Source of the DNA: Methanosaeta sp. PtaB.Bin018
Lineage (GTDB): Archaea > Halobacteriota > Methanosarcinia > Methanotrichales > Methanotrichaceae
Reading direction: 5' to 3'
Assembly (NCBI GenBank): GCA_002067755.1
Contig: MVQH01000077.1
Location: 1,425-65,424 of the forward strand
DNA length: 64,000 bases
Notes under the pieces: generated by a model
Told to the model about the DNA's origin: nothing
Databases searched by the model: none
Seen by the model: the letters and a program-made list of their open reading frames with translations, nothing else
Part shown: positions 1 through 64,000 of the stretch, in pieces
Layout: every line of letters begins with the position of its first letter
How positions within the stretch are numbered: position 1 is the stretch's first letter
Translations under genes and position numbers: made by a program

Positions 1-3000
1 GGTTTGCCAAGTTTTCGCGCCCCCGGATTTTGCGCGTGGCATCCAATCCATCCATCTGCGGCATCTGGATGTCCATGAGGATTACATCGTATGTTTTTTT
101 CTCAATTGCCTGTAAAACTTCAAAGCCATTTGAGGCTACATCTGCAGTGTATCCAAGGCGCCTCAGCATGCCAAGAGCCACCTTTTGATTCACGGGATTG
201 TCTTCCGCCAGCAGAAGGGTCAGGCCATGCTCCTCGACTGGCTTGGCAGGCTTGGGCCTAAACTCTGACACCACTGTGCTCTTGGGTGTGAGAAGCTTGA
301 TCAGATGGTCGCGGAGCTGGATGGGTTTGATAGGCTTGCTTAACCAACCTGAGACAAATGCTTCTCGAAGAATTTTGCATCCGATGGGAACCATTATCAC
401 AATAGGTGCATCGCATCCCTTGACGAACCGGATATCCCTTGCAAGGTCCTGACCGCTCATATCTGGCAGCTTTGCATCGATGATGACAAAATCATAGACT
501 TTTCCTGCCAGCATATCCATAGCTTCCTTGCCGCTGCTCGACGCCACAACCACCATTCCCCAGGATGAAAGAACCTTGACGAGCATGTTCCTGACTGAAT
601 CGCTGCCCTCCACAATGATTGCCTTCTTGCCGCAAAGAATCAAGTCCTGAGGTTGAGGAGGCTCTTTTTCATGAACGGCTTCGGATATTATGGTGAAGTG
701 GAAGGTGCTTCCTCTTCCAAGCTCGCTCTCAACCCAAATCCTTCCGCCCATCATCTCAGCCAGCCTCCGACTTATGGCCAAGCCAAGGCCTGTCCCGCCA
801 TAATATCTTGTGGTTGAGGAATCAACCTGGGAAAAAGATTGAAAAAGCTTTCCAATATCTTCCTGAGATATTCCTATTCCTGTGTCTTTGATAGAAAAGT
901 GGAGCTCGATCTTTCCATTTTCTGCTGGGCCTGAGCTCACTGACAGTACCACCTCACCCTTTTCTGTGAACTTAACTGCGTTCCCCAAGAGATTGATCAA
1001 GATCTGACGCAGGCGGGTCTCATCGCCGATGATCTCATGCGGCACACCGCTCTCGAGGAAATATGCCAATTCCAGGCCCTTCTCTGCAGCTTTGGCAGCC
1101 ACCAGATCGATGGCGATCTCTATGCAGCTTTGCAGATCGAATCTCCTGCTAGCCAGCACCATCTTTCCACCGTCTATCTTGGAGAAGTCCAAAATGTCGT
1201 TGATGATGGAGAGCAGTGCATTCCCGCTGTTGCGAATTGTCTCCAAGTAATCGCGCTGCTCAAGCTTCAAATCCGTCTCCATGAGCAACCCAGCCATTCC
1301 GATCACTGCATTCAATGGCGTGCGTATCTCATGGCTCATGTTTGCCATGAATTCAGATTTCGCCTTCATGGCCAGTTCCGCCCTATTTTTGGCGCTCTTC
1401 AGATCTTCTTCAACCAGCTTTCGATCGGTGATATCACGCATGGACTCAATCGCGCCGTAGACCTGACCCCTCGAGTCATAAAGAACTGCTGCGCTTCCCA
1501 TGAGATAGATTGCCCTCCCGTTAATATCGGGAATAAAAGCGTCTCCGACCAAAGTGCCATCTTCCTCTCTCTTTATTGTCGCATAAGTCTCTTCGAACTG
1601 CAAATTGGGTTTTAATACAAGATCTATCAGAAGGGGCCGCCGTCTCTTGTAAAAAGGCAGGGCGTATTCATAATTGTCTCTTCCAAGCATATCCTCTGCA
1701 TTGATGCCCGTGAGCTTCTCAATAGCCCTGTTCCATGCGATTACCACGCCGTCTTTATTGATAACGAATGTCGCGTCCGGCAAAAAATTGATGATATCTG
1801 CCAGCCGCCGTTCAGAATCCACCATGGCAGCTTCGGCCAGCGTCCGCTCTTGAATCTCATTTTGCAACTCCCTATTGGCAGCCTCAAGCTGCGCAGTGCG
1901 CGAAGCTACGCGGCCTTCCAGTTCTTCGTTTAGGCGGATGATCTCTTGCTGCGCAAGTTTTCTCTCCAAAAGATCCTGTTGCGCGCTACGATAGAGTTGA
2001 GCGTTCTCATTTAATGCAAGGACCTGGCGCACTATTACAAGTCCAATGATCCAGCCCACTGCCCAGGACAATGTGTCGAAAGACAGGCCAATGGAGTGCT
2101 CATGGCTCCAGACGAGCAATGTAAAAGCGCCAGCTGCACAAAAATATGGCAGATAAAGAGGCCAGGTCAACTGGCCATATTTTGGCTGATCTGTTTGATA
2201 GGATGCAAAGGAGCCTTTGTGAATGGCATCCACCTGAGACATCCCTGCGAGGCCGATCAAGACATATCCAACAGGCCAGACAAAATCCAAAAACCCTCCG
2301 GAGACATACGTCCCCTCAAGGGTCTGCTGGAAGAAAAAGGCGTCAGCCACAATCAGAGATGTAATTCCGCCGGCGAGAAATAATAACGAGTTTTGATCTC
2401 TCCGATAAATTCTCTTGAAGATCAGCTCCAGAACGGCGAATAGAAGGATCAGATCCATTACGGGATATGCTACTGAGAGCATCAGAGTAAGGACGTCGAC
2501 ATCCGCTGAGTCCTGAATAGTGGGGGCGATGATAAGGCTCCAGAAGACAAGAACTGCAGAGATCATCACAATTCCTGTATCCAGCACCATCTTCAGCCTC
2601 TCGCTTGAGGTAAATTTTATGCTGGGAAGAATAAGAATGCCGAATAGGAATAGCGGATAGCTTAATATATAAAAATAATCTGCCAGAGAAGGAAATGGAC
2701 TCTCATGCAGGACGAGCTCTGTATAAGCCCAGATTCCGTCTCCGATAGTAAAGGAGAGCCTTGAGAGGGCCATCATCATCCAGGCCAGGTAGACTGTTCT
2801 TCCTTCAATGTAAGAGCACTTGGCACCGTAAAACAAAGCCAATGTAACCAGGCCGTCGATTATAACAGATCCGATATCGGTGAATGCTGTTGTTGCATCT
2901 TGATCATTGATAAATAGCACAGTGCCGAAGGCAAAAGAGATGAGCAACAGCAATCCTGCCACCAGCGAATAGCCAAAAGGTGGACTCCAAAATTCTGCAT

Positions 3001-3076
3001 ATGATTTAGCCTCTGCATTGGCTGTGCAGGAGTCTGAGGATTTGCCATCTGCTGCTGCCTCTATAAGAGAATGCAT
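1..3076 (-). CDS. Hybrid sensor histidine kinase/response regulator (polytopic N-terminal sensor, coiled coil, PAS, HisKA, HATPase_c, two receiver domains); the 3' end runs off the window
   Basis: Absent from the ORF track because it has no in-window stop. My manual minus-strand translation from ATG 3076-3074 stays open to position 1. It reads MHSLIEAAADGKS..., then several hydrophobic segments. Recognisable blocks follow: DSERRLADIINFLPDATFVINKDGVV (PAS), SEFMANMSHEIRTPLNAVIGM (H-box), YYGGTGLGLAIS (G2 box) and HGLTLLLAEDNPVNQK...DVILMDIQMPQMDG (receiver). Confidence 0.85.
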   Translation of the reverse strand, partial: MHSLIEAAADGKSSDSCTANAEAKSYAEFWSPPFGYSLVAGLLLLISFAFGTVLFINDQDATTAFTDIGSVIIDGLVTLALFYGAKCSYIEGRTVYLAWMMMALSRLSFTIGDGIWAYTELVLHESPFPSLADYFYILSYPLFLFGILILPSIKFTSSERLKMVLDTGIVMISAVLVFWSLIIAPTIQDSADVDVLTLMLSVAYPVMDLILLFAVLELIFKRIYRRDQNSLLFLAGGITSLIVADAFFFQQTLEGTYVSGGFLDFVWPVGYVLIGLAGMSQVDAIHKGSFASYQTDQPKYGQLTWPLYLPYFCAAGAFTLLVWSHEHSIGLSFDTLSWAVGWIIGLVIVRQVLALNENAQLYRSAQQDLLERKLAQQEIIRLNEELEGRVASRTAQLEAANRELQNEIQERTLAEAAMVDSERRLADIINFLPDATFVINKDGVVIAWNRAIEKLTGINAEDMLGRDNYEYALPFYKRRRPLLIDLVLKPNLQFEETYATIKREEDGTLVGDAFIPDINGRAIYLMGSAAVLYDSRGQVYGAIESMRDITDRKLVEEDLKSAKNRAELAMKAKSEFMANMSHEIRTPLNAVIGMAGLLMETDLKLEQRDYLETIRNSGNALLSIINDILDFSKIDGGKMVLASRRFDLQSCIEIAIDLVAAKAAEKGLELAYFLESGVPHEIIGDETRLRQILINLLGNAVKFTEKGEVVLSVSSGPAENGKIELHFSIKDTGIGISQEDIGKLFQSFSQVDSSTTRYYGGTGLGLAISRRLAEMMGGRIWVESELGRGSTFHFTIISEAVHEKEPPQPQDLILCGKKAIIVEGSDSVRNMLVKVLSSWGMVVVASSSGKEAMDMLAGKVYDFVIIDAKLPDMSGQDLARDIRFVKGCDAPIVIMVPIGCKILREAFVSGWLSKPIKPIQLRDHLIKLLTPKSTVVSEFRPKPAKPVEEHGLTLLLAEDNPVNQKVALGMLRRLGYTADVASNGFEVLQAIEKKTYDVILMDIQMPQMDGLDATRKIRGRENLAN

Positions 3077-3187
3077 TTCCAAAGCCCCCCTTCCGTGTCT
3101 CTTTTTCAATAATTTGCTGTATACTTATTCTAACTTCTGATATAACAATATATCCGTTTCAAAGTTATCCATTCCGAAGTGGCTTTT

Positions 3188-3203
3188 TTTGGAGTCCTCC
3201 AAA
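3188..3203. promoter_or_regulatory. Palindrome TTTGGAG-TC-CTCCAAA in the divergent intergenic region between the kinase and the SET-domain gene; candidate operator
   Basis: Read directly from the sequence: 7-bp arms around a 2-nt centre, inside a 225-bp AT-rich spacer. No functional evidence. Confidence 0.25.
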
Positions 3204-3301
3204 GTCTATCTTATTTAGAAAATTATATTTAGTTAAAGCAATATTCTTATATAGATCTTCTCCATTTTGTTAATTGAGAGCAACACAGTTAGAGGTCCTT
3301 T

Positions 3302-3901
3302 ATGTACTTGGTTAAAATTTATAAAGATAGTAGTAAGATTGATGGAGTGGGAATATTCTCCGGAGAATTCGTGCCCGAAGGAACCATTATCTATTATCAT
3401 AGTAGTGAAGATAATTATCTTTTAAAGACAGAGTTTCTCTCCCTTTCAGATGATGAAAAAGAAAGAATATATAAATTTGGAGTCGAGGATGAGGATGGCA
3501 ATTGGGTGGTAACCGACGGAGACGCAAACCACAGCTGCGATGCCAACATCCTCTCCCTATTTGTCGACGGCATCTACTGCGACATTGCTGCCAAAGACAT
3601 CCAGGCTGGAGAGGAGATCACAATCGATTACGGTTTATTTTATAGCTCATTTCAATGGACTATGATGTGCAAATGCAACTCTCCACACTGCAGGGGCGTT
3701 GTTGGATCAGGCCTTTTGGTGGAGCCGCAGACCCAGGAGCTGTGGCGTTCGAGAATTTCCCAGGCCGCCAGTCACATCTTCGACGTGAGGCAACCATTAT
3801 TCTCGAGAGGAGATGAGTGCGCAATGCGACTGACCTCTGCCATAAGATCCAAACGAGATCCTAAGATATTCCCATATATCAAATTCTCATTGATCTCATG
3901 A
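3302..3901 (+). CDS. SET-domain protein lysine methyltransferase
   Basis: Contains the SET signatures NHSCDAN and EEITIDYG, followed by a post-SET Cys motif CKCNSPHCRG. Confidence 0.75.
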   Translation: MYLVKIYKDSSKIDGVGIFSGEFVPEGTIIYYHSSEDNYLLKTEFLSLSDDEKERIYKFGVEDEDGNWVVTDGDANHSCDANILSLFVDGIYCDIAAKDIQAGEEITIDYGLFYSSFQWTMMCKCNSPHCRGVVGSGLLVEPQTQELWRSRISQAASHIFDVRQPLFSRGDECAMRLTSAIRSKRDPKIFPYIKFSLIS

Positions 3902-3914
3902 GTAGATCCCCGCC

Positions 3915-5822
3915 TCATGCCACTTCATGCTCTTGAGAGCTTCTAAACCACATGCGCATCTCCCATACCCCTTCTTCGCGCCTCTTCTCAGTATAAAATC
4001 CAAGTTTCTCGAAGAGGTGAATCATGGGTTTGTTCTCCACCAGCACATCGGCCACAAATCCGAGCAGGCCCTGCCTGCGGGCCAGATAAGCAAGGTACGA
4101 AAGAAGCTCTGTGCCCACGCCCTTCCCCTGGTAGTTGTCCCTCACCACCAGAGCTACTTCTGCCATATGCAAGGCAGGATTCAGTTCATATTGCCCCAGG
4201 CCAACGATGACCTCCTTCTCCTTCTCCTCGATTATCGCCAGTATCTCCATCTTCTTGCTGTAGTCCACGACCACAAAATCCTGCAGCCTCCGATGAGGCA
4301 TGTCTTTTCTGGCAGAGAAGAATCGCAAATACATGCTGTCTTCGGAGAGCGCATAGAAGAAGTCCTTGAGCATTGGCTCGTCGGCGATCTTCACAGGGCG
4401 CAGAAGGATATTCACTCCTCGTCTGGTCGTCCTGTAGATCTCCAGCTCCTCTGGATACATGCCCTTCTCGCCCGGAATGAAGACCTGATCCTTGTAGATC
4501 AGAGTCATCTTGCGGGCGGTTTCGATCAGCCAGGGCCGGAACTTGGGGTGAGCGATGGCGATGAGATCCATAGCCCTCTCTCGAATATTTTTTCCGTGCA
4601 GGAAGGCGATGCCGTACTCCGTAACAACGTATTGAACATCCCCCCGCGTAAGAGTGACTCCCGCACCCTGTTGCAGCACAGGCACAATGCGTGAGACGCT
4701 GTCGTTGAGGGCTGTAGAGGGCAGAGCAAGAATGGTCTTTCCGCCCTGGGCAAGGACTGCGCCTCGCATGAAATCAGCCTGACCTCCGATTCCGCTGTAG
4801 AATGTTCCTCCGATCGATTCTGCGGTGGCCTGGCCTGTGAGATCTATCTCCATGGCGCTGTTGATGGCGGTCATGAGGTAATTTCTGGCAATGATCAAGG
4901 GATTGTTGGTGTAATCTATCCTCTTGAACTCTATGGCCGGATTCTCGTCCAGGAAATCGTACGTTTCCCGGCTACCCATGCAAAAGGAGGCGATGGTCTT
5001 GCCGGGATTGTGGCTCTTTTTGCTGTTATTGACCACGCCCTCCCTCATGAGCTCGACGATGCCGTCGCTCAAAAGCTCGGTATGCACTCCCAGATCTTTC
5101 TTCTCCTTGAGATTTGCGACCACAGCATCGGGAATCAGCCCGTAACCCACCTGGATTGTAGAGCCATCCTCTATGATGCGGGCCACATATCTTCCAATCC
5201 TCTGAACAATGTCGCTTGGGGCCTTGACGGAGTATTCGAGCAGTGGCTCGTCATGTGGGAGGACGAAGTCGATGTCCGCTATATTTACGAAGCCATCGCC
5301 GTGAGTGCGCGGCATATTCGCATTTATCTGAGCCACTACAAGCCCGGCGGCCTTTACAGCGGATTTAACAACGTCTACACTTATTCCCAGGCTGACGTAG
5401 CCGTGCTTGTCTGGCAGGGAGGTCTGGATCAGTGCAACGTCCACGGGCACAAGCTCTCTTCTGAAAAGATCCGGGACAGACGAGAGAAAGATGGGCGTGT
5501 AGTCCGCAGCGCCCCTGTTCACAGAATTCCTGGTGCTGTCCCCTACGAAGAACGAATCGAGCCTGAAGTTCTCCTGGAACTTTTCATCGGTGTAAGGCGC
5601 AACGCCCAGGGTCCAGACGTGAATGAGCTCGGCGTCGAAGAAAGCCTTAGGATGGTTCTTGACGTATTCGACCAGCGCCTGGACAAGATACTGAGGCTCG
5701 CCACAGCCAGTTCCAATAAAGATCCGATCTCCAGCGTGAATGTGGGAGAAGATCTCTTCTTGCTGCGCAAACTTCTCAGGATACATCTTCTTAAAATCGT
5801 CGAGGAGCTTTCTGTCTTTCAT
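3915..5822 (-). CDS. Acetyl-CoA hydrolase/transferase family domain fused to a C-terminal GNAT acetyltransferase
   Basis: 635 aa. The N-terminal ~450 aa resemble acetyl-CoA hydrolase/CoA-transferase proteins (GTGCGEPQ..., GIGGQADF). The C-terminal ~150 aa have GNAT motif A (YQGKGVGTELL). Confidence 0.75.
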   Translation of the reverse strand: MKDRKLLDDFKKMYPEKFAQQEEIFSHIHAGDRIFIGTGCGEPQYLVQALVEYVKNHPKAFFDAELIHVWTLGVAPYTDEKFQENFRLDSFFVGDSTRNSVNRGAADYTPIFLSSVPDLFRRELVPVDVALIQTSLPDKHGYVSLGISVDVVKSAVKAAGLVVAQINANMPRTHGDGFVNIADIDFVLPHDEPLLEYSVKAPSDIVQRIGRYVARIIEDGSTIQVGYGLIPDAVVANLKEKKDLGVHTELLSDGIVELMREGVVNNSKKSHNPGKTIASFCMGSRETYDFLDENPAIEFKRIDYTNNPLIIARNYLMTAINSAMEIDLTGQATAESIGGTFYSGIGGQADFMRGAVLAQGGKTILALPSTALNDSVSRIVPVLQQGAGVTLTRGDVQYVVTEYGIAFLHGKNIRERAMDLIAIAHPKFRPWLIETARKMTLIYKDQVFIPGEKGMYPEELEIYRTTRRGVNILLRPVKIADEPMLKDFFYALSEDSMYLRFFSARKDMPHRRLQDFVVVDYSKKMEILAIIEEKEKEVIVGLGQYELNPALHMAEVALVVRDNYQGKGVGTELLSYLAYLARRQGLLGFVADVLVENKPMIHLFEKLGFYTEKRREEGVWEMRMWFRSSQEHEVA

Positions 5823-5895
5823 CTAGCCCTTAGCCTCCCAGTCTTTTCCAATCTCATAAGTCAGCTCTGAGGATATAGGACTTTCCGGATCTCAG

Positions 5896-7959
5896 TTACT
5901 CGCCTGATTTCGCAAGTAGATCCAGCATCTTTTTCAGATCTGTGGTGGGGAGATGGCAGCGCTGTCCAGAGCACACATAGGCAGTCGCCCTTCCATCTAA
6001 CTGGGACATATTTTTTGCGAACTTTGCTAGCATTCCTATCTGCTCATCAGATCTCAACAACACTATCTTGTTGGGAAGGAAACGAACTCTTATGGCCTGC
6101 AGCATTTTCTGGATATCTTCGTCATCCCTGTCTCCAGCCAGGACGATCTCAATGGAAGGTCCCAGGGCAAAGTCCAGAGCACAAAGAAGCATGGCGTAGC
6201 CAGTGTGCCTGTTGCCTGCTGCGCCGACTGCTGCTCGGGCGATCTTCTCTGAAGCATCTTGCAGCGCAAGATCGCCTGTGAAGTGCGCCAGCCTGAGCAA
6301 ATTGAGCATGGCAACAGAATTTCCTGACGGCACAGCTCCATCGTAAAACTCCTTTTTGCGCAGCAAAATAGCAGATCCATCATCTGGGGTGAAGAAGAGA
6401 CCACCTTGCTTATCGTCCCAGAAGTGCTGCAACATAACCTGGTTCAGCTCTAAGGCTGCCTGTAGGTACTTCCTATCGAAGACAGTCTCATAAAGATCGA
6501 TCAATCCCCAGATCAAGAACGCATAATCATCCAAGTTGGCCTGAATGCCAGCCTCACCGCGGTAGCGATGCAGCAGCCGCCATTTGGCTGTTCGCATCTC
6601 CTTCAGAATAAAATCCGCAGATCTCATGGCGGCAGAGGCATATTTTGGCTCTTGCAAGGCCTGCGCAGCCATCGCAAAGGCAGCTATCATCAGGCCATTC
6701 CAATCGGTCAGGATCTTGTCGTCCCTCATTGGACGAACTCTCTTCTCGCGGACGGCAAAGAGCTTGAGCCTGATCTTCTCTAGCCGATTTTGCAGCTCCT
6801 TCTCATCCATCTTCAGCACAGACGCCGCATCTTGCGGTGCAGACCGGAGGCGCAGGATATTTCGTCCTCTCTCATAGTTGCCGCTCTCATGCACATCGAA
6901 GAGCCTGACCATCAGCCGCATCTCTTCTTTTTCCAGGGAGCTGTTCAATTCATCTGCGGTCCAGAGATAGTACTTTCCCTCCTCTCCTTCGCTGTCAGCA
7001 TCCTCGGCAGAGAAGAAGCCGCCCGTCTCAGATGTCATGTCCCGCAGCACATAATCAAGGATCTCTCGAGCAGTCCTGGCAAACACTTCATTGCCGGTTG
7101 CCTGAAAGGCCTCAACATAAGCGATGGCAAGCATCGCCTGGTCGTAGAGCATCTTCTCGAAATGGGGGACAAGCCAGCTCTCATCTGTTGAGTACCTGTG
7201 AAATCCCCCTCCAACATGATCGTAGATCCCACCCATGCGCATGGCCAGCAAAGTAGTTTTTACCATATCTAAAGCGGCATCATCGCCACTTCGCTTCCAG
7301 TAGCGTAAAAGGAATAGAAGGTTGGACGGCGAAGGAAACTTTGGGGCTGTGCCAAATCCTCCGTTCAAGGCGTCATAGTTCGCTGACAGACCATCATAGC
7401 CCCTGGCAATGATGGCATCTAACTCAAGTCTCCAAGATTCCACCGCAGGTGCTTGGGTTTGACTGAAAGCTTCCAGGACTTCGTCGGCAGAGGCCAGCAG
7501 CTCCTCTTTATTGCCTTCCCAGAGCGTATGAATCCTGGGAATGAGTTCCATCATTCCCATCTGCCCAAAGCGCCCTCTCTTTGGGATGTATGTAGCAGCG
7601 AAGATCGGCTTCTTGTCGGGGGTCATGATGATAGTAAGAGGCCATCCACCCCGTCCTGTCATTGCTTGGGCAATGGCCATATACGTATTGTCAATGTCCG
7701 GCCTCTCCTCCCTGTCCACCTTAATGCAAATAAAAGCCTTGTTCATCAGAGCTGCCACCTCAGGATCCTCGAAGGACTCGTGGGCCATGACATGGCACCA
7801 GTGGCAGGTGGAGTATCCCACAGAGAGGAAGATGGGCTTATCCTCTCTTTTTGCCCTCTCAAAGGCCTCGTCTCCCCATGGATACCATTGCACCGGATTG
7901 TAGGCGTGCTGTAGCAAATATGGGCTCTTCTCAGAGATGAGACGATTCGCTCGACGCAT
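5896..7959 (-). CDS. Thioredoxin-domain protein of the DUF255/YyaL type, with an N-acylglucosamine-2-epimerase-like alpha-toroid C-terminal part
   Basis: Contains [22 protein letters not shown]...[15 protein letters not shown]. The ORF is open to 8049, but that start would overlap rpoL. ATG 7959 ([15 protein letters not shown]) fits the family N-terminus. Confidence 0.8.
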
Positions 7960-8006
7960 ATTCCCAGATTTCGGCCTGGCCACGGGGCAGAGAGCTTTTT
8001 GCCGAA

Positions 8007-8282
8007 CTATTTCACAGCCTCTGCATACAAGCTGCTGAACTCGTCGCACTGGCCTATTATGCGAGCTGTGACCTCTCTCAAAACGGCTATTGGGTCTGCA
8101 CCCAGTGTCTTGAGGCGGAAGACGGGATTGTCCATGATTGGGAATTTAGTATCATAGGTAGCCATCTTCACCCGCGGGTCTGCCAGCAGCTCAGTGCGCA
8201 GCAGGTTGAGGATAGTATGACCTTCCCCCACAAACTCTATGACAGCTTCGTCATCAGTCTTATTGATGATCTTCAAAATCAC
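8007..8282 (-). CDS. rpoL: DNA-directed RNA polymerase subunit L (Rpo11)
   Basis: [33 protein letters not shown]... is RpoL-like. A GTG start at 8282 overlaps the csl4 stop codon and gives a typical length of ~91 aa. The longer tracked ORF (to 8387) lies inside csl4. Confidence 0.8.
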
Positions 8283-8842
8283 TAAACCACACCCAGTCCG
8301 TAAGCAGAGCTCATCTTGCGCGTCTCGTTGTTGCCACAATTGGGACAGGCCAGCTTCCCATCTTTTCGCACAAGGCCTGTCAGGCACCGGTTGCAGTAGG
8401 CTTTGATCACTCCCAGATCCTCATCGCTTGTAGATAGCCTCATCTGCCTTTCGTCGATGATCTTGGCCTTAATGATATCGCGGAGAGAGAAAAGGTGGCG
8501 TAGGTCTTTGACATAGGAGTTCCTCACATTGGAGATGTGGATGGTGGCCTCCTCGTCCGAAAGCGGACGGCTCTCATAGCCTTTCTTGAACGCCAGAGAG
8601 ACTATAACCAGACTGTCCTTAAGGTCGATGACCTCCCCGACCACGATATCGCCATGAGAGAGCTTGGGCGGGGCATTCGTCTTGGGTATAACATAAGCGG
8701 CCCTGGTCTTGGAATCTACCTTGGTCAGGCCTGTCGTTGAAGCGAAAATCAATCCTCCCTTGGCATAGGTGTAATCTCCGGGAATGAACTCCTCAGAGGA
8801 TCCAACTACATCTCCAGGGAGCACGAAGCAGTCTTGCGTCAT
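8282..8842 (-). CDS. csl4: Exosome complex RNA-binding protein Csl4
   Basis: Has an S1-like core (GDIVVGEVIDL...) and a C-terminal zinc ribbon (CNRC...CPNCG). The csl4-rpoL pairing is conserved in archaea. Confidence 0.85.
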   Translation of the reverse strand: MTQDCFVLPGDVVGSSEEFIPGDYTYAKGGLIFASTTGLTKVDSKTRAAYVIPKTNAPPKLSHGDIVVGEVIDLKDSLVIVSLAFKKGYESRPLSDEEATIHISNVRNSYVKDLRHLFSLRDIIKAKIIDERQMRLSTSDEDLGVIKAYCNRCLTGLVRKDGKLACPNCGNNETRKMSSAYGLGVV

Positions 8843-8864
8843 TTACTCCTCAAATAATACAAAT

Positions 8865-9452
8865 CTAACAGGTTATTCTATAAAGCTCAACCTCGATGGT
8901 CTTGACGTCCTTGCTGTGAAACTCGAAGCATCTCTTCAGTTGGAATGGAATGCGATAGATCTCCTGTACCACACATGGTTCTACAAACCTTCTAATGAAA
9001 CCTTCGCTTCCCTTGTTATGAATAGAGTAGATCGTTTTTGCGACCTCCATTGCCTTGGAAAGGAATGCGCGATCTCCGACGCTCGCCCTCTGGGCGCCGA
9101 ATGGAGGGTTCATGACCACTGTGTCAATTCCCTTCAGAGAGATGGAGCTCACACTTCCCAAAACAAAGTCCACATGAACGCCCAGCTTTTTTGCATTTCT
9201 TCGAGCCTCTGCCAGAGCCTGGCGGTCGATCTCCACGCCGATTGCCCGCGCGCCGAGCAGAGCCGCTCCAATGGCAAGGATGCCTGTCCCACATCCCAGG
9301 TCGCAAACCACGCCCAAATCGCCATGCATGTAAGCATGAAAGAGCATCTCGGCGGCGACGGATGCAGGCGTTGAATACTGCTCATGCAATGGCGAGGGAC
9401 TGGGAAATCCATCCAGCCGCTCCAGTAATATCTCTAGCTGCTTCTTTTTCAT
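8865..9452 (-). CDS. Class I SAM-dependent methyltransferase with an NPPF motif (METTL5/HemK-like RNA or protein methylase)
   Basis: SAM-binding motif DLGCGTGILAI and catalytic VMNPPFG. Confidence 0.7.
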   Translation of the reverse strand: MKKKQLEILLERLDGFPSPSPLHEQYSTPASVAAEMLFHAYMHGDLGVVCDLGCGTGILAIGAALLGARAIGVEIDRQALAEARRNAKKLGVHVDFVLGSVSSISLKGIDTVVMNPPFGAQRASVGDRAFLSKAMEVAKTIYSIHNKGSEGFIRRFVEPCVVQEIYRIPFQLKRCFEFHSKDVKTIEVELYRITC

Positions 9453-9478
9453 CCTGCGTTTGCAGCAATTATCTTAAA

Positions 9479-11653
9479 CTATATCAAATATAGTATTGCA
9501 TCTATCGTCAGAAGCAGAACCACCACCATCGCGAGAGCCTTGACGAGCATTACGACATTTGATCGATCATCTTCTTCTCCGGACTTGGCAGCTTTGGAAG
9601 ATATCTCATTCACCTCGACACTGCTTTGAGGCCCTTCGTTTGCATCATTGGTAACATCCTCGTTCACCAGTTTGAGCTCTTCAGGCTTGACGGCCTCTGC
9701 CACATCTGATCTTTCACGGAAGAGCTGCACCTGTCCGCTGGAAGGACAAGCTACGCTGGCCTCCACCGGGACCAGCCAGCATTCTTCGTGGTTTGCTGCA
9801 TCCTCAGCAGTCTCCCTGGCATCGACAAGAACGATCTGCTGCGCTGGATCCCAAGAAAGCTGGCTGGGAGACTTTTTACTTGAGATCGGCCTTTGCACCA
9901 ATTTCAATGACTCATCCCAGGTGTAGATGGTATTTGCGTCATCGATATACGATAAAATGTAATTTGTCAGAACGCTGCTCAACAATAGCAGGACATCCCT
10001 CTCCGGCCTGAAGTTCAACCTATCCTTTATGGTCAATTCCGCCCGGCTCTGGCAGTCTTCTGAGCCTACAAGCGCCTCGAGGATCTTTGCAGCCTCGCCG
10101 ATCTTTGCTGCGCTCTGCGCATCCAGCGCGCTCTTGCCAGCCGAAAGATGCTTCTGGGCTCTTTGCAGATCCCCGACTGCAGCCTTCAGCCTATCTGCTG
10201 GATCCTTTTTGTTCTTTTCAGCCTCCATGCTCGCGCTCAAATTTCGCAGGGCATCGCAAATGCAACCATTGGCCTCACCTGGGATGCAGGCTCCGCCCAC
10301 GAGATACTCGCAGGAATTGGTGACTGCCCTCATCAACCTCCAGGGTTCGCTTCCGAGAAATCCAATGGATAGAGCCTCTTTCATCCCAGCTATGGACCGC
10401 TTCAGGCTCTCAATTCGTTTTTTCTTCTGACCATCTGAGTTCGCAATAGCGCTATCAAGGGCTGCAATTGCCCTCTCTGCAAGGGCCACTGCCTCTTCGT
10501 CCGGGACTCGAGCTGAAATCCTGGAGAGGTATGAGCAGCTTCTTGCAATTCCTGCTGCGACCTCGACCTCACAATTCTCCCTCTTCAGCAAAGATGCCAA
10601 TTCCTGGAATCGATCTGATGAACGGGCAAAGTACTTGGAGGCCTGCTTCCTGGCTGAACTCTCCTCTCCGGCATCATCATCCTCATCTTCTGCTTTTTGC
10701 AGGTTCATTTTGGCAAGCGAACTGTAGGCTGCTGCCAGGCCTGAAAGGGCATTCTGGTAGCCGGGCTGCATGCTCTTGGGAATCATCTGTACAGCTCTCT
10801 CAAGAGACTCGCATGCAGCAGTGGCATCTCCCATCTCCAAGTACATCCTTCCGAGGTTTGAGAGCACAATTCCTGTGCTGTGGCTCTGCCCCTGATCCTC
10901 CATGAGGGCGAGGCTCTGGTTGTAGTATCCGAGAGCCTTGTCCCACTGCTTTCCCTCACAAGCGACTCTTCCAAGCCGATCGAGCACCCAGGCAGCGCTC
11001 TTCTTGTCGCCAAGCCTTCGAAAGTCGGTCAAACTCCGTTCGAGATAACGGGTGGCCAGATCGCACTCGCCCATCTCGGCATATATCCTTCCCAAGCTCC
11101 CGTTCATCTGCGAAATGCCCTGCTCGTCTCCCAATTCCTCAAAGATCTTCAAGCTGCTGTAGCATTGTTCGATGGCTTTATCCCACTCTTTGCGGCAGCG
11201 ATATGCTGAGCCCAGGTTTCCCAGTACATGGGCCATGCCGCTGCCATCTCCTATGGCAGCAAACCCCCTGGTCGCCTTTTGGTAGTAGACTACAGCTCTC
11301 GATAGATCTCCCTGCCGAGCATAGGTCTGTCCCAGGTTGTTTTGAAGCACTGGCTGCAGTTCTTGATCGTGGTTCTTGGAGAGTGCCTTGTTATACGATT
11401 TTAAGGCAAGGCCACAGAGCCCAGCCTTTCGGCAGATGTCGCCCAGCCTCTTGATCTCATAAACATCCTGAAGGCAGTCAGCCAGTTTTTCGCATGTATC
11501 CTCCTCGATCCTTCCCCTTTTTGCGCCTTCCAGCAACTTGCCTACTTGATCCGGGCAGCACCCCTCGATTCCCTTGGAATCAATCTTTTGGAGATCATCA
11601 CCACCCCTGGAAAATGATGCGTAAATCTCCTGGAGAACAACTAATTGATCCAT
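9479..11653 (-). CDS. Tetratricopeptide-repeat protein with a single C-terminal transmembrane anchor
   Basis: Many TPR-like units (for example LGQTYARQGDLSRAVVYYQKA, LGSAYRCRKEWDKAIEQ). The final ~25 aa are hydrophobic (VVMLVKALAMVVVLLLTIDAILYLI). Confidence 0.7.
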   Translation of the reverse strand: MDQLVVLQEIYASFSRGGDDLQKIDSKGIEGCCPDQVGKLLEGAKRGRIEEDTCEKLADCLQDVYEIKRLGDICRKAGLCGLALKSYNKALSKNHDQELQPVLQNNLGQTYARQGDLSRAVVYYQKATRGFAAIGDGSGMAHVLGNLGSAYRCRKEWDKAIEQCYSSLKIFEELGDEQGISQMNGSLGRIYAEMGECDLATRYLERSLTDFRRLGDKKSAAWVLDRLGRVACEGKQWDKALGYYNQSLALMEDQGQSHSTGIVLSNLGRMYLEMGDATAACESLERAVQMIPKSMQPGYQNALSGLAAAYSSLAKMNLQKAEDEDDDAGEESSARKQASKYFARSSDRFQELASLLKRENCEVEVAAGIARSCSYLSRISARVPDEEAVALAERAIAALDSAIANSDGQKKKRIESLKRSIAGMKEALSIGFLGSEPWRLMRAVTNSCEYLVGGACIPGEANGCICDALRNLSASMEAEKNKKDPADRLKAAVGDLQRAQKHLSAGKSALDAQSAAKIGEAAKILEALVGSEDCQSRAELTIKDRLNFRPERDVLLLLSSVLTNYILSYIDDANTIYTWDESLKLVQRPISSKKSPSQLSWDPAQQIVLVDARETAEDAANHEECWLVPVEASVACPSSGQVQLFRERSDVAEAVKPEELKLVNEDVTNDANEGPQSSVEVNEISSKAAKSGEEDDRSNVVMLVKALAMVVVLLLTIDAILYLI

Positions 11654-11977
11654 AGATTATAAGATAACTTATATCTTTATATAGTTTTTGAATAAGTCGA
11701 ATTTTTGCGCTTCTATGTCAGACTCATAGGACGCTGATTATTATTTGAAAATATAGATTTCAGGCTCGAGTTATATTTATATCTAATAAGAATAATTTTG
11801 ATAGTAATAATAGTTATCGACATCATGAAGCATCATTTCACATGTAAAACTGAGATCATAACATCGATAGATCTCGTTTTTCATCACTCACGTGTGGGCC
11901 TTGTCCTAAGGCACATGGGCGTTTCAATATGTCAGGGCAGTAAAACCATGGCTTCAAAAAATGCCCTTGAAGAAACC

Positions 11978-11985
11978 TTTTATAT
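11978..11985 (+). promoter_or_regulatory. Candidate TATA box for the aRF1 gene
   Basis: TTTTATAT lies ~40 nt upstream of ATG 12022, preceded by the purine-rich GAAGAAAC (BRE-like). GGAG lies ~10 nt before the ATG. Position-based call only. Confidence 0.3.
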
Positions 11986-12021
11986 CTTGGCCCCAAGCAG
12001 TTTTTTTGGAGATTCGCTATA

Positions 12022-13263
12022 ATGGAGTTCACCGCGCAGGAAAAATATGAGTTCAAACGTCTTCTTGATGAATTGCGGAGCAAGACGGGCAGGGGCACTG
12101 AGCTCATCTCCCTCTATATTCCTCCCGACAAGCAGATCTCGGATGTCACTGCGCAGCTACGCGAGGAATACGGACAGGCTGCCAACATCAAGTCCAGGGT
12201 TACCAGGCTCAGCGTTCAGAGCTCCCTTGAGTCCGCCATGGCCCGCCTCAAGCTGATCCCAAAGCCTCCTAAGAACGGCGTGGTCCTCTTCATCGGAAGC
12301 GTTGATGTAGGCGCCAACAAGACAGAGATGTATAGCGTAGCCCTGGAGCCGCCTGACCCCATCGTAACCTATAGATACCACTGCGATTCCCAGTTCCTGC
12401 TCGAGCCTCTGGAAGAGATGTTGGCCGACAAGAAAACATTCGGGCTCATCGTCCTGGATAGGCGCGAGGCGACCATCGGAGTGCTGAAAGGCAAGTACAT
12501 CGAACCCCTGAAGCACCTAACATCAACGGTGCCGGGCAAACAGAGGAAAGGCGGCCAGTCAAGCCACAGATTCCAGCAGCTCCGGCTGATCGCAATTCAT
12601 GACTTCTACAGCCGGATCGGAGAGTCTGCCAACGACGCATTTCTTGCGATCGATCCCAAGGACCTGCAGGGCATCCTGATCGGTGGGCCCTCGCCAACCA
12701 AAGAAGAGTTCGTGGAGGGAGGCTTCCTGCACCATGAGCTGCAGCGAAAGGTCCTGGACGCTCTCGATGTCTCCTACACAGACGAGTCTGGGCTGTACGA
12801 GCTTGTGGATGCGGCTCAAGATAGGCTGCAGGACCTGGAGCTCACTCAAGACAAGTTGGTCATGCGCAGGTTCATGAAGGAGCTGGTGAGCGACAGGGGA
12901 CTGGCGGCTTACGGAGAGAGTGAGGTTCGCCATAACCTGGAGCTTGGAGCGGTGGAGGTTCTTCTTCTATCTGAGGATCTGCGCAAGACCCGTGCCAAGG
13001 TCGTCTGCACCAACCGAAGCTGCGACTTTGTCGACAGCCAAACCCGAACGAGCGCGTCGGCGCCAGTGGGAAGCTGCCAAAAATGCGGCAGCCCCCTCTC
13101 AGTCGCAGAGGAGGAGGATATTGTGTCAGATCTGTCGAAGCTCGCTGAGAGGTGTGGAGCCGATGTCAAGATCATCTCCTCGGAGTTTGAGGAGGGACAG
13201 CAGCTCTTCAAGGCATTTGGAGGCATCGCAGCCATCCTCAGATACAAGACAGGTCATATCTAG
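12022..13263 (+). CDS. prf1: Peptide chain release factor aRF1
   Basis: NIKS motif (AANIKSRV), GGQ motif (QRKGGQSSHRF), and a length typical of aRF1. Confidence 0.95.
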   Translation: MEFTAQEKYEFKRLLDELRSKTGRGTELISLYIPPDKQISDVTAQLREEYGQAANIKSRVTRLSVQSSLESAMARLKLIPKPPKNGVVLFIGSVDVGANKTEMYSVALEPPDPIVTYRYHCDSQFLLEPLEEMLADKKTFGLIVLDRREATIGVLKGKYIEPLKHLTSTVPGKQRKGGQSSHRFQQLRLIAIHDFYSRIGESANDAFLAIDPKDLQGILIGGPSPTKEEFVEGGFLHHELQRKVLDALDVSYTDESGLYELVDAAQDRLQDLELTQDKLVMRRFMKELVSDRGLAAYGESEVRHNLELGAVEVLLLSEDLRKTRAKVVCTNRSCDFVDSQTRTSASAPVGSCQKCGSPLSVAEEEDIVSDLSKLAERCGADVKIISSEFEEGQQLFKAFGGIAAILRYKTGHI

Positions 13264-13268
13264 AGGCG

Positions 13269-13709
13269 ATGAGAACGATCGAGGTCTCTGTGTACTCTTC
13301 CGTCAGGCCCACTGAGTGTGTGGAGAAGGTCGTCTCGGCGATCGAAAAGATATTTCCCGGGCTGATCATGGACATTCGCGACGACCGCATCCTGGCCTAC
13401 GATGGCCCCGAATCCCTGAAGACCTTTCACGAGCTCTTGAGGAGGCAGAAGATTCTGGATACCGCCAGGTCCGTCATGCTTGGAAGCCTTGTGGGCGAGT
13501 CCATTCAGTTCCAACTCAACAAGCAGGCAGCCTTAATGGGAAAGGTGAGCTTTCCACCTGAAGAGGAGCCGCTTGGGTCGGTTCATGTGAAAATCACAGG
13601 CGGCAGGCATGTGATCGACTGGCTGGCACCCCAGACGGAAAAGGGCGTGCCGATCAGAGAGATCGAGCTGGAAGATCTCTTTGAAATCGAGGGTGATGAA
13701 GATGTTTAG
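13269..13709 (+). CDS. UPF0201-type small archaeal protein (putative RNA-binding, COG1931-like)
   Basis: The N-terminal pattern VYSSVRPTECVEKVVSAIEKIFP matches my memory of the V.PTED.EKV..AI...FP signature. Assigned from memory only. Confidence 0.5.
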   Translation: MRTIEVSVYSSVRPTECVEKVVSAIEKIFPGLIMDIRDDRILAYDGPESLKTFHELLRRQKILDTARSVMLGSLVGESIQFQLNKQAALMGKVSFPPEEEPLGSVHVKITGGRHVIDWLAPQTEKGVPIREIELEDLFEIEGDEDV

Positions 13710-14472
13710 CTTCTCCTCCAGCAGGCTCGTGGACCGGCCCTTCGACTGGGCATATCAGCTTGAGGACTTGGGCTACAGCGGCTGGGAGATCGTAAATGAA
13801 GGGCGTCAGAAGCTCACGCCTGAGAGCCTGGTTGAGGTCGAGAGGATCATCGAGACCACAGATCTCACGATTACAATTCATCTGCCGTACTCCGACTTGA
13901 ACTTGGCATCCGTGAACCAACCGATCTGGGAGGAGACTGTGCGACAGATGAAGAGCTGCCTGGACATCTCCAGCGAATTCGCCCGTCTGGCTGTACTGCA
14001 TCCAGGCCACTTCTCTCCTCTGGGAATGCAAATGCAGGATTCTGCCTGGTCCCAGGCGATACTAGGCATCCAGCAGGTCTGCGATCGAGCAGCAGATCTG
14101 GACATCAAAATTGCCGTAGAGAACATGGTAAACATGCCTGCAGTCTTGGGCAAAAGGCCCGAAGAGATCTTGGGGATACTGGAGACCGTAGATCGGGAGA
14201 ATGTTGGGTTTATATTCGATGTGGGGCACGCCAATACCAACGGAAATGTGTTGGACTTCTTGAAGCTAAAGGACAAGATCATCCACATCCACATGCACGA
14301 CAATCATGGCGAGAGGGATGAGCACCTGCCTGTTGGAAATGGCACTGTGCCATGGAAAAAAGTCGTCTCTTGCCTGAGAGATTACAAGGGCCGCATTGTG
14401 ACCGAGTCTCGCTCACTGGAAGAGGGACAGAGATCTGTGAATCGTCTCAAAAAATTGATGAAGATTGGATAG
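13702..14472 (+). CDS. Sugar phosphate isomerase/epimerase (xylose-isomerase-like TIM barrel)
   Basis: Contains IAVENM..., FDVGHAN and HIHMHDNHGERDEHLPVGNGTVPW. ATG 13702 overlaps the upstream stop; the tracked start is 13681. Confidence 0.7.
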   Translation: MFSFSSSRLVDRPFDWAYQLEDLGYSGWEIVNEGRQKLTPESLVEVERIIETTDLTITIHLPYSDLNLASVNQPIWEETVRQMKSCLDISSEFARLAVLHPGHFSPLGMQMQDSAWSQAILGIQQVCDRAADLDIKIAVENMVNMPAVLGKRPEEILGILETVDRENVGFIFDVGHANTNGNVLDFLKLKDKIIHIHMHDNHGERDEHLPVGNGTVPWKKVVSCLRDYKGRIVTESRSLEEGQRSVNRLKKLMKIG

Positions 14473-15121
14473 CAAAAGGACGAAACAAATGCTGACATTC
14501 GACAATCTCGCCGAGGGCATGCTGGCCAGCTTTGAGTCCAAAGATCGGGCCCGAGAAGAGGCGTTTCGCCTTTCTCGAAATGTGATCCGCGTCTGCTCCA
14601 CATCCATCAGGTCTGTGCATCGCGGAGATCTTGAGGTGGCCGAGAGGCTCATGGACGAGGCTGCATCGGGCCTAGAGAAGATCCGAGAGGTACTATCCGA
14701 CCATCAGGACGTGCGATATGCGGGATTTGTGGACGGGGCAGAGCAGGAGTATGCAGAGGCGAGGTCCTTCTACTCCATCACCACCAGGCATGAGATCTTG
14801 GCGCCTGAACAGATCGGCGTGGAGCTGGTGAACTACCTGGTGGGGCTGGGCGATACAACCGGCGAGCTGCGACGTCATATACTGGATCTGATACGCAATG
14901 GCAGGGCAAAAGAAGGAGAATATTTCCTGGGAGTGATCGAGGAGATTTATTATCTGCTGATGCTCTTCGATTATCCGGATGCCATAACGAGGGGCCTGCG
15001 TCGCAAGAGCGACCTGGCGAGGTCTATGCTGGAGAAGACACGCGGCGACCTCACCAATGCCCTGGAGCTTGCCAATGTAAAAGCCTCGCTGCAGGGCTTT
15101 AGCGGCAAGCGGCGAGATTGA
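14465..15121 (+). CDS. Translin-family protein
   Basis: All-helical protein with the GLGDTTGELRRHILD signature typical of translin/TRAX. Confidence 0.6.
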   Translation: MDSKRTKQMLTFDNLAEGMLASFESKDRAREEAFRLSRNVIRVCSTSIRSVHRGDLEVAERLMDEAASGLEKIREVLSDHQDVRYAGFVDGAEQEYAEARSFYSITTRHEILAPEQIGVELVNYLVGLGDTTGELRRHILDLIRNGRAKEGEYFLGVIEEIYYLLMLFDYPDAITRGLRRKSDLARSMLEKTRGDLTNALELANVKASLQGFSGKRRD

Positions 15122-15154
15122 ATTGCAGATTGAGAAGCCTTGAGGTTATGTTGC

Positions 15155-16768
15155 ATGAGATTCGATCCAATCCAGATCAGAGAGGCTGCCAAAAAGGATT
15201 TTGATAAAGCCTGGCAGCAGGGGAGAGGGTATCTGGGCAAACCTTCCTTGAACAAGAGGTATCCAAGAAACACTTATTCTTTCGGAGAACCTCATCCGAT
15301 CTTTGATACCATCCAGAAGCTTCGAGAGGCATATTTGCGCCTTGGCTTCTCAGAGGCCATGAACCCTGTGATGGTCGAAGCCCAAGATGTTTTTCGGCAG
15401 TTCGGCTCAGAGGCCCTGGCTGTGCTCGATAGATGCTTTTACCTGGCCGGCCTTCCAAGGCCCGACATCGGCATCTCTGATGAGAGGATCGCCCAAATAA
15501 ACGCCCTCGTGGGCCGCACCCTTTCCACTGATGAGGTCGAGGCCGTCCGCCAAATTCTGCACGGCTACAAGAAGGGAAAGGTGGAGGGCGACGACTTGGT
15601 GCAGGAGATTGCCAAAGCTGTCAGCGTCGATGACGCTTTGATCTCCACAGTTCTGGAGAAGGTCTTTCCCGAGTTTCGCGCTCTTGTGGCAGAAGCCACA
15701 ACGCGCACATTGCGCAGCCACATGACGTCCGGCTGGTTCTTATCGCTCTCCCATCTCTACGATCGCGAAAAGCTCCCAGTCAAGCTATTTTCTGTGGATC
15801 GCTGTTTTCGCCGTGAGCAGGCTGAGGACGCTGCACGGCTGATGAGCTACTTTTCGGCAAGCTGCGTGATAATGGACGAGGATGTGTCAGTTGAAGATGG
15901 CAAAGCGGTCGCAGACGGACTGCTCAGCCAGTTCGGCTTCCAGAAGTTCCAGTTCAGGCCAGATGAGAAGAGGAGCAAGTACTACACACCAGGCACGCAG
16001 ATCGAGGTATACGCCTATCATCCTGAGCTTGTGGGCTCGGCCACTAAATACAGCAGCGGCTGGGTTGAGGTGGCGACCTTCGGAATCTATTCGCCCATAG
16101 CTCTCTCCCAGTATGACATCCCCTACCCAGTCATGAACCTGGGCCTGGGGGTTGAGCGCATTGCAATGATCCTGCACAACTCAAAAGACGTACGCGCCCT
16201 GTCCTACCCTCAGTTCCAGACCGACTGGGAGCTGACGGCTCGCGAGATGGCGCAGATGATCAGCGTGCAGAAGTCTCCCACAACTGCAGCCGGATTGTCC
16301 ATAGCCGAGTCGGTTGTTAAGACATGTATTGAGCACGGCGACACGCCTTCACCATGCGAATTCACTGCCTGGGAGGGCGAGCTGTTCGGGCGCAGGGTAT
16401 TGGTATTGGTTGTAGAGCCAGAGGAGAACACCAAGCTTTGCGGACCGGCCTTCCAAAATGAGATCGTGGTATACAAGCAGAATGTCATGGGAGTTCCGCG
16501 CACTGCCCGCTGGGAGGAGGCTTTCTTGGACGGCGTTACCACGGGCATCAGGTACATCGACGCCTTTGCAGAGCTTGCAGCCTACGAGGTTGAGGTGGCG
16601 ACATTGGCCGGAAAGGACTCGGAGACCCGAAGCAGGATTGTGCGCGGCCCAAGCGACGTAAACATCCAGATAGATCCGGCTCTGGAGAGGTATATCACCA
16701 GCCACAAGCACAAGATAGACCTGCGTGGGCCATTGTTCACCACTGTGAAGAGCCAGATAGTCGGCTGA
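15155..16768 (+). CDS. sepS: O-phosphoserine--tRNA(Cys) ligase (SepRS)
   Basis: The N-terminus MRFDPIQIREAAKKDFDKAWQQG and the class II core (FSVDRCFRREQ) match SepRS. ATG 15155 is preferred over the tracked TTG 15140. Confidence 0.9.
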   Translation: MRFDPIQIREAAKKDFDKAWQQGRGYLGKPSLNKRYPRNTYSFGEPHPIFDTIQKLREAYLRLGFSEAMNPVMVEAQDVFRQFGSEALAVLDRCFYLAGLPRPDIGISDERIAQINALVGRTLSTDEVEAVRQILHGYKKGKVEGDDLVQEIAKAVSVDDALISTVLEKVFPEFRALVAEATTRTLRSHMTSGWFLSLSHLYDREKLPVKLFSVDRCFRREQAEDAARLMSYFSASCVIMDEDVSVEDGKAVADGLLSQFGFQKFQFRPDEKRSKYYTPGTQIEVYAYHPELVGSATKYSSGWVEVATFGIYSPIALSQYDIPYPVMNLGLGVERIAMILHNSKDVRALSYPQFQTDWELTAREMAQMISVQKSPTTAAGLSIAESVVKTCIEHGDTPSPCEFTAWEGELFGRRVLVLVVEPEENTKLCGPAFQNEIVVYKQNVMGVPRTARWEEAFLDGVTTGIRYIDAFAELAAYEVEVATLAGKDSETRSRIVRGPSDVNIQIDPALERYITSHKHKIDLRGPLFTTVKSQIVG

Positions 16769-16774
16769 GAGACC

Positions 16775-17470
16775 ATGAAAGACGCATCAACCAATTCAAA
16801 TGCCAAAAGGATGGCTGGCGAGGCAGCTGCAGAGCTTGTGAAAAGCGGCATGGTAGTGGGCCTTGGGACCGGCTCCACAGTGGCCTGGACGATTCAGAGG
16901 CTTGGAGCGAGAGTTCGGGAGGAGGGACTGGAGCTCCTTGGTGTTCCCACATCTTTTCAATCTGAGCATCTGGCAATCGCCTCGGGGATAAAGCTCACGT
17001 CGCTCAATCAGCACCCGATCTTGGATCTGGCCATCGACGGGGCTGATCAGGTGGATGCAGACCTGTTCGTCATCAAGGGCGGTGGGGCGGCGCATACTAG
17101 GGAGAAGGTGGTCTCCTGCTCTGCCAAGCGATTTGTGATAGTGGCAGATGAGAGCAAGTTCGTGCAAAGGCTGTCTCGCCCGGTTCCAGTGGAGGTGCTG
17201 GCATTTGCGACCAGGCTCGTCGAGCGGAGGCTGCAAAGCCTTGGTGGATCCCCAGTGCTGCGACAGGCGATGAGGAAGGACGGGCCTGTGATCACTGACA
17301 ACGGGAACCTCGTGATGGACGTGGACTTCGGATCGATCCAGGATCCCAGGGCATTGGCCGCGAAGATCAGCCCGATTCCAGGAGTCGTGGAGCACGGAAT
17401 ATTCGACAACGTAGATGAGCTGTATCTGGCTCGGGCGGACGGCGTGGAGAAGATCAGGAGAAGTAGATGA
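16775..17470 (+). CDS. rpiA: Ribose-5-phosphate isomerase A
   Basis: Contains GLGTGST, DGADQVD and [11 protein letters not shown]. Confidence 0.9.
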
Positions 17471-17593
17471 GAGAGATGATGGCCCTTGTCTCACCCACAC
17501 AAAACGGCGATGAGCATCATATCTCAATTCGACTTCGAAAATGGCAAACCCTTATTATCCAGGCCGACGAGAATTAAGTGGGTGATATCTCCA

Positions 17594-18031
17594 ATGTCAG
17601 AAAGCTACAGGCCAGTATTTTTATTGCTTGCGCTCCTTGTTTTATTGATCCCGGCTCTGGCTGAGAGCCCGGATAAATATACTGTGAACGTCTCCGAAAA
17701 GAAGTTCCTTGGACAGTTTCTGGTAAACCAGACGGGCTTTACACTTTATTACTTCTCAGATGACTCCAAGGGAAATGGCGCCAGCACATGCTATGATGAA
17801 TGTGCAGCAACCTGGCCGCCCTTCTATGCCAAGGAGCTGATCCTGCCTGAGACTTTAAGGGCGGTGGACTTTGCGACCATAACCAGGAGGGACGGATCGA
17901 ACCAGACGACCTTCAAGGGATGGCCGCTCTATCTATACTCAAGAGATGCCGCAGCCGGCGACACCTTCGGGAGCGAGCAAAAAGGCCTCTGGCATGTGAT
18001 CGATCCCTCAAACCAGCCACAGCTAATCTAG
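17594..18031 (+). CDS. Secreted protein with tandem Yx(FWY)xxD-type repeats (COG4315-like)
   Basis: Signal-like MSESYRPVFLLLALLVLLIPALA, then FTLYYFSDD...C...WPPF and WPLYLYSRD repeats. Start taken at ATG 17594. Confidence 0.6.
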   Translation: MSESYRPVFLLLALLVLLIPALAESPDKYTVNVSEKKFLGQFLVNQTGFTLYYFSDDSKGNGASTCYDECAATWPPFYAKELILPETLRAVDFATITRRDGSNQTTFKGWPLYLYSRDAAAGDTFGSEQKGLWHVIDPSNQPQLI

Positions 18032-18044
18032 CTTCTGAATAATA

Positions 18045-18060
18045 TTTTTTCGTGTATTTT
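18045..18060 (+). terminator. Oligo-T tract between two convergent genes
   Basis: TTTTTT plus TTTT lie 14-29 nt after the stop at 18031. This is an archaeal-style intrinsic termination signal. Confidence 0.35.
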
Positions 18061-18083
18061 GCCTCTCGCCTCAGCGGCTCCTC

Positions 18084-18638
18084 TCAATGGCCCGATCTCG
18101 TTCTTTGAGCTGCTGCATAGGGAAACATCTCAAAGCCCCTCGGGAACTTGAAGCTCCTCTCTCCAAGCTCCCTGTCCGCTGCCCAAAGAGCAGCATCGTC
18201 ATCTCCTGCTGCCAAAACCAATTTCAGGACGCGATCTGATGATTCCTCCTCCTCCACCTGCTCATCCACGTACCACTGCAAAAAGCTCCTCGTAGCTTCG
18301 TCTCTCTCTGCCTTTGCCACCCCAACCAGGGAATGAATAAGCCCAGTCACAGCCCGCTCGTGGTCCCAGACCTGTCCGAAGGCATCCTTGGGCGATGCCC
18401 AGGATTCTCGGGGAGCCTCAACGGCCAGGAGCCTGGCTCTGCCGCCGGCAGATGCCACGTAGTCCAGCATCATCATGGCATGCACCAGCTCCTCGCCTGC
18501 CTGAACCCTCATCCAACTTGCAAAGCCCTTCATGTTCACAGACTCGAAATAGTAAGACATGGAGAGATAGAGATAGGATGAGTACAGCTCTCTATTTGCC
18601 TGAACATTGAGCGCTTCATTCATCTTTTCGCTGAGCAT
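18084..18638 (-). CDS. Ferritin
   Basis: Contains ELYSSYLYLSMSYYFES...GFASWMRVQAGEELVHAMMM. ATG 18638 (MLSEKMNEALN) is the preferred start. Confidence 0.85.
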   Translation of the reverse strand: MLSEKMNEALNVQANRELYSSYLYLSMSYYFESVNMKGFASWMRVQAGEELVHAMMMLDYVASAGGRARLLAVEAPRESWASPKDAFGQVWDHERAVTGLIHSLVGVAKAERDEATRSFLQWYVDEQVEEEESSDRVLKLVLAAGDDDAALWAADRELGERSFKFPRGFEMFPYAAAQRTRSGH

Positions 18639-18649
18639 TTTTCGGCCCT

Positions 18650-18811
18650 CTATTCCATCCTCTCGAACTGATCTTTGTCGGCGCCGCACTCTGGACAGAC
18701 CCAGTCATCTGGCAGGTCTTCGAAGGATGTCCCCGGAGCAATTCCAGATGTCGGGTCTCCCTTCTCGGGATCGTATATGTATCCACAGACATTGCAGACA
18801 TATTTATCCAT
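18650..18811 (-). CDS. Rubredoxin
   Basis: 53 aa, [19 protein letters not shown]...[14 protein letters not shown], with two CxxC pairs. The tracked 154-aa ORF extends implausibly into the upstream gene. Confidence 0.9.
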
Positions 18812-18845
18812 TTTTATGCTCACCACCATCCTTTTGAACCGCAAC

Positions 18846-19700
18846 CTAAATGAAATTTTCCAGCAGCACTTTGATCCTTGCATGCCTCTCGAGATCTTTT
18901 GGCCTGGCGTCCAAAAAAGCCTGATCCAGCCTTGGCGCATCTGTTTCATAGAACTTGCCCAAGGGGATGGGAGCCTCGCCTCCGTCGTAGTTCCATGATC
19001 GAATGATCCTTTGGGCCTCTTCGAAGCTGCCAGTGTCGTTGCCTTTGACCTCGTAAGTGCGCTTGTTGTAAGCCTCATACATGTTGAAGTAGGAGACGCA
19101 GACCTGCAGAACATCGACGAATGAGAAGCCCTTGTGGACTATTGCCTCCTTAAAAAGCCTCTGCAATAGGTCGATTCCGTGCGTGTAGCCGCGAGCAATG
19201 TAGGTTGCGCCGCAAACGAGCATAATCTCTGCCGGGTTCATGGGAAGCTCATCTGAGCCCTGGGGCGTCGACTTGCCCCTGAAGCCTTTGGGTGAGGTCG
19301 GAGTGTACTGGCCAGTGGTCAGGCCGAAGACGCGATTGTCGTGCAAAATGATTGTGATGTCGATGTTCCTCTTGGCCGCAAAGACGAGATGGTCCAGGCC
19401 CTCTGCCAGGCTGTCGCCATCCCCTGAAAAGCAGATCACCTTCAGATCGGGATTTGCAAGCTTTATGGCCGTCGCAACTGGAAGAGTTCTGCCATGGATG
19501 GAATAAAAGCTGTTCACATTCAAGTAATCCACAATCTTGGCATGGCACCCGATTCCCGAGACAAGCACCACATTCTCAATCGGATAACCCTCTCCGTCCA
19601 ACTCTGCCAGCACTGCTCTCATGGCGTTGAGGATAGAGAAGTTTCCGCAGCCGGGACACCATGTATTCCTGGCGTAGGTTGCAAGGTCTTTGGGGTTCAT
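18846..19700 (-). CDS. 2-oxoacid:ferredoxin oxidoreductase, beta (TPP-binding) subunit
   Basis: Contains WCPGCGNF and the TPP motif GDGDSLAEG...N. Its start overlaps the alpha-subunit stop by 4 nt. Confidence 0.85.
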
Positions 19701-21379
19701 CCCAGAATCCTCCCAAGGTCGGCTTGCAGATCATCCAGCGAAAACGGCCTTCCATCATACTTCAGAATCCGGTCATGGATTTTGATGCCGTAAAAGCCCA
19801 CCAGCCGGGCCAACTGGGCAGTCGAGTTGCACTCCACAGCGATGAGCCTGTGCACCCCCTCCAGAGCTTGCAACAGCTTAGCTTCGGGGAACGGCGAGAG
19901 GACCAGCACCTGAATAGCCTTCAGTCCGAACTTCCTGGCAGCCTCGATGCAAACGCCCTTGTTAGAGCCCCAACAGAGCAGGGCAGTCTTGCTCGTCTCT
20001 TCTCCGAACACCTTCACAGTTTCGTATCCGTCCAGATCCTCTGCCATCGATCTGCCCTTTTGCAGGCGCTTGTCATTCATCTCTTTGGCGATCTTCGGAT
20101 CTTCTGTGGTTATGCCAAACTCGTCATGCACATAGCTGTCTGCTTTTATCACCTGGCCCTTTTGGGGAGGGAACGCCATAGGTGAGACGCCGGTGTTCGT
20201 GTAACTGTAGCGGTTATACTTTCCCTGCCCGTCCCAGAGAAGTGGCTCTTCTTCGAACACGTCTCCTGCTGCATCAAGGTCTAAACTGTACAGGCTCTCG
20301 CTCGTGACCTTATCCGACAGTATGAATGCAGGAGTCTGGTACTTCCAGGCCATGTTCAAGGCTATGCCAGACCAGTAGTAGGCATCTGCAGCATCTCCAG
20401 GCGAGACGACGAACCTGGGAAATTCGCCCTGGCCGGCGTTGAGCACGAAATGCAGGTCGCCCTGGGCGGTGTAAGTTGGAAGGCCAGTGGAAGGGCCAGT
20501 TCTCTGGGACATGACTATCACCACGGGATTCTCTGCCATGCCTGCCAGGCTGACGCCCTCGGTCATGAGGCAAAAGCCGCCGCCCGAGGTTCCTACTGCG
20601 GCCTTGATCCCTGCATAGGCAAATCCCTGGGCCATGAGGATGACTGCGATCTCATTTTCCGGGTGAACTACCTTTAGGCCGAAATCGGGAGCTAGACGGG
20701 CCATGAAATCGAGCAAACTCGAAGACGGCGTCATGGGATAGGCCACATAGGCTCCAAGGCCAGCCTTGATGAGGCCCAGACATATGGCCTGGTTGCCTGT
20801 CATGACTGGAAGGGCGAGCTGATCCTGCGACCGACTAGCTCTCTCTATACGACAGAACTCCACTGCAGAGTCGTAGCCCCGGCGTGCAACTCTCAGATTT
20901 TGCTCCACCTTTTTGGGAATGTGCTTCAGAAGAACGTCCTTCAGAACAGCCCATTCGATTCCCACAACCTGGCAAAAGCCGCCAAGTATGCATGAGTTCT
21001 TCATGACCGGCAATGCGCCTTCCTCTTTCAGGATCTGGGTGACAGGAATGCCGCAACTTCTCTGCTTGATGCCATCTGCTTTGACTCTATCTGCATCATA
21101 AATCACGAAGGAGTCATCCAAAAGTCGCCATTTGTGCATCTCCACAGTATCCTGGTTCAGGGCGATGAGGACGTCGATCTGATCCTTGCACGCTCCAACA
21201 TTCTGTTTTGAGGCCCTGACAACAGAGAAATTATGCCCTCCTCTGATGAGAGACGGATAGTCGTAGTACATGAAAATGCGAAAGCCCAGTCGGTTGAAGA
21301 GCCGGGCAATGGTGCCTCCTGCCTCATTTATGCCGTCGCCTGCAATTCCCCCGATTAGAGTTGAAAAATCATTCATCAT
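19697..21379 (-). CDS. 2-oxoacid:ferredoxin oxidoreductase, fused gamma-alpha subunit
   Basis: The N-terminal gamma-like part (GGIAGDGINEAGG) is followed by an alpha domain (AYPMTPSS). Substrate cannot be decided from sequence alone. Confidence 0.85.
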   Translation of the reverse strand: MMNDFSTLIGGIAGDGINEAGGTIARLFNRLGFRIFMYYDYPSLIRGGHNFSVVRASKQNVGACKDQIDVLIALNQDTVEMHKWRLLDDSFVIYDADRVKADGIKQRSCGIPVTQILKEEGALPVMKNSCILGGFCQVVGIEWAVLKDVLLKHIPKKVEQNLRVARRGYDSAVEFCRIERASRSQDQLALPVMTGNQAICLGLIKAGLGAYVAYPMTPSSSLLDFMARLAPDFGLKVVHPENEIAVILMAQGFAYAGIKAAVGTSGGGFCLMTEGVSLAGMAENPVVIVMSQRTGPSTGLPTYTAQGDLHFVLNAGQGEFPRFVVSPGDAADAYYWSGIALNMAWKYQTPAFILSDKVTSESLYSLDLDAAGDVFEEEPLLWDGQGKYNRYSYTNTGVSPMAFPPQKGQVIKADSYVHDEFGITTEDPKIAKEMNDKRLQKGRSMAEDLDGYETVKVFGEETSKTALLCWGSNKGVCIEAARKFGLKAIQVLVLSPFPEAKLLQALEGVHRLIAVECNSTAQLARLVGFYGIKIHDRILKYDGRPFSLDDLQADLGRILG

Positions 21380-21452
21380 TCATGTATATCAGTGGACTTT
21401 CTGTTATAAAAACTTCGGCATATCGGTGGTATGATGATAATGCACCCCGAGG

Positions 21453-22049
21453 TCAAGAGCCACCCACGAATGCTTGCCTGAAAGCAGGCAGTGAGCGCCT
21501 CTGGGCCTTCTGTTGAGCAGGATCGAGGCTTTCCGCCTTTGACGAGAGCAGGTCTACTGTCGTTGTAGAGGCTAAGTAGTTCAACAGATCGAGATCGATG
21601 TCCCAGTCCCCGTTCCAAAATACGATGTAATCAAGCCTTCCATTCTCGTCAAAGTCGAAGGTTCGCATGGTTCTCTTGATCTTGCCATCCCTGTCCATCA
21701 TGCTGCCAGCTACCAGAAAATCGCCGCAACTGAGCTCGGAGATGGTTGGGACTGCATAGCCGTTGCCGTTTGCATATGAAGTCCAAATCCGCTCTAAGTT
21801 AGCTTTTGTGATAGCTCTCGAGTCCCATGTGGAGAAGATATGCGGGAAGAGGGTGGGCATCTCCCCAGTGCTCAAGTTCATTTTTATCAACATACCCGGC
21901 TTTTCGACGCCCCATTGAACATCAGCAGTTACTTGTAGCGGCGTTGAGAAGCCTATTTCAAATGTTTCATATTTGTGACTGTATTCTTCTCCTGCTACGA
22001 CTCCAAAAGCCCAAGACAGCATCAACATCAGACATATCAACGACTTCAT
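21453..22049 (-). CDS. Hypothetical secreted protein
   Basis: ATG 22049 gives the signal-like MKSLICLMLMLSWAFGVVAG. I recognise no family. Confidence 0.4.
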   Translation of the reverse strand: MKSLICLMLMLSWAFGVVAGEEYSHKYETFEIGFSTPLQVTADVQWGVEKPGMLIKMNLSTGEMPTLFPHIFSTWDSRAITKANLERIWTSYANGNGYAVPTISELSCGDFLVAGSMMDRDGKIKRTMRTFDFDENGRLDYIVFWNGDWDIDLDLLNYLASTTTVDLLSSKAESLDPAQQKAQRRSLPAFRQAFVGGS

Positions 22050-22155
22050 GATCGATCTATTGTAAATTACATAATTAAAAACTTTTGTATGATGATTGGT
22101 CATGCGAGCTCTAATAAACCATGAACTCGATTGTACTGATAAAAGAAGAGTCGTT

Positions 22156-23505
22156 ATGAGTTCAGAGAATCAAGAGAATATCCTCGAGAATGCATTGAGG
22201 ATCATACGCCTCGGCCCCATCTGCGACAGTTGTCTTGGCCGCCAGTTCGCCATGCTGTCAACTGGTCTGACCAATGCCCAGAGGGGCAGCTCAATCAAGA
22301 CGGTGCTGTCCATGCAGGCTTCGGCTGCTGATGATAAGGCAACGCTGGAAGCGCTGGCCCCTTCGGTTCATAGTGCCCGGCTGATGTTAGGCCGAAAAGA
22401 GGAAGATGATGCCCTTTGCACCGTCTGCCTTGGAGAGATGAGGGCCGAAAAGCTCGATGGCTGGGCAGAGAAGGCTGCAGCCGCGATGCAGGGACTGGAG
22501 TGTGCTACCATTCTCGTGGGCACGAGGATGAGCGGCCTTTTGGCTGAGAACGAGGAGCTACTGCTCGCGGACGGTGGATCCAAGCATGCCGAGCCGCTCA
22601 AATCCGAGCTGAACCGCGAGGTAGGCAAAAGGCTCTCAGCCAGAGCTGGCAAGCGGGTCGATCTAAAGAGCCCTGATGTGGTGATACATCTAAACCTGGA
22701 GTCAGGCGAGGTGGACTTGCATATCGCATCCCTTTTCATCCGAGGCAGATACAGAAAGCTGGTACGTGGCATTCCCCAAACAAGATGGCCCTGCCGCGAG
22801 TGCCATGGCAGTGGCTGCCCGCGCTGCAATGGAACAGGTCGCATGTACCAGGAGTCAGTAGACGAGCTGATCCGACCTGCGATAGTCGAGGCTGCTCAAG
22901 CAGAGGATACCGTCTTCCATGGTGCCGGAAGGGAGGACATCGATGCTCGAATGCTGGGGTCGGGCCGACCATTCATCGTCGAGGTGGTGCGACCTAAAGT
23001 GCGCAGCATCGATCTGGCGAAGCTCCAGGAGGAGGTCAATCGGCGTTCAGAGGGCAAGGTGGAGGTACTTGACCTCAGAGCTGCAGAGGCTTGTATGGTG
23101 GAGCGGCTCAAAGATGCAGCCTTTACGAAGACCTATTCGGCTTTGGTGAAGTTTGGAGCCGAGATTCCAGAAGAAAAGCTTAAATCGGTCCTCGATGAAT
23201 TGGTAGGGTTGATCGATCAGCGAACGCCAACCCGCGTATCTCACCGCCGAGCAGATAAGCTGAGGGTAAGAAAGGTCCACAGCGCAAAGCTGATCGAGGT
23301 TTCGGGCAACCAAGCCCGCATAAATATCAAAGGCGACAGTGGGCTCTACATCAAGGAGCTGATCTCTGGTGATGGAGGCAGAACCAGGCCGAACCTCGCG
23401 GATGCCCTGAGAGTCGATGCGGTGGTCGCAGAATTAGATGTAATAGATGTAGGTGGAGAATCAGATGGCACATCATCACGGAATGCGGAAGAAGACAAGA
23501 GATAA
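22156..23505 (+). CDS. pus10: tRNA pseudouridine(54/55) synthase Pus10
   Basis: N-terminal Zn motifs (CDSCLGRQF, CTVCLG) and the catalytic block GAGREDIDARMLGSGRPFIVEV. Confidence 0.85.
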   Translation: MSSENQENILENALRIIRLGPICDSCLGRQFAMLSTGLTNAQRGSSIKTVLSMQASAADDKATLEALAPSVHSARLMLGRKEEDDALCTVCLGEMRAEKLDGWAEKAAAAMQGLECATILVGTRMSGLLAENEELLLADGGSKHAEPLKSELNREVGKRLSARAGKRVDLKSPDVVIHLNLESGEVDLHIASLFIRGRYRKLVRGIPQTRWPCRECHGSGCPRCNGTGRMYQESVDELIRPAIVEAAQAEDTVFHGAGREDIDARMLGSGRPFIVEVVRPKVRSIDLAKLQEEVNRRSEGKVEVLDLRAAEACMVERLKDAAFTKTYSALVKFGAEIPEEKLKSVLDELVGLIDQRTPTRVSHRRADKLRVRKVHSAKLIEVSGNQARINIKGDSGLYIKELISGDGGRTRPNLADALRVDAVVAELDVIDVGGESDGTSSRNAEEDKR

Positions 23506-23755
23506 GCTGAGCAAGACAGTAAGAGCTAGGGGAATTTCTCCAGTGGTCAGGGCAATCCAGGAGTTTGAGCCTGGAGCAAAAGTGCACGTGCTCATCGACC
23601 CAAGCATCCATAAGGGCATGCCACACCCTCGGTTCCACGGAAGGACAGGAGAGGTTGTGGGCAAGAGGGGCAGAGCATTCGTCCTGAAGGTTACCGACGG
23701 CGACGCCACCAAGACATTGATCGCATTACCAGAGCATCTAATAGCGCAAAAGTAG
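23465..23755 (+). CDS. rpl21e: 50S ribosomal protein L21e
   Basis: MAHHHGMRKKTRDKL...HKGMPHPRFHGRTGEVVG. Overlaps the end of pus10 by 41 nt. Confidence 0.9.
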   Translation: MAHHHGMRKKTRDKLSKTVRARGISPVVRAIQEFEPGAKVHVLIDPSIHKGMPHPRFHGRTGEVVGKRGRAFVLKVTDGDATKTLIALPEHLIAQK

Positions 23756-24100
23756 ATGATTGTCAAAAGAGTATTGCAGGAGGAGCTCCTAACCCTTGCA
23801 GAGGCCAAGGAGATCCTGGACCAGATCCGGCTAAACAGGGCCGAGGAAGAGGAACTGGGTTACGAGCTGCGGCGGGCCATTAGGCACGCCGAACTCTTCT
23901 CCAAAGGGACTGCTGAGGAGAGCAGGGCCATGGTAGAGGAGCTCAAAAAGCTCGATAAGATGACAGAGGACATCGCCGTAAAGATCGCTGATATCAGGCC
24001 CAATACCAAAGACGAGCTAAGAGCTATTTATGCTAAGGAAAGGTTCACGTTAAGCGAAGAAGAGCTTAATGGGATCTTAGATATTGTATTCAGGGGATAA
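23756..24100 (+). CDS. rpoF: DNA-directed RNA polymerase subunit F (Rpo4)
   Basis: Size, helical composition and position in the conserved archaeal L21e-RpoF-DUF655-KsgA cluster. Confidence 0.75.
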   Translation: MIVKRVLQEELLTLAEAKEILDQIRLNRAEEEELGYELRRAIRHAELFSKGTAEESRAMVEELKKLDKMTEDIAVKIADIRPNTKDELRAIYAKERFTLSEEELNGILDIVFRG

Positions 24101-24105
24101 GGGCT

Positions 24106-24687
24106 ATGCCTGAGGGGAGACCGCCAAAAAGAGAAGAAGTAGCGAGGGTTCTCGATTATCTCCCCTATGGACGGGCTCCAGATACCAGAAGTTACCAAAA
24201 ACAGCCATTGGTCCAGGCCGTGGGCGAGGCCAATTTTGTGCTCATGGAGATGACGCCGAAGGAAGGCGTAGTGCCAGCAGTAGGCACTAGAGTTTACATC
24301 GCAGGCAGAGAGCGAGATATAATAGATCACGTAAACCGCAGGATCGACTACTCTGAACTCTCCAATAACGCCAAGCTCGAGCTGCCTTTTGAGATTCAGA
24401 GCATAGTCTTGGATAACGAGGCAAGGTTTATTCGGTACTTCAACGAAGCCGGCCCCATCACGACGCGTATGCATGCCCTAGAGCTCTTGCCAGGCATTGG
24501 CAAGAAGTTGATGTGGGCTGTGCTCAATGAGCGCAAGAGGGGGCCCTTCAAGAGCTTTGCAGATCTGATGGAGCGGGTGAAAGGGCTGCACAATCCTGAG
24601 AAGCTCATAGCCAAGCGCATCGAGGATGAGCTGATGGACGACAAGATAAAGTATCGGGTATTTACCACTGTGCCCCGCGCAAAATGA
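24106..24687 (+). CDS. DUF655 (COG1491) putative RNA-binding protein with helix-hairpin-helix
   Basis: Contains VLDYLPYG... and the C-terminal LELLPGIGKKLMWAVL, plus the conserved cluster position. Confidence 0.8.
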   Translation: MPEGRPPKREEVARVLDYLPYGRAPDTRSYQKQPLVQAVGEANFVLMEMTPKEGVVPAVGTRVYIAGRERDIIDHVNRRIDYSELSNNAKLELPFEIQSIVLDNEARFIRYFNEAGPITTRMHALELLPGIGKKLMWAVLNERKRGPFKSFADLMERVKGLHNPEKLIAKRIEDELMDDKIKYRVFTTVPRAK

Positions 24688-25415
24688 AAAAGAAGGATAA
24701 AAAGGGGCAGCATTTCCTGATCGATCGTGGCGTCATCGAGCGCATTGCATCCTACGCTGAGCTGAAGGATGACGACCGTGTGCTTGAGATAGGCCCGGGC
24801 ACAGGCAATCTCACTGAGGTTCTCGCGCCTCGCGTCTCCCGGGTCTATGCAGTTGAGGTCGATCCTGATCTTGCAGCCAAGCTCAACCATCGGGGTATAC
24901 AGGTGATCAACGCCGATGCATTGGAGGTCGAGCTTCCCGACTATAACAAGATCGTCTCCAATCTTCCCTATCAAATCTCCTCCAAGATAACATATCGGCT
25001 CATTTCCAGGCCCTTTGAGCTGGCGGTTTTGATGTACCAGAGGGAGTTCGCCATGCGCATGACAGCCCCCGTCGGCAGTGAGAGATACGGGCGTCTGGCG
25101 ATGGTCGTGGGCCACTTCTGCCATGCTGAGATCTTGGAGACTGTTCCCAAGATCGCATTTCGGCCAGTGCCGCCGGTAAATTCCGCTATCATCAGGCTGC
25201 GGCCCAGGCTGGAACGCCCTGGGGTGAGCGCTGCAAAATTCATGAAGATCACAGAGGGGCTCTTCAACAACCGCCGAAAAAAAGTCAAGAATGCTCTGGC
25301 GGCCCTTGGCACGAGTCAGGAGATCCTGGCTGAGCTGGACTCAGATCTGCTGGAGAAGCGGCCAGAGGATCTGACGTCGGATGAGGCTGCTCTGCTGGCA
25401 GGAGCTTTGCCTTAG
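24684..25415 (+). CDS. rsmA: 16S rRNA (adenine-N6,N6)-dimethyltransferase KsgA/Dim1
   Basis: Contains GQHFL, VLEIGPGTGNLT and SNLPYQISS. Confidence 0.9.
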   Translation: MKKKDKKGQHFLIDRGVIERIASYAELKDDDRVLEIGPGTGNLTEVLAPRVSRVYAVEVDPDLAAKLNHRGIQVINADALEVELPDYNKIVSNLPYQISSKITYRLISRPFELAVLMYQREFAMRMTAPVGSERYGRLAMVVGHFCHAEILETVPKIAFRPVPPVNSAIIRLRPRLERPGVSAAKFMKITEGLFNNRRKKVKNALAALGTSQEILAELDSDLLEKRPEDLTSDEAALLAGALP

Positions 25416-25427
25416 CATGCGAACCCA

Positions 25428-26600
25428 ATGGAGTTAGTGATCATCCAAATGTCCAATCCCGGGGCTAAGAAAAATATAGTATTATTAGGATTCGTTAGCC
25501 TGCTGAATGATATCAGCAGCGAGATCATTCAGCCAATCTTGCCGCTCTTCATCACATCCTTAGGAGGTGGGGCAGTGGCCGTGGGTCTCATCGGCGGCAT
25601 TGCAGATGGGCTGCCCAGCATCCTTCAGGTCTTTGTGGGATACTGCTCGGATCTCTGGGGAAGACGAAAACCTCTGGTCGTGGCAGGCTACGGGCTTTCG
25701 GCAGTCAGCAAGTTATTCCTGCCCTTCTCTTGGACCTGGCAACAAGTATTTGCGATAAAGGCACTGGAAAGATGTGGCAAAGGAGTGCGCTCGGCTCCCA
25801 GAGATGCCCTGATCTCCGAATCTGTGGATGAAAATAACCAGGGAAAGGGCTTCGGGATTCACAGGGCCATGGACTCCTCGGGTGCTGTGATAGGGTCCAT
25901 TCTGGCATATGCCCTCTGGATAGCGGGCCTTGATTTTCGAACAATATTTCTAATAGCCGCAGCTATGGCTGTGGCAAGTCTCATTCCATTTCATATGGTT
26001 GAGGAGAGGCCAAAGGTGCCCAACGGCCAGCTCAAGCTGAGCGTCTCCGACCTCTCGCCAGGACTTCGCAAGTTCTTGGTCGTAGCCTGCCTTTTTGCAC
26101 TTGGGAACTTCAGTTACATGTTCTTCATCCTGCGAGCCCAGCAGCTCTTCAGCGGCAAAGAAGCAATAGCTGCACCCCTGCTCCTGTACGTTCTTTTCAA
26201 TTTGGTCTACGCAGGCATGGCAGCGCCCGTGGGCATATGGTCTGATAAAATTGGGCGCCGCAATGTTCTTGCCTTGGGCTATGCCATCTTCGCTGCAACT
26301 GCCCTCGGGTTTGCCACAGTCTCATCTCTGGCAGGCGTGATGGTCCTATTTGCACTTTATGGGCTGGTCTATGCAATAGTGGACAGCATGCAGAGCGCCT
26401 TCGTCTCTGACCTGAGCAGCTCTTGCGTTCGGAGCACATCGCTGGGGCTCTACTATGGAGCCACAGGTGTGACCGCCATCCTGTCGAGCCTCCTGGCAGG
26501 AGCTCTGTGGACCCAGTTTGGCGCCTCTGCCACATTCGTCTTCGGTGCAGCAGCCTCGGCCCTGGCGGCCCTGGCCCTCTTGAGGATGAAGGCGCTTTAG
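25428..26600 (+). CDS. MFS transporter
   Basis: About 12 hydrophobic segments and the loop motif DLWGRRKP between TM2 and TM3. Confidence 0.8.
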   Translation: MELVIIQMSNPGAKKNIVLLGFVSLLNDISSEIIQPILPLFITSLGGGAVAVGLIGGIADGLPSILQVFVGYCSDLWGRRKPLVVAGYGLSAVSKLFLPFSWTWQQVFAIKALERCGKGVRSAPRDALISESVDENNQGKGFGIHRAMDSSGAVIGSILAYALWIAGLDFRTIFLIAAAMAVASLIPFHMVEERPKVPNGQLKLSVSDLSPGLRKFLVVACLFALGNFSYMFFILRAQQLFSGKEAIAAPLLLYVLFNLVYAGMAAPVGIWSDKIGRRNVLALGYAIFAATALGFATVSSLAGVMVLFALYGLVYAIVDSMQSAFVSDLSSSCVRSTSLGLYYGATGVTAILSSLLAGALWTQFGASATFVFGAAASALAALALLRMKAL

Positions 26601-26618
26601 ATTAGGGCAAAATCCTCC

Positions 26619-28547
26619 TCAATTCAGGTCTGGACATCCACAAATATTGGTTTTCTTCGGCGTCTCAAATTCGCCAGCGTCATTGTAGGACGTGCTGGCA
26701 GTCTTGTTGCAGTAGTCTACCCACCAGTCGAATACCCGGACCTTGACGGGCTGGCCCAGGAAGCAGCCTGTGAAATAGAAGTAATGCGGCACTCCCAACA
26801 GATTGATACCCTCACCGTTTCCTGTTGTATCGGCGAGATGATACATTGCATCGCCTGGCAGCAGCACGAGGTTGTAGGCATGGCCTGGGTGGCTTCCCAG
26901 CAGTGGCAGATCGTAACCAGTGCTCGCCGTGCTCATGGCTTCGGTCTTGTTGTAGCCTGCTTTGCGCAGCATCGTCGTCAATGCGGCTGCGTAGTCTATG
27001 CAGATGCCAGTTCTAAGGATGTTCACAGTGGCGTGCGTTGGAAACATGCCCAGCACGGCGCTGTTCTCGCTCATGTTTGTATCTGAGCGCCAGGCAGATA
27101 CGCCCCACTCATCAGGACGGCAGGAGAGTCGGCTGACATTTTCATTGAAGCCGTCCCGGAATGAGCAGGTTCCGGCCAGGCTCAAGCCGCATGTGCGGGT
27201 GCACTCTGGATAACCAGAGCAGCAAGCCTTGAAGAGCGCATAGCCCTGCATGTAAGTCGCCTCTGGCCCGAAGGCCCGTATGATATAAAGGCCTCTACAT
27301 CTCTTCTTGTCACCGCCCGAGTTTGCGCATGCATAAGCGCAGGCCGACCCCGGGACGGGCGTGCCGTCACAGCAATTGACTGCGTCAGCTACTATGTAGT
27401 CCAGGTCGGGGTTGCAGACCTCGAACTCCTGGCATCTTGCTGTTGCGTTGGGCCAAATGTCCTGGCATGAGGTGTCCACAGGATAGTATCTCGGCCTTGG
27501 GCTGACGTTGCCGCAAACCGAGCAGCCGGAGATTCCAAGCTCGATGGAGTCGGATGAGGATGCGTTGGTGCTATCGGTGATGGTAAGAGTGATATTATGC
27601 CATCCTATTGAGAGGTCGCTGCGATTGAACCTCTCCTCCCGCCCGATTACTCCGTCCAGATCAGAGTGCCAAAGATACCGTATCTGGCCCATTTTGCAGG
27701 CTTTGGCTTCAAAGCACACAGCTTCGCCATGAGGAAACGTGCGAACGTCCCCTGGAGATATGATCTCGGCTTTGAGCTGCTCGTCGCTGCAGCTTTGGCT
27801 CTGCATCGAAGCATTTGCGTTTGTGTACTTTGGGCAGTCGTTCATGCAGTCGCATTCCTTCGTCTCAGAGATCACTGAGCCTCTCATGTCCGAACTTGTC
27901 TCAACTGGGACGTGAACGAGAGCTGCCACAGAAAGAAAGATCAGCAGCAAGCTCAGCAAAGGATAAAGAAGATAGCCGCATAGCAGAGATTCTCTTCGAT
28001 TGCTATTCAGGAGCGGAAGGCGGATGAAGCCCTTCTTTGCGATTGAGAGAATTCCGCAAAAAACGAAAAGAACTCCTGAGATCGACCAGATCTTCCAGCC
28101 ATAGGGCAGAAAGGTCATGGCAGCTTGGCTCAGAGGAAAGCCAGCAAGACCTGCAAAAAGAAGAAGAGCTGAGCCTCTCTTGCTCTGCTGGAGTGCCAGA
28201 GATGCTGCTACGACCATTACGATGCTGGCACAGGCCGCCAATTCATTCGAGAAGGCAAGAGCCGCAAGTCCGAAGAGAGAAAGAAGGATATCGAGAATTA
28301 CCAGTCCCCGTTCAGCCTTCCGGCTTTCAGCTGCAATGGCAGCACCCAGGGCGCCGGTCAGTCCTAATAGGATGAAAAGGATTGCTCCAGCTACAGGAGA
28401 CAGAGCGCTGCCATACTCTGCTTGCCGGCCAAGAGATGGAAGGGCGAAGAACAGGACCAGGCTGCCTATAATGACAGCAAATAGGCTGCCAACGATTGCT
28501 GGAAGCATCAGGATTTGATCGCTTTTTTTTGCCATCAAATGCATCAA
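26619..28547 (-). CDS. Polytopic membrane protein with an extracellular Cys-rich region and a transglutaminase-like cysteine protease core
   Basis: The N-terminal ~200 aa are hydrophobic. A Cys/His/Asp core pattern is present (GICIDYAAALTTMLRKAGY ... HAYNLVLL ... LADTTG), along with many N-x-S/T sequons. Confidence 0.65.
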   Translation of the reverse strand: MMHLMAKKSDQILMLPAIVGSLFAVIIGSLVLFFALPSLGRQAEYGSALSPVAGAILFILLGLTGALGAAIAAESRKAERGLVILDILLSLFGLAALAFSNELAACASIVMVVAASLALQQSKRGSALLLFAGLAGFPLSQAAMTFLPYGWKIWSISGVLFVFCGILSIAKKGFIRLPLLNSNRRESLLCGYLLYPLLSLLLIFLSVAALVHVPVETSSDMRGSVISETKECDCMNDCPKYTNANASMQSQSCSDEQLKAEIISPGDVRTFPHGEAVCFEAKACKMGQIRYLWHSDLDGVIGREERFNRSDLSIGWHNITLTITDSTNASSSDSIELGISGCSVCGNVSPRPRYYPVDTSCQDIWPNATARCQEFEVCNPDLDYIVADAVNCCDGTPVPGSACAYACANSGGDKKRCRGLYIIRAFGPEATYMQGYALFKACCSGYPECTRTCGLSLAGTCSFRDGFNENVSRLSCRPDEWGVSAWRSDTNMSENSAVLGMFPTHATVNILRTGICIDYAAALTTMLRKAGYNKTEAMSTASTGYDLPLLGSHPGHAYNLVLLPGDAMYHLADTTGNGEGINLLGVPHYFYFTGCFLGQPVKVRVFDWWVDYCNKTASTSYNDAGEFETPKKTNICGCPDLN

Positions 28548-28633
28548 GGCGAGCGAGGAAGTTAAAATTATGGGCGCATGAGAATTATTAATTTTAATAA
28601 TATTATTTGTTACTATTATTTTACAAAAAAATG

Positions 28634-28640
28634 TTATATA
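28634..28640 (+). promoter_or_regulatory. Candidate TATA box for the coiled-coil protein gene
   Basis: TTATATA lies ~44 nt upstream of ATG 28678, in a 130-bp AT-rich divergent spacer. GGTGGAG lies ~10 nt before the ATG. Confidence 0.3.
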
Positions 28641-28677
28641 CTAAGAAAAATCTATGAAGGGTGGAGTGACCTAGAAC

Positions 28678-29418
28678 ATGATATCAAAAATAGCCGTACT
28701 GATCTTGATGCTCCTCGCAATACCTTCGACGGCCTTTGCCCTGGAGCCAATTTATCTGGGCAGCGGCCACAGCGACCAGGCCATCAACCTCGATGCTGGA
28801 GCAAAGCAGCCCAATCAGAACTATAGCTATGGCAGATTTGGCTTTGTGACGCCCTCGATGCCTCAGCCTATGGCATTGAGCCCTCACATGATGATAAAGC
28901 AGACGGAAGATCTGTTAGATGAAGCCCAGAAGGCAAGGGATGAGGCAATGTCTGCAAGGGATGAGGCAGTGTCTGCAAGGGATGAGGCAGTGTCTGCAAG
29001 AGGTGAGGCAGTGTCTGCAAGAGACCAGGCCAGGGCGCAGTATGAAGAGGCCCAGGTTTTGCTGGCAAAGATCGAGAAGTCGGAGCAAATAGTTGGTGAA
29101 TTGCAAAACAAGACTGAGGCCAGCACGAGAGCTGCAGCAGTCAGTGCTTCACAAGCAGAGAACTTTCTGAATAAGACCGAAGAAGCCTGCAGCCAGATGA
29201 AATCCATGCTGCTGGGCGCCAGAACCTACGCAAATGATTCAGCTCTCTATGCCAGCCAGGCAGGCAGCTATTTTAACCTGACTCAATCGACGTATAATAA
29301 AACGGTTGTGGTTTATAGCAGGTCTGCATCCGACTATAACAATATGACTCTATTGGCAAAAGAGATCCGGTCGAACTATGATAGCATCAGGGCGATGATG
29401 AACCAGACATATCTATGA
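28678..29418 (+). CDS. Secreted alpha-helical/coiled-coil protein with heptad tandem repeats
   Basis: Signal-like MISKIAVLILMLLAIPSTAFA. Repeats ARDEAMS/ARDEAVS/ARDEAVS/ARGEAVS. Several N-x-S/T sequons in the C-terminal half. Confidence 0.6.
   Translation: MISKIAVLILMLLAIPSTAFALEPIYLGSGHSDQAINLDAGAKQPNQNYSYGRFGFVTPSMPQPMALSPHMMIKQTEDLLDEAQKARDEAMSARDEAVSARDEAVSARGEAVSARDQARAQYEEAQVLLAKIEKSEQIVGELQNKTEASTRAAAVSASQAENFLNKTEEACSQMKSMLLGARTYANDSALYASQAGSYFNLTQSTYNKTVVVYSRSASDYNNMTLLAKEIRSNYDSIRAMMNQTYL
28933..29028 (+). repeat. In-frame 21-bp tandem repeat, four full units plus a partial fifth
   Basis: Units of GCAAGGGATGAGGCA(A/G)TGTCT at 28933, 28954 and 28975 (units 2 and 3 identical). A variant GCAAGAGGTGAGGCAGTGTCT starts at 28996 and a partial unit at 29017. 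Confidence 0.9.
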
Positions 29419-29476
29419 TATCAATGCGAGGATTCCTAAAAACCTTGCTTTAAAACATCATTCATCTTGAGATCAA

Positions 29477-29494
29477 TTTTCCTTTTTAATTTTT
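29477..29494 (+). terminator. Oligo-T tracts downstream of the coiled-coil gene
   Basis: TTTTCCTTTTTAATTTTT begins ~60 nt after the stop at 29418. Confidence 0.35.
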
Positions 29495-29739
29495 AGCTTT
29501 TAGGTTCGAATACTATTGATTTTCCTTGAATTTCTCTCTTTTTATGTTCATTTTTCGATGGCATCCGCTATGGCTAAATAACCTTGGCATTTTTTAATGT
29601 GCAGAGCTGATACAGGTTAAAAGCGAACGCTGTAACCATCATCACGATTAACTGTGATAACCAGCACTCTGCCTGCCCCAAAAAACTCCCTTCATCACAG
29701 CATGAGGCCTTTCGCCTGGTGATCTTAAAGCGCTAAATC

Positions 29740-30440
29740 AAACTGCGCGCGGCCACCCCCGCCCTAAAGGACGGGGTATGCTTCGGGCCGCGCGCCCGGT
29801 TAGCCGGAATTCAGAAATCATCGAGTCTTCGTTGCCCTGACCACCTCAACTTTCGTGATTGGAACTCTATTTTCTGTTTTCCCTGAAAATCCTTGATATA
29901 ATGCTGGATAGTATCAGTGGTGACATTTCCAACAGACCGAAAAAATTTTCCAGCAGACCATAGACTACCACCCCAATATTGCTTTCTCAATTCAGGATGA
30001 AGCCTGAACAATCTATAAGAGCTACCTCCTTTTAAGTACTGAATTGCTTCTGACAGAGAGGTTGATGGGTGAAATTCCAAGAACAGGTGAACATGATCCT
30101 CAACTATTTGCATAGCATGGATTTTATATCCCTGCTTTATACAAATATTGCTGAGGACTAACTCGCAATCCTTTTTAACTTGGCTATTGTTGAATATTCT
30201 GTATCGATACTTTGGCACCAATACGATGTGGTATGTTATCTGGCCAAAGCCATGGCTAAAGCTGCGCAATTCCAATGCGTATCACATCCTAGCCATAGGT
30301 GGCTGTCACCACCTGTGGCTAAGGTGCCAAAATAATCTCATGTTCAATATATGTAACGTCAAACGGATTCAAGAAGCAGAAAACTGGGCGAGGGTTCACT
30401 TCATCCCCAACCTGAAGGTTGGGGGATTCGTGACCCTCCG
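29740..30440 (-). mobile_element. IS200-type minimal insertion sequence (IS200/IS605 family, tnpA only)
   Basis: About 700 bp. A Y1 transposase gene is flanked by subterminal hairpins. The 3' side has GCGCGCGGCC...GGCCGCGCGC (29745-29795). The 5' side has ATCCCCAACC-tgaa-GGTTGGGGAT (30403-30426) nested in GGGTTCAC/GTGACCC (30392-30436). A 12-bp imperfect stem (30291-30320) lies 16 nt upstream of the ATG. No tnpB. Exact ends are not determined. Confidence 0.7.
29811..30275 (-). CDS. tnpA: IS200/IS605-family Y1 (HUH) transposase TnpA
   Basis: 154 aa with YHIVLVPKYRYRIF and the HUH motif (DHVHLFLEF); typical size. Confidence 0.9.
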   Translation of the reverse strand: MELRSFSHGFGQITYHIVLVPKYRYRIFNNSQVKKDCELVLSNICIKQGYKIHAMQIVEDHVHLFLEFHPSTSLSEAIQYLKGGSSYRLFRLHPELRKQYWGGSLWSAGKFFRSVGNVTTDTIQHYIKDFQGKQKIEFQSRKLRWSGQRRLDDF

Positions 30441-30581
30441 CACTCCCTAAGTATTAAATGGTTGAGACCGAATATAAAATTCAGCCCAGTGTATCTAAAG
30501 TCAAGACATTCGGGACTACACACAACACAGCAGCTTCGACCAATCTCCTACATTCAATTATTGGAGTCCTCTACCATCACC

Positions 30582-30615
30582 TTTAAGTAAAATAAATTGA
30601 TTTTAAGTAAAATAA
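30582..30615 (+). promoter_or_regulatory. Two copies of TTTAAGTAAAATAA spaced 20 bp start-to-start, upstream of the first beta-propeller gene
   Basis: Exact 14-bp direct repeat at 30582-30595 and 30602-30615, 41-74 nt upstream of ATG 30656. Either a duplicated TATA-like element or a regulator site. Confidence 0.35.
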
Positions 30616-30655
30616 CATAGAATAACGGCTCAAATCGAGCGTCTGGGGTGCGCAG

Positions 30656-33043
30656 ATGGCTGAACAGAAACCGTCTAAGAATACGAGAGCGTTTATCACC
30701 ATTATCATATCGTCTTTGATAGCTTTCAATTCTTTGATAGCTTTCAATATTACTAACGCGTCAGACTGGCCGCTGTTCAAGAAGGATGTTTTGAACTCCG
30801 GCATAAGTTCCGATCGCGTTCCAAGCACTCCCGTGATACTGTGGTCTGCTGACATACAGAGGATGGAGACCACACCCATTATCTCCTCCGATCTGGTCTA
30901 TGCTCTTACGGGTAACGGTTCTGTCTGGGCCATTGACAAGGAGACCGGCAAATCGAGATGGCTGTCCCAGTTGGAGGGTTGGGTCTACCAGATGTCTACA
31001 CTGGCAAGCAGCGGAGAGAAAATCTTCGCTGCCACCGATTCGGGATTGCTAGCGGCCTATGATGCTCTGACAGGACGAGTGCTCTGGGTGAGGAGTCTGA
31101 CGGATAAGAGGTTCGAGGCACCAATAAACTATATAGACGGTCGGCTATACCTGGGAGAAGGAAGCGCCTACGGATCTGGCAAAAAGAGGTTCTTCTGCCT
31201 TTACGAGAACGGCACAGAGTGCTGGAATGTCTCTCGAAATACTAAGGGCTATCAATGGTGTGGGGCTGCTCAGGCTGGCAGTTATCTGGTATTCGGCCAG
31301 AATGACGGTGTCCTTTTGAGCGTGAACCGCCACAGTGGAGAGGTGGCCGATGAGCTGAGCCTGATCAACAGCTCCAGACTGAGCTTCTCTCAAGATAGAG
31401 CGGGAAGAGTTCGCGCATCCGTGGCCTTCAATGACAGCTACGTTTACGTCACATCCGAGTTCTCGGCAAAGGAAGGCTTTGCCTGGAAGATAGGCCTGGA
31501 TCCGAATACGGGCAAGTTCGAGGACCGCGGGTGGAGCTCCCCCGTGGGGTTTTCCACATCTACCCCTTCAGTCTGCAACAACCGGGTTTACATGGGCGTG
31601 GGCGAGCACGGACATCCCGGTGCCCTGGTCTGCCTTAACGATTCTTCCGGCGATCTGATCTGGTCCTATCCTGTGGAGGCAGGCGTGAAATCATCTCCAT
31701 CCGTATCGACGGCTTATGAGAAGCCTAGGATTTTATTCACCACTGCAAAGGTCGATGGCTATGTCTACTGCATAGAGGACAGTGGAGAAAAAGCTGTTCT
31801 ATTGTGGAGGTTGGATCCGCCCGATCCTGGCTACCTCTTGGGAGGCATATCCATCTCAGATGGTAGGATTTACTTCGGAACCGAGGGCGACCAACATTAC
31901 GGCAAACTGTACTGCCTTGGCGATGAATATGACGATGTTGAGGGCTGGACTCAGTTTCACAGCAACCCGCAGCATCATGGGTACAGCAGCACTAAAGCCC
32001 CCAGGTCCAACAAAACCGCCTGGATAAGCGAGGATATAGGTGCTCAGCCGGGATCTTCAGTCACTGTGGCCGAAGGATCGGTATTCGTGAATTGCGTTCA
32101 CAATCTGACCTGCCTAGATCAGAAGTCTGGAGAGGTGCTCTGGACATCTCCATTCAATGCCTCAGGAGACTATGCATTTGGATTTACCCCGGTTTACAGC
32201 AGAGGCCGGGTCTTCTTCACATCAGACAAGACTTACTGCCTGAACGCACAAGATGGCAGTGAGGTCTGGAGCTTTTCTCTGCCCACCGACAAGTTTGCAA
32301 TCGACGGTAGCCCGGCAATAGTTGACGGCAAAGCAATCGTCAGCGACTGGGATGGTCATCACTACTACTGCCTTGACGAGGTTACTGGAGAGGAACTGTG
32401 GAACTTCACCGTCGAGGGCAATGCTCAGTCTACCCCAGCCATCGACCAGGGAAGGGTGGTCTTTGGCAGCTGGGAGTGGGGCCTTGGCGGCAAGGTCTAC
32501 TGTGTCGACCTCAGAGATGGCTCAGAGATCTGGAATATGACAACCAAAAACTCACCATGCGGCTCGGCGACGATCGAGAACAAAACAGTCTACATGGCCA
32601 CCTACAACTTCGAAGGGGACGGCGATCTCCTGGCCATGACATTAGACAGCGGTTCTGTTCAATGGATGGCACAAGTAAGCCCCACCGACTCGACCCCTGT
32701 TGTGGTCGACGGGAGGGTCTATTTATGCGGAGGATGCGATGGTTTTTCCGAGCTTGTAACTTACTGCTTCGATGCGAATAGCGGCGAGCTCATATGGAGT
32801 ACATCGCCCAAAGAGAGCATCGGCGACTGGAGATGCTCTCCTGCCTTTGCTGACGGCCTGCTGTTTGTCGGAAGGCCGAATTTCATAGAGTTTAGAGGGA
32901 CTTTTGCCCTGAACGCCACTTCTGGCGAGGTGGTCTGGAGCTATCCAGAGGGAGGCTCATCTCCATCTCTGGCCGGCGGGATGCTCTTCACCATTGGCGG
33001 CGGCAGAGTCTATGCTTTTGGTGATGATTTATTGGAGGAATGA
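30656..33043 (+). CDS. Exported PQQ-like (BamB-type) beta-propeller repeat protein with two propeller modules
   Basis: 795 aa with an N-terminal hydrophobic segment. Each module opens with WP(L/Q)F..-type motifs (DWPLFKKDVLNSG; WTQFHSNPQHHG). Repeated ...G.V.A.D..TG...W blades. Confidence 0.8.
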   Translation: MAEQKPSKNTRAFITIIISSLIAFNSLIAFNITNASDWPLFKKDVLNSGISSDRVPSTPVILWSADIQRMETTPIISSDLVYALTGNGSVWAIDKETGKSRWLSQLEGWVYQMSTLASSGEKIFAATDSGLLAAYDALTGRVLWVRSLTDKRFEAPINYIDGRLYLGEGSAYGSGKKRFFCLYENGTECWNVSRNTKGYQWCGAAQAGSYLVFGQNDGVLLSVNRHSGEVADELSLINSSRLSFSQDRAGRVRASVAFNDSYVYVTSEFSAKEGFAWKIGLDPNTGKFEDRGWSSPVGFSTSTPSVCNNRVYMGVGEHGHPGALVCLNDSSGDLIWSYPVEAGVKSSPSVSTAYEKPRILFTTAKVDGYVYCIEDSGEKAVLLWRLDPPDPGYLLGGISISDGRIYFGTEGDQHYGKLYCLGDEYDDVEGWTQFHSNPQHHGYSSTKAPRSNKTAWISEDIGAQPGSSVTVAEGSVFVNCVHNLTCLDQKSGEVLWTSPFNASGDYAFGFTPVYSRGRVFFTSDKTYCLNAQDGSEVWSFSLPTDKFAIDGSPAIVDGKAIVSDWDGHHYYCLDEVTGEELWNFTVEGNAQSTPAIDQGRVVFGSWEWGLGGKVYCVDLRDGSEIWNMTTKNSPCGSATIENKTVYMATYNFEGDGDLLAMTLDSGSVQWMAQVSPTDSTPVVVDGRVYLCGGCDGFSELVTYCFDANSGELIWSTSPKESIGDWRCSPAFADGLLFVGRPNFIEFRGTFALNATSGEVVWSYPEGGSSPSLAGGMLFTIGGGRVYAFGDDLLEE
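30713..30748 (+). repeat. Perfect 18-bp tandem duplication inside the signal/anchor segment
   Basis: TCTTTGATAGCTTTCAAT occurs twice in tandem, encoding SLIAFN-SLIAFN. Confidence 0.9.
32339..32569 (+). repeat. Copy 1 of a ~231-bp near-identical segment shared by two adjacent propeller genes
   Basis: Matches 33544-33774 with 3 mismatches by eye. Encodes VSDWDGHHYYCLDEVTGEELWNFTVEGNAQSTPAIDQGRVVFGSWEWGLGGKVYCVDLRDGSEIWNMTTKNSPCGSA. Flanking sequence is far more divergent. Confidence 0.9.
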
Positions 33044-34254
33044 TAATGGAGAATTACATCGTTAAACTCGCGGGCTGGAAAACAATAGCTCTATTGATTT
33101 TCTGGCTCATCATTCAGCCTGTTGTATGTAGCAGTGACCTGGATTGGCCACAGTTCCACATGAACCCACAGCATACGGGCAACGCAAGCGTCAACGCTCC
33201 AGATGCGGCCCTTCTGGCTTGGAAGAGCGAAGCAATCGGCGCTCAGGAGGGGTCATCTGTATCGGTGGCAGAGGAGAAGGTATTCGTAAACTGCGTCAGC
33301 AATTTGACCTGTCTTGACCTGCGAACTGGAAAATTGCTATGGAGCACTGCCTTCACCCCCATGGACGATATCTGTCAGGCATTTGGCTGCTCGCCGGCAT
33401 ATCATCAAGGCAAGGTCTTTCTCTCCAGCCAAGATACCCTCTGCCTTAATGCATCTGACGGAAAGGTGCTGTGGATCTTTACACCTCCCACGAAAAGGGG
33501 TGCATTGGATGGAGGACCAGTGATAAGCGACGGCTTCGTTCTGGTCAGCGACTGGGATGGTCATCACTACTACTGCCTTGACGAGGTTACTGGAGAGGAA
33601 CTGTGGAACTTCACAGTCGAGGGCAATGCTCAGTCTACCCCAGCCATCGACCAGGGAAGAGTGGTCTTTGGCAGCTGGGAGTGGGGCCTTGGCGGCAAGG
33701 TCTACTGTGTCGACCTCAGAGATGGCTCAGAGATCTGGAATATGACAACCAAAAACTCGCCATGCGGCTCGGCTGCCATTTGGCAGAATGTGACCTGGGT
33801 TACCACTTACAACTTCGAAGGAGATGGAGAAGTCATGGCCATCTCACTCGAGGACGGGAAACTTCTCTGGGAGAGGACCATTCAGAGAACGGACTGTACC
33901 CCCACGCTTGCCAGCGGACGGCTATATGTTTGTGGTGGTGCCGATGGCTTCAGCGACAAGGTCACCTACTGCTTCGATGCCTCTAGCGGCGAACTTCTCT
34001 GGAATACTTCGAAGGAGGAGGAGATCGGCGAGTGGAGATGCTCTCCTGCCTATGCGGACGGCCTGCTGTTTGTGGGCAAGACAGATAGCAAGAGCTCCAC
34101 ATACGATACCCTCTGTGCGCTTAATGCCAGTACAGGTGATATTGTATGGAGCTATCCGGCAAGCGGATCGGCCCCGGCAGTTGCCTATGGAATGGTATTC
34201 TCCATAGGCGCAGGCAGGGTCTACGCTTTTGGGCCTGGAGGCAGCAGCACGTGA
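33040..34254 (+). CDS. Exported PQQ-like beta-propeller protein, single module, paralogous to the C-terminal half of the upstream gene
   Basis: 404 aa with an N-terminal hydrophobic segment, then DWPQFHMNPQHTGN. ATGA start/stop overlap with the upstream gene. Confidence 0.8.
   Translation: MIMENYIVKLAGWKTIALLIFWLIIQPVVCSSDLDWPQFHMNPQHTGNASVNAPDAALLAWKSEAIGAQEGSSVSVAEEKVFVNCVSNLTCLDLRTGKLLWSTAFTPMDDICQAFGCSPAYHQGKVFLSSQDTLCLNASDGKVLWIFTPPTKRGALDGGPVISDGFVLVSDWDGHHYYCLDEVTGEELWNFTVEGNAQSTPAIDQGRVVFGSWEWGLGGKVYCVDLRDGSEIWNMTTKNSPCGSAAIWQNVTWVTTYNFEGDGEVMAISLEDGKLLWERTIQRTDCTPTLASGRLYVCGGADGFSDKVTYCFDASSGELLWNTSKEEEIGEWRCSPAYADGLLFVGKTDSKSSTYDTLCALNASTGDIVWSYPASGSAPAVAYGMVFSIGAGRVYAFGPGGSST
33544..33774 (+). 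repeat. Copy 2 of the ~231-bp near-identical segment
   Basis: See 32339-32569. Confidence 0.9.
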
Positions 34255-37200
34255 GGATATCTGATGCCAAAAATTTGGGAGTCTGCATCCCTCTGATCTT
34301 TTTTTTATTTGGATTGATGATGCAGGCCAGTGCAGACTTCACCACTTTTCACGGTGATAACCAGAGGACTGGCAACGTAAGCGGCAACTATCCTGATGAA
34401 CCCCATGTTCTCTGGAGCGCGAGCCCGACAGGTCACGGCTACATTGGCGCTACAGCTGCCATATCTGGCATTAGAGTTTACATCTCCAACTGGCCGGATA
34501 TGACCTTCAAAGGGGAGCTTGGGCTTGCATGCCTGGATGAAGAAAATGGGACAGTCCTCTGGCTCAATTCGCTTGGCGGCAAAGGTGGAGCCTCAACTCC
34601 TGCCATATCGGATGACAGGGTCTTTGTCGGCTCACTTACGGGAGACCTTTACTGCCTTAACTCCACTACCGGAAAAACATTGTGGAACCGCACTCTAGAT
34701 AAAAATCCGGGGTGGTGGGGAGTGGCATCATCGCCTCTGGTTCAGGGTGAGACGGTATACGTCATGAGTTTCTCAGACGGAGCTATTCATTCTCTGGATC
34801 TGGATGGAAAGGAGATGTGGAACATGACCACGGGTCGGATTCATCCCTTCGCATCAGCTGCATCATCAGGCAGAAGGCTTTACTTCCCCGGTGGCGATCC
34901 GGCACTGTACTGCATCGATGCAACCTCAGGAGAGCTGGTATGGAAAGCCCCGCAAGAGTCTCAGATCACAGCCACCCCAGCCCTCTGGAACGATCTGGCA
35001 TTCATTGTTACTGAGAAAGCCCTTAAGGCCCTAAATGCCAGCACAGGCCAGGAGATCTGGAAGGTAGCCATCAATGGCACGATGTCTTCGCCTGCCATCT
35101 CTTTCGATAGGGTCTATGTCGGATCGGATGACGGATCCACGGGCCACTTGGCCTGCTTTAATGCCCAAAATGGCTCACAGGTTTGGAGAACGGAGGTCAA
35201 CGGCCCAGTCAGATCCTCGCCTCTGGTCGGGGATGGGAAGGTCTACTTCGGAACTAATACAGAGGCTGGAGTCATCTATTCACTGAATGCCTCCAATGGG
35301 TCTGTCGCCTGGAGCTACCCCGTCCATCAATATGTTATGGCCTCTGCTGCTGGATCCGATGGCGTCATCTTCATAGGGTCCGATGATGGCCTTCTCTACG
35401 CCTTTGGTTTTATGCCGAAGGGGCATCTCCGGAATGGAGACATTCAGCATGATGATGAATCAGTCAAATTCAATATCACAGCACACACAACTCGCCCAAA
35501 TGCACTTTTCATTACTGTAGGCAACCATCCTCAAATAGAAGTGGCCTCCCAAAATGCTGCTCTTAATGTGACCTTGGCTCCACCAACCAATGTCTCGAAC
35601 TTATCCTCTTATGACCTAATATTCCTGGAGATGCTCGGGGCAGAGGATGTTTCAAATCTTGCGCCCCTGATCGAGGATGCTAAAAAAAAAGGCGTTCCTG
35701 TAATAATACTAAACTCTGGGGGCTATGAAGACCTTGGCAATGTGAATTTATCGGATCATCCTAAAATTCAAGAATACTGGGACTACAGCGGCATTGAGAA
35801 CATGAGACGACTCTATTCCTACCTGGCAGCACGCATATTGGGCTTAAATGTCAAAGTAGAGGAGCCCGTACCCACCCCAAAAGAATACATATACCATCCA
35901 GATTCAGCTGAGATCTTCGATAACCTCTCACATTATTTGGACTGGTATGAGAATAAACCCGGACATCGTTACAATCAATCAGCTCCAACTATTGGCATAT
36001 TGAGCTATTATACAGACCTGGGACAAATAGACATTAACCGTCTCATCTCTGCCTTGGAGAGAGAGGGAGCAAACGTCATAGGCGCAGGATTCTCCAACAC
36101 ATCGACCATCAAAAGGCTCTTCTTCAAGAACGGAACGCCTATCGTAAACGCCGTGATACTCACCAAGTCCTTCCGGATAAATTATGGTGATGCAGATCAG
36201 GGTGTCTCGGATTTAGAAGACCTAAATGTTCCTGTGCTACGTGCAATGAGGTTATACTACCAGACTGCAGAGCAGTGGACAAATGCGTCCAGCATCGAGC
36301 CGATAGAGCTCTATTTCCAGGTCGCTCAGCCTGAGATGGATGGGGTCATTGAGCCCATTGTAATCTCAGGCAGAGACGAGACGATCTATGCTCCGGTGGA
36401 GAGCCAGATCGAATGGATAGCCGAACGGGCCTTAGCCTGGGCAGAGCTGGAAAGAAAGCCCGAGTCGGACAGGAAGCTGGCCATCATCTATTATAATCAC
36501 GCGGCTGGCAAGGACAACCTGGAAGGCTGCTACCTCAATGTTCCCCGCACCCTAGAGAATATCCTGGAAGGCCTGAACAGATCGCTATTCAAGGTGCAGG
36601 GAAGCATTCCAGATGAGAAGGACCTGGTAGATCTCCTGGCCCACGAGGGAACCAACATTGGATCCTGGGCCCCAGGTGAGCTTTTGTCGATGGTCGATAA
36701 GGGGAATGCAACTTTAATTCCTGCCGAAGAATACCTCTCCTGGTTTGAAACCCTGCCCGCAAACAGACAGGAGGAGACGATAAAACACTGGGGACCACCG
36801 CCAGGCGATATAATGGTCTATCAGAACGAGAGCGGAAAATATATTGTCATTCCAAAGCTCTCCTTTGGAAATGTCATTTTGCTGCCTCAGCCCACCAGAG
36901 GCTGGTTGGAGAACAATACAGTACTTTATCACTCCACCGACCTTCCTCCTCATCATCAGTACATAGCCTTCTATCTCTGGCTCAAAAATGGATTTGGCGC
37001 TGATGCCATAGTCCATCTGGGAAAACATGGGACTCAGGAGTGGCTGCCCGGCAAGGAATGCGGCATATCCAGAGATGACTGGCCTGCACTTCTCATCCAG
37101 GACCTGCCTGTGGTCTACCCATATATCGTCGACAACATTGCCGAAGGGACGCAGGCCAAGCGCAGGGGAGATGCTGTGATGGTCACCCATCTCACTCCGC

Positions 37201-39470
37201 CAATTGTTGCCTCCGGGCTATATGGCAACCTGACAAACCTTGCACAGACGGTCTTCGAATACAAGAGTGTGCAAAACGCCAGCGTGAAAGAGGGCTACAA
37301 GAGACAGATCATCAACATCAGCAGGGATATGCATCTGGACGAAGATCTTGAGGTGGATCTGAATCTTATCTCTTCAAATTCTACCAGCTTCGATGTCTAT
37401 GCAGATGATCTGGAAAGATATCTTTACGATCTTAAGAACCAGTTCATGCCATACGGACTTCACACCTTTGGCAAGCCTCCTGAGGGCAGGGCTCTGGTGG
37501 GCATGGTGAAGTCCATGCTGGGAGAGGGCCTGTCCAAAGAGGTTGCACACATGATATCATACAGCGATTATCCAAACATCACGCGCCTTGACAAGGAGAA
37601 TGAGCTCGAAAACTGCGAAACAAAGCTGCTTTCACTGGTAGTGATCAACGGGACTCTTCCTGATTATGCCCAGATGGCGGTTTTGAATAATGTCTCAAGA
37701 AACCTGTCTGATCAGCTAAATCTATCTCTGGCATATGCACAGAACATTCGAGCCTGCCAAAGAGAGGTGAGAAGCCTCGTAAGTGCCTTGGACTCCAATT
37801 ATACATCGCCTTCTCCAGCCGACGATCCTATTCGAGATCCAGAGGTTCTTCCTACCGGACGGAACTTCAGGTCACTTGATCCGCGCAGGGTGCCAACAAG
37901 TGCTGCCTGGGAGGTAGGCAAAAATCTGGCTGAAAAGATCATTGAAGAATACAGGCAGGATCACAACGGTACTTTTCCAAGAAAGCTGGCGATGGTGCTC
38001 TGGGCCTGGGCCATGACTGATCACGGTGTTGTGGAATCGGAAATCCTCTCTTTGATAGGGGCAAAGCCAGTCTATGACGGCTACGGTGGAGTGTGTGACG
38101 TAAAACTTGTACCGCTCTCCGAGCTCGGCAGGCCCAGGATAGATGTGGTGGTCGTGCCTTCAGGCCTTGACAGAGATCTGTTTCCAGAGAAGCTCCAGCT
38201 AATAGACAGAGCTATCAGACTGGCCAGCAACGACAGTAGCACAGAGTATTCCAACTTTATCCGAGAGAACTCAGAAAAGATATTCCAGGAGCTGATGGCC
38301 ACAGGAAATGTGAGCGAGAGTGATGCACGAATCCTATCCACCTCCAGGATATTCCTGGAAGAGGCAGGGACATACGGTCCCAACCTCGACGCTGCAATAT
38401 CTGCCAGCAATGCCTGGGAGAATGACACAGTGCTTGGCAACCTCTTCATAAAGAGGATGTCTTACATCTACGGCGATGGGATCTGGAGCAGCAAGCTGGC
38501 CTCCGGAGAGGACCTATCTCCCTTGCAAGAGGATCTATACAAGACCAATCTTCAGGAGGTAGAGGCAGCAGTCCATCACACCAACTCCAACCTCTACGGA
38601 TTCATAGACAACGACGACGTCCTCCAGTACCTGGGAGGCATAGGGCTGGCGGTGAGAACTGTCAGTGGAAAAACACCTGATATGTACGTCACCGATGCCA
38701 GAGATCCTGAAAGCACAGCAGTATCATCGTTACACAACTTTTTCTCCAAGGAGCTTCGGGCACGTTACTACAATCCTCAGTGGATCAAAGGGATGATGGA
38801 GCAGGGCTACTCAGGTGCCAGGGAGATGGACAAGTTCGTTGAAAACCTGTGGGGCTGGGAGGCTATGCTTCCCGATATGGTCTCTGAGGCTGTCTGGAAT
38901 GAGGTGCATGATGTCTATGTAAGGGACAAGTATGATCTCGGCATGAAACAGTTCTTTGACCAGAACAATCCCTGGGCATCTCAGGCCCTCGAAGGGAGAA
39001 TGCTCGAGACTGCCAGGAAATGTAGGTGGCACCCAGACCAGGCTACAAAGGCAGATCTAGTCCGGGAGTACCAACGATCGGTAAAGGATTTTGGTGTGAC
39101 CTGCTGTCACCACACCTGCGGCAACCTACTGCTAAACGAGTACATGAGTGGAATTCTCCCTGCACAAGACAGACAAGACGGCTCCAGACAGAGCGACTCG
39201 AAGCCAAGCCATAAAAGCTCCTCGTCCAAACGCTCCTCTCCAGGGGGCGCTTCTGGACGCTTCAACACAACGAAGTCGAGCGGTGTGGGCACAGCGTCCG
39301 CAAAGCCTGTGGAAAAGACACAGTCAGCCTCAGAAGAAGTGCAGGGCATGGTCATGGAAAGCCCTTCGAACGACATCTCTCTGCCATCCATTTCTGGCGC
39401 GCCGCTCATGGGTGTGGCCTTGGTGCTTGTCATGTTGCTGTTCATGATCGCAGGATTCAGGAGAGGCTGA
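34251..39470 (+). CDS. Exported fusion protein: PQQ-like beta-propeller, then a CobN/ChlH-type (class I) chelatase large-subunit domain, then a Ser-rich linker and a C-terminal TM anchor
   Basis: A GTG at 34251 (GTGA overlap with the upstream stop) gives the signal-like (M)RISDAKNLGVCIPLIFFLFGLMMQASA. The propeller module starts FTTFHGDNQRTGN. The CobN-type core includes HLGKHGTQEWLPGKE, DPIRDPEVLPTGRNF and AVHHTNSNLYGFIDNDD. The C-terminus is SSSSKRSS...PLMGVALVLVMLLFMIAGFRRG. I count about 35-40 N-x-S/T sequons by eye along the whole length. Confidence 0.85.
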   Translation: MRISDAKNLGVCIPLIFFLFGLMMQASADFTTFHGDNQRTGNVSGNYPDEPHVLWSASPTGHGYIGATAAISGIRVYISNWPDMTFKGELGLACLDEENGTVLWLNSLGGKGGASTPAISDDRVFVGSLTGDLYCLNSTTGKTLWNRTLDKNPGWWGVASSPLVQGETVYVMSFSDGAIHSLDLDGKEMWNMTTGRIHPFASAASSGRRLYFPGGDPALYCIDATSGELVWKAPQESQITATPALWNDLAFIVTEKALKALNASTGQEIWKVAINGTMSSPAISFDRVYVGSDDGSTGHLACFNAQNGSQVWRTEVNGPVRSSPLVGDGKVYFGTNTEAGVIYSLNASNGSVAWSYPVHQYVMASAAGSDGVIFIGSDDGLLYAFGFMPKGHLRNGDIQHDDESVKFNITAHTTRPNALFITVGNHPQIEVASQNAALNVTLAPPTNVSNLSSYDLIFLEMLGAEDVSNLAPLIEDAKKKGVPVIILNSGGYEDLGNVNLSDHPKIQEYWDYSGIENMRRLYSYLAARILGLNVKVEEPVPTPKEYIYHPDSAEIFDNLSHYLDWYENKPGHRYNQSAPTIGILSYYTDLGQIDINRLISALEREGANVIGAGFSNTSTIKRLFFKNGTPIVNAVILTKSFRINYGDADQGVSDLEDLNVPVLRAMRLYYQTAEQWTNASSIEPIELYFQVAQPEMDGVIEPIVISGRDETIYAPVESQIEWIAERALAWAELERKPESDRKLAIIYYNHAAGKDNLEGCYLNVPRTLENILEGLNRSLFKVQGSIPDEKDLVDLLAHEGTNIGSWAPGELLSMVDKGNATLIPAEEYLSWFETLPANRQEETIKHWGPPPGDIMVYQNESGKYIVIPKLSFGNVILLPQPTRGWLENNTVLYHSTDLPPHHQYIAFYLWLKNGFGADAIVHLGKHGTQEWLPGKECGISRDDWPALLIQDLPVVYPYIVDNIAEGTQAKRRGDAVMVTHLTPPIVASGLYGNLTNLAQTVFEYKSVQNASVKEGYKRQIINISRDMHLDEDLEVDLNLISSNSTSFDVYADDLERYLYDLKNQFMPYGLHTFGKPPEGRALVGMVKSMLGEGLSKEVAHMISYSDYPNITRLDKENELENCETKLLSLVVINGTLPDYAQMAVLNNVSRNLSDQLNLSLAYAQNIRACQREVRSLVSALDSNYTSPSPADDPIRDPEVLPTGRNFRSLDPRRVPTSAAWEVGKNLAEKIIEEYRQDHNGTFPRKLAMVLWAWAMTDHGVVESEILSLIGAKPVYDGYGGVCDVKLVPLSELGRPRIDVVVVPSGLDRDLFPEKLQLIDRAIRLASNDSSTEYSNFIRENSEKIFQELMATGNVSESDARILSTSRIFLEEAGTYGPNLDAAISASNAWENDTVLGNLFIKRMSYIYGDGIWSSKLASGEDLSPLQEDLYKTNLQEVEAAVHHTNSNLYGFIDNDDVLQYLGGIGLAVRTVSGKTPDMYVTDARDPESTAVSSLHNFFSKELRARYYNPQWIKGMMEQGYSGAREMDKFVENLWGWEAMLPDMVSEAVWNEVHDVYVRDKYDLGMKQFFDQNNPWASQALEGRMLETARKCRWHPDQATKADLVREYQRSVKDFGVTCCHHTCGNLLLNEYMSGILPAQDRQDGSRQSDSKPSHKSSSSKRSSPGGASGRFNTTKSSGVGTASAKPVEKTQSASEEVQGMVMESPSNDISLPSISGAPLMGVALVLVMLLFMIAGFRRG

Positions 39471-39557
39471 AGGCGTAAAGATTATTATCATCATATTTTT
39501 CCTTTAATCAACAAAACTTGCGTAAGCGTTATATCCAACCAGGATGATTTTAGACAA

Positions 39558-40250
39558 TTGGTGTCCTCATTGGAGCTCTCATCGATTACTGTTAGTGGTA
39601 TCTTGATAGGCATTCTTATCTTTGCATTTAAAGTCAGCCTTGGCTGTGGCATGGCCTGCCTCAGCCGTCGTGAAACTCTGTTAATAGCTCTCAGCTATAT
39701 GGCACTGGCCAGCCTGATGGGTGTCATCATTGGATTCATACCGAATTCGGTCTTCTTTTGGCTGCTGAACGCTGGGGTGGCCATGCATGCCGTCATCGCC
39801 TTGCTACTGGTCACCTTGGGCGTGATTACTGCTAGGGAATGGAACCGTGAAGGCCATGATATCTCTCGTCGCACCTTCTGGGCCCTGTCCTTTCCCTGTC
39901 CGGCCTGCATGGCCGCAACTTTCCTATCCTGTAGCTTTCTTGTAGGCGTTTTAAATGTTGCCTCTTGGATGATAGGCCTTGCCGTGGGAGCGGTCTTTCT
40001 CGTATCCATCATCGGGCTATCTGAGCTGTTTCGAAAGAGTCACAGGACGCCATCTGATATGGGCAATGCCATGATATTTCTAGGGCTTTTTTATATTTTA
40101 TCAATGCTGGTCATCCCTGCTTACCTCGGCTCTAAAATAGCTTCAACGCCTTCGGAGATGCCCTCAGTAAATGCTGTCTACATTTATGGATTTCTTTTTG
40201 GAATGGTGCTTCTGGGATACCTGAGCAGGAGGATGGGGGTCGCCAAATGA
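39558..40250 (+). CDS. Polytopic membrane protein (DUF2162-like predicted transporter) with an intramembrane CPAC motif
   Basis: 230 aa with ~6 hydrophobic segments. SFPCPACMAATFLSC is encoded at 39897-39908. TTG start as tracked. The DUF2162 assignment is from memory of methanogen annotations. Confidence 0.6.
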   Translation: MVSSLELSSITVSGILIGILIFAFKVSLGCGMACLSRRETLLIALSYMALASLMGVIIGFIPNSVFFWLLNAGVAMHAVIALLLVTLGVITAREWNREGHDISRRTFWALSFPCPACMAATFLSCSFLVGVLNVASWMIGLAVGAVFLVSIIGLSELFRKSHRTPSDMGNAMIFLGLFYILSMLVIPAYLGSKIASTPSEMPSVNAVYIYGFLFGMVLLGYLSRRMGVAK

Positions 40251-40888
40251 TGGGCATCTACGATACATGCGAATACATGCTCTATGTATTCTCAGATGCC
40301 ATGCTTTATCCAGATATGATCGGGCTGATCCTCCTATTTGGCTGGTCTCTAACCCTGGTAGGATCGATGGTTCATGATTTCACCACCCGTAATAGAGATC
40401 TCGAGAAGATTGAGGAGATATGTTTTCAGGCGGCGGGTCTTGTGCGATCTGGCCGGACGGATCAGGCTGCAGCAAAGCTCGGCAGCTATGGGTCCAAGAC
40501 GCTTGTCTCCCGGGTTTTAAAGGAGATGGGAGATGCCATTTTGGTTGGGACCTTCCACCTGAAGTTCGAGAAGATTTTGCAGGATGCAGAGATCAGCATA
40601 GACAAATCACTTGAGCTCATTCGGATCGGTGTCAGGATAGGACCAATGCTGGGGCTGATGGGAACACTGATACCCCTGGGACCAGCACTTCTTGGCCTGG
40701 CTCAAGGCAATATCAAGCAGCTTTCAGACAGCCTGGTGATAGCTTTCACCACCACTGTGGTGGGCATAGTGGTGGGAGGGATATGCTACTGTGTTGCGAC
40801 AATAAGGACGCGATGGTACCGTCAGGACTTGAGCGATCTGGAGTATGCAGTCGACATCCTCAGGAGCGAGATTGATGAGGGGGCGTAG
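40247..40888 (+). CDS. MotA/TolQ/ExbB-family proton channel protein
   Basis: C-terminal signature GPMLGLMGTLIPLGPALLGLA...SDSLVIAFTTTVVGIVVG. ATGA overlap with the upstream gene. Confidence 0.8.
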   Translation: MMGIYDTCEYMLYVFSDAMLYPDMIGLILLFGWSLTLVGSMVHDFTTRNRDLEKIEEICFQAAGLVRSGRTDQAAAKLGSYGSKTLVSRVLKEMGDAILVGTFHLKFEKILQDAEISIDKSLELIRIGVRIGPMLGLMGTLIPLGPALLGLAQGNIKQLSDSLVIAFTTTVVGIVVGGICYCVATIRTRWYRQDLSDLEYAVDILRSEIDEGA

Positions 40889-41231
40889 GTATTTCAGCGA
40901 GGCTGCTCCATGGAATGAGGACCCCATGAGCGGGCTGTCTAATATCTTCGACGCTGCCATGGTCTTTGCTCTTGGGTTCTTGCTGGCGCTAGCAGTCTCG
41001 TACAGCATCCAAGAGATGCTCGATCCTCAAAGCACAGTGACTTTGGTCAAGAATCCAGGAGATCCCGATATGCAGATAATCATCAAGGACATGGATAAAA
41101 TTCAGGTGCTGAACATGACCGACAAGATTGCTGGAGGACAGGGCACAAAGATGGGAACAGCCTATCGCCTGGAGAACGGGCAGGTGGTCTATGTGCCGGA
41201 GAACGCCACTTCGCCCTCAGTTCAGAGTTAG
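40875..41231 (+). CDS. Single-pass membrane protein (DUF2149-like), ExbD/TolR-like in topology
   Basis: ATG 40875 overlaps the ExbB-like gene by 14 nt. The TM segment LSNIFDAAMVFALGFLLALAV carries an Asp at its start, as ExbD/TolR do. A ~80-aa extracytoplasmic domain follows. Confidence 0.55.
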   Translation: MRGRRYFSEAAPWNEDPMSGLSNIFDAAMVFALGFLLALAVSYSIQEMLDPQSTVTLVKNPGDPDMQIIIKDMDKIQVLNMTDKIAGGQGTKMGTAYRLENGQVVYVPENATSPSVQS

Positions 41232-41422
41232 GGCAGCCCCATTGATAATTTCTCATTTAGTTCCTGATCATCGGCATATTTCACCTTGTTTTTGGTGCTA
41301 TTTGGGTTATTAAATGATCAAAAGATGCTAATTTTAATCTTAGTCCAAAAAGTTTAAATAAAATCATTATAACTTGATCTACTTGATTTGTATTAACAAA
41401 AATTAATTTGAGGTAGAGAGGG

Positions 41423-42943
41423 ATGAAACATTTGGCTTTGGCGCTATTTTGCGTTTTTTTACTTACACTCACAACAGCATCGGCAGAGGTAACGGCTCAA
41501 ATAACTGTTTTTTGTAATGGAGGTGTAGTCTACGACAATGCTGTGACGGTTACTGGTTCGAATCCCACTGCCTGGGACGCCATTCGGGCAAGTGATGTGG
41601 GCTATGATTATACCGACTATGGTGGATGGATTTTTATAAATAGCATTGCAGGATGCGGCGGAAGCTGGGGCCCCGCATTTTATGTAAATGGAGCCGAGTC
41701 CGATGTAGGCGTCAACAGTTACTACATAGAAGATGGCGATCATCTTCAGTTCATTGGGCCGAACAATGGCGGACCGACAGCAGGCATCCTGTATCTTGCT
41801 GTGCTTCCGGATGTTGTAGCCAAAGGCGAAGGCTTCAGGGTCAAAGTAATGGAAAAATCTGCATACTCATATGGGGGCTATGATCGCCCATCAGCAGGCG
41901 CAACAGTCACCATAGGCAATGAGACCTTCGATACAGGCAGCGACGGCTACACAGACGAGATCGTCCTCGACTATGACGCCTATTATTGCGTAGCCGCAGA
42001 GAAGGGCGGATATGTGGCCACATATTACTTTTATGGCCTTCCGTATATTCAGTGTGGAGTTGGAGGGCCCTACATTTGTAGCGTTACTGGCGAAGGGTCG
42101 AAGAGAGGAAATATAAAGTACGACGAAGACTCATCGGTCAGCGGCGAAGGGTTCTGTTCGTGCCGATCCTACTTTGAAAATTATGGCGGAAAATATCCAG
42201 CACGCTCGACAAAGGCTTACCAAAAGGGATCTGGAAGCTACGACGCTGAGAGAATTATCAAGCAGAGGCCGAGTGGAATCGACCTCAGCGAATCAACGGA
42301 GATGAATTATCGTCCGACCACAGTTGAGGCTTATAGCCGGGATCTTAACTACAAATCCAATTACGAGGACAGCATATACCAGAAGAATTATCGTGGAGCC
42401 ACAGAATCCTCCGAGAGATATCGCCAACTGAATTCCCTTACGAAGACGAGCTATTATAACAATAGCCGAGGAATCAATTACTCTTTCACGGCGAACTTTC
42501 AGGGAATAGCTGAACTGTCTGCACGCACCCTTGAGGACGAGGCCTTCTTGGACTGGAGAGAAAAGGCTCGGCCTAAGGAAGAGTCTATTGAGACTTACAT
42601 CGGCAACTTCCAAATTTCCCGAAGAGGTTTTCTCCCGATGGGTGGGAACGATGAAACGGATTGCGAAGAGGACTGCAAATGGAATTGTAAAAAGCATTGC
42701 ATGGAGGACGAGGGATATAGCGAGGAGTACTGCGAAGAGCATTGCGGTGAGTATTGCGAAGATTATTGCGAGAACGAATCTACCTATGAGGATTATGAGC
42801 TTTTACCATGCTGTAGCGGTGGATGGTTCAATATGACAAAGGCAGATCAGATTGGACATTCTGCCAAAGGCATCTTCGATTGCTCCTGCAAAATTACTGC
42901 GGCTCCAGTATTGATCGGCAAGAAGGCCAGTTCGAAGGCATAA
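41423..42943 (+). CDS. Secreted DUF4430-domain protein (transcobalamin beta-domain-like) with Ig-like middle region and a Cys/Glu-rich C-terminal region
   Basis: Signal MKHLALALFCVFLLTLTTASA. DUF4430-like block TAWDAIRAS...YGGWIFINSIAG...WGPAFYVNGAESDVGVNSYYIEDGDHLQF. Then CEEDCKWNCKKHC...YCEEHCGEYCEDYC. Confidence 0.65.
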   Translation: MKHLALALFCVFLLTLTTASAEVTAQITVFCNGGVVYDNAVTVTGSNPTAWDAIRASDVGYDYTDYGGWIFINSIAGCGGSWGPAFYVNGAESDVGVNSYYIEDGDHLQFIGPNNGGPTAGILYLAVLPDVVAKGEGFRVKVMEKSAYSYGGYDRPSAGATVTIGNETFDTGSDGYTDEIVLDYDAYYCVAAEKGGYVATYYFYGLPYIQCGVGGPYICSVTGEGSKRGNIKYDEDSSVSGEGFCSCRSYFENYGGKYPARSTKAYQKGSGSYDAERIIKQRPSGIDLSESTEMNYRPTTVEAYSRDLNYKSNYEDSIYQKNYRGATESSERYRQLNSLTKTSYYNNSRGINYSFTANFQGIAELSARTLEDEAFLDWREKARPKEESIETYIGNFQISRRGFLPMGGNDETDCEEDCKWNCKKHCMEDEGYSEEYCEEHCGEYCEDYCENESTYEDYELLPCCSGGWFNMTKADQIGHSAKGIFDCSCKITAAPVLIGKKASSKA

Positions 42944-42944
42944 A

Positions 42945-43949
42945 ATGAGGGATGACATGATTAAATTGTTTGGTGCAGTCCTTGCCTCAGTCGTGTTTCT
43001 TGGCATAGCAACAGGAACTATCGACGGTTCCGGAGAGAAGAATCCGGTGGTCACCAATGATTCTTTGGAATTGGGACTTCTTTCGATGTCTGATGGGCCG
43101 ATAGTTTCTGCAATAAATTATCTATCGTCCTGCCAGAATGAGGATGGGGGCTTTGGACCCGATCCAGAATCTGAGAGCAACATTAAAGATACAGCCATAG
43201 TTACAATTGCCTTTGCGTCTGCAGGCAAAAATATGTCGGATTTTGCCAAGGGTGGGAAGAACTCCCTTGATTATTTAATTGAGAGGCAGGCAGAACTCGA
43301 CAATTTAAGCAATGTCGAAGCCCAGGTAGGGCGATACGTGACTGCCCTCGCATCAGCTGGCTTGGATCCAAGGGATATCAAAGGCAAAAACTACGTGCAA
43401 ATCTTGAAAAGCTACTGTCGACCCGACGGTGAGGTGGGCAAAGAGTTCTACATCTGGGATGATGCATGGATCGTGATCGCCCTTGCCGCATGCAATGAGT
43501 CTCATTCAAATGAGGTGAAAAGTGCGCTCGAGCATCTGAAGAGCATACAGACAGCCAAGGGAGGTTGGGCCTGGAACGGAGGCACTAGCGGCGAGGACCC
43601 AGACACTGCAAGCATAATTTTATGTGCACTGATATGTGGAGGTGAAGATGCGGACTCCGATGCGGTCAAGAGAGGTTTGCAGTATCTTTCATCAGAGCAA
43701 AATGCAGATGGAGGGTTCTCATCCGTTGGATCCAACGCTGCTACCGATGGCTGGGCTATCATGGCCCTCAATGCTGCAGGCCAAAATCCCAGATCATGGA
43801 AGAAGGGATCCTCCGATCCTATCGGCCATCTGCTAAGCCTCCAGCAGGATGACGGCTCTATATGGTGGAAAAAGGATAGCAAGGGTTTTTCCTTTGAGTG
43901 GACTGCCAATGGGATAATAGCCTTGACCGGAGGGCGAATGCCTCCGTGA
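42945..43949 (+). CDS. Secreted prenyltransferase/squalene-cyclase-like alpha/alpha-toroid repeat protein
   Basis: N-terminal hydrophobic segment, then QW-type repeats: QNEDGGFG, QTAKGGWAW, QNADGGFS, QQDDGSIWW. Starts 1 nt after the upstream stop. Confidence 0.7.
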   Translation: MRDDMIKLFGAVLASVVFLGIATGTIDGSGEKNPVVTNDSLELGLLSMSDGPIVSAINYLSSCQNEDGGFGPDPESESNIKDTAIVTIAFASAGKNMSDFAKGGKNSLDYLIERQAELDNLSNVEAQVGRYVTALASAGLDPRDIKGKNYVQILKSYCRPDGEVGKEFYIWDDAWIVIALAACNESHSNEVKSALEHLKSIQTAKGGWAWNGGTSGEDPDTASIILCALICGGEDADSDAVKRGLQYLSSEQNADGGFSSVGSNAATDGWAIMALNAAGQNPRSWKKGSSDPIGHLLSLQQDDGSIWWKKDSKGFSFEWTANGIIALTGGRMPP

Positions 43950-44016
43950 TCGCTCTCCTGGCACCTATCCATAAGTCCATTTCGCCACCTTTTTACAGAG
44001 GAATAGCATATCTTCG

Positions 44017-45177
44017 ATGATGAAGCGCATTTACATGGACCACTCCGCCACCACACCCGTAGCTCCTGAGGTCATGGAGGCGATGCTTCCATACTTTTCC
44101 GAGAAGTTCGGCAACGCCTCCAGCCTGCACAGCTTCGGCCTAGAGGCTCGGCAGGCCCTGGAAGCCTCCAGAGAAAAGGTGGCGAAGCTTTTGGGAGCAA
44201 ACCCGGAAGAGATCATCTTTACATCAGGCGGAACGGAATCCGATAACCTGGCACTGAAAGGCATAGCCTACAGGAACCGTGAGATTGGGTCGCATATCAT
44301 CACCTCCTGCATAGAGCATCCGGCAATTCTGGAGACATGTAGAATGCTCGAAAAAGATGGATTCGATGTGACCTACCTTCCGGTTACAAACGAGGGGTTC
44401 GTTGATCTGGCAGCACTTGAGTCGGCCATTCGCAAGGACACCATCCTCATCTCAATCATGCATGCCAACAACGAGATCGGGACGATCCAGCCTCTGGAGG
44501 AGATCGGCAGTCTGGCAGCCGAGAAGGATATCTACTTTCATACCGATGCAGTGCAAAGCGTAGGCAAAGTTCCCACTGACGTTGACGCCCTCGGATTAGA
44601 CCTGCTCTCCCTATCGGCACACAAGCTCTATGGGCCCAAAGGGGTGGGCGCGCTATACATTCGCAAGGGCACAAGGCTTAATAGCATCATGCAGGGCGGC
44701 GGCCATGAGCGCGGCCTTCGATCTGGAACTGAAAACGTGGCAGGCGTTGTCGGACTTGCCAGAGCGGCAGATCTGGCCAGGGAGACCATGATCCAGGAAG
44801 CGGAAAGGCTCGCTGAGCTTCGCGATCGACTGGCGAGGCTGGTCTTGGCGAAGGTGAAGGATGCCTGGATCAACGGCTCCATGAAAAAAAGGCTCCCCGG
44901 CAACCTGAACTTCGGCTTCAGATACGTCGAAGGAGAGTCGCTCCTCCTGTTCCTTGACTCAAAAGGCATCGGCGTGTCCACAGGCTCTGCCTGCTCATCC
45001 AAGAAGCTGGAGCCAAGCCATGTCCTGCTATCCCTGGGCCTCAAACCGGAAGAATGCCACGGCTCATTGAGGATCTCCATGGGAAGGTCGAACACGCAAG
45101 ATGAGGTGGACTTTGTTGCTGAGTGCATCGTCGAAGCAGTAGAGAGGTTCAGGAGCATCTCAGCGCTGGGACGGTGA
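44017..45177 (+). CDS. nifS: Cysteine desulfurase (NifS/IscS type, PLP-dependent)
   Basis: YMDHSATTP, PLP-lysine block SAHKLYGPKGVGALY, and active-site Cys in STGSACSS. Confidence 0.9.
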   Translation: MMKRIYMDHSATTPVAPEVMEAMLPYFSEKFGNASSLHSFGLEARQALEASREKVAKLLGANPEEIIFTSGGTESDNLALKGIAYRNREIGSHIITSCIEHPAILETCRMLEKDGFDVTYLPVTNEGFVDLAALESAIRKDTILISIMHANNEIGTIQPLEEIGSLAAEKDIYFHTDAVQSVGKVPTDVDALGLDLLSLSAHKLYGPKGVGALYIRKGTRLNSIMQGGGHERGLRSGTENVAGVVGLARAADLARETMIQEAERLAELRDRLARLVLAKVKDAWINGSMKKRLPGNLNFGFRYVEGESLLLFLDSKGIGVSTGSACSSKKLEPSHVLLSLGLKPEECHGSLRISMGRSNTQDEVDFVAECIVEAVERFRSISALGR

Positions 45178-45186
45178 CTATTAATA

Positions 45187-45639
45187 TCAGTGGTCAGCAG
45201 CCTTCCTGGTTTGAACCGCAAGCCCTCTCTTGATTTGTAGCATCTCCTCAGGAGAGAGCACCGCTGTTCCCGTGGCCAGCAGCGAGTCAGAAGAGTCCAC
45301 GACAAGCACCTCCTCGCCAGCGCGAATCTCCAAGTCCACATCTAAGACATGCTTTGCAAAGAGGTTTCCGCCCTTGGCCACAAATGGTGCTGCATCATCC
45401 GACGCCACGACTCTGAGCCTGGGAGACGCAAAGGCTGCATGCAGTCGCATCGCCCCGAGCATGCTCAGTGTCAAGAGATTGTCGCCGGCTCTAACGGTCG
45501 CGATCCTCTCCCTGCCAGAGTACAGGTACCTCAGCCTGCCAGTCTTGGAGAGGCTGAAGGTCGTATCATCCAAAAAGAGTGAAGCGCCTGCGCCCCGGCC
45601 AAACTGGTAGTCTGCAATGGTCCTGGCGCGCTTTAACAT
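45187..45639 (-). CDS. PUA-domain protein
   Basis: 150 aa. The N-terminal YQFGRGAG pre-PUA-like part is followed by a PUA-like barrel (FAKHVLDVDLEIRAGEEVLVVDSSDSLLATG). Confidence 0.65.
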   Translation of the reverse strand: MLKRARTIADYQFGRGAGASLFLDDTTFSLSKTGRLRYLYSGRERIATVRAGDNLLTLSMLGAMRLHAAFASPRLRVVASDDAAPFVAKGGNLFAKHVLDVDLEIRAGEEVLVVDSSDSLLATGTAVLSPEEMLQIKRGLAVQTRKAADH

Positions 45640-45795
45640 CCTTTAATCATTCGCGCTCAGGACTAAAAAAGAGTTGTGGTTTGTGGCGTTTGGATCTGGA
45701 GCATAAGCCTGGCTCCCGTTAACCCTTATCACCATAATCTATTTTGCTCTCCTCAATACATCTTGACCATCTCGCTAGTGATACCGGTGATTTGA

Positions 45796-47043
45796 TTGAA
45801 TTCCTTGAGCGTTGAAGATCCCGAAATCGCAGCCGCTATCCATTCCGAGCTGGAGCGGCAGCGAAACAATATCATATTGATCGCATCCGAGAACTACGCA
45901 AGTAGAGCGGTCATGGAGGCCCAGGGCTGCATCATGACCAACAAATATGCGGAAGGCTATCCAGGCAAACGCTATTATCGTGGCACTGCCTGCGTGGACG
46001 CTGCCGAGGATCTGGCCCGCGAGCGCTGCAAGAAGCTCTTTGGTGCAGAGCACGTGAATGTGCAACCGCACAGCGGAACCCAGGCGAATATGGCTGCGTA
46101 CTTCGCTGTGCTAAAGCCGGGCGATACCATCATGGGGATGAATCTCGCCCACGGCGGCCATCTCTCTCACGGAAGTCCCGTCAATTTCTCAGGCAGGATG
46201 TACAAGATCGTTCCCTACAGCGTTCGCAGGGATACTGAGATGCTGGACTACAGCGAGATGGCTGACATAGCAGCAAAGAGCAAGCCACAACTGATAGTGG
46301 TAGGTGCATCCAGCTACCCCCGAATAATTGATTTCAAGGCAGTCCGTGAGATTGCAGACGATGTAGGAGCCTTGGTGATGGCAGACATCGCCCACATTGC
46401 GGGCCTATGTGCTGTGGGCGCACATCCATCGCCCATTCCCTACGCGGACATAGTCACCACAACCACCCATAAGACCCTGCGCGGGCCCAGGGGTGCTCTG
46501 ATAATGTGCAGAGAGGAGCTGGCATCATCAATAGACAGGTCAGTCTTCCCAGGCACTCAAGGCGGGCCATTCATGAATTCAATAGCTGCAAAAGCTGTGG
46601 CTTTCAAGGAAGCTCTGGCCCCTGAGTTCAAGGAGTATCAGTTCCAGATCGTTCGGAACGCGCGCGCTCTTGCCGAAGGGCTTCTGAGAAATAAATTTGA
46701 TCTGGTCTCTGGTGGCACCGACAACCACCTCATGATGGTCAAACTACTCAAAGAGGGCATCACAGGCAAGGTAGCTGATGAGGCGCTTGAGAGAGCTGGC
46801 ATCACCCTCAACAAGAACATGATTCCATTCGACCCGGCCACGCCCTTTGTCACCAGTGGCATTCGGATAGGCACTCCATGCGTTACCACCAGGGGCATGA
46901 AGGAAAAGCAGATGATGCAGATAGCAGACATGATCACTGCAGTGCTGCGCGACATAAAGAACGAAGAGACCATAAAGGCTGTGCGCTCTCAGGTCAAAGA
47001 GCTCTGCGACCAATTCCCTCTGTACCCTGATCTGACATGTTGA
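45796..47043 (+). CDS. glyA: Serine hydroxymethyltransferase
   Basis: LIASENY, and [12 protein letters not shown] with the PLP lysine. TTG start as tracked. Confidence 0.95.
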
Positions 47044-47894
47044 TCGAAGGAAAGCTCCTGGCCTTGGACGTGGAGGCAGAGACGAGGAAGAAGGTAGAGA
47101 GGCTGGCAGAGCAAGGCGTTTTGCCGGGCCTCGCTACTGTGCTGGTAGGCGAGAATCCTGCCTCGCAAATGTACATCCGCCTGAAGCATTCGGCGTGCGA
47201 GCGCGTGGGCATTCATTCTGAGAACGTGGTGCTTGCAGAGAACACCACTGAGGAGCAGCTCATCGGCAAGATCCTGGAGCTGAATGAGCGCCCGGATATA
47301 CACGGCATCCTCTTGCAGTTGCCACTGCCAAAAGGCCTCAGTCCCAAGAAGGCCATGATGACGATCAAGCCGGAAAAAGATGTTGATGGATTTCATCCCG
47401 AGAACATGGGCTCGCTGCTTTTGGGCGCAGAGCGCCTTGTGCCCTGCACGCCACTGGGGATAATCTATGCGCTTGAGCGCCTGGGAAAGAAGCTGGAGGG
47501 TGCAGAGGTTGTGATCGTGGGCCACAGCAATGTCGTTGGCAAGCCTCTGGCAGCAATGATGCTCAACCGCAATGCAACAGTCCAGGTCTGCCACGTCTTC
47601 ACCAAAGACCTGGCGAAGCACACTCGAGACGCTGAGATCCTAGTAGTGGCTGCGGGCGTTCCAGGTCTTATCAAGAGGGATATGGTCAAGCCCGGGGCCT
47701 TTGTCTTCGACGTGGGCATCAACCGCGTAGGGAACAAGACCGTTGGCGATGTGGACTTCGAGGCTGTCAAGGACGTGGCCGCGGCCATTACGCCGGTTCC
47801 AGGAGGCGTCGGGCCGCTGACTGTGTCCATGCTGCTTTGCCAGACTGTGCAGGCTGCAGAGAGCCAGCAGCGAAAACTCGAAAAAAGAGACTAG
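47037..47894 (+). CDS. folD: Bifunctional methylenetetrahydrofolate dehydrogenase/methenyl-THF cyclohydrolase
   Basis: Contains [21 protein letters not shown] and [10 protein letters not shown]. Confidence 0.9.
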
Positions 47895-47908
47895 AGGAGG
47901 CACGATAA

Positions 47909-48502
47909 CTGTCGCTGGTCATCGCCCTGGCGAAGAGCCGTGAGGCCGTAATCGGAGGCGATAGGCGGACCATCGCCTTTTGGGGCGCAGCTCCACGTCT
48001 TGAGGAGGAGCTTTACTCCGGCCAGATTAAAGATGACCAGGAGCTCAAGAAGAGAGCTGAGGAGCTTGGTGCCTCACTGCAGGTCTCAGACGGCAAGGAG
48101 AAGGTCTGGAGACGCGGAGAGCTGCTGGTAGGCGAGGTCACTGAGCTCTCGGCAGGCCTTTTGAGGCGCAGGCGGATTTATCTGACCCCGGGTGCATATC
48201 TCATAGCCGACATCGTCGGCAATATGACCAGAATAAATCGTCAGGGAGGGGTCGAATGCGTTGTTTTGGGAAATCAATACACTCAGAGGCTTGCCCGCAG
48301 CAGAGTCCTTATGGCTGGAGGGAGAGTGAGCGCAGCTCTGATCGAGAGCATCCTGAAAGAAGCTGCAGAATCGACGGCCTCGGTAAGCCACGAGCACATC
48401 ATCTTGAAGAGCGATGTCCTGCAGGCGGACCCTGTTGAAGCGCTCGGCATGGCGCTGCAGGAGGACTGCCAGAGGAACGGCTGGAGGCAATGCAGGCCTT
48501 GA
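47909..48502 (+). CDS. Conserved archaeal hypothetical protein (possibly DUF2121-like) with no canonical start codon for its first 84 codons
   Basis: The frame is open from just after TAA 47906-47908. The first ATG/GTG/TTG is TTG 48161. The upstream 84 codons read like protein (LSLVIALAKSREAVIGGDRRTIAFWG...). GGAGG lies 9 nt before CTG 47909. Confidence 0.5.
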   Translation: MSLVIALAKSREAVIGGDRRTIAFWGAAPRLEEELYSGQIKDDQELKKRAEELGASLQVSDGKEKVWRRGELLVGEVTELSAGLLRRRRIYLTPGAYLIADIVGNMTRINRQGGVECVVLGNQYTQRLARSRVLMAGGRVSAALIESILKEAAESTASVSHEHIILKSDVLQADPVEALGMALQEDCQRNGWRQCRP

Positions 48503-49212
48503 GCCTCAAGGGCACAAGACCTGGCCGCTCTGCAGTGATCCTGGCAGGCGGCAACAGTAGCCGCATGGGTGAAGACAAGGCCTTGCTGAGGTTTGAGGGA
48601 AGGCCGCTTCTTTGCTGGACTGTTGAGAAGCTTGCACTGTCCGCAGGAGAGGTCGTAGTAGTTGCCAAGGACGAGCAGCATGCAAAACAGCTTTTGAACC
48701 TGACCTGCTCCGCAGGGGATGGCTTTGGCGACCATTCGAGAGAGCTAGAGGAGCAGGACCACAGGGTAGTTTTCACCTGGGACAGCATAAGTGGTTATGG
48801 TCCAGTGGCAGGTCTATGTGCAGGCCTTTGTAAGGCAAGTGGCGTGTATGTTTTTGCCACTGGATGCGACCTTCCATTTCTGAAGCCCAAGGTAGTTGAC
48901 AGGATCTTTGAGATGGCTGATGGGCACCAGGGCTTCGATGCAGTGGTTCCAGTGCAGAACAACGGATTTTATGAGCCGCTCCATTCCGTCTATCGCCGCG
49001 ATAAGATGCTCGCCGCCTGCCGGAGGGCTCTGGAAAACAAAGAGCGACGGATCTATGCTCCCCTTCAGGAGCTGCAGGTTTATCGCGTGCTTATGGAACA
49101 CTTCAGGTCCATCGATCCAGAGCTTATGACTTTTTTTAACCTGAACACGCAAAAGGATCTGGAGACTGCAAGGGCCCTGTGGTCTGTTCATGGGCTAAGC
49201 TGCCAGCAGTAA
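48490..49212 (+). CDS. mobA: Molybdenum cofactor guanylyltransferase
   Basis: AVILAGGNSSRMGEDKALL signature and typical size. Confidence 0.8.
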   Translation: MQALSLKGTRPGRSAVILAGGNSSRMGEDKALLRFEGRPLLCWTVEKLALSAGEVVVVAKDEQHAKQLLNLTCSAGDGFGDHSRELEEQDHRVVFTWDSISGYGPVAGLCAGLCKASGVYVFATGCDLPFLKPKVVDRIFEMADGHQGFDAVVPVQNNGFYEPLHSVYRRDKMLAACRRALENKERRIYAPLQELQVYRVLMEHFRSIDPELMTFFNLNTQKDLETARALWSVHGLSCQQ

Positions 49213-49222
49213 CAATGGCAAT

Positions 49223-49405
49223 TTAAGTGTAATGTTTCAATATCAGATATATTGCGTAGACTATCACTACGAAGAGCATGAGCCGAACAAGCCACCAGAA
49301 GGTGTTCCAGAGAACGAGGGCCACCAGGATGGCCAGGAGTATCAGCACCAGATTCTTTTCGCGGCTAAGTGCAGGTTGTCGCAAGCCGTATCTCCGCCAT
49401 TGCAT
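49223..49405 (-). CDS. Possible small two-TM membrane protein
   Basis: 60 aa with two clear hydrophobic stretches, filling an otherwise empty 240-bp gap. No family recognised. Confidence 0.3.
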   Translation of the reverse strand: MQWRRYGLRQPALSREKNLVLILLAILVALVLWNTFWWLVRLMLFVVIVYAIYLILKHYT

Positions 49406-49452
49406 GTTCAGCCATACATTTCAGATGGTATTAATGTTTTTTCCTGGGGGCT

Positions 49453-50490
49453 TTGGTCGCACAGAACCAAAAGCATTATACATCCACATTCCCCTTGAGG
49501 CGTGGTGACTCTCCTTTGGATAAGTTTGAGCTGGTGACGAGGAATGTGGAAGAGATTGTGACTGCGGATGAACTTTTGGGCCTCTTGGAGCAAAAGCTGC
49601 GGCCGCGCGCTTATGTAGGCTACGAGACGAGCGGCAAGGTGCATTTAGGTCACATGCTGACCGCCAACAAGCTGCTCGACCTGCAGAAGGCTGGCTTTGA
49701 CGTTGTAGTGCTGCTGGCAGACCTGCATGCCTTCTTGAACGAGAAGGGCTCATTGGAGGAGGTGCGCAGGATTGCAGACTACAACAGGGACTGCTTCATG
49801 GCCCTGGGCCTCGATCCTGAGAGGACGCAGTTCGTCTACGGCACAGACTACCAGCTCAAGCCAGACTACATGCTCAAGATACTGCAGATGGCTCGCAACA
49901 CCACGCTCAACCGTGCCCGCAGGAGCATGGATGAGGTCTCACGCAATGCTGAGAATCCAATGGTCTCGCAGATGATCTACCCGCTGATGCAGGCTATCGA
50001 TATCGCCGACCTCAAGATCGATCTGGCAGTGGGCGGCATAGATCAGCGCAAGATCCACATGCTGGCTCGCGAGGAGCTGCCGCGCCTGGGCCTGCCAGCT
50101 CCTGTGTGCATGCACACGCCTCTCATCCCCGGCCTGAATGGAGAGAAGATGTCTTCTTCGAAGGGCAACAACATCGCAGTGGACGAGAGCGCTGAGGAGA
50201 TCGAAAGAAAGATAAAGAGCGCATTTTGCCCTGCCAAGGTCGTGGAGAACAATCCAGTGCTGGCGATATGCAAGTACCATATCTTCCCGAGAATTGAGGC
50301 AGGCATGACGGTGAGGCGTCCCGCGAAGTTCGGAGGGGATGTACACTATGAGCGCTATGAGGCCTTGGAGTCTGATTTCGTATCAGGGGCGATGCACCCG
50401 ATGGATCTCAAGATAGCATGCGCTGAGTACATGATCGAGATACTTGAGCCTGTGAGAAGGAAGATAGGGGGTGAATCACTTTATCTTTGA
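49453..50490 (+). CDS. tyrS: Tyrosine--tRNA ligase
   Basis: HIGH-type motif (KVHLGHML) and KMSKS-type motif (EKMSSSKG). The true start may be TTG 49516 (LDKFELVTRN...). Confidence 0.9.
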   Translation: MVAQNQKHYTSTFPLRRGDSPLDKFELVTRNVEEIVTADELLGLLEQKLRPRAYVGYETSGKVHLGHMLTANKLLDLQKAGFDVVVLLADLHAFLNEKGSLEEVRRIADYNRDCFMALGLDPERTQFVYGTDYQLKPDYMLKILQMARNTTLNRARRSMDEVSRNAENPMVSQMIYPLMQAIDIADLKIDLAVGGIDQRKIHMLAREELPRLGLPAPVCMHTPLIPGLNGEKMSSSKGNNIAVDESAEEIERKIKSAFCPAKVVENNPVLAICKYHIFPRIEAGMTVRRPAKFGGDVHYERYEALESDFVSGAMHPMDLKIACAEYMIEILEPVRRKIGGESLYL

Positions 50491-50757
50491 TTCCACCATC
50501 TCTTCCCTGAGTCTGCAAAGGTTCTCGGCACCTCGGACATAGAACCAGTAGTGAACAACTATTAGAAGCCCCCACCCCACAGGCGAATAATATATGGCCC
50601 AAGACGGCTCTATCTTTATTGACCCCATCATATTCAATGCTAGCCAAATGATGTTCACCACCAGATAGATGGCTACATGAAGCTGAAATAGCTTCATTTG
50701 GTCCGAGACTGTCGCCTCTCTGAAAAGCCTCTTGTATTCATCCAGTGCTCCAGCCAT
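50476..50757 (-). CDS. Small 2TM-domain membrane protein
   Basis: 93 aa with two hydrophobic helices (LHVAIYLVVNIIWLALNMM; VGWGLLIVVHYWFYV). Confidence 0.45.
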   Translation of the reverse strand: MAGALDEYKRLFREATVSDQMKLFQLHVAIYLVVNIIWLALNMMGSIKIEPSWAIYYSPVGWGLLIVVHYWFYVRGAENLCRLREEMVESKIK

Positions 50758-50900
50758 AATCTTTCACCTATCATTATTATTAGCACCTTCACAAGATTTA
50801 TAGTTTCTGCACCTCCAGAGCACAAGCGCCAGGATCATATAAAAAGAGCCCGAAAAGGCCTGATATTAGAGCGTTCAGTCTCAATTGAGATGTTGAGGAA

Positions 50901-51566
50901 GTGGCTATGACAAAATCGATATTTATTCTTGTCTCTTTCGCATTCATCGTGGCTGTGGCGAGCTTAGCTGCCACGGCTTATGCTGGATGTTCTGCATGTC
51001 AAGGAGAGCAGAATTGGAGTGCAAGTGCAATCAGCTTTCTGGAAGGAAAGGCTGTGGACGAGACGCAACCACTGTGGGGTCCAAAGGCAGAGCGGATGCG
51101 TAACCCTCAGCTCAATTCAAATGCCGATAATGCCCAAAAGACAGAGGGAGTTGCATCTGATTCATCCAAAGGTGCAGCTAATGCGCAAGCCGCCCGAATC
51201 GATCTCATAAATGTGAGCGTTGAGCCAAATCCCGTGAGCTCTGGCAGCTACGCAAAGATCATTGCAGTATTCAAAGAGAGCACCTTGGACTCTTCCGCAG
51301 ATCAGCCTGGAAAAGAGACGCTGATGACGGCAGTTGCAACCATTACAGACTCAGCAAATAGAGTGGTTGGGAAATTGAGCCTTCTGCGATCCACTGATAA
51401 TGAGTATTCAGGTATATGGAATGCCAATGTTGCAGCAGGCATCTATAATGCAACCATCGTAGCATCTTCGATGCAGGCATCAGGGACATTCAAGGATGCA
51501 TTGCAAATTGAGGTAATTGGCACAGGAAATGCTGCCGATAGTGCAACTGTAAAAGCTACTGCATGA
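50901..51566 (+). CDS. Hypothetical secreted protein
   Basis: Signal-like MTKSIFILVSFAFIVAVASLAATAYAGC. No family recognised. Confidence 0.45.
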   Translation: MAMTKSIFILVSFAFIVAVASLAATAYAGCSACQGEQNWSASAISFLEGKAVDETQPLWGPKAERMRNPQLNSNADNAQKTEGVASDSSKGAANAQAARIDLINVSVEPNPVSSGSYAKIIAVFKESTLDSSADQPGKETLMTAVATITDSANRVVGKLSLLRSTDNEYSGIWNANVAAGIYNATIVASSMQASGTFKDALQIEVIGTGNAADSATVKATA

Positions 51567-51570
51567 GATC

Positions 51571-52284
51571 TCAAAGAAGGTCCGAGAGCATCTGTCTGCG
51601 CGGACCTTCTTTATTCTTAAGGATGAACCTGTGTCGAATCCTTCCGTGCGCTTTGATTCTCGTGTAGGCCAGTGCTTTCTCTCTTTGCTCTTTCATCTCT
51701 GCCAGGAGCTCATTCAGATCCGCAAGTTCTGCCTCTGAGAGCTCAATTTCGCACTCAAGGCCGCGGGACCAATCGAAGACACGAACGATGTAGAGTGTCT
51801 TGATGTGTATCCAAGAGCCCCTGCATCCGTCCTCCTCAGAAAGTTTACGGCATGCATAATCCACCGGCCCGCGGAATTCTTGGCATAGCTCATCTGGCTG
51901 GCAAAGCCCAAGGCTCCCAACGCCGAGATCCGGGTAGCCTTTGCTCTCCTTCTTCAAGGTTTCGCACTTCGGACAATGCATCCTTTGGAACCACTCCGAA
52001 AATATTCTATCCTCGACGTCTGTCGCTTCCAACCAGAGCCTTCTTGCTTCCTGCTCGCTATAGCCCGTCTGTCCCAAAAATGCCGCAAGGATCGCGGCCA
52101 TCCTGTGCTTGCCCTCGGAGCTTGCACCTCTCTGGAGGATGTTTTTGATGCAGGGAGGAAAGTTCTCTCGCAATGCTGGATCTGAGGCGATCCACAACAT
52201 CTCCTCTCGCCGATCTACTCCCAAGACGGATATGGGGATCTCCGATCCTTCGACAGGCCTGAGGTTGTATCTTCTTGCAGCCAT
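51571..52284 (-). CDS. Stand-alone protein resembling the Fe-S C-terminal domain of primase large subunit PriL
   Basis: FPPCIKNILQRG...GKHRMAAILAAFLGQTGYSEQEARRLW matches my memory of the PriL-CTD signature. Further Cys residues are present (CPKC, LCQPDELC, YAC). At 237 aa it lacks a PriL N-terminal domain. Confidence 0.45.
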   Translation of the reverse strand: MAARRYNLRPVEGSEIPISVLGVDRREEMLWIASDPALRENFPPCIKNILQRGASSEGKHRMAAILAAFLGQTGYSEQEARRLWLEATDVEDRIFSEWFQRMHCPKCETLKKESKGYPDLGVGSLGLCQPDELCQEFRGPVDYACRKLSEEDGCRGSWIHIKTLYIVRVFDWSRGLECEIELSEAELADLNELLAEMKEQREKALAYTRIKAHGRIRHRFILKNKEGPRRQMLSDLL

Positions 52285-52286
52285 TC

Positions 52287-53807
52287 TCAGGATCTGTTAT
52301 GCCCTCCTACGAAATAAGCCTGTGTATCTTTATCTGGCCTCGCTGCCTGGGGCACGGGAGCAGATCCCTTGCAGGCCTCGTACTCCATTCTTGTCCTCAG
52401 GATGCACTTGCTGCCTCGCAGGCCGCCCAGTGGATTTTTTGGCGTGCCCATGGAGTTCATGCAGCGAGCCATCACAGCTGCACCGCGTGCCAGGCCGTCA
52501 TCCACGAAGACGACGTTCATCTCCGGCTGATCGAAAAGCTTTAGCTTCTCTATCTCCTCCAGTATCAAACTGGGCTTATTTCCGCTAATTCCCGCCCGGC
52601 CCGTGACGCCAATGGCAGTATTCTTGGTGACGATCCCCTCCTCCACGCCGACTTCCACCAGCCGACGTGCCATGCGGGCGCATGCAATGTCCAAAGTTCC
52701 AAAGAGGGTCTTCAATCCCTTGCTTTTGTAAAGATCTGCACCGATCTCGGATAACTTGCCAAGGTCGCTTCCATTCACCCCAGCATCGCAGCCAATGAGA
52801 ACTACGCTGTTTTGCTCTGCTGCCTTTGGGTTGACTGGGACAAGTCCGTACTTTGTGCGGCTCATGGGGACCTTCTCTATTTTCACGATCTCATCTATCT
52901 GATCTGCAAATTCCGTGGCATCTCTGCCCAACTCAGGCTTCATCTTGGGGTCGAAGATATCCAAGGTGGCTCCTGTCATTCTGTCCACAAGGCCTGTGCC
53001 CTGAACCACAGCATCTGGGATTGCTCCTGCCAGGCCGAGCAAATTTCCAATTGTGTGCGCATAAGGCAGCTCTTCGCTGGTCACTCTTCCATCCAAGGTC
53101 GTCCCGAAGTCCATGGAGAGGCAAGGGTTTCGAAAGTCCACGTCTGTCCAGCGGCTGCCTTCTTTTATGCCTGCAGTGGCCAGCTCGCCCTCCATCTCAT
53201 TTGCCACGACTTCAACGCCCGTTGAACCCTGCGGCGGGAAGCACGAGGCCACTGCGCCCATGAAGATCACTTTGTCGATCAACGTGTAGTTTCTGAACTT
53301 GTCGATGATGTTATGGATGCTCATAGCAGGTGTCATGAGCCTTGGGGGGACGCCAGCCATGAGGCAGCCCTGTGCCAGAGCCTGAATGAATGCACCGACT
53401 TGATCTGGCGAGTCCAGCTCTGCCACGACGCCCGTCGATCGCACAACGAAGTGCAGATCTGTCCTGATGTCCAGCCTGGCTCTTTCATGACTTTCCACGA
53501 GTGTGTCCCTCACCAGCTCAGCTACGGACTCCCTGGTGAGTGCTGTGCCATTGATGGTGTGGGCAAATATCTCTTCTCCGGCTTTAGGAGCTCGCACGTC
53601 TCTTGTCATCTTAACAGTTTTATTGACAATATACGTCCTGCCGGCGTTCATGTCCGTAGCAGTGAGGATGCTTTTGGTAGTAGTATTGCCGACCTCCACC
53701 GACGCCACGATGTAATAGGGCTTGGTCTTGAGATCGAGATAATTTGCAGGAGGACTTTGTGCAATGCGTGGTTTTGGCTTGGACTTTAATAGGCCGCAAA
53801 GGTTCAT
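52287..53807 (-). CDS. Methanogenesis marker 14-like protein (actin/reactivase-type ATPase fold)
   Basis: YYIVASVEVGNTTTKSILTATD... and the ~500 aa size match my recollection of the marker-14 family. Not verifiable here. Confidence 0.55.
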   Translation of the reverse strand: MNLCGLLKSKPKPRIAQSPPANYLDLKTKPYYIVASVEVGNTTTKSILTATDMNAGRTYIVNKTVKMTRDVRAPKAGEEIFAHTINGTALTRESVAELVRDTLVESHERARLDIRTDLHFVVRSTGVVAELDSPDQVGAFIQALAQGCLMAGVPPRLMTPAMSIHNIIDKFRNYTLIDKVIFMGAVASCFPPQGSTGVEVVANEMEGELATAGIKEGSRWTDVDFRNPCLSMDFGTTLDGRVTSEELPYAHTIGNLLGLAGAIPDAVVQGTGLVDRMTGATLDIFDPKMKPELGRDATEFADQIDEIVKIEKVPMSRTKYGLVPVNPKAAEQNSVVLIGCDAGVNGSDLGKLSEIGADLYKSKGLKTLFGTLDIACARMARRLVEVGVEEGIVTKNTAIGVTGRAGISGNKPSLILEEIEKLKLFDQPEMNVVFVDDGLARGAAVMARCMNSMGTPKNPLGGLRGSKCILRTRMEYEACKGSAPVPQAARPDKDTQAYFVGGHNRS

Positions 53808-53909
53808 GATGCGCTGTGAAGAACTCTTGAGCGTTAAAGCCTTCGGGTCGAAACTGGACTGTCTCTGTCAGGCGATCAAAGCCATTTCACTTCTGCGTGG
53901 CAGGGGAGG

Positions 53910-56541
53910 TCAACATCGGATGCCCGGATCTTCTTTTTGGCCTCTTGATTTTGCAGACCCTGGAATCGTAGACTGCCCAGAGGATGACCATTTGGCGAGC
54001 ATATCTGCCAGTTCTCTTTTAATGATTGGTTTGGCAATAAAATCGTTCATTCCGGCCTGAACACACCTCTCTCTATCTTCTTTCATGGCGGAAGCCGTCA
54101 GGGCGATGATGGGAATGCGTGGATTGAGTGCTCTTGAATCATCCCGGCGAATTGTGCGGGTGGCCTCGAAACCATCCATCTCAGGCATATGACAGTCCAT
54201 CAAGACCAGGTCGTAAGGAATGGTCTGCAGCGCACTGACAGCCTCCAGACCATTGGCCACAGCATCCGCTTGGTAGCCCATGTTTCGCATCATCGCCAAC
54301 GCCACTTTCTGGTTTACTGGATTGTCCTCTGCCAGAAGGATGCGTATTTTCCGATTGACTGGGCCTTGTTGACTTGGCAGGGTAGTGGAACGCTCTGCAG
54401 GCTCCTTTAGCCTGACTTTGGAAAAAGTCGCATGCTCAGATGAGAGGCTTGCAGAGGGCTTTTTAAAAACAGCAATAAACCAGAAGGTGGACCCTTCACC
54501 TTCACGGCTCTCCACACCAATCTCTCCTCCCATCAATTCGACCAACTGCTTGGAGATGGCCAGGCCCAGACCAGTCCCGCCATATTTGCGCATTGTGGAG
54601 CCATCCACCTGGGTGAAGGGCGAGAAGAGGACATCTTTTCTATTTGCTGGAATGCCGATGCCTGTATCGCTGACTTGGAAGCGAAGGGCGACAGTCCTCT
54701 CATCAGAGCTCTGCAGGCAAACGCGAATCGATATCCTGCCCTCTTCTGTAAACTTCACTGCATTGCTCCCCAGGTTGACCAAAATCTGGCGCAGCCTTCC
54801 TGGATCGCCTCTCAGATGAGTTGGGACCTCAGGATCGACCTGACATATCAGCTCAAGCCCTTTCTCATGAGCACCGATGGCCAAAAAATCGATGATATCC
54901 TTGAGCACAGAGTGCAGGTCGAAGTCCAGGACCTCCAGCTCCATTTTGTTGGCTGCGATCTTGGAATAGTCAAGGATCTGGTTTACAAGAGAGAGCAAGT
55001 TCTCGCCACTGATATGTGCGAGCTGTGCATATTCACGCTGTTCGGCATTCAGGTCCGTGTCCATCAGCAATCCGATCATGCCGATGATGCCGTTCAAAGG
55101 GGTTCGGATCTCATGGCTGATGTTGGCCAGGAACTCGCTCTTCGCAGCATTTGCCCTCATGGCCTCCTCAGCCATCTGTTCAGCATGCCAAGTAGCCTCC
55201 TCAAGTCGCAGATTCGCTTTCTTCAGCTCGTTTTCTGTCTGCTTGTACCTTGTGATATCGCGGATGGACTCAATTGCTCCCACGACAGAACCGCTGCTAT
55301 CGTACAGCAGGGATGCGATGCACCAGATGAATACATTTCTCCTGCCGTTCAGGTTGGAAATTTCAGTCTCTGCGATCAGCTGATTGCCCTTCCTGGAAAT
55401 AAAGTAATATCTCTTATCGATCTTAGCCTGGTCCATAAAGAGGTAGTCGATGAGGATCGGCCGGCGTTCGCCATAGAATGGGATTGCGTAAACATAATTG
55501 CCCTTACCCATCACCTCTGTCTTCTGCACGCCGGTCATCTCTTCGATGGCACGGTTCCATGCAATGACCCTCCCTTCTCGATCCACAGCGAATGTGGCAT
55601 CGGGCAGGAAATCGATGATATCGGACATGCGCCTCTCAGACTCGCGCAGAGCATCCATTGCGTGCCTATAGCCGGTGATATCAGAGATAGTTCCAAGTAA
55701 GCCTATGAACTCTCCATTTAAACCCACCATCCTTCGCCCACTTAAATATCCCCAGAAATCGCCTCCATCCCCGCGAAGGTAATGTCTCTGTGTATAGATA
55801 ACATCGAGCCTATCTTCCAGCATCGCTCTCAGGGTATTTGCTCCCTCCTCGCGTTCATCAGGATGAACAAAGGCGGTATACGGAGTGCCGATCATGGCCT
55901 CCAATGGGCATGCGAACAGCTCAGCCATCCGCCGGTTAGCTTGGACGACCCGTCCTTTCGTGTCGACTATGATTATTCCAGCGCTGGAGGTCTCAAAAAT
56001 AGTCCTTAACCTCAGCTCGCTCCTTCGCAGAGCTTCGTTGATCTCCTTCTGCTTGGTGATGTTGCTTGTCGTGCCAAAGACAGTAACCTGGCCATCTCGG
56101 TGGGAATGGGCAGAAGCCGTGGTGCGAGCCCAAATCATAGTGCCGTCTGACTTTCGCAGACGATACTCTACGCTTTTGTCCCTTCCCTGGCATTCGTATT
56201 GCGTCTGAAAGCGCATCCTGGACGGCTGGCAGGTCATCGGGATGAACATAGGATAAAAATTTGTCGAAGCTATCTTCGATGGTGCCATCAGGCAAACCCA
56301 GCATCCTGTCAGCGACATGTGAGATATATGAGTCGACGCTCTCTCCATTGAGGCCGAGATCATAGCGCCAGAGGATATCGGATGTCATCAAGACCACTTG
56401 CTCATATTGGGATTTTCGGTCATCTGCTGCTCGCTCAGCATCCCACAAGCTCTCTTTGACTTGAGTGCGACGATCGAATTTCATGATCATCCTTAAAGAA
56501 TTGTTTTTTGTTGATACATCTTTCGGACCGTCTGTCAGCAT
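53910..56541 (-). pseudogene. Hybrid multi-PAS sensor histidine kinase/response regulator interrupted by a frameshift, or by a sequence error
   Basis: ORF 55993-56541 encodes the first half of a PAS domain (...FLSYVHPDDLPAVQDAL). ORF 53910-56363 continues that same domain in another frame (...GRDKSVEYRLRKSDGTMIWARTT). After it come more PAS units, the H-box (FLANISHEIRTPLN), HATPase (GGTGLGLAIS) and a receiver (ILLAEDNPVNQKV...DLVLMDCHMPEMDG). Confidence 0.6.
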
Positions 56542-57380
56542 TCGATCTCACTGTCTCTCTTCTTTTTTTGAACCTTGATCAGCTCTGCTCCGAAGAGGAA
56601 TATCTGGGCAGAGTAGTAGATCCAGAAGAGGAAGACCACCAGGCTGCCTGCTGCTCCATAGGCAGAGCCAAGATCGATCAGGCTCACATAGATCTCAATG
56701 ACGAAATTGCCGGCTGCAAGCAGCAGAGCAGTTACGGCTGAGCCTGTCAGCACATCCATCCAACCCAACGCCACATCAGAGAGCGTCTTGTAGGTCATGG
56801 CGAAGAGGAGTGTGATGAAGAGGAAGGATATCAGGAATGTGATTCCTCGCAGAAGTCCGAGATGGACCGGAAGCTGCTCCTCGATCTGCTTGCCAACGGG
56901 CAGCAGAACTGCGGTGACAAACGAAGAGAGGAGGAGCATGAAGGCCACGAATGCTATCAGCAAAAATGATTTCACATAGGATCGGACAGTTCCTGTCACA
57001 AAAGGTTTGTCTTCCTGGATTGCCCATATGATATGAAATGCTCTCTTGGTCTGCACGAAGAGACCAGCAGCTGCCAGGAGCAGTATGATTATGCTCAAGA
57101 GCGTGAACCGAAATGATGCAGCCTGCTCCCTGGCCCGATATATGAGCTCATCAGATCCCGGGGCCCGCTGGCCTGCAAGCTCCTGGGCCAGTCCAGCAAC
57201 ATCAGCAGCTAGGATTTCATGGCCTATTAGAGAATTTATAAGTATTAATAATAATATTAGCAGTGGAACCAGGGAGAAGATCCCATAGTAGGCCAGGGCA
57301 GCGGCCAGAAGAGATGCATCGTCTTTTTGCCATTCTGAGAAAGCCTCCTGAAGAGATCGCAAAAATTCCTTCAGGTGCAT
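56535..57380 (-). CDS. YihY/BrkB-family membrane protein
   Basis: AAALAYYGIFSLVPLL signature and ~6 TM segments. Confidence 0.8.
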   Translation of the reverse strand: MHLKEFLRSLQEAFSEWQKDDASLLAAALAYYGIFSLVPLLILLLILINSLIGHEILAADVAGLAQELAGQRAPGSDELIYRAREQAASFRFTLLSIIILLLAAAGLFVQTKRAFHIIWAIQEDKPFVTGTVRSYVKSFLLIAFVAFMLLLSSFVTAVLLPVGKQIEEQLPVHLGLLRGITFLISFLFITLLFAMTYKTLSDVALGWMDVLTGSAVTALLLAAGNFVIEIYVSLIDLGSAYGAAGSLVVFLFWIYYSAQIFLFGAELIKVQKKKRDSEIEC

Positions 57381-57424
57381 AAAATATACCTTAGCGCAAG
57401 ATTGGAGATGAAAAGGGAATCCGG

Positions 57425-58648
57425 TCAGCTCCCTTTCAAATCCTCTCTTTGGGTGATGTTCTTTATCTCTTGCTTCAGGTCCTCTGGCAGCCCCTTGATC
57501 TCCACATCCAAAAAGCCCCTGACGATTACGCTCGTTGCCTCCTCGGATGTCAGCCCTCGGGCCATGAGGTACTCCAGCTCCTCCTCGGATATTCGGCCGA
57601 CGGCTGCCTCGTGGGACATGTCCAGATCGCGGCTCTGGCCATCCAGCTCAGGAATGGAGTAGATCCTGCCTTTATCGGATAGCAGCAGCCCCACGCATTC
57701 CAGGTGCGCCCTTGCACCCGGAACTCTGCCGGTCATCCTGCCCCGTGCGATGACTTCTCCGCCCACTGAAACTACCCGTGAGATGGACTCAGCGGACGTT
57801 TCGGGTGCATCGAGAATCACATTGCTGCCGATATCTATGTTGCCCATGGTGGAATAGACCACTGTGTTGAAGCTGGCAACAGCTCCGCGGCCTGCGAGTG
57901 TGGCTGAGGGGAAGGTCTGAATGGTCTTCACAGGGCGCAGCAATATGTAGTTGTTTGAGAGAGAACCTCCTTCTGCGATTGCGATTCCTGTTCTAGGCCG
58001 GACCTCCACCTCCTTGCCCCAGCTATGCACCATCGTGAAGCTCACGCGCGCATTCTTCTGGATGAAGAACTCCGAGACGCCGATGTGCAGTCCGCGCTGC
58101 ACATGCGCTGGCGTTGTGCAGCCAGTTATGACGTGCAGCTCCGACCCTTCCTCTGCGACGATGACATTGTGCACGCGCTGGTTGAGGTTTGTCGATCCGA
58201 GGTACAGACAGCTCTTGACTGGGAAGACAGTCTTCATGCCGCTCTTGGCGCGAATAAAATAGCCAGCGGGCGGAGAGGTCGCAACATCGGCTGTGTATTT
58301 GTCTGCATCTGGTGCCACCAGCTTCCACCAGTAGTCCTGAAGATAGTCGTACTTCTTCAGGGCGCTGGCAATATCCATGATCTCCACGCCTTCATAAAGC
58401 GATTTGGCCACAACGGGCGTCTGGTCCATCTGCACATAAGCTCCGGACGACTCGGCATCGAGCTTCACGCCTACATCCAGAGCTGCCTTCTTGACTATGC
58501 CCGGAAGCTCCTCTGCCTTCTCAACGATGTTTTGTGGCTTTGCATCAGACTCGTAGCTTTGCAGGTCAACGTCTGTGCCATAGAGGGCCCTCTTCTCCCG
58601 CGCTCTGCGGGCTTTCTCTTCTATGTCTGACACATGCATCCTGCACAC
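57425..58648 (-). CDS. sufB: Fe-S cluster assembly protein SufB/SufD
   Basis: SufBD-type C-terminal region (HEAAVGRISEEELEYLMARGL), immediately downstream of sufC. Confidence 0.85.
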   Translation of the reverse strand: MCRMHVSDIEEKARRAREKRALYGTDVDLQSYESDAKPQNIVEKAEELPGIVKKAALDVGVKLDAESSGAYVQMDQTPVVAKSLYEGVEIMDIASALKKYDYLQDYWWKLVAPDADKYTADVATSPPAGYFIRAKSGMKTVFPVKSCLYLGSTNLNQRVHNVIVAEEGSELHVITGCTTPAHVQRGLHIGVSEFFIQKNARVSFTMVHSWGKEVEVRPRTGIAIAEGGSLSNNYILLRPVKTIQTFPSATLAGRGAVASFNTVVYSTMGNIDIGSNVILDAPETSAESISRVVSVGGEVIARGRMTGRVPGARAHLECVGLLLSDKGRIYSIPELDGQSRDLDMSHEAAVGRISEEELEYLMARGLTSEEATSVIVRGFLDVEIKGLPEDLKQEIKNITQREDLKGS

Positions 58649-59364
58649 CCCTCATATCCGTTTCTTTTGATCTGCGCCAGGATCTCGCTCGGATTGCCGC
58701 TGCAGACTATTGACCCGCCGAGCATTACATGAGCCCTGTCGGCCTTCATGTACTCCAGGATGTGGCCGAAGTGCGTGATAATTATCCCAGACTTGGTTCT
58801 GGAGCTAGGACGCCTGTCCTTTTGCGTCAGGGAGTTGATGGCATCTCCTATGAGCTTGATGTTCTCCAGGTCCACTCCAGAGTCAGGTTCGTCGAGCATG
58901 ACGAAGTCCGGTTGCTGGGCCAGAAGCTGGACCATCTCCGAGCGCTTAACCTCGCCTCCGGAAAATCCGCGATTGACATCGCGCTCGGCGAAGGCTGCAA
59001 AATCCATCTTATTCAGAATGGCCAAGACATCGGCTTTGGGATTGATGATCCTGATGAGGTCCTTGAGCCTCAGGCCGCGGATAGCTGGAGGACGCTGGAA
59101 GGCCATGCCAATGCCAAGCCTTGCCCGCTCGTCCATTGACATATTTGTGATATCCTTGCCTTTGAAGACGATTCGTCCTCCATCAACTTTGTACCTGGGA
59201 ATTCCAGCGATAACATTTAAGAGGGTGGTTTTGCCTGTTCCATTTGGCCCAAAGAGAGCATGGGTCTCGCCGGACCCTATTTTAAGGTTGAAGTTCTTCA
59301 GAACCTGCTTATTGCCGATGCTGGCCGACAGATCAACAATCTCCAGCAGCCACATCACCTCCAA
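58621..59364 (-). CDS. sufC: Fe-S cluster assembly ATPase SufC
   Basis: Walker A GPNGTGKTT, signature FSGGEVKR, Walker B FVMLDEPDSGVD. Confidence 0.9.
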   Translation of the reverse strand: MEVMWLLEIVDLSASIGNKQVLKNFNLKIGSGETHALFGPNGTGKTTLLNVIAGIPRYKVDGGRIVFKGKDITNMSMDERARLGIGMAFQRPPAIRGLRLKDLIRIINPKADVLAILNKMDFAAFAERDVNRGFSGGEVKRSEMVQLLAQQPDFVMLDEPDSGVDLENIKLIGDAINSLTQKDRRPSSRTKSGIIITHFGHILEYMKADRAHVMLGGSIVCSGNPSEILAQIKRNGYEGCAGCMCQT

Positions 59365-59444
59365 TGATCTAACTTAGATGACCTTGGAATATAATATCCT
59401 TTTCAGCGGAAAAACCAAATACTGAATAGATATGATGTCACATC

Positions 59445-59924
59445 ATGATCAAGGGCAAGTCTTGGGTCTTCGGCGACGACGTGGATACGGATGTGATCAT
59501 ACCCGGCAAGTACCTCAGGACCAAGGACACAAAGCTCTGGGCAGAGCATGTCATGGAGGGTCTGGACCCGCATTTTGCCTCAAGGGTCCAGAAGGGAGAC
59601 ATCATTGTGGCGGGCCGAAACTTCGGCAGCGGCTCCTCTCGGGAGCAGGCTCCAAGAGCCCTGAAGGAGGCTGGAGTTGCCGCGGTGGTGGCCAAGTCCT
59701 TTGCCCGCATATTTTACAGGAACGCCATCAATGTCGGGCTGCCTTTGGTGGAGGCAGATGTGGATTGCAAAGAGGGCGACGAGGTAGAAGTTGACCTTGC
59801 CTTGGGAACCGTTCGCGTGGGCGACAGAGTTATCCAGGGAAGCAGGCTTCCTGACTTTTTATTGGAGATCCTGCAGGCTGGAGGCCTTGTGGCCCATCGC
59901 AGACAGCAAAAGAAAGTGGCCTGA
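59445..59924 (+). CDS. Aconitase-family small subunit: 3-isopropylmalate dehydratase/homoaconitase (LeuD/HacB); the substrate loop favours HacB
   Basis: [18 protein letters not shown] and [14 protein letters not shown]. From memory, the YLRT loop is the methanogen homoaconitase version. Confidence 0.8.
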
Positions 59925-59929
59925 TCTAC

Positions 59930-60757
59930 ATGATATTTCCTGAGGACTATAAATCTGTGGGCATAAAGGATCAAGAGCGCCTGGGCGAGCCCATCTACTT
60001 TGCCACAGAATACCTCATCAACCGGGATGGTCCGAGGCTTTACCGCGTGCAAAGCAGAGGCAAGGGTTTCATGAGGCAACTGGAGAGCCTGGAACTGATT
60101 GCTTCAGGCACTGAGATTGTGTTTTATCCTGGGAAGGTCGACACTCGCAACAGGGCAAAGATGATAGATCTGGCGGCAGATGTATGCCGCAGCAGAGGCG
60201 CGAACACAGTCGTCTTTAAGGGACCTGATGAGCACGTTACATTCGTCAAAGACCCTGATCCTGCAGCAGTCCTGGCCATCGAGGTCTTGGATGTCTCTCC
60301 GCCAGATCCTCCGTGGCTCGTGTATGTGCTGGAGAGGCTGGAGCGCTGCGGAGTGCTGGGCGATCTGACGGTTCGATTTTTGCCCCGCGTTTTGGATCTG
60401 CGCAAGTTCGATTGCGACTGTGTCTATTATCCCTGCAGGGCCTCTGGCCTGGGCAGGTCACTTGACTGTGATCGCGTCACTCATGAAAAGCCCAGGATCG
60501 TAGGCTGTGAGGTCTCACGGGAGATATTCTTGGCTAAAAATGCAGGCAAGGAATATGAGTTCGTCAACATATGTCCGGTCAAGAGCGAGGAGCACGTCTT
60601 TGACCCAGCAGGACCTTTCATCACCCGCTGCTGTAAATCCGAGCGCAGAGGTTTGACTCGCTTGAACGGCCAGACGGGCATCATAGTGCACTGGGGAGAC
60701 GGCCCCTGGAAGATAGCTGAGGCAGTGAGATGTCTGGCGAAGGAGCTTGGAAGGTAG
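59930..60757 (+). CDS. Cys-rich hypothetical protein lying between the dehydratase small subunit and the dehydrogenase
   Basis: 275 aa with CDCVYYPC, GCEVS, ICPV and RCCKSE. No family recognised. Overlaps the downstream gene by 28 nt. Confidence 0.45.
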   Translation: MIFPEDYKSVGIKDQERLGEPIYFATEYLINRDGPRLYRVQSRGKGFMRQLESLELIASGTEIVFYPGKVDTRNRAKMIDLAADVCRSRGANTVVFKGPDEHVTFVKDPDPAAVLAIEVLDVSPPDPPWLVYVLERLERCGVLGDLTVRFLPRVLDLRKFDCDCVYYPCRASGLGRSLDCDRVTHEKPRIVGCEVSREIFLAKNAGKEYEFVNICPVKSEEHVFDPAGPFITRCCKSERRGLTRLNGQTGIIVHWGDGPWKIAEAVRCLAKELGR

Positions 60758-61707
60758 CAGTCGTTCCAGGAGATGGCATCGGCCCTGAGGTTGTAAGATC
60801 AGCGCTGGCGGTCCTGGATGCTGCAGGAGCCAAGTTCGAGCAGGTTGTCGTGGAGATTGGCTTTGGCCGCTGGAAGCGTCTGGGCCTGGCAATGGCAGAT
60901 GAGGATCTTGAGACCATCAAGCAGTGCGACTGCGTCCTTCTGGGAGCAATCACCACGCCACCGGATCCAGGCTACAGGAGCATTCTATTGCGGCTGCGAA
61001 AGGAGCTTGACCTTTACGCCAATATCAGGCCTTTTCGCTCCAAAGCCATCGATCTAATCATAGTGCGTGAGAACACCGAGGGGCTTTATTCCGGACTTGA
61101 GGAGGTCGGGGCAGAGGAGGCCCGGACACTGCGGGTCGTCACTCGAAGGGGCTCAGAGAGGATTGCAGAGAAGGCCTGTGAGATAGCTGCCAAAAAAAAG
61201 AGGCTAACCATAGTTCATAAGTCCAATGTCCTGCAAAGCGATCGTCTGTTCCTCAAGACCTGCCAGGCGGTGGCTATGCGGCGCGGGATCCAAGCTGAGG
61301 AGATGCTTGTGGACAGCGCTGCCTACAACCTTGTGGTCAATCCCCAGAGGTTTGATGTCATCGTTACTACGAACATGTTCGGGGACATTCTGAGCGATGA
61401 GGCAGCAGGCGTCGTGGGCTCTCTGGGGCTTTGCGCAAGCGCAAACGTTGGCATGAATAGCGCTCTGTTCGAGCCCATTCACGGCAGCGCTCCAGACATC
61501 GCAGGAAAGGGCATTGCCAATCCGCTAGGGGCCATTCGCAGTGCTGCGATGATGATGGAGTGGATGGGCGAGACGGAAAAGGCGACGAGGATAGAAGCTG
61601 CTGTGCAGTGGGCGCTTGATAATGATATTAAGACGCCCGACCTTGGCGGAGGATGCAGCACAGAGGATGTCACAAATGCCGTGGCTGACTACCTGGAAAG
61701 ATCTTGA
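60730..61707 (+). CDS. Isopropylmalate/homoisocitrate/isocitrate dehydrogenase family enzyme (LeuB/AksF type)
   Basis: [33 protein letters not shown] and [14 protein letters not shown]. Confidence 0.85.
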
Positions 61708-61711
61708 AGCT

Positions 61712-61724
61712 ATTTTTTCTTTTT
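61712..61724 (+). terminator. Oligo-T tract after the dehydrogenase gene
   Basis: ATTTTTTCTTTTT starts 4 nt after stop 61705-61707. Confidence 0.4.
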
Positions 61725-61933
61725 CCATATATTTGCAAACCAGCGAGAAAGGCTCCAGGGCAAGCTGTTCATAAGCCGTTTTCTGATGAGGCCTTGATCG
61801 TCCTTTCTCTTCACTGTCTGCTTCCTCATAAATCTCCCAAGAATTTAGTTGGGGCTTTTTATGGCTTAATACTTGATGGTCCTGGAGGTGCCATGCTGAT
61901 CGAAAGGTTTTTTATTCTTAAATTCGTTCCACC

Positions 61934-62236
61934 ATGGGAATGAGCGAGGGAATTAGCGAGGCAGAGAATAAGAGCTCTCTGAAGAAGAAGCTCGATCTAA
62001 AGAGCAAGCTGGATATCAAAGAAAAGCTCGATCTTGATGAGATGGTTGGAGACATCGGCGTCTCCATGCCTTCCACGGACGTTCATGAATACATCCGGGT
62101 CCTGAAGCTGGCCAGAAAGCCAAGCCGCGAGGAGTTCAACATGATCGCCAAGGTCTCTTTAGCGGGCATCGGAATCATAGGCACCATTGGCTTTGTAATA
62201 TACGCGCTGCTGACGGAACTTCCAAAAGCTATTTGA
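61934..62236 (+). CDS. secE: Preprotein translocase subunit SecE (Sec61 gamma)
   Basis: EYIRVLKLARKPSREEFNMIAKVSLAGIGIIGTIGFVIYAL is SecE-like. The Lys/Asp-rich 36-aa N-terminal extension may not be translated; ATG 62042 is the alternative start. Confidence 0.75.
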   Translation: MGMSEGISEAENKSSLKKKLDLKSKLDIKEKLDLDEMVGDIGVSMPSTDVHEYIRVLKLARKPSREEFNMIAKVSLAGIGIIGTIGFVIYALLTELPKAI

Positions 62237-62258
62237 AAAAATTTTTCCATGGTTCGCC

Positions 62259-63353
62259 TTATCTCGCTTTGTTCAGAGCCCTTAGTGTGGCTCCGAACTC
62301 AGATTCTACGAGAGAGGTCACGCCCATGGTCTTGGGGTGCAGGTCCAGCTCTACAGTAACGTGCTGGTGGCCCAGATCGCGCAGCGGCCTGACCTGGCGC
62401 GGACCATTGGTTATTGAGAATATCTCCAGGCCTTGCAGGACAGATGCTGGCAGTGCATGGGGCACTCCTGAGATCACAGCAAAGTCGTAGTCTCCATCCT
62501 TCATCAGCCTGGATACGGCCTCGCCCGTTACTGGATACTCGTCAAGCCCACCGATTAGCTTGAAGTCCACACCTCTCGAATGCAGGTCTCGGGCGATGTT
62601 TGCGGCGTCTCTCCTAACTTTGGGCAGGCCCACACTGTCATCGAGATTTGCCAAGGTCTCGACCTGCCCGCCAGCCACTTCGAAGACCGCTGCGGTTATG
62701 TCAGCGAACATGTAGGCGGTCTCTTTCTTTGCATTGAGGATGTTCAGGCCCCTTTTGCCATCGTGGATGAGCTGCAGCAGTCGTGATGCTGCCTCAAACT
62801 TGAGGTCGCCGTGTTCCGGTGCTAGGTACTCCTTGCTGGCGGCTCCATGAAGCCTCTCGACCTCCGTGGCTTTCTCAAGCAAAAACTTCTGCCGACAAAA
62901 CTCCTGCTCATCGATGATCCCCTTGTCTTTGGCGGCTTCCAGTGTGAGGATCACCCCTCTGGTGTTATCCCTGTACCCGGCATGCACCTCTACCTCCAGG
63001 ACAGGTATGTCGAGGTTCGCCTCGAGGACTGCCTGGTGCAGATCCTCTCCTATGATCATGCTGCTACAAGTTCCTGATACTGCCATGAGCTTGGGGTTGA
63101 ACAATTCCCTGGCCCTCTTGAGAAGATTTGTCAAGGGTTTTTGGCCACCGAAGACGAAGCCCGCCTCGTCCAATGCAGTCGTCAACACGCGCACACCGTC
63201 CTCTTCCAATAGCCGGGCATGCTTGAAGCAGCATCCGCTCGGGCCGTGGAGGATGACGACATCTGCTCCCAGGTCGCGCAGGGTATAGAGAGCCGCAACG
63301 ATTGAACTGGGCCTGGGATGAATTATCTGCAAATTCTGCACTTCGCTTGCCAT
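62259..63353 (-). CDS. cfbD: Nitrogenase-like Ni-sirohydrochlorin a,c-diamide reductive cyclase component CfbD (NflD)
   Basis: ATG 63353 gives [45 protein letters not shown]..., which is NifD/K-like. It lies directly downstream of a Mur-ligase-like gene, as in cfb clusters. The tracked start 63518 overlaps the upstream gene. Confidence 0.7.
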
Positions 63354-63360
63354 TTTCTTG

Positions 63361-64000
63361 TCACCTGAAACATTTAACGCACAAAAGCAGCCTCTCCACT
63401 GGGCATGACATGGCCTGCTCCTGGCCAGCAGCCAGGTCCCGAGCATGCATTGCTCCAAGCCCATCTGCCCAGGGTGCGAGCCTCTCTCCCACGAGAACCA
63501 AAAGGTCCAGCTCCGCACGGCGTTGGCGGAGAAGGTCCAGCAGGGCGGGAATATCCATGCCCTCGCATACAGTCTCCGACTCCTCTCCCACGACGAGGCC
63601 TAATTTGGGCCCACTGGCCAGATCCAAGGCACGGTTCACATCTCCTACCTTAAGCCCGGAGTTGGAGCTGTCGTAGATCTTGAGGCCAGGCTGGCGCAGG
63701 ACCTTCATTCGGCCGCTGAAGCCGTCAAAGTCCTGCAAAGCTCGGGCGATCTCGTCCAGAGGAATTCCGCTAGCGTGCGCCGTTGCTGCGGCTGCTGCTA
63801 GGGCTGTAGCATAGCCTGGAAAGTCCAGATCTTCACCGAGGGACAGGGGCAATTCTTGGCGTCCGAAGATCAGCTTATCAGGCTTTGCCTGCACATGTCC
63901 GTCCATGCCGAAGGAGAGATCTGCACAGACCCGAACGTCTGTGTTAGCCACCAGCCTGGCGCCCCTCTTTGCCAAAGAGAGCATCTGCAGCTTGGCGGTG
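63361..64000 (-). CDS. cfbE: Mur-ligase-family coenzyme F430 synthetase CfbE; the N-terminal part lies beyond the window
   Basis: Mur-ligase C-terminal-domain-like sequence ([28 protein letters not shown]). The call rests on its pairing with the cfbD-like gene. Confidence 0.6.

What the first reader, a model, noticed from the sequence alone, without database searches (positions are those of the whole stretch)
41423..43949. Adjacent DUF4430 and alpha/alpha-toroid proteins look like a transcobalamin split into two genes
Eukaryotic transcobalamin and intrinsic factor bind cobalamin between an alpha6/alpha6-barrel domain and a small beta domain. From memory, DUF4430 is the family related to that beta domain. 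Here a secreted DUF4430 protein is followed, after a 1-nt gap, by a secreted protein built from QW-type alpha/alpha-toroid repeats (QNEDGGFG, QTAKGGWAW, QNADGGFS, QQDDGSIWW). Both halves of a corrinoid-binding architecture are therefore present as separate, co-translated polypeptides, immediately downstream of a chelatase/stator module.
Basis: inference. Interest (0 to 1): 0.65.

Follow-up and report, generated by a model that had tools for sequence, protein, structure and literature searches.

The report
Split transcobalamin-like surface pair in Methanothrix
Two neighbouring secreted proteins of a sludge methanogen (Methanothrix) carry, on separate chains, the two domain types that vitamin-B12 carriers such as transcobalamin use to clamp their ligand; this kind of pairing is already described in bacteria, but here it sits with a surface enzyme module related to a heme iron-stripping system, which suggests tetrapyrrole or metal scavenging.

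Summary
Two tightly coupled genes (1-nt gap) encode a secreted 506-aa protein and a secreted 334-aa alpha/alpha-toroid protein. The N-terminal ~95 residues of the first have the transcobalamin/intrinsic-factor beta-domain (DUF4430) fold.

"Transcobalamin split in two" is only partly supported.
- **Beta half:** confirmed by fold and profile.
- **Toroid:** scores as a squalene-cyclase/prenyltransferase-type toroid. No transcobalamin match was seen for this protein, only weak Cobalamin_bind hits in 7 of 39 relatives.
- **Gene order:** beta then alpha, the reverse of transcobalamin.
- **First protein:** it also has a beta-sandwich, a surface-protein domain, a Cys-rich hairpin and a C-terminal module.
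- **Cyclase acid motif:** degenerate (EDPD instead of DxDD).

The functional link is strong. The pair is adjacent in 15 of 18 Methanotrichaceae genome loci and fused into one giant ORF in the other three. A direct fusion also exists. The pair usually lies near a PQQ-propeller/CobN/MotA/DUF2149 module whose chelatase is closest to the heme dechelatase HmuS.

The concept is not new (Burroughs 2007; the L. sakei Lsa1839/1840 pair, linked to heme uptake). The most likely role is an extracellular tetrapyrrole-capture pair. The ligand is unproven, and corrinoid is no better supported than heme.

The parts
41298..41422 (+). Upstream spacer that travels with the pair; probably its own promoter and ribosome-binding region (GAGGTAGAGAGGG before the ATG).
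   Evidence: In the closest relative (L005, about 90% nt identity) the shared block is exactly window 41298-43985 while the flanks differ. The sequence is shown. The promoter role is inferred.
41423..42943 (+). ORF1, a 506-aa secreted multidomain protein found only in Methanotrichaceae.
   Evidence: ORF. 49 homologues at 47% identity or more, all about 450-510 aa. Alignment A2. AlphaFold model with mean pLDDT 62.
41423..41485 (+). ORF1 signal peptide (residues 1-21, ...TTASA|EV).
   Evidence: Hydrophobic N-terminus, predicted helix 2-16, conserved in the alignment. Cleavage is inferred.
41486..41767 (+). ORF1 DUF4430 / transcobalamin-like beta-grasp (SLBB) domain, residues about 22-115.
   Evidence: Pfam DUF4430 at 22 bits, below the cutoff. 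hhalign to the DUF4430 part of fused relatives gives probability 80% and E 1.3e-5. Foldseek top hits are 4kki, 2pmv, 3u7z and 3kq4. The joint profile hits TC2 at E 1.5e-5.
41780..42022 (+). ORF1 beta-sandwich (CarboxypepD_reg-like), residues about 120-200. It always follows the DUF4430 unit.
   Evidence: AlphaFold strands with pLDDT 70-91. The DUF4430 plus sandwich unit is repeated three times in the L017 giant protein, which has a weak CarboxypepD_reg hit.
42110..42637 (+). ORF1 beta-rich middle domain (residues about 230-405, long hairpins). An uncharacterised module shared with large DUF11/DUF7507 surface proteins.
   Evidence: Model. Profile positions about 260-402 hit many proteins of 600-2100 aa that carry DUF11/DUF7507/CARDB.
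42662..42772 (+). ORF1 acidic Cys-rich helical hairpin (residues 414-450, eight Cys in CX3C spacing). Possibly metal-binding.
   Evidence: Cys positions; helices 414-429 and 434-450. The segment is missing in 7-8 of 35 homologues. The metal-binding role is inferred.
42803..42892 (+). ORF1 conserved C-terminal module LPCCxGGW...HSAxGIFDC.
   Evidence: L461, P462 and C463 are invariant. The same module ends unrelated secreted proteins of about 270 aa.
42945..43949 (+). ORF2, a 334-aa secreted or anchored single-domain alpha/alpha toroid. It starts 1 nt after the ORF1 stop.
   Evidence: Orthologues.
42945..43019 (+). ORF2 N-terminal hydrophobic signal or anchor segment (residues about 1-25).
   Evidence: Hydropathy; low pLDDT for residues 1-38. 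The segment is absent where the toroid is fused behind ORF1 (P0170).
43077..43934 (+). ORF2 toroid proper (residues about 45-330) with four QW-type repeats. The cyclase acid motif is degenerate (E217-D-P-D220-T-A).
   Evidence: pLDDT above 90. Foldseek finds SHC, MstE and prenyltransferase beta at TM 0.55-0.63.
30656..34254 (+). Two secreted PQQ-type beta-propeller proteins (795 and 404 aa) that co-occur with the pair.
   Evidence: Pfam; synteny.
34146..39470 (+). Secreted PQQ-propeller plus CobN-family chelatase with a C-terminal membrane anchor. Closest solved relative is the heme dechelatase HmuS.
   Evidence: Pfam and NCBIfam. PDB scores: HmuS 9d26 527 bits, ChlH 469, CobN 456. 39 N-x-S/T sequons, a signal-like segment and a C-terminal TM.
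39558..41231 (+). DUF2162 membrane protein, MotA/ExbB-type channel and DUF2149. The last two are counterparts of HmuU and HmuV.
   Evidence: Pfam. The hmu operon composition is given in PMC10434189 and PMC11681262.

Best explanation
ORF1 and ORF2 are the two halves of a prokaryotic transcobalamin-like ligand clamp, made as separate secreted proteins. One half is a beta-grasp (SLBB/DUF4430) domain and the other is an alpha/alpha toroid. They are translationally coupled and are expected to assemble on the Methanothrix cell surface, with a soluble tetrapyrrole-type ligand held between the DUF4430 domain and the mouth of the toroid.

The rest of ORF1 probably holds the complex in the cell envelope and may take up released metal. 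These parts are the beta-sandwich, the surface-protein domain, the Cys-rich hairpin and the C-terminal module.

The pair works with the neighbouring extracellular PQQ-propeller/CobN(HmuS-like)/DUF2162-MotA-DUF2149 module. In this reading the pair plays the capture role that the hemophore HmuY has in Bacteroidota. It would feed heme, corrinoids or other metallotetrapyrroles to a surface (de)chelatase for metal or cofactor salvage.

Shown here: the folds, the homologies, the fusions and the gene neighbourhood. Inferred: the physical interaction, the ligand and the hand-over.
For: **Domain identity**
- The beta-domain fold is supported by Foldseek hits to haptocorrin, intrinsic factor and 3u7z, each with probability 1.0, while every other hit is at 0.30 or below.
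- Profile links: E 1.3e-5; fused family against the TC2 beta domain, E 2.6e-4, collinear positions 317-385 vs 333-402; TC2 E 1.5e-5; nine of the ten hits are cobalamin carriers.
- ORF2 is a confident toroid.

**Functional coupling of the two genes**
- The gap is 1 nt here, 3 nt in L003 and L004, and the genes overlap in L002 and L030.
- The pair is adjacent in 15 of the 18 Methanotrichaceae genome loci and fused into one giant ORF in the other three.
- A direct ORF1-toroid fusion exists: P0170, 775 aa.
- Giant ORFs of 2157-2417 aa in three species contain toroid, 3-4 copies of DUF4430 plus sandwich, ORF1-like middle domains and the orthologous toroid.

**Link to the chelatase module**
- The pair lies within 10 kb of PQQ, CobN or stator genes in at least 15 loci, in at least three different gene orders.
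- The CobN domain is closest to the heme dechelatase HmuS.
- MotA plus DUF2149 correspond to HmuU and HmuV.

**Generality**
- L030 has a DUF4430 protein followed by a toroid, then a Peripla_BP_2 binding protein and a FecCD permease.
- A Firmicute locus has two DUF4430 genes, an ECF transporter, an SLH-toroid and an ECF S component.
- Fused or extended toroid proteins (P0058 with DUF4430; P0054, no DUF4430 on record) sit next to an ECF S component.

**Literature**
- SLBB plus toroid was predicted to clamp B12 or another metabolite, and a different metabolite was suggested for archaea (PMC1796856).
- The L. sakei operon with separate beta- and alpha-like genes is required for heme uptake (10.1101/864751).
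- CobN-like BtuS proteins of Methanosarcina respond to the iron source (PMC10846266).
Against: - No binding or interaction data exist, and no complex model could be run.
- ORF2 gives no match to the transcobalamin alpha domain in the results that could be seen.
- ORF1's DUF4430 is divergent. It scores below the Pfam threshold, and the usual GW-x-Y-x-VNG reads WGPAFYVNG.
- In the closest relative the pair sits away from the chelatase module. In this window a 191-bp spacer separates them, so co-transcription with the module is not shown.
- Metatranscriptome contigs cover the module and the 3' half of ORF2 only thinly, and ORF1 not at all.
- Methanogens make their own corrinoids and F430, so the need for uptake is unclear.
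- Distant toroid relatives keep an intact DxDDTA motif, so the ancestral function of the toroid may not have been pure binding.
Confidence: 0.45

Rival explanations
1. The pair would be a corrinoid-specific carrier, a two-chain transcobalamin, that scavenges cobalamin or cobamides for the cell.
For: The beta domain resembles cobalamin carriers only. Fused relatives are collinear with transcobalamin. Relatives sit next to ECF or BtuF/FecCD-type importers, the classes that import B12. Burroughs et al. predicted B12 scavenging for this clade.
Against: The same paper notes that archaea with these proteins usually synthesise B12 and may bind a different metabolite. The studied split pair is tied to heme uptake, not B12. 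The local partner is HmuS-like, not a B12 importer. No cobalamin importer, cobalamin biosynthesis gene or riboswitch was found in the parts of the window that were examined. No similarity of ORF2 to the transcobalamin alpha domain was seen.
Confidence: 0.2
2. The two proteins are structural or adhesive components of the Methanothrix envelope (sheath or S-layer associated). In this reading the toroid and beta-grasp bind glycan or protein rather than a cofactor. The link to the chelatase module would reflect only a shared surface location.
For: ORF1's middle domain and C-terminal module recur in DUF11/DUF7507/CARDB surface proteins. Giant fusions resemble adhesin-like surface proteins. Toroid relatives carry SLH or Cu_amine_oxidN1 wall-binding domains. 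ORF2 gives weak TED_complement similarity.
Against: The specific and repeated pairing of DUF4430 with a toroid, across phyla and next to tetrapyrrole-class importers, is hard to explain by surface location alone. The invariant residues of the toroid are the QW-type repeat residues and no other conserved site was identified, so sequence alone does not decide this.
Confidence: 0.2
3. ORF1 is chiefly a metal-handling partner of the surface chelatase. Its Cys-rich acidic hairpin, and possibly the DUF4430 domain, would bind Ni, Co or Fe. The toroid would be an accessory scaffold.
For: ORF1 has eight Cys in CX3C spacing on a predicted helical hairpin flanked by acidic residues. The DUF4430 structure 3u7z was deposited as a 'putative metal binding protein'. 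The pair neighbours a CobN-family enzyme.
Against: The Cys-rich segment is missing in 7-8 of 35 orthologues, so it is not essential. The 3u7z name is a deposition label, not a result. This reading does not explain the conserved toroid partner.
Confidence: 0.1
4. ORF2 is an enzyme: a single-domain class II terpene cyclase or a prenyltransferase acting on envelope isoprenoids.
For: The best sequence and fold matches are SHC, single-domain cyclases (8paj, 8pak, MstE) and prenyltransferase beta subunits. Distant homologues keep DYDDTA or DVDDTA.
Against: In ORF2 and all Methanotrichaceae orthologues aligned, the central general-acid Asp is replaced by Pro, Ala, Val, Thr or Ser, giving E-D-P-D. There is no invariant Cys for a Zn site, and His295 is only near-invariant. 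There is no prenyltransferase alpha-subunit neighbour. The protein has a signal or anchor segment and is fused to surface domains in relatives.
Confidence: 0.03

Closest known systems
Prokaryotic transcobalamin-like SLBB (DUF4430) proteins combined with an alpha/alpha toroid (Burroughs, Balaji, Iyer, Aravind 2007, PMC1796856)
   Same: These are secreted beta-grasp domains of the transcobalamin clade that act with an alpha/alpha toroid. The toroid may lie N- or C-terminal to the SLBB. Fusions to Ig-like and other surface domains occur, and paralogous SLBB proteins share operons. The authors predicted soluble-ligand (B12 or other) scavenging and flagged the archaeal members as possibly binding another metabolite.
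   Different: In this window the two domains are on separate, translationally coupled chains. ORF1 adds a Methanotrichaceae-specific middle domain, a Cys-rich hairpin and a C-terminal module. The partner genes are a CobN(HmuS-like)/PQQ/MotA/DUF2149 module rather than CbiO/CbiQ-type transporters.
Lactobacillus sakei Lsa1839/Lsa1840 in the lsa1836-1840 ECF-like operon (Verplaetse et al., bioRxiv 10.1101/864751)
   Same: Separate genes encode a transcobalamin beta-like and an alpha-like (prenyltransferase-type toroid) protein. They are proposed to form an extracellular heterodimer that captures a tetrapyrrole.
   Different: It is bacterial and linked to an ECF importer. Deletion of the whole operon impairs heme uptake, but the pair itself was only modelled. 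No homology between those proteins and the window's proteins was tested here.
Eukaryotic transcobalamin, intrinsic factor and haptocorrin (PDB 2bb5, 2pmv, 4kki)
   Same: The beta-domain fold and sequence profile match ORF1 residues about 22-115. The overall logic is the same: a toroid plus a beta domain clamping a corrinoid.
   Different: These are single chains with alpha then beta. The alpha domain (Pfam Cobalamin_bind) is not detected in ORF2 and is only weakly detected in 7 of 39 relatives. They have no extra surface domains.
Bacteroidota Hmu system (HmuY-R-S-T-U-V; HmuS is a heme dechelatase, PMC12583661)
   Same: It has a CobN-family enzyme closest to HmuS, followed by a membrane protein, a MotA/ExbB-type protein and a DUF2149 protein in the same order.
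   Different: The window has no outer membrane, no HmuY hemophore and no HmuR receptor. The archaeal enzyme is secreted, fused to a PQQ-type propeller and C-terminally anchored. The transcobalamin-like pair is proposed, not shown, to take the capture role. Whether HmuT belongs to DUF2162 was not tested.
Class II terpene cyclases (squalene-hopene cyclase, MstE) and prenyltransferase beta subunits
   Same: They share the QW-repeat alpha/alpha toroid and give the best sequence and fold scores to ORF2.
   Different: The central acid of the catalytic DxDD motif is lost. No Zn-site ligands are conserved. ORF2 is secreted and is paired or fused with DUF4430.

Membership tests
DUF4430 / transcobalamin-like SLBB beta-grasp (Pfam PF14478) | Match to the family HMM at or above the gathering score | tested here: inconclusive
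   ORF1 scores 22.0 bits against a cutoff of 23.8 (E 2.2e-4). One orthologue (P0127) carries a precomputed PF14478 hit. The fusion protein P0170 scores 23.8 bits.
DUF4430 / transcobalamin-like SLBB beta-grasp (Pfam PF14478) | Profile-level homology to bona fide members | tested here: met
   hhalign of the ORF1 N-terminal profile against the DUF4430 part of fused proteins gives probability 80.5% and E 1.3e-5. The joint profile hits TC2 at 1.5e-5, IF at 0.09 and HC at 0.37, and almost nothing else.
DUF4430 / transcobalamin-like SLBB beta-grasp (Pfam PF14478) | Beta-grasp fold of the transcobalamin beta-domain type | tested here: met
   Foldseek ranks 1-4 are haptocorrin 4kki (E 2.8e-3), IF 2pmv, DUF4430 3u7z (TM to target 0.60) and IF 3kq4 (rmsd 2.7 A over 110 columns). 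All have probability 1.0, and every other hit is at 0.30 or below. The model's pLDDT in this domain is 67-86.
DUF4430 / transcobalamin-like SLBB beta-grasp (Pfam PF14478) | Binds a soluble ligand (B12 in the characterised members) | not testable with these tools
   This needs binding assays or a modelled or solved complex.
Transcobalamin / intrinsic factor / haptocorrin family | One polypeptide with an N-terminal alpha6/alpha6 domain followed by a C-terminal beta domain | tested here: not met
   The window has two genes, with the beta-containing protein first. Collinear single-chain relatives exist elsewhere.
Transcobalamin / intrinsic factor / haptocorrin family | Alpha domain recognisable as Cobalamin_bind (PF01122) or as a transcobalamin alpha-domain structure | tested here: not met
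   ORF2 gives no PF01122 hit at E up to 10. Only 7 of 39 family members hit it weakly (best 0.0029). No TC, IF or HC chain appears in the top 50 Foldseek hits or in the 60 PDB profile hits shown, of 65. Only the top 50 of 579 Foldseek matches could be seen.
Transcobalamin / intrinsic factor / haptocorrin family | Cobalamin bound at the alpha/beta interface | not testable with these tools
   No complex prediction or assay was available.
Class II terpene cyclases (SHC type) | QW-repeat alpha/alpha toroid | tested here: met
   Pfam SQHop_cyclase_C at 1.4e-16. The A1 profile against SHC gives 3.8e-35. Foldseek gives TM 0.55-0.63.
Class II terpene cyclases (SHC type) | Intact DxDD motif with the central general-acid Asp | tested here: not met
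   ORF2 has E217-D-P-D220-T-A. The central position is Pro, Ala, Val, Thr or Ser in all Methanotrichaceae orthologues. DYDDTA, DVDDTA or DADDTA is kept only in distant homologues. The equivalence to the SHC motif rests on alignment to those homologues and on the known SHC motif DVDDTA (from memory).
Protein prenyltransferase beta subunits | Conserved Asp/Cys/His zinc site and a paired alpha subunit | tested here: not met
   There is no invariant Cys across A1, and His295 is only near-invariant. The adjacent gene encodes a DUF4430 protein, not a prenyltransferase alpha subunit.
Hmu-type CobN/MotA/DUF2149 module (genomic context) | CobN-family enzyme nearest to HmuS, followed by MotA/ExbB-type and DUF2149 proteins | tested here: met
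   Scores are HmuS 9d26 527 bits, ChlH 469 and CobN 456. Pfam finds MotA_ExbB and DUF2149. The operon composition is given.
Hmu-type CobN/MotA/DUF2149 module (genomic context) | HmuY hemophore, HmuR TonB-dependent receptor, and HmuT equivalent to DUF2162 | not tested
   No HmuY- or HmuR-like gene was seen among the neighbours examined, as expected without an outer membrane. No HmuT sequence was available for comparison with DUF2162.

The most novel reading that the evidence does not exclude
Methanothrix carries a cell-surface metal-harvesting machine. The transcobalamin-like pair would capture environmental metallotetrapyrroles such as heme, corrinoids, F430 or Ni/Co-porphyrins. An extracellular PQQ-propeller-CobN enzyme related to HmuS would strip or exchange the metal, coupled to a MotA/ExbB-DUF2149-DUF2162 membrane unit. 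ORF1's Cys-rich hairpin would receive the released metal. This would give the many unexplained archaeal CobN/HmuS homologues a function. It would also be a hemophore-independent, outer-membrane-independent version of the Hmu pathway.
Probability: 0.15. Interest if true: 0.8.

Novelty: new variant of a known kind. Interest (0 to 1): 0.45.

Why it matters
Methanothrix is a major acetate-using methanogen in digesters and wetlands, and it needs large amounts of Fe, Ni and Co cofactors. What the many archaeal CobN/HmuS homologues do is an openly stated unknown (PMC12583661).

This locus offers a concrete, testable set of candidate partners: a two-chain transcobalamin-like binder next to a secreted HmuS-like enzyme. 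If the pair binds a tetrapyrrole, that would define how an organism without an outer membrane captures such molecules.

Some transcobalamin-like fused proteins retain a squalene-cyclase-type DxDDTA motif. This suggests that the carrier's alpha domain descends from a terpene-cyclase-like toroid.

If the pair binds nothing of this kind, it is simply another envelope protein pair.

Tried and rejected
- **ORF1 against PDB sequences.** Whole-protein phmmer gave nothing. The N-terminal profile alone gave only noise. Only the wider DUF4430 profile worked.
- **ORF2 against the transcobalamin alpha domain.** No direct link was found by PDB profile search or Foldseek. Foldseek output is limited to the top 50 hits, so the rank of transcobalamin is unknown.
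- **Related loci with the broad toroid alignment.** The search failed because no conserved stretch was available. It was repeated with close homologues.
- **Rfam scan of the window.** No riboswitch or other RNA family was found.
- **Sigma-70 promoter and terminator scan.** Uninformative for an archaeon.
- **Metatranscriptome contigs.** They were too sparse to show co-transcription across the ORF1/ORF2 junction.
- **Enzymatic reading of the toroid.** Rejected on motif grounds.
- **ORF1 against the DUF4430 protein of L030.** They share only the DUF4430 segment, so the full ORF1 architecture is specific to Methanotrichaceae.
- **HmuT versus DUF2162.** The literature search could not settle whether they are the same family.

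Full report
**What is there.** The window comes from a Methanothrix (Methanotrichaceae) genome from anaerobic-digester or bioreactor sludge. This follows from the homologue names and locus titles and from the sequencing runs that hold it.

Two ORFs lie at the stated coordinates: 41423-42943 (506 aa) and 42945-43949 (334 aa). The junction reads TAA-A-ATG. Both proteins begin with a hydrophobic signal-like segment.

Upstream, on the same strand, lie:
- two secreted PQQ-type beta-propeller proteins;
- a 1774-aa PQQ-propeller-CobN fusion with a C-terminal membrane anchor and 39 N-x-S/T sequons;
- a DUF2162 membrane protein;
- a MotA/ExbB-type protein;
- a DUF2149 protein.

A 191-bp spacer precedes ORF1. 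Downstream come housekeeping genes; by their sequences these look like an IscS-like desulfurase, glyA and folD (not scanned against Pfam).

**ORF2.** Pfam scores it as SQHop_cyclase_C (1.4e-16) and Prenyltrans (6.3e-11). With 38 homologues, AlphaFold gives a confident single toroid (mean pLDDT 88; residues about 45-330 are above 90).

Foldseek's best matches are squalene-hopene cyclase, the single-domain class II cyclases 8paj, 8pak and MstE, drimenyl-diphosphate synthase and prenyltransferase beta subunits. TM-scores are 0.55-0.63. A family profile hits SHC at 3.8e-35.

No transcobalamin, intrinsic factor or haptocorrin chain appears in the visible part of either list. The only sequence trace of the carrier alpha domain is a weak Cobalamin_bind (PF01122) match in 7 of 39 family members (best E 0.0029). 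ORF2 itself does not match.

At the column where distant homologues carry DYDDTA, DVDDTA or DADDTA, ORF2 reads E-D-P-D-T-A. That column corresponds to the class II cyclase acid motif. All Methanotrichaceae orthologues have Pro, Ala, Val, Thr or Ser at the central position. No Cys is invariant across the family. An enzymatic role for ORF2 is therefore unlikely.

**ORF1.** This is not a simple DUF4430 protein. The Pfam hit is below threshold (22.0 against 23.8 bits). Three further lines agree that residues about 22-115 form a transcobalamin-type beta domain.
- The N-terminal profile aligns to the DUF4430 part of fused toroid-DUF4430 proteins (probability 80%, E 1.3e-5).
- That same part of the fused family hits the transcobalamin-2 beta domain.
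- A joint profile hits TC2 (1.5e-5), intrinsic factor and haptocorrin, and essentially nothing else in the PDB.

The AlphaFold model has mean pLDDT 62 overall and 67-86 in this domain. Its only confident Foldseek matches are haptocorrin, intrinsic factor (rmsd 2.7-3.9 A over about 110 columns) and the DUF4430 structure 3u7z.

The remaining parts of ORF1 are:
- a beta-sandwich (residues about 120-200);
- a beta-rich middle domain (about 230-405);
- an acidic helical hairpin with eight Cys in CX3C spacing (414-450), missing in 7-8 of 35 orthologues;
- a conserved LPCCxGGW C-terminal module.

A profile search of 1.8 billion representatives shows that these are separable modules. The middle domain recurs in large DUF11/DUF7507/CARDB surface proteins. 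The C-terminal module ends unrelated secreted proteins of about 270 aa. The full ORF1 architecture is confined to Methanotrichaceae.

**Are the two proteins functionally linked?** Yes, on comparative grounds.
- In 18 Methanotrichaceae genome loci the ORF1-ORF2 pair is adjacent in 15.
- In the other three (L017, L021, L022) one giant ORF of 2157-2417 aa contains all the parts. These are a paralogous toroid, three or four DUF4430-plus-sandwich units, DUF11 repeats, ORF1-like middle domains and, at the C-terminus, the orthologue of ORF2.
- One representative protein (P0170, 775 aa) is a direct ORF1-ORF2 fusion in the window's order. Its toroid lacks its own signal segment.
- Spacing between the two genes is always tight.

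The pair also keeps company with the PQQ, CobN or stator genes in at least 15 loci, but in different arrangements:
- collinear, as in this window (L008, L015);
- stator divergent from the pair (eight loci, e.g. L002), mostly with PQQ and CobN genes downstream; L009 is a variant with the PQQ genes also upstream;
- pair followed by PQQ and CobN (L003, L004, L006, L020).

Conservation of neighbourhood through rearrangement is the usual sign of a functional link. There is a caveat. In the closest relative (about 90% nt identity) only the block 41298-43985 is shared, and the module is not nearby. The pair is thus a self-contained cassette, probably with its own promoter.

**What the neighbours are.** The CobN domain's best solved relative is the heme dechelatase HmuS (527 bits, against ChlH 469 and CobN 456). 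The Bacteroidota hmu operon runs HmuS (CobN-like), HmuT, HmuU (MotA/ExbB) and HmuV (DUF2149). HmuS removes iron from heme anaerobically, and its authors state that the role of the many archaeal homologues is unknown. In Methanosarcina barkeri, CobN-like 'BtuS' proteins change abundance with the iron source. The archaeal enzyme here is secreted and anchored, so it cannot use cytoplasmic ATPase partners.

**Beyond Methanothrix.** The same two-gene logic recurs in other lineages.
- In L030 a PQQ propeller gene is followed by a bona fide DUF4430 protein (1.6e-15), an overlapping toroid gene, a Peripla_BP_2 binding protein and a FecCD permease.
- In Thermanaerosceptrum, two DUF4430 genes, CbiQ, ABC ATPases, an SLH-toroid and an ECF S component sit together.
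- A fused toroid-DUF4430 protein (P0058) and an extended toroid protein (P0054, no DUF4430 on record) each precede an ECF S-component gene.

These importer classes (ECF, BtuCDF-like) carry corrinoids, heme and siderophores.

**Prior knowledge.** Burroughs et al. (2007) defined the transcobalamin-like SLBB clade. They noted bacterial fusions to an alpha/alpha toroid on either side and predicted joint ligand clamping and B12 scavenging. They also suggested that archaeal members may bind another metabolite. In Lactobacillus sakei, separate beta-like and alpha-like genes (Lsa1839, Lsa1840) sit in an ECF-like operon whose deletion impairs heme uptake. 'A transcobalamin in two genes' is therefore a known kind of arrangement. 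What is new here is the archaeal version, the elaborate ORF1, and the association with an HmuS-like surface module instead of an importer.

**Most likely mechanism.** The two proteins are secreted, assemble at the cell surface and hold a tetrapyrrole-type ligand between the DUF4430 domain and the toroid. They then pass it to, or receive it from, the surface CobN-like (de)chelatase. ORF1's other domains anchor the complex and may bind metal.

Shown: the folds, homologies, fusions and neighbourhoods. Inferred: the interaction, the ligand and the hand-over. Corrinoid is one candidate ligand, but heme or other metallotetrapyrroles fit the context at least as well.

Expression data are thin. Four metatranscriptomes give low-depth contigs over the PQQ, CobN and stator genes and over the 3' half of ORF2, and none over ORF1.

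**Verdict.** This is a new variant of a known kind. Interest is moderate, because it gives a concrete handle on the unexplained archaeal CobN/HmuS homologues.

Noticed in passing
window 32351-32550 and 33556-33755: A patch of about 200 nt is 98-100% identical between the two tandem PQQ-propeller genes, which are otherwise about 45-70% identical at the DNA level. It encodes an identical stretch of about 75 aa (DGHHYYCLDEVTGEELWNF...). This looks like recent gene conversion between paralogues.
   Followed up: partly
window 34146-39470: The CobN-family protein is fused to an N-terminal PQQ-type propeller. It has a Ser-rich linker and a C-terminal TM anchor, and it carries 39 N-x-S/T sequons (22 per 1000 aa), so it is probably an extracellular glycoprotein. 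The listed ATG at 34146 overlaps the previous gene. The real start is probably further in, before the signal-like segment CIPLIFFLFGLMMQASA.
   Followed up: partly
L017:512-6985, L021:464-7213, L022:3596-10849: Single ORFs of 2157-2417 aa begin with a toroid and contain 3-4 tandem DUF4430-plus-sandwich units. L017, the one scanned, also has DUF11 repeats and ORF1-like middle domains. All three end with the orthologue of ORF2. In three species they replace the two-gene arrangement.
   Followed up: yes
window 42803-42892 (ORF1 residues 461-490); P0243 and similar proteins: A conserved C-terminal module, LPCCxGGW...D..GH.SAKGIFDC.C, is shared with otherwise unrelated secreted proteins of about 270 aa. 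It may be an envelope-anchoring or disulfide/metal knot module. No Pfam family covers it.
   Followed up: partly
window 42110-42637 (ORF1 residues about 230-405): An unannotated beta-rich domain of about 140-170 aa with very long predicted hairpins recurs, often twice, in many surface proteins of 600-2100 aa that also carry DUF11/DUF7507/CARDB repeats. Foldseek gives only low-probability pore-former and porin matches.
   Followed up: partly
P0058 (L001:10001-11644); P0055, P0057, P0063-P0068, P0077 and P0106: Some secreted toroid proteins that are fused to DUF4430 (P0058) or, for P0064, sit next to a DUF4430 gene keep an intact squalene-cyclase-type DxDDTA motif (DVDDTA, DYDDTA or DADDTA). This hints that the toroid of transcobalamin-like binders descends from a class II terpene-cyclase-like domain, or that these members still have some activity.
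   Followed up: partly
L002:1441-11002: In a 3.0-Mb Methanothrix genome, the divergent DUF2162/MotA/DUF2149 genes and the ORF1/toroid pair lie directly beside the mcrBDGA operon, which encodes the F430-containing methyl-coenzyme M reductase. No CobN gene lies within 10 kb.
   Followed up: no
window 43394-44054: Metatranscriptome contigs from four runs cover the 3' half of ORF2, and some run across its stop into the next gene (44017-45177, IscS-like by its sequence, not scanned), which has about 5-10 times higher depth. This could be an internal promoter or 5' leader of the downstream gene, or just patchy assembly.
   Followed up: no
window 41298-43985 compared with L005: In the closest relative (about 90% nt identity) the pair is embedded in a different neighbourhood, about 4.4 kb from the homologue of window 62266-64000. 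The pair has therefore moved as a cassette between close strains.
   Followed up: partly
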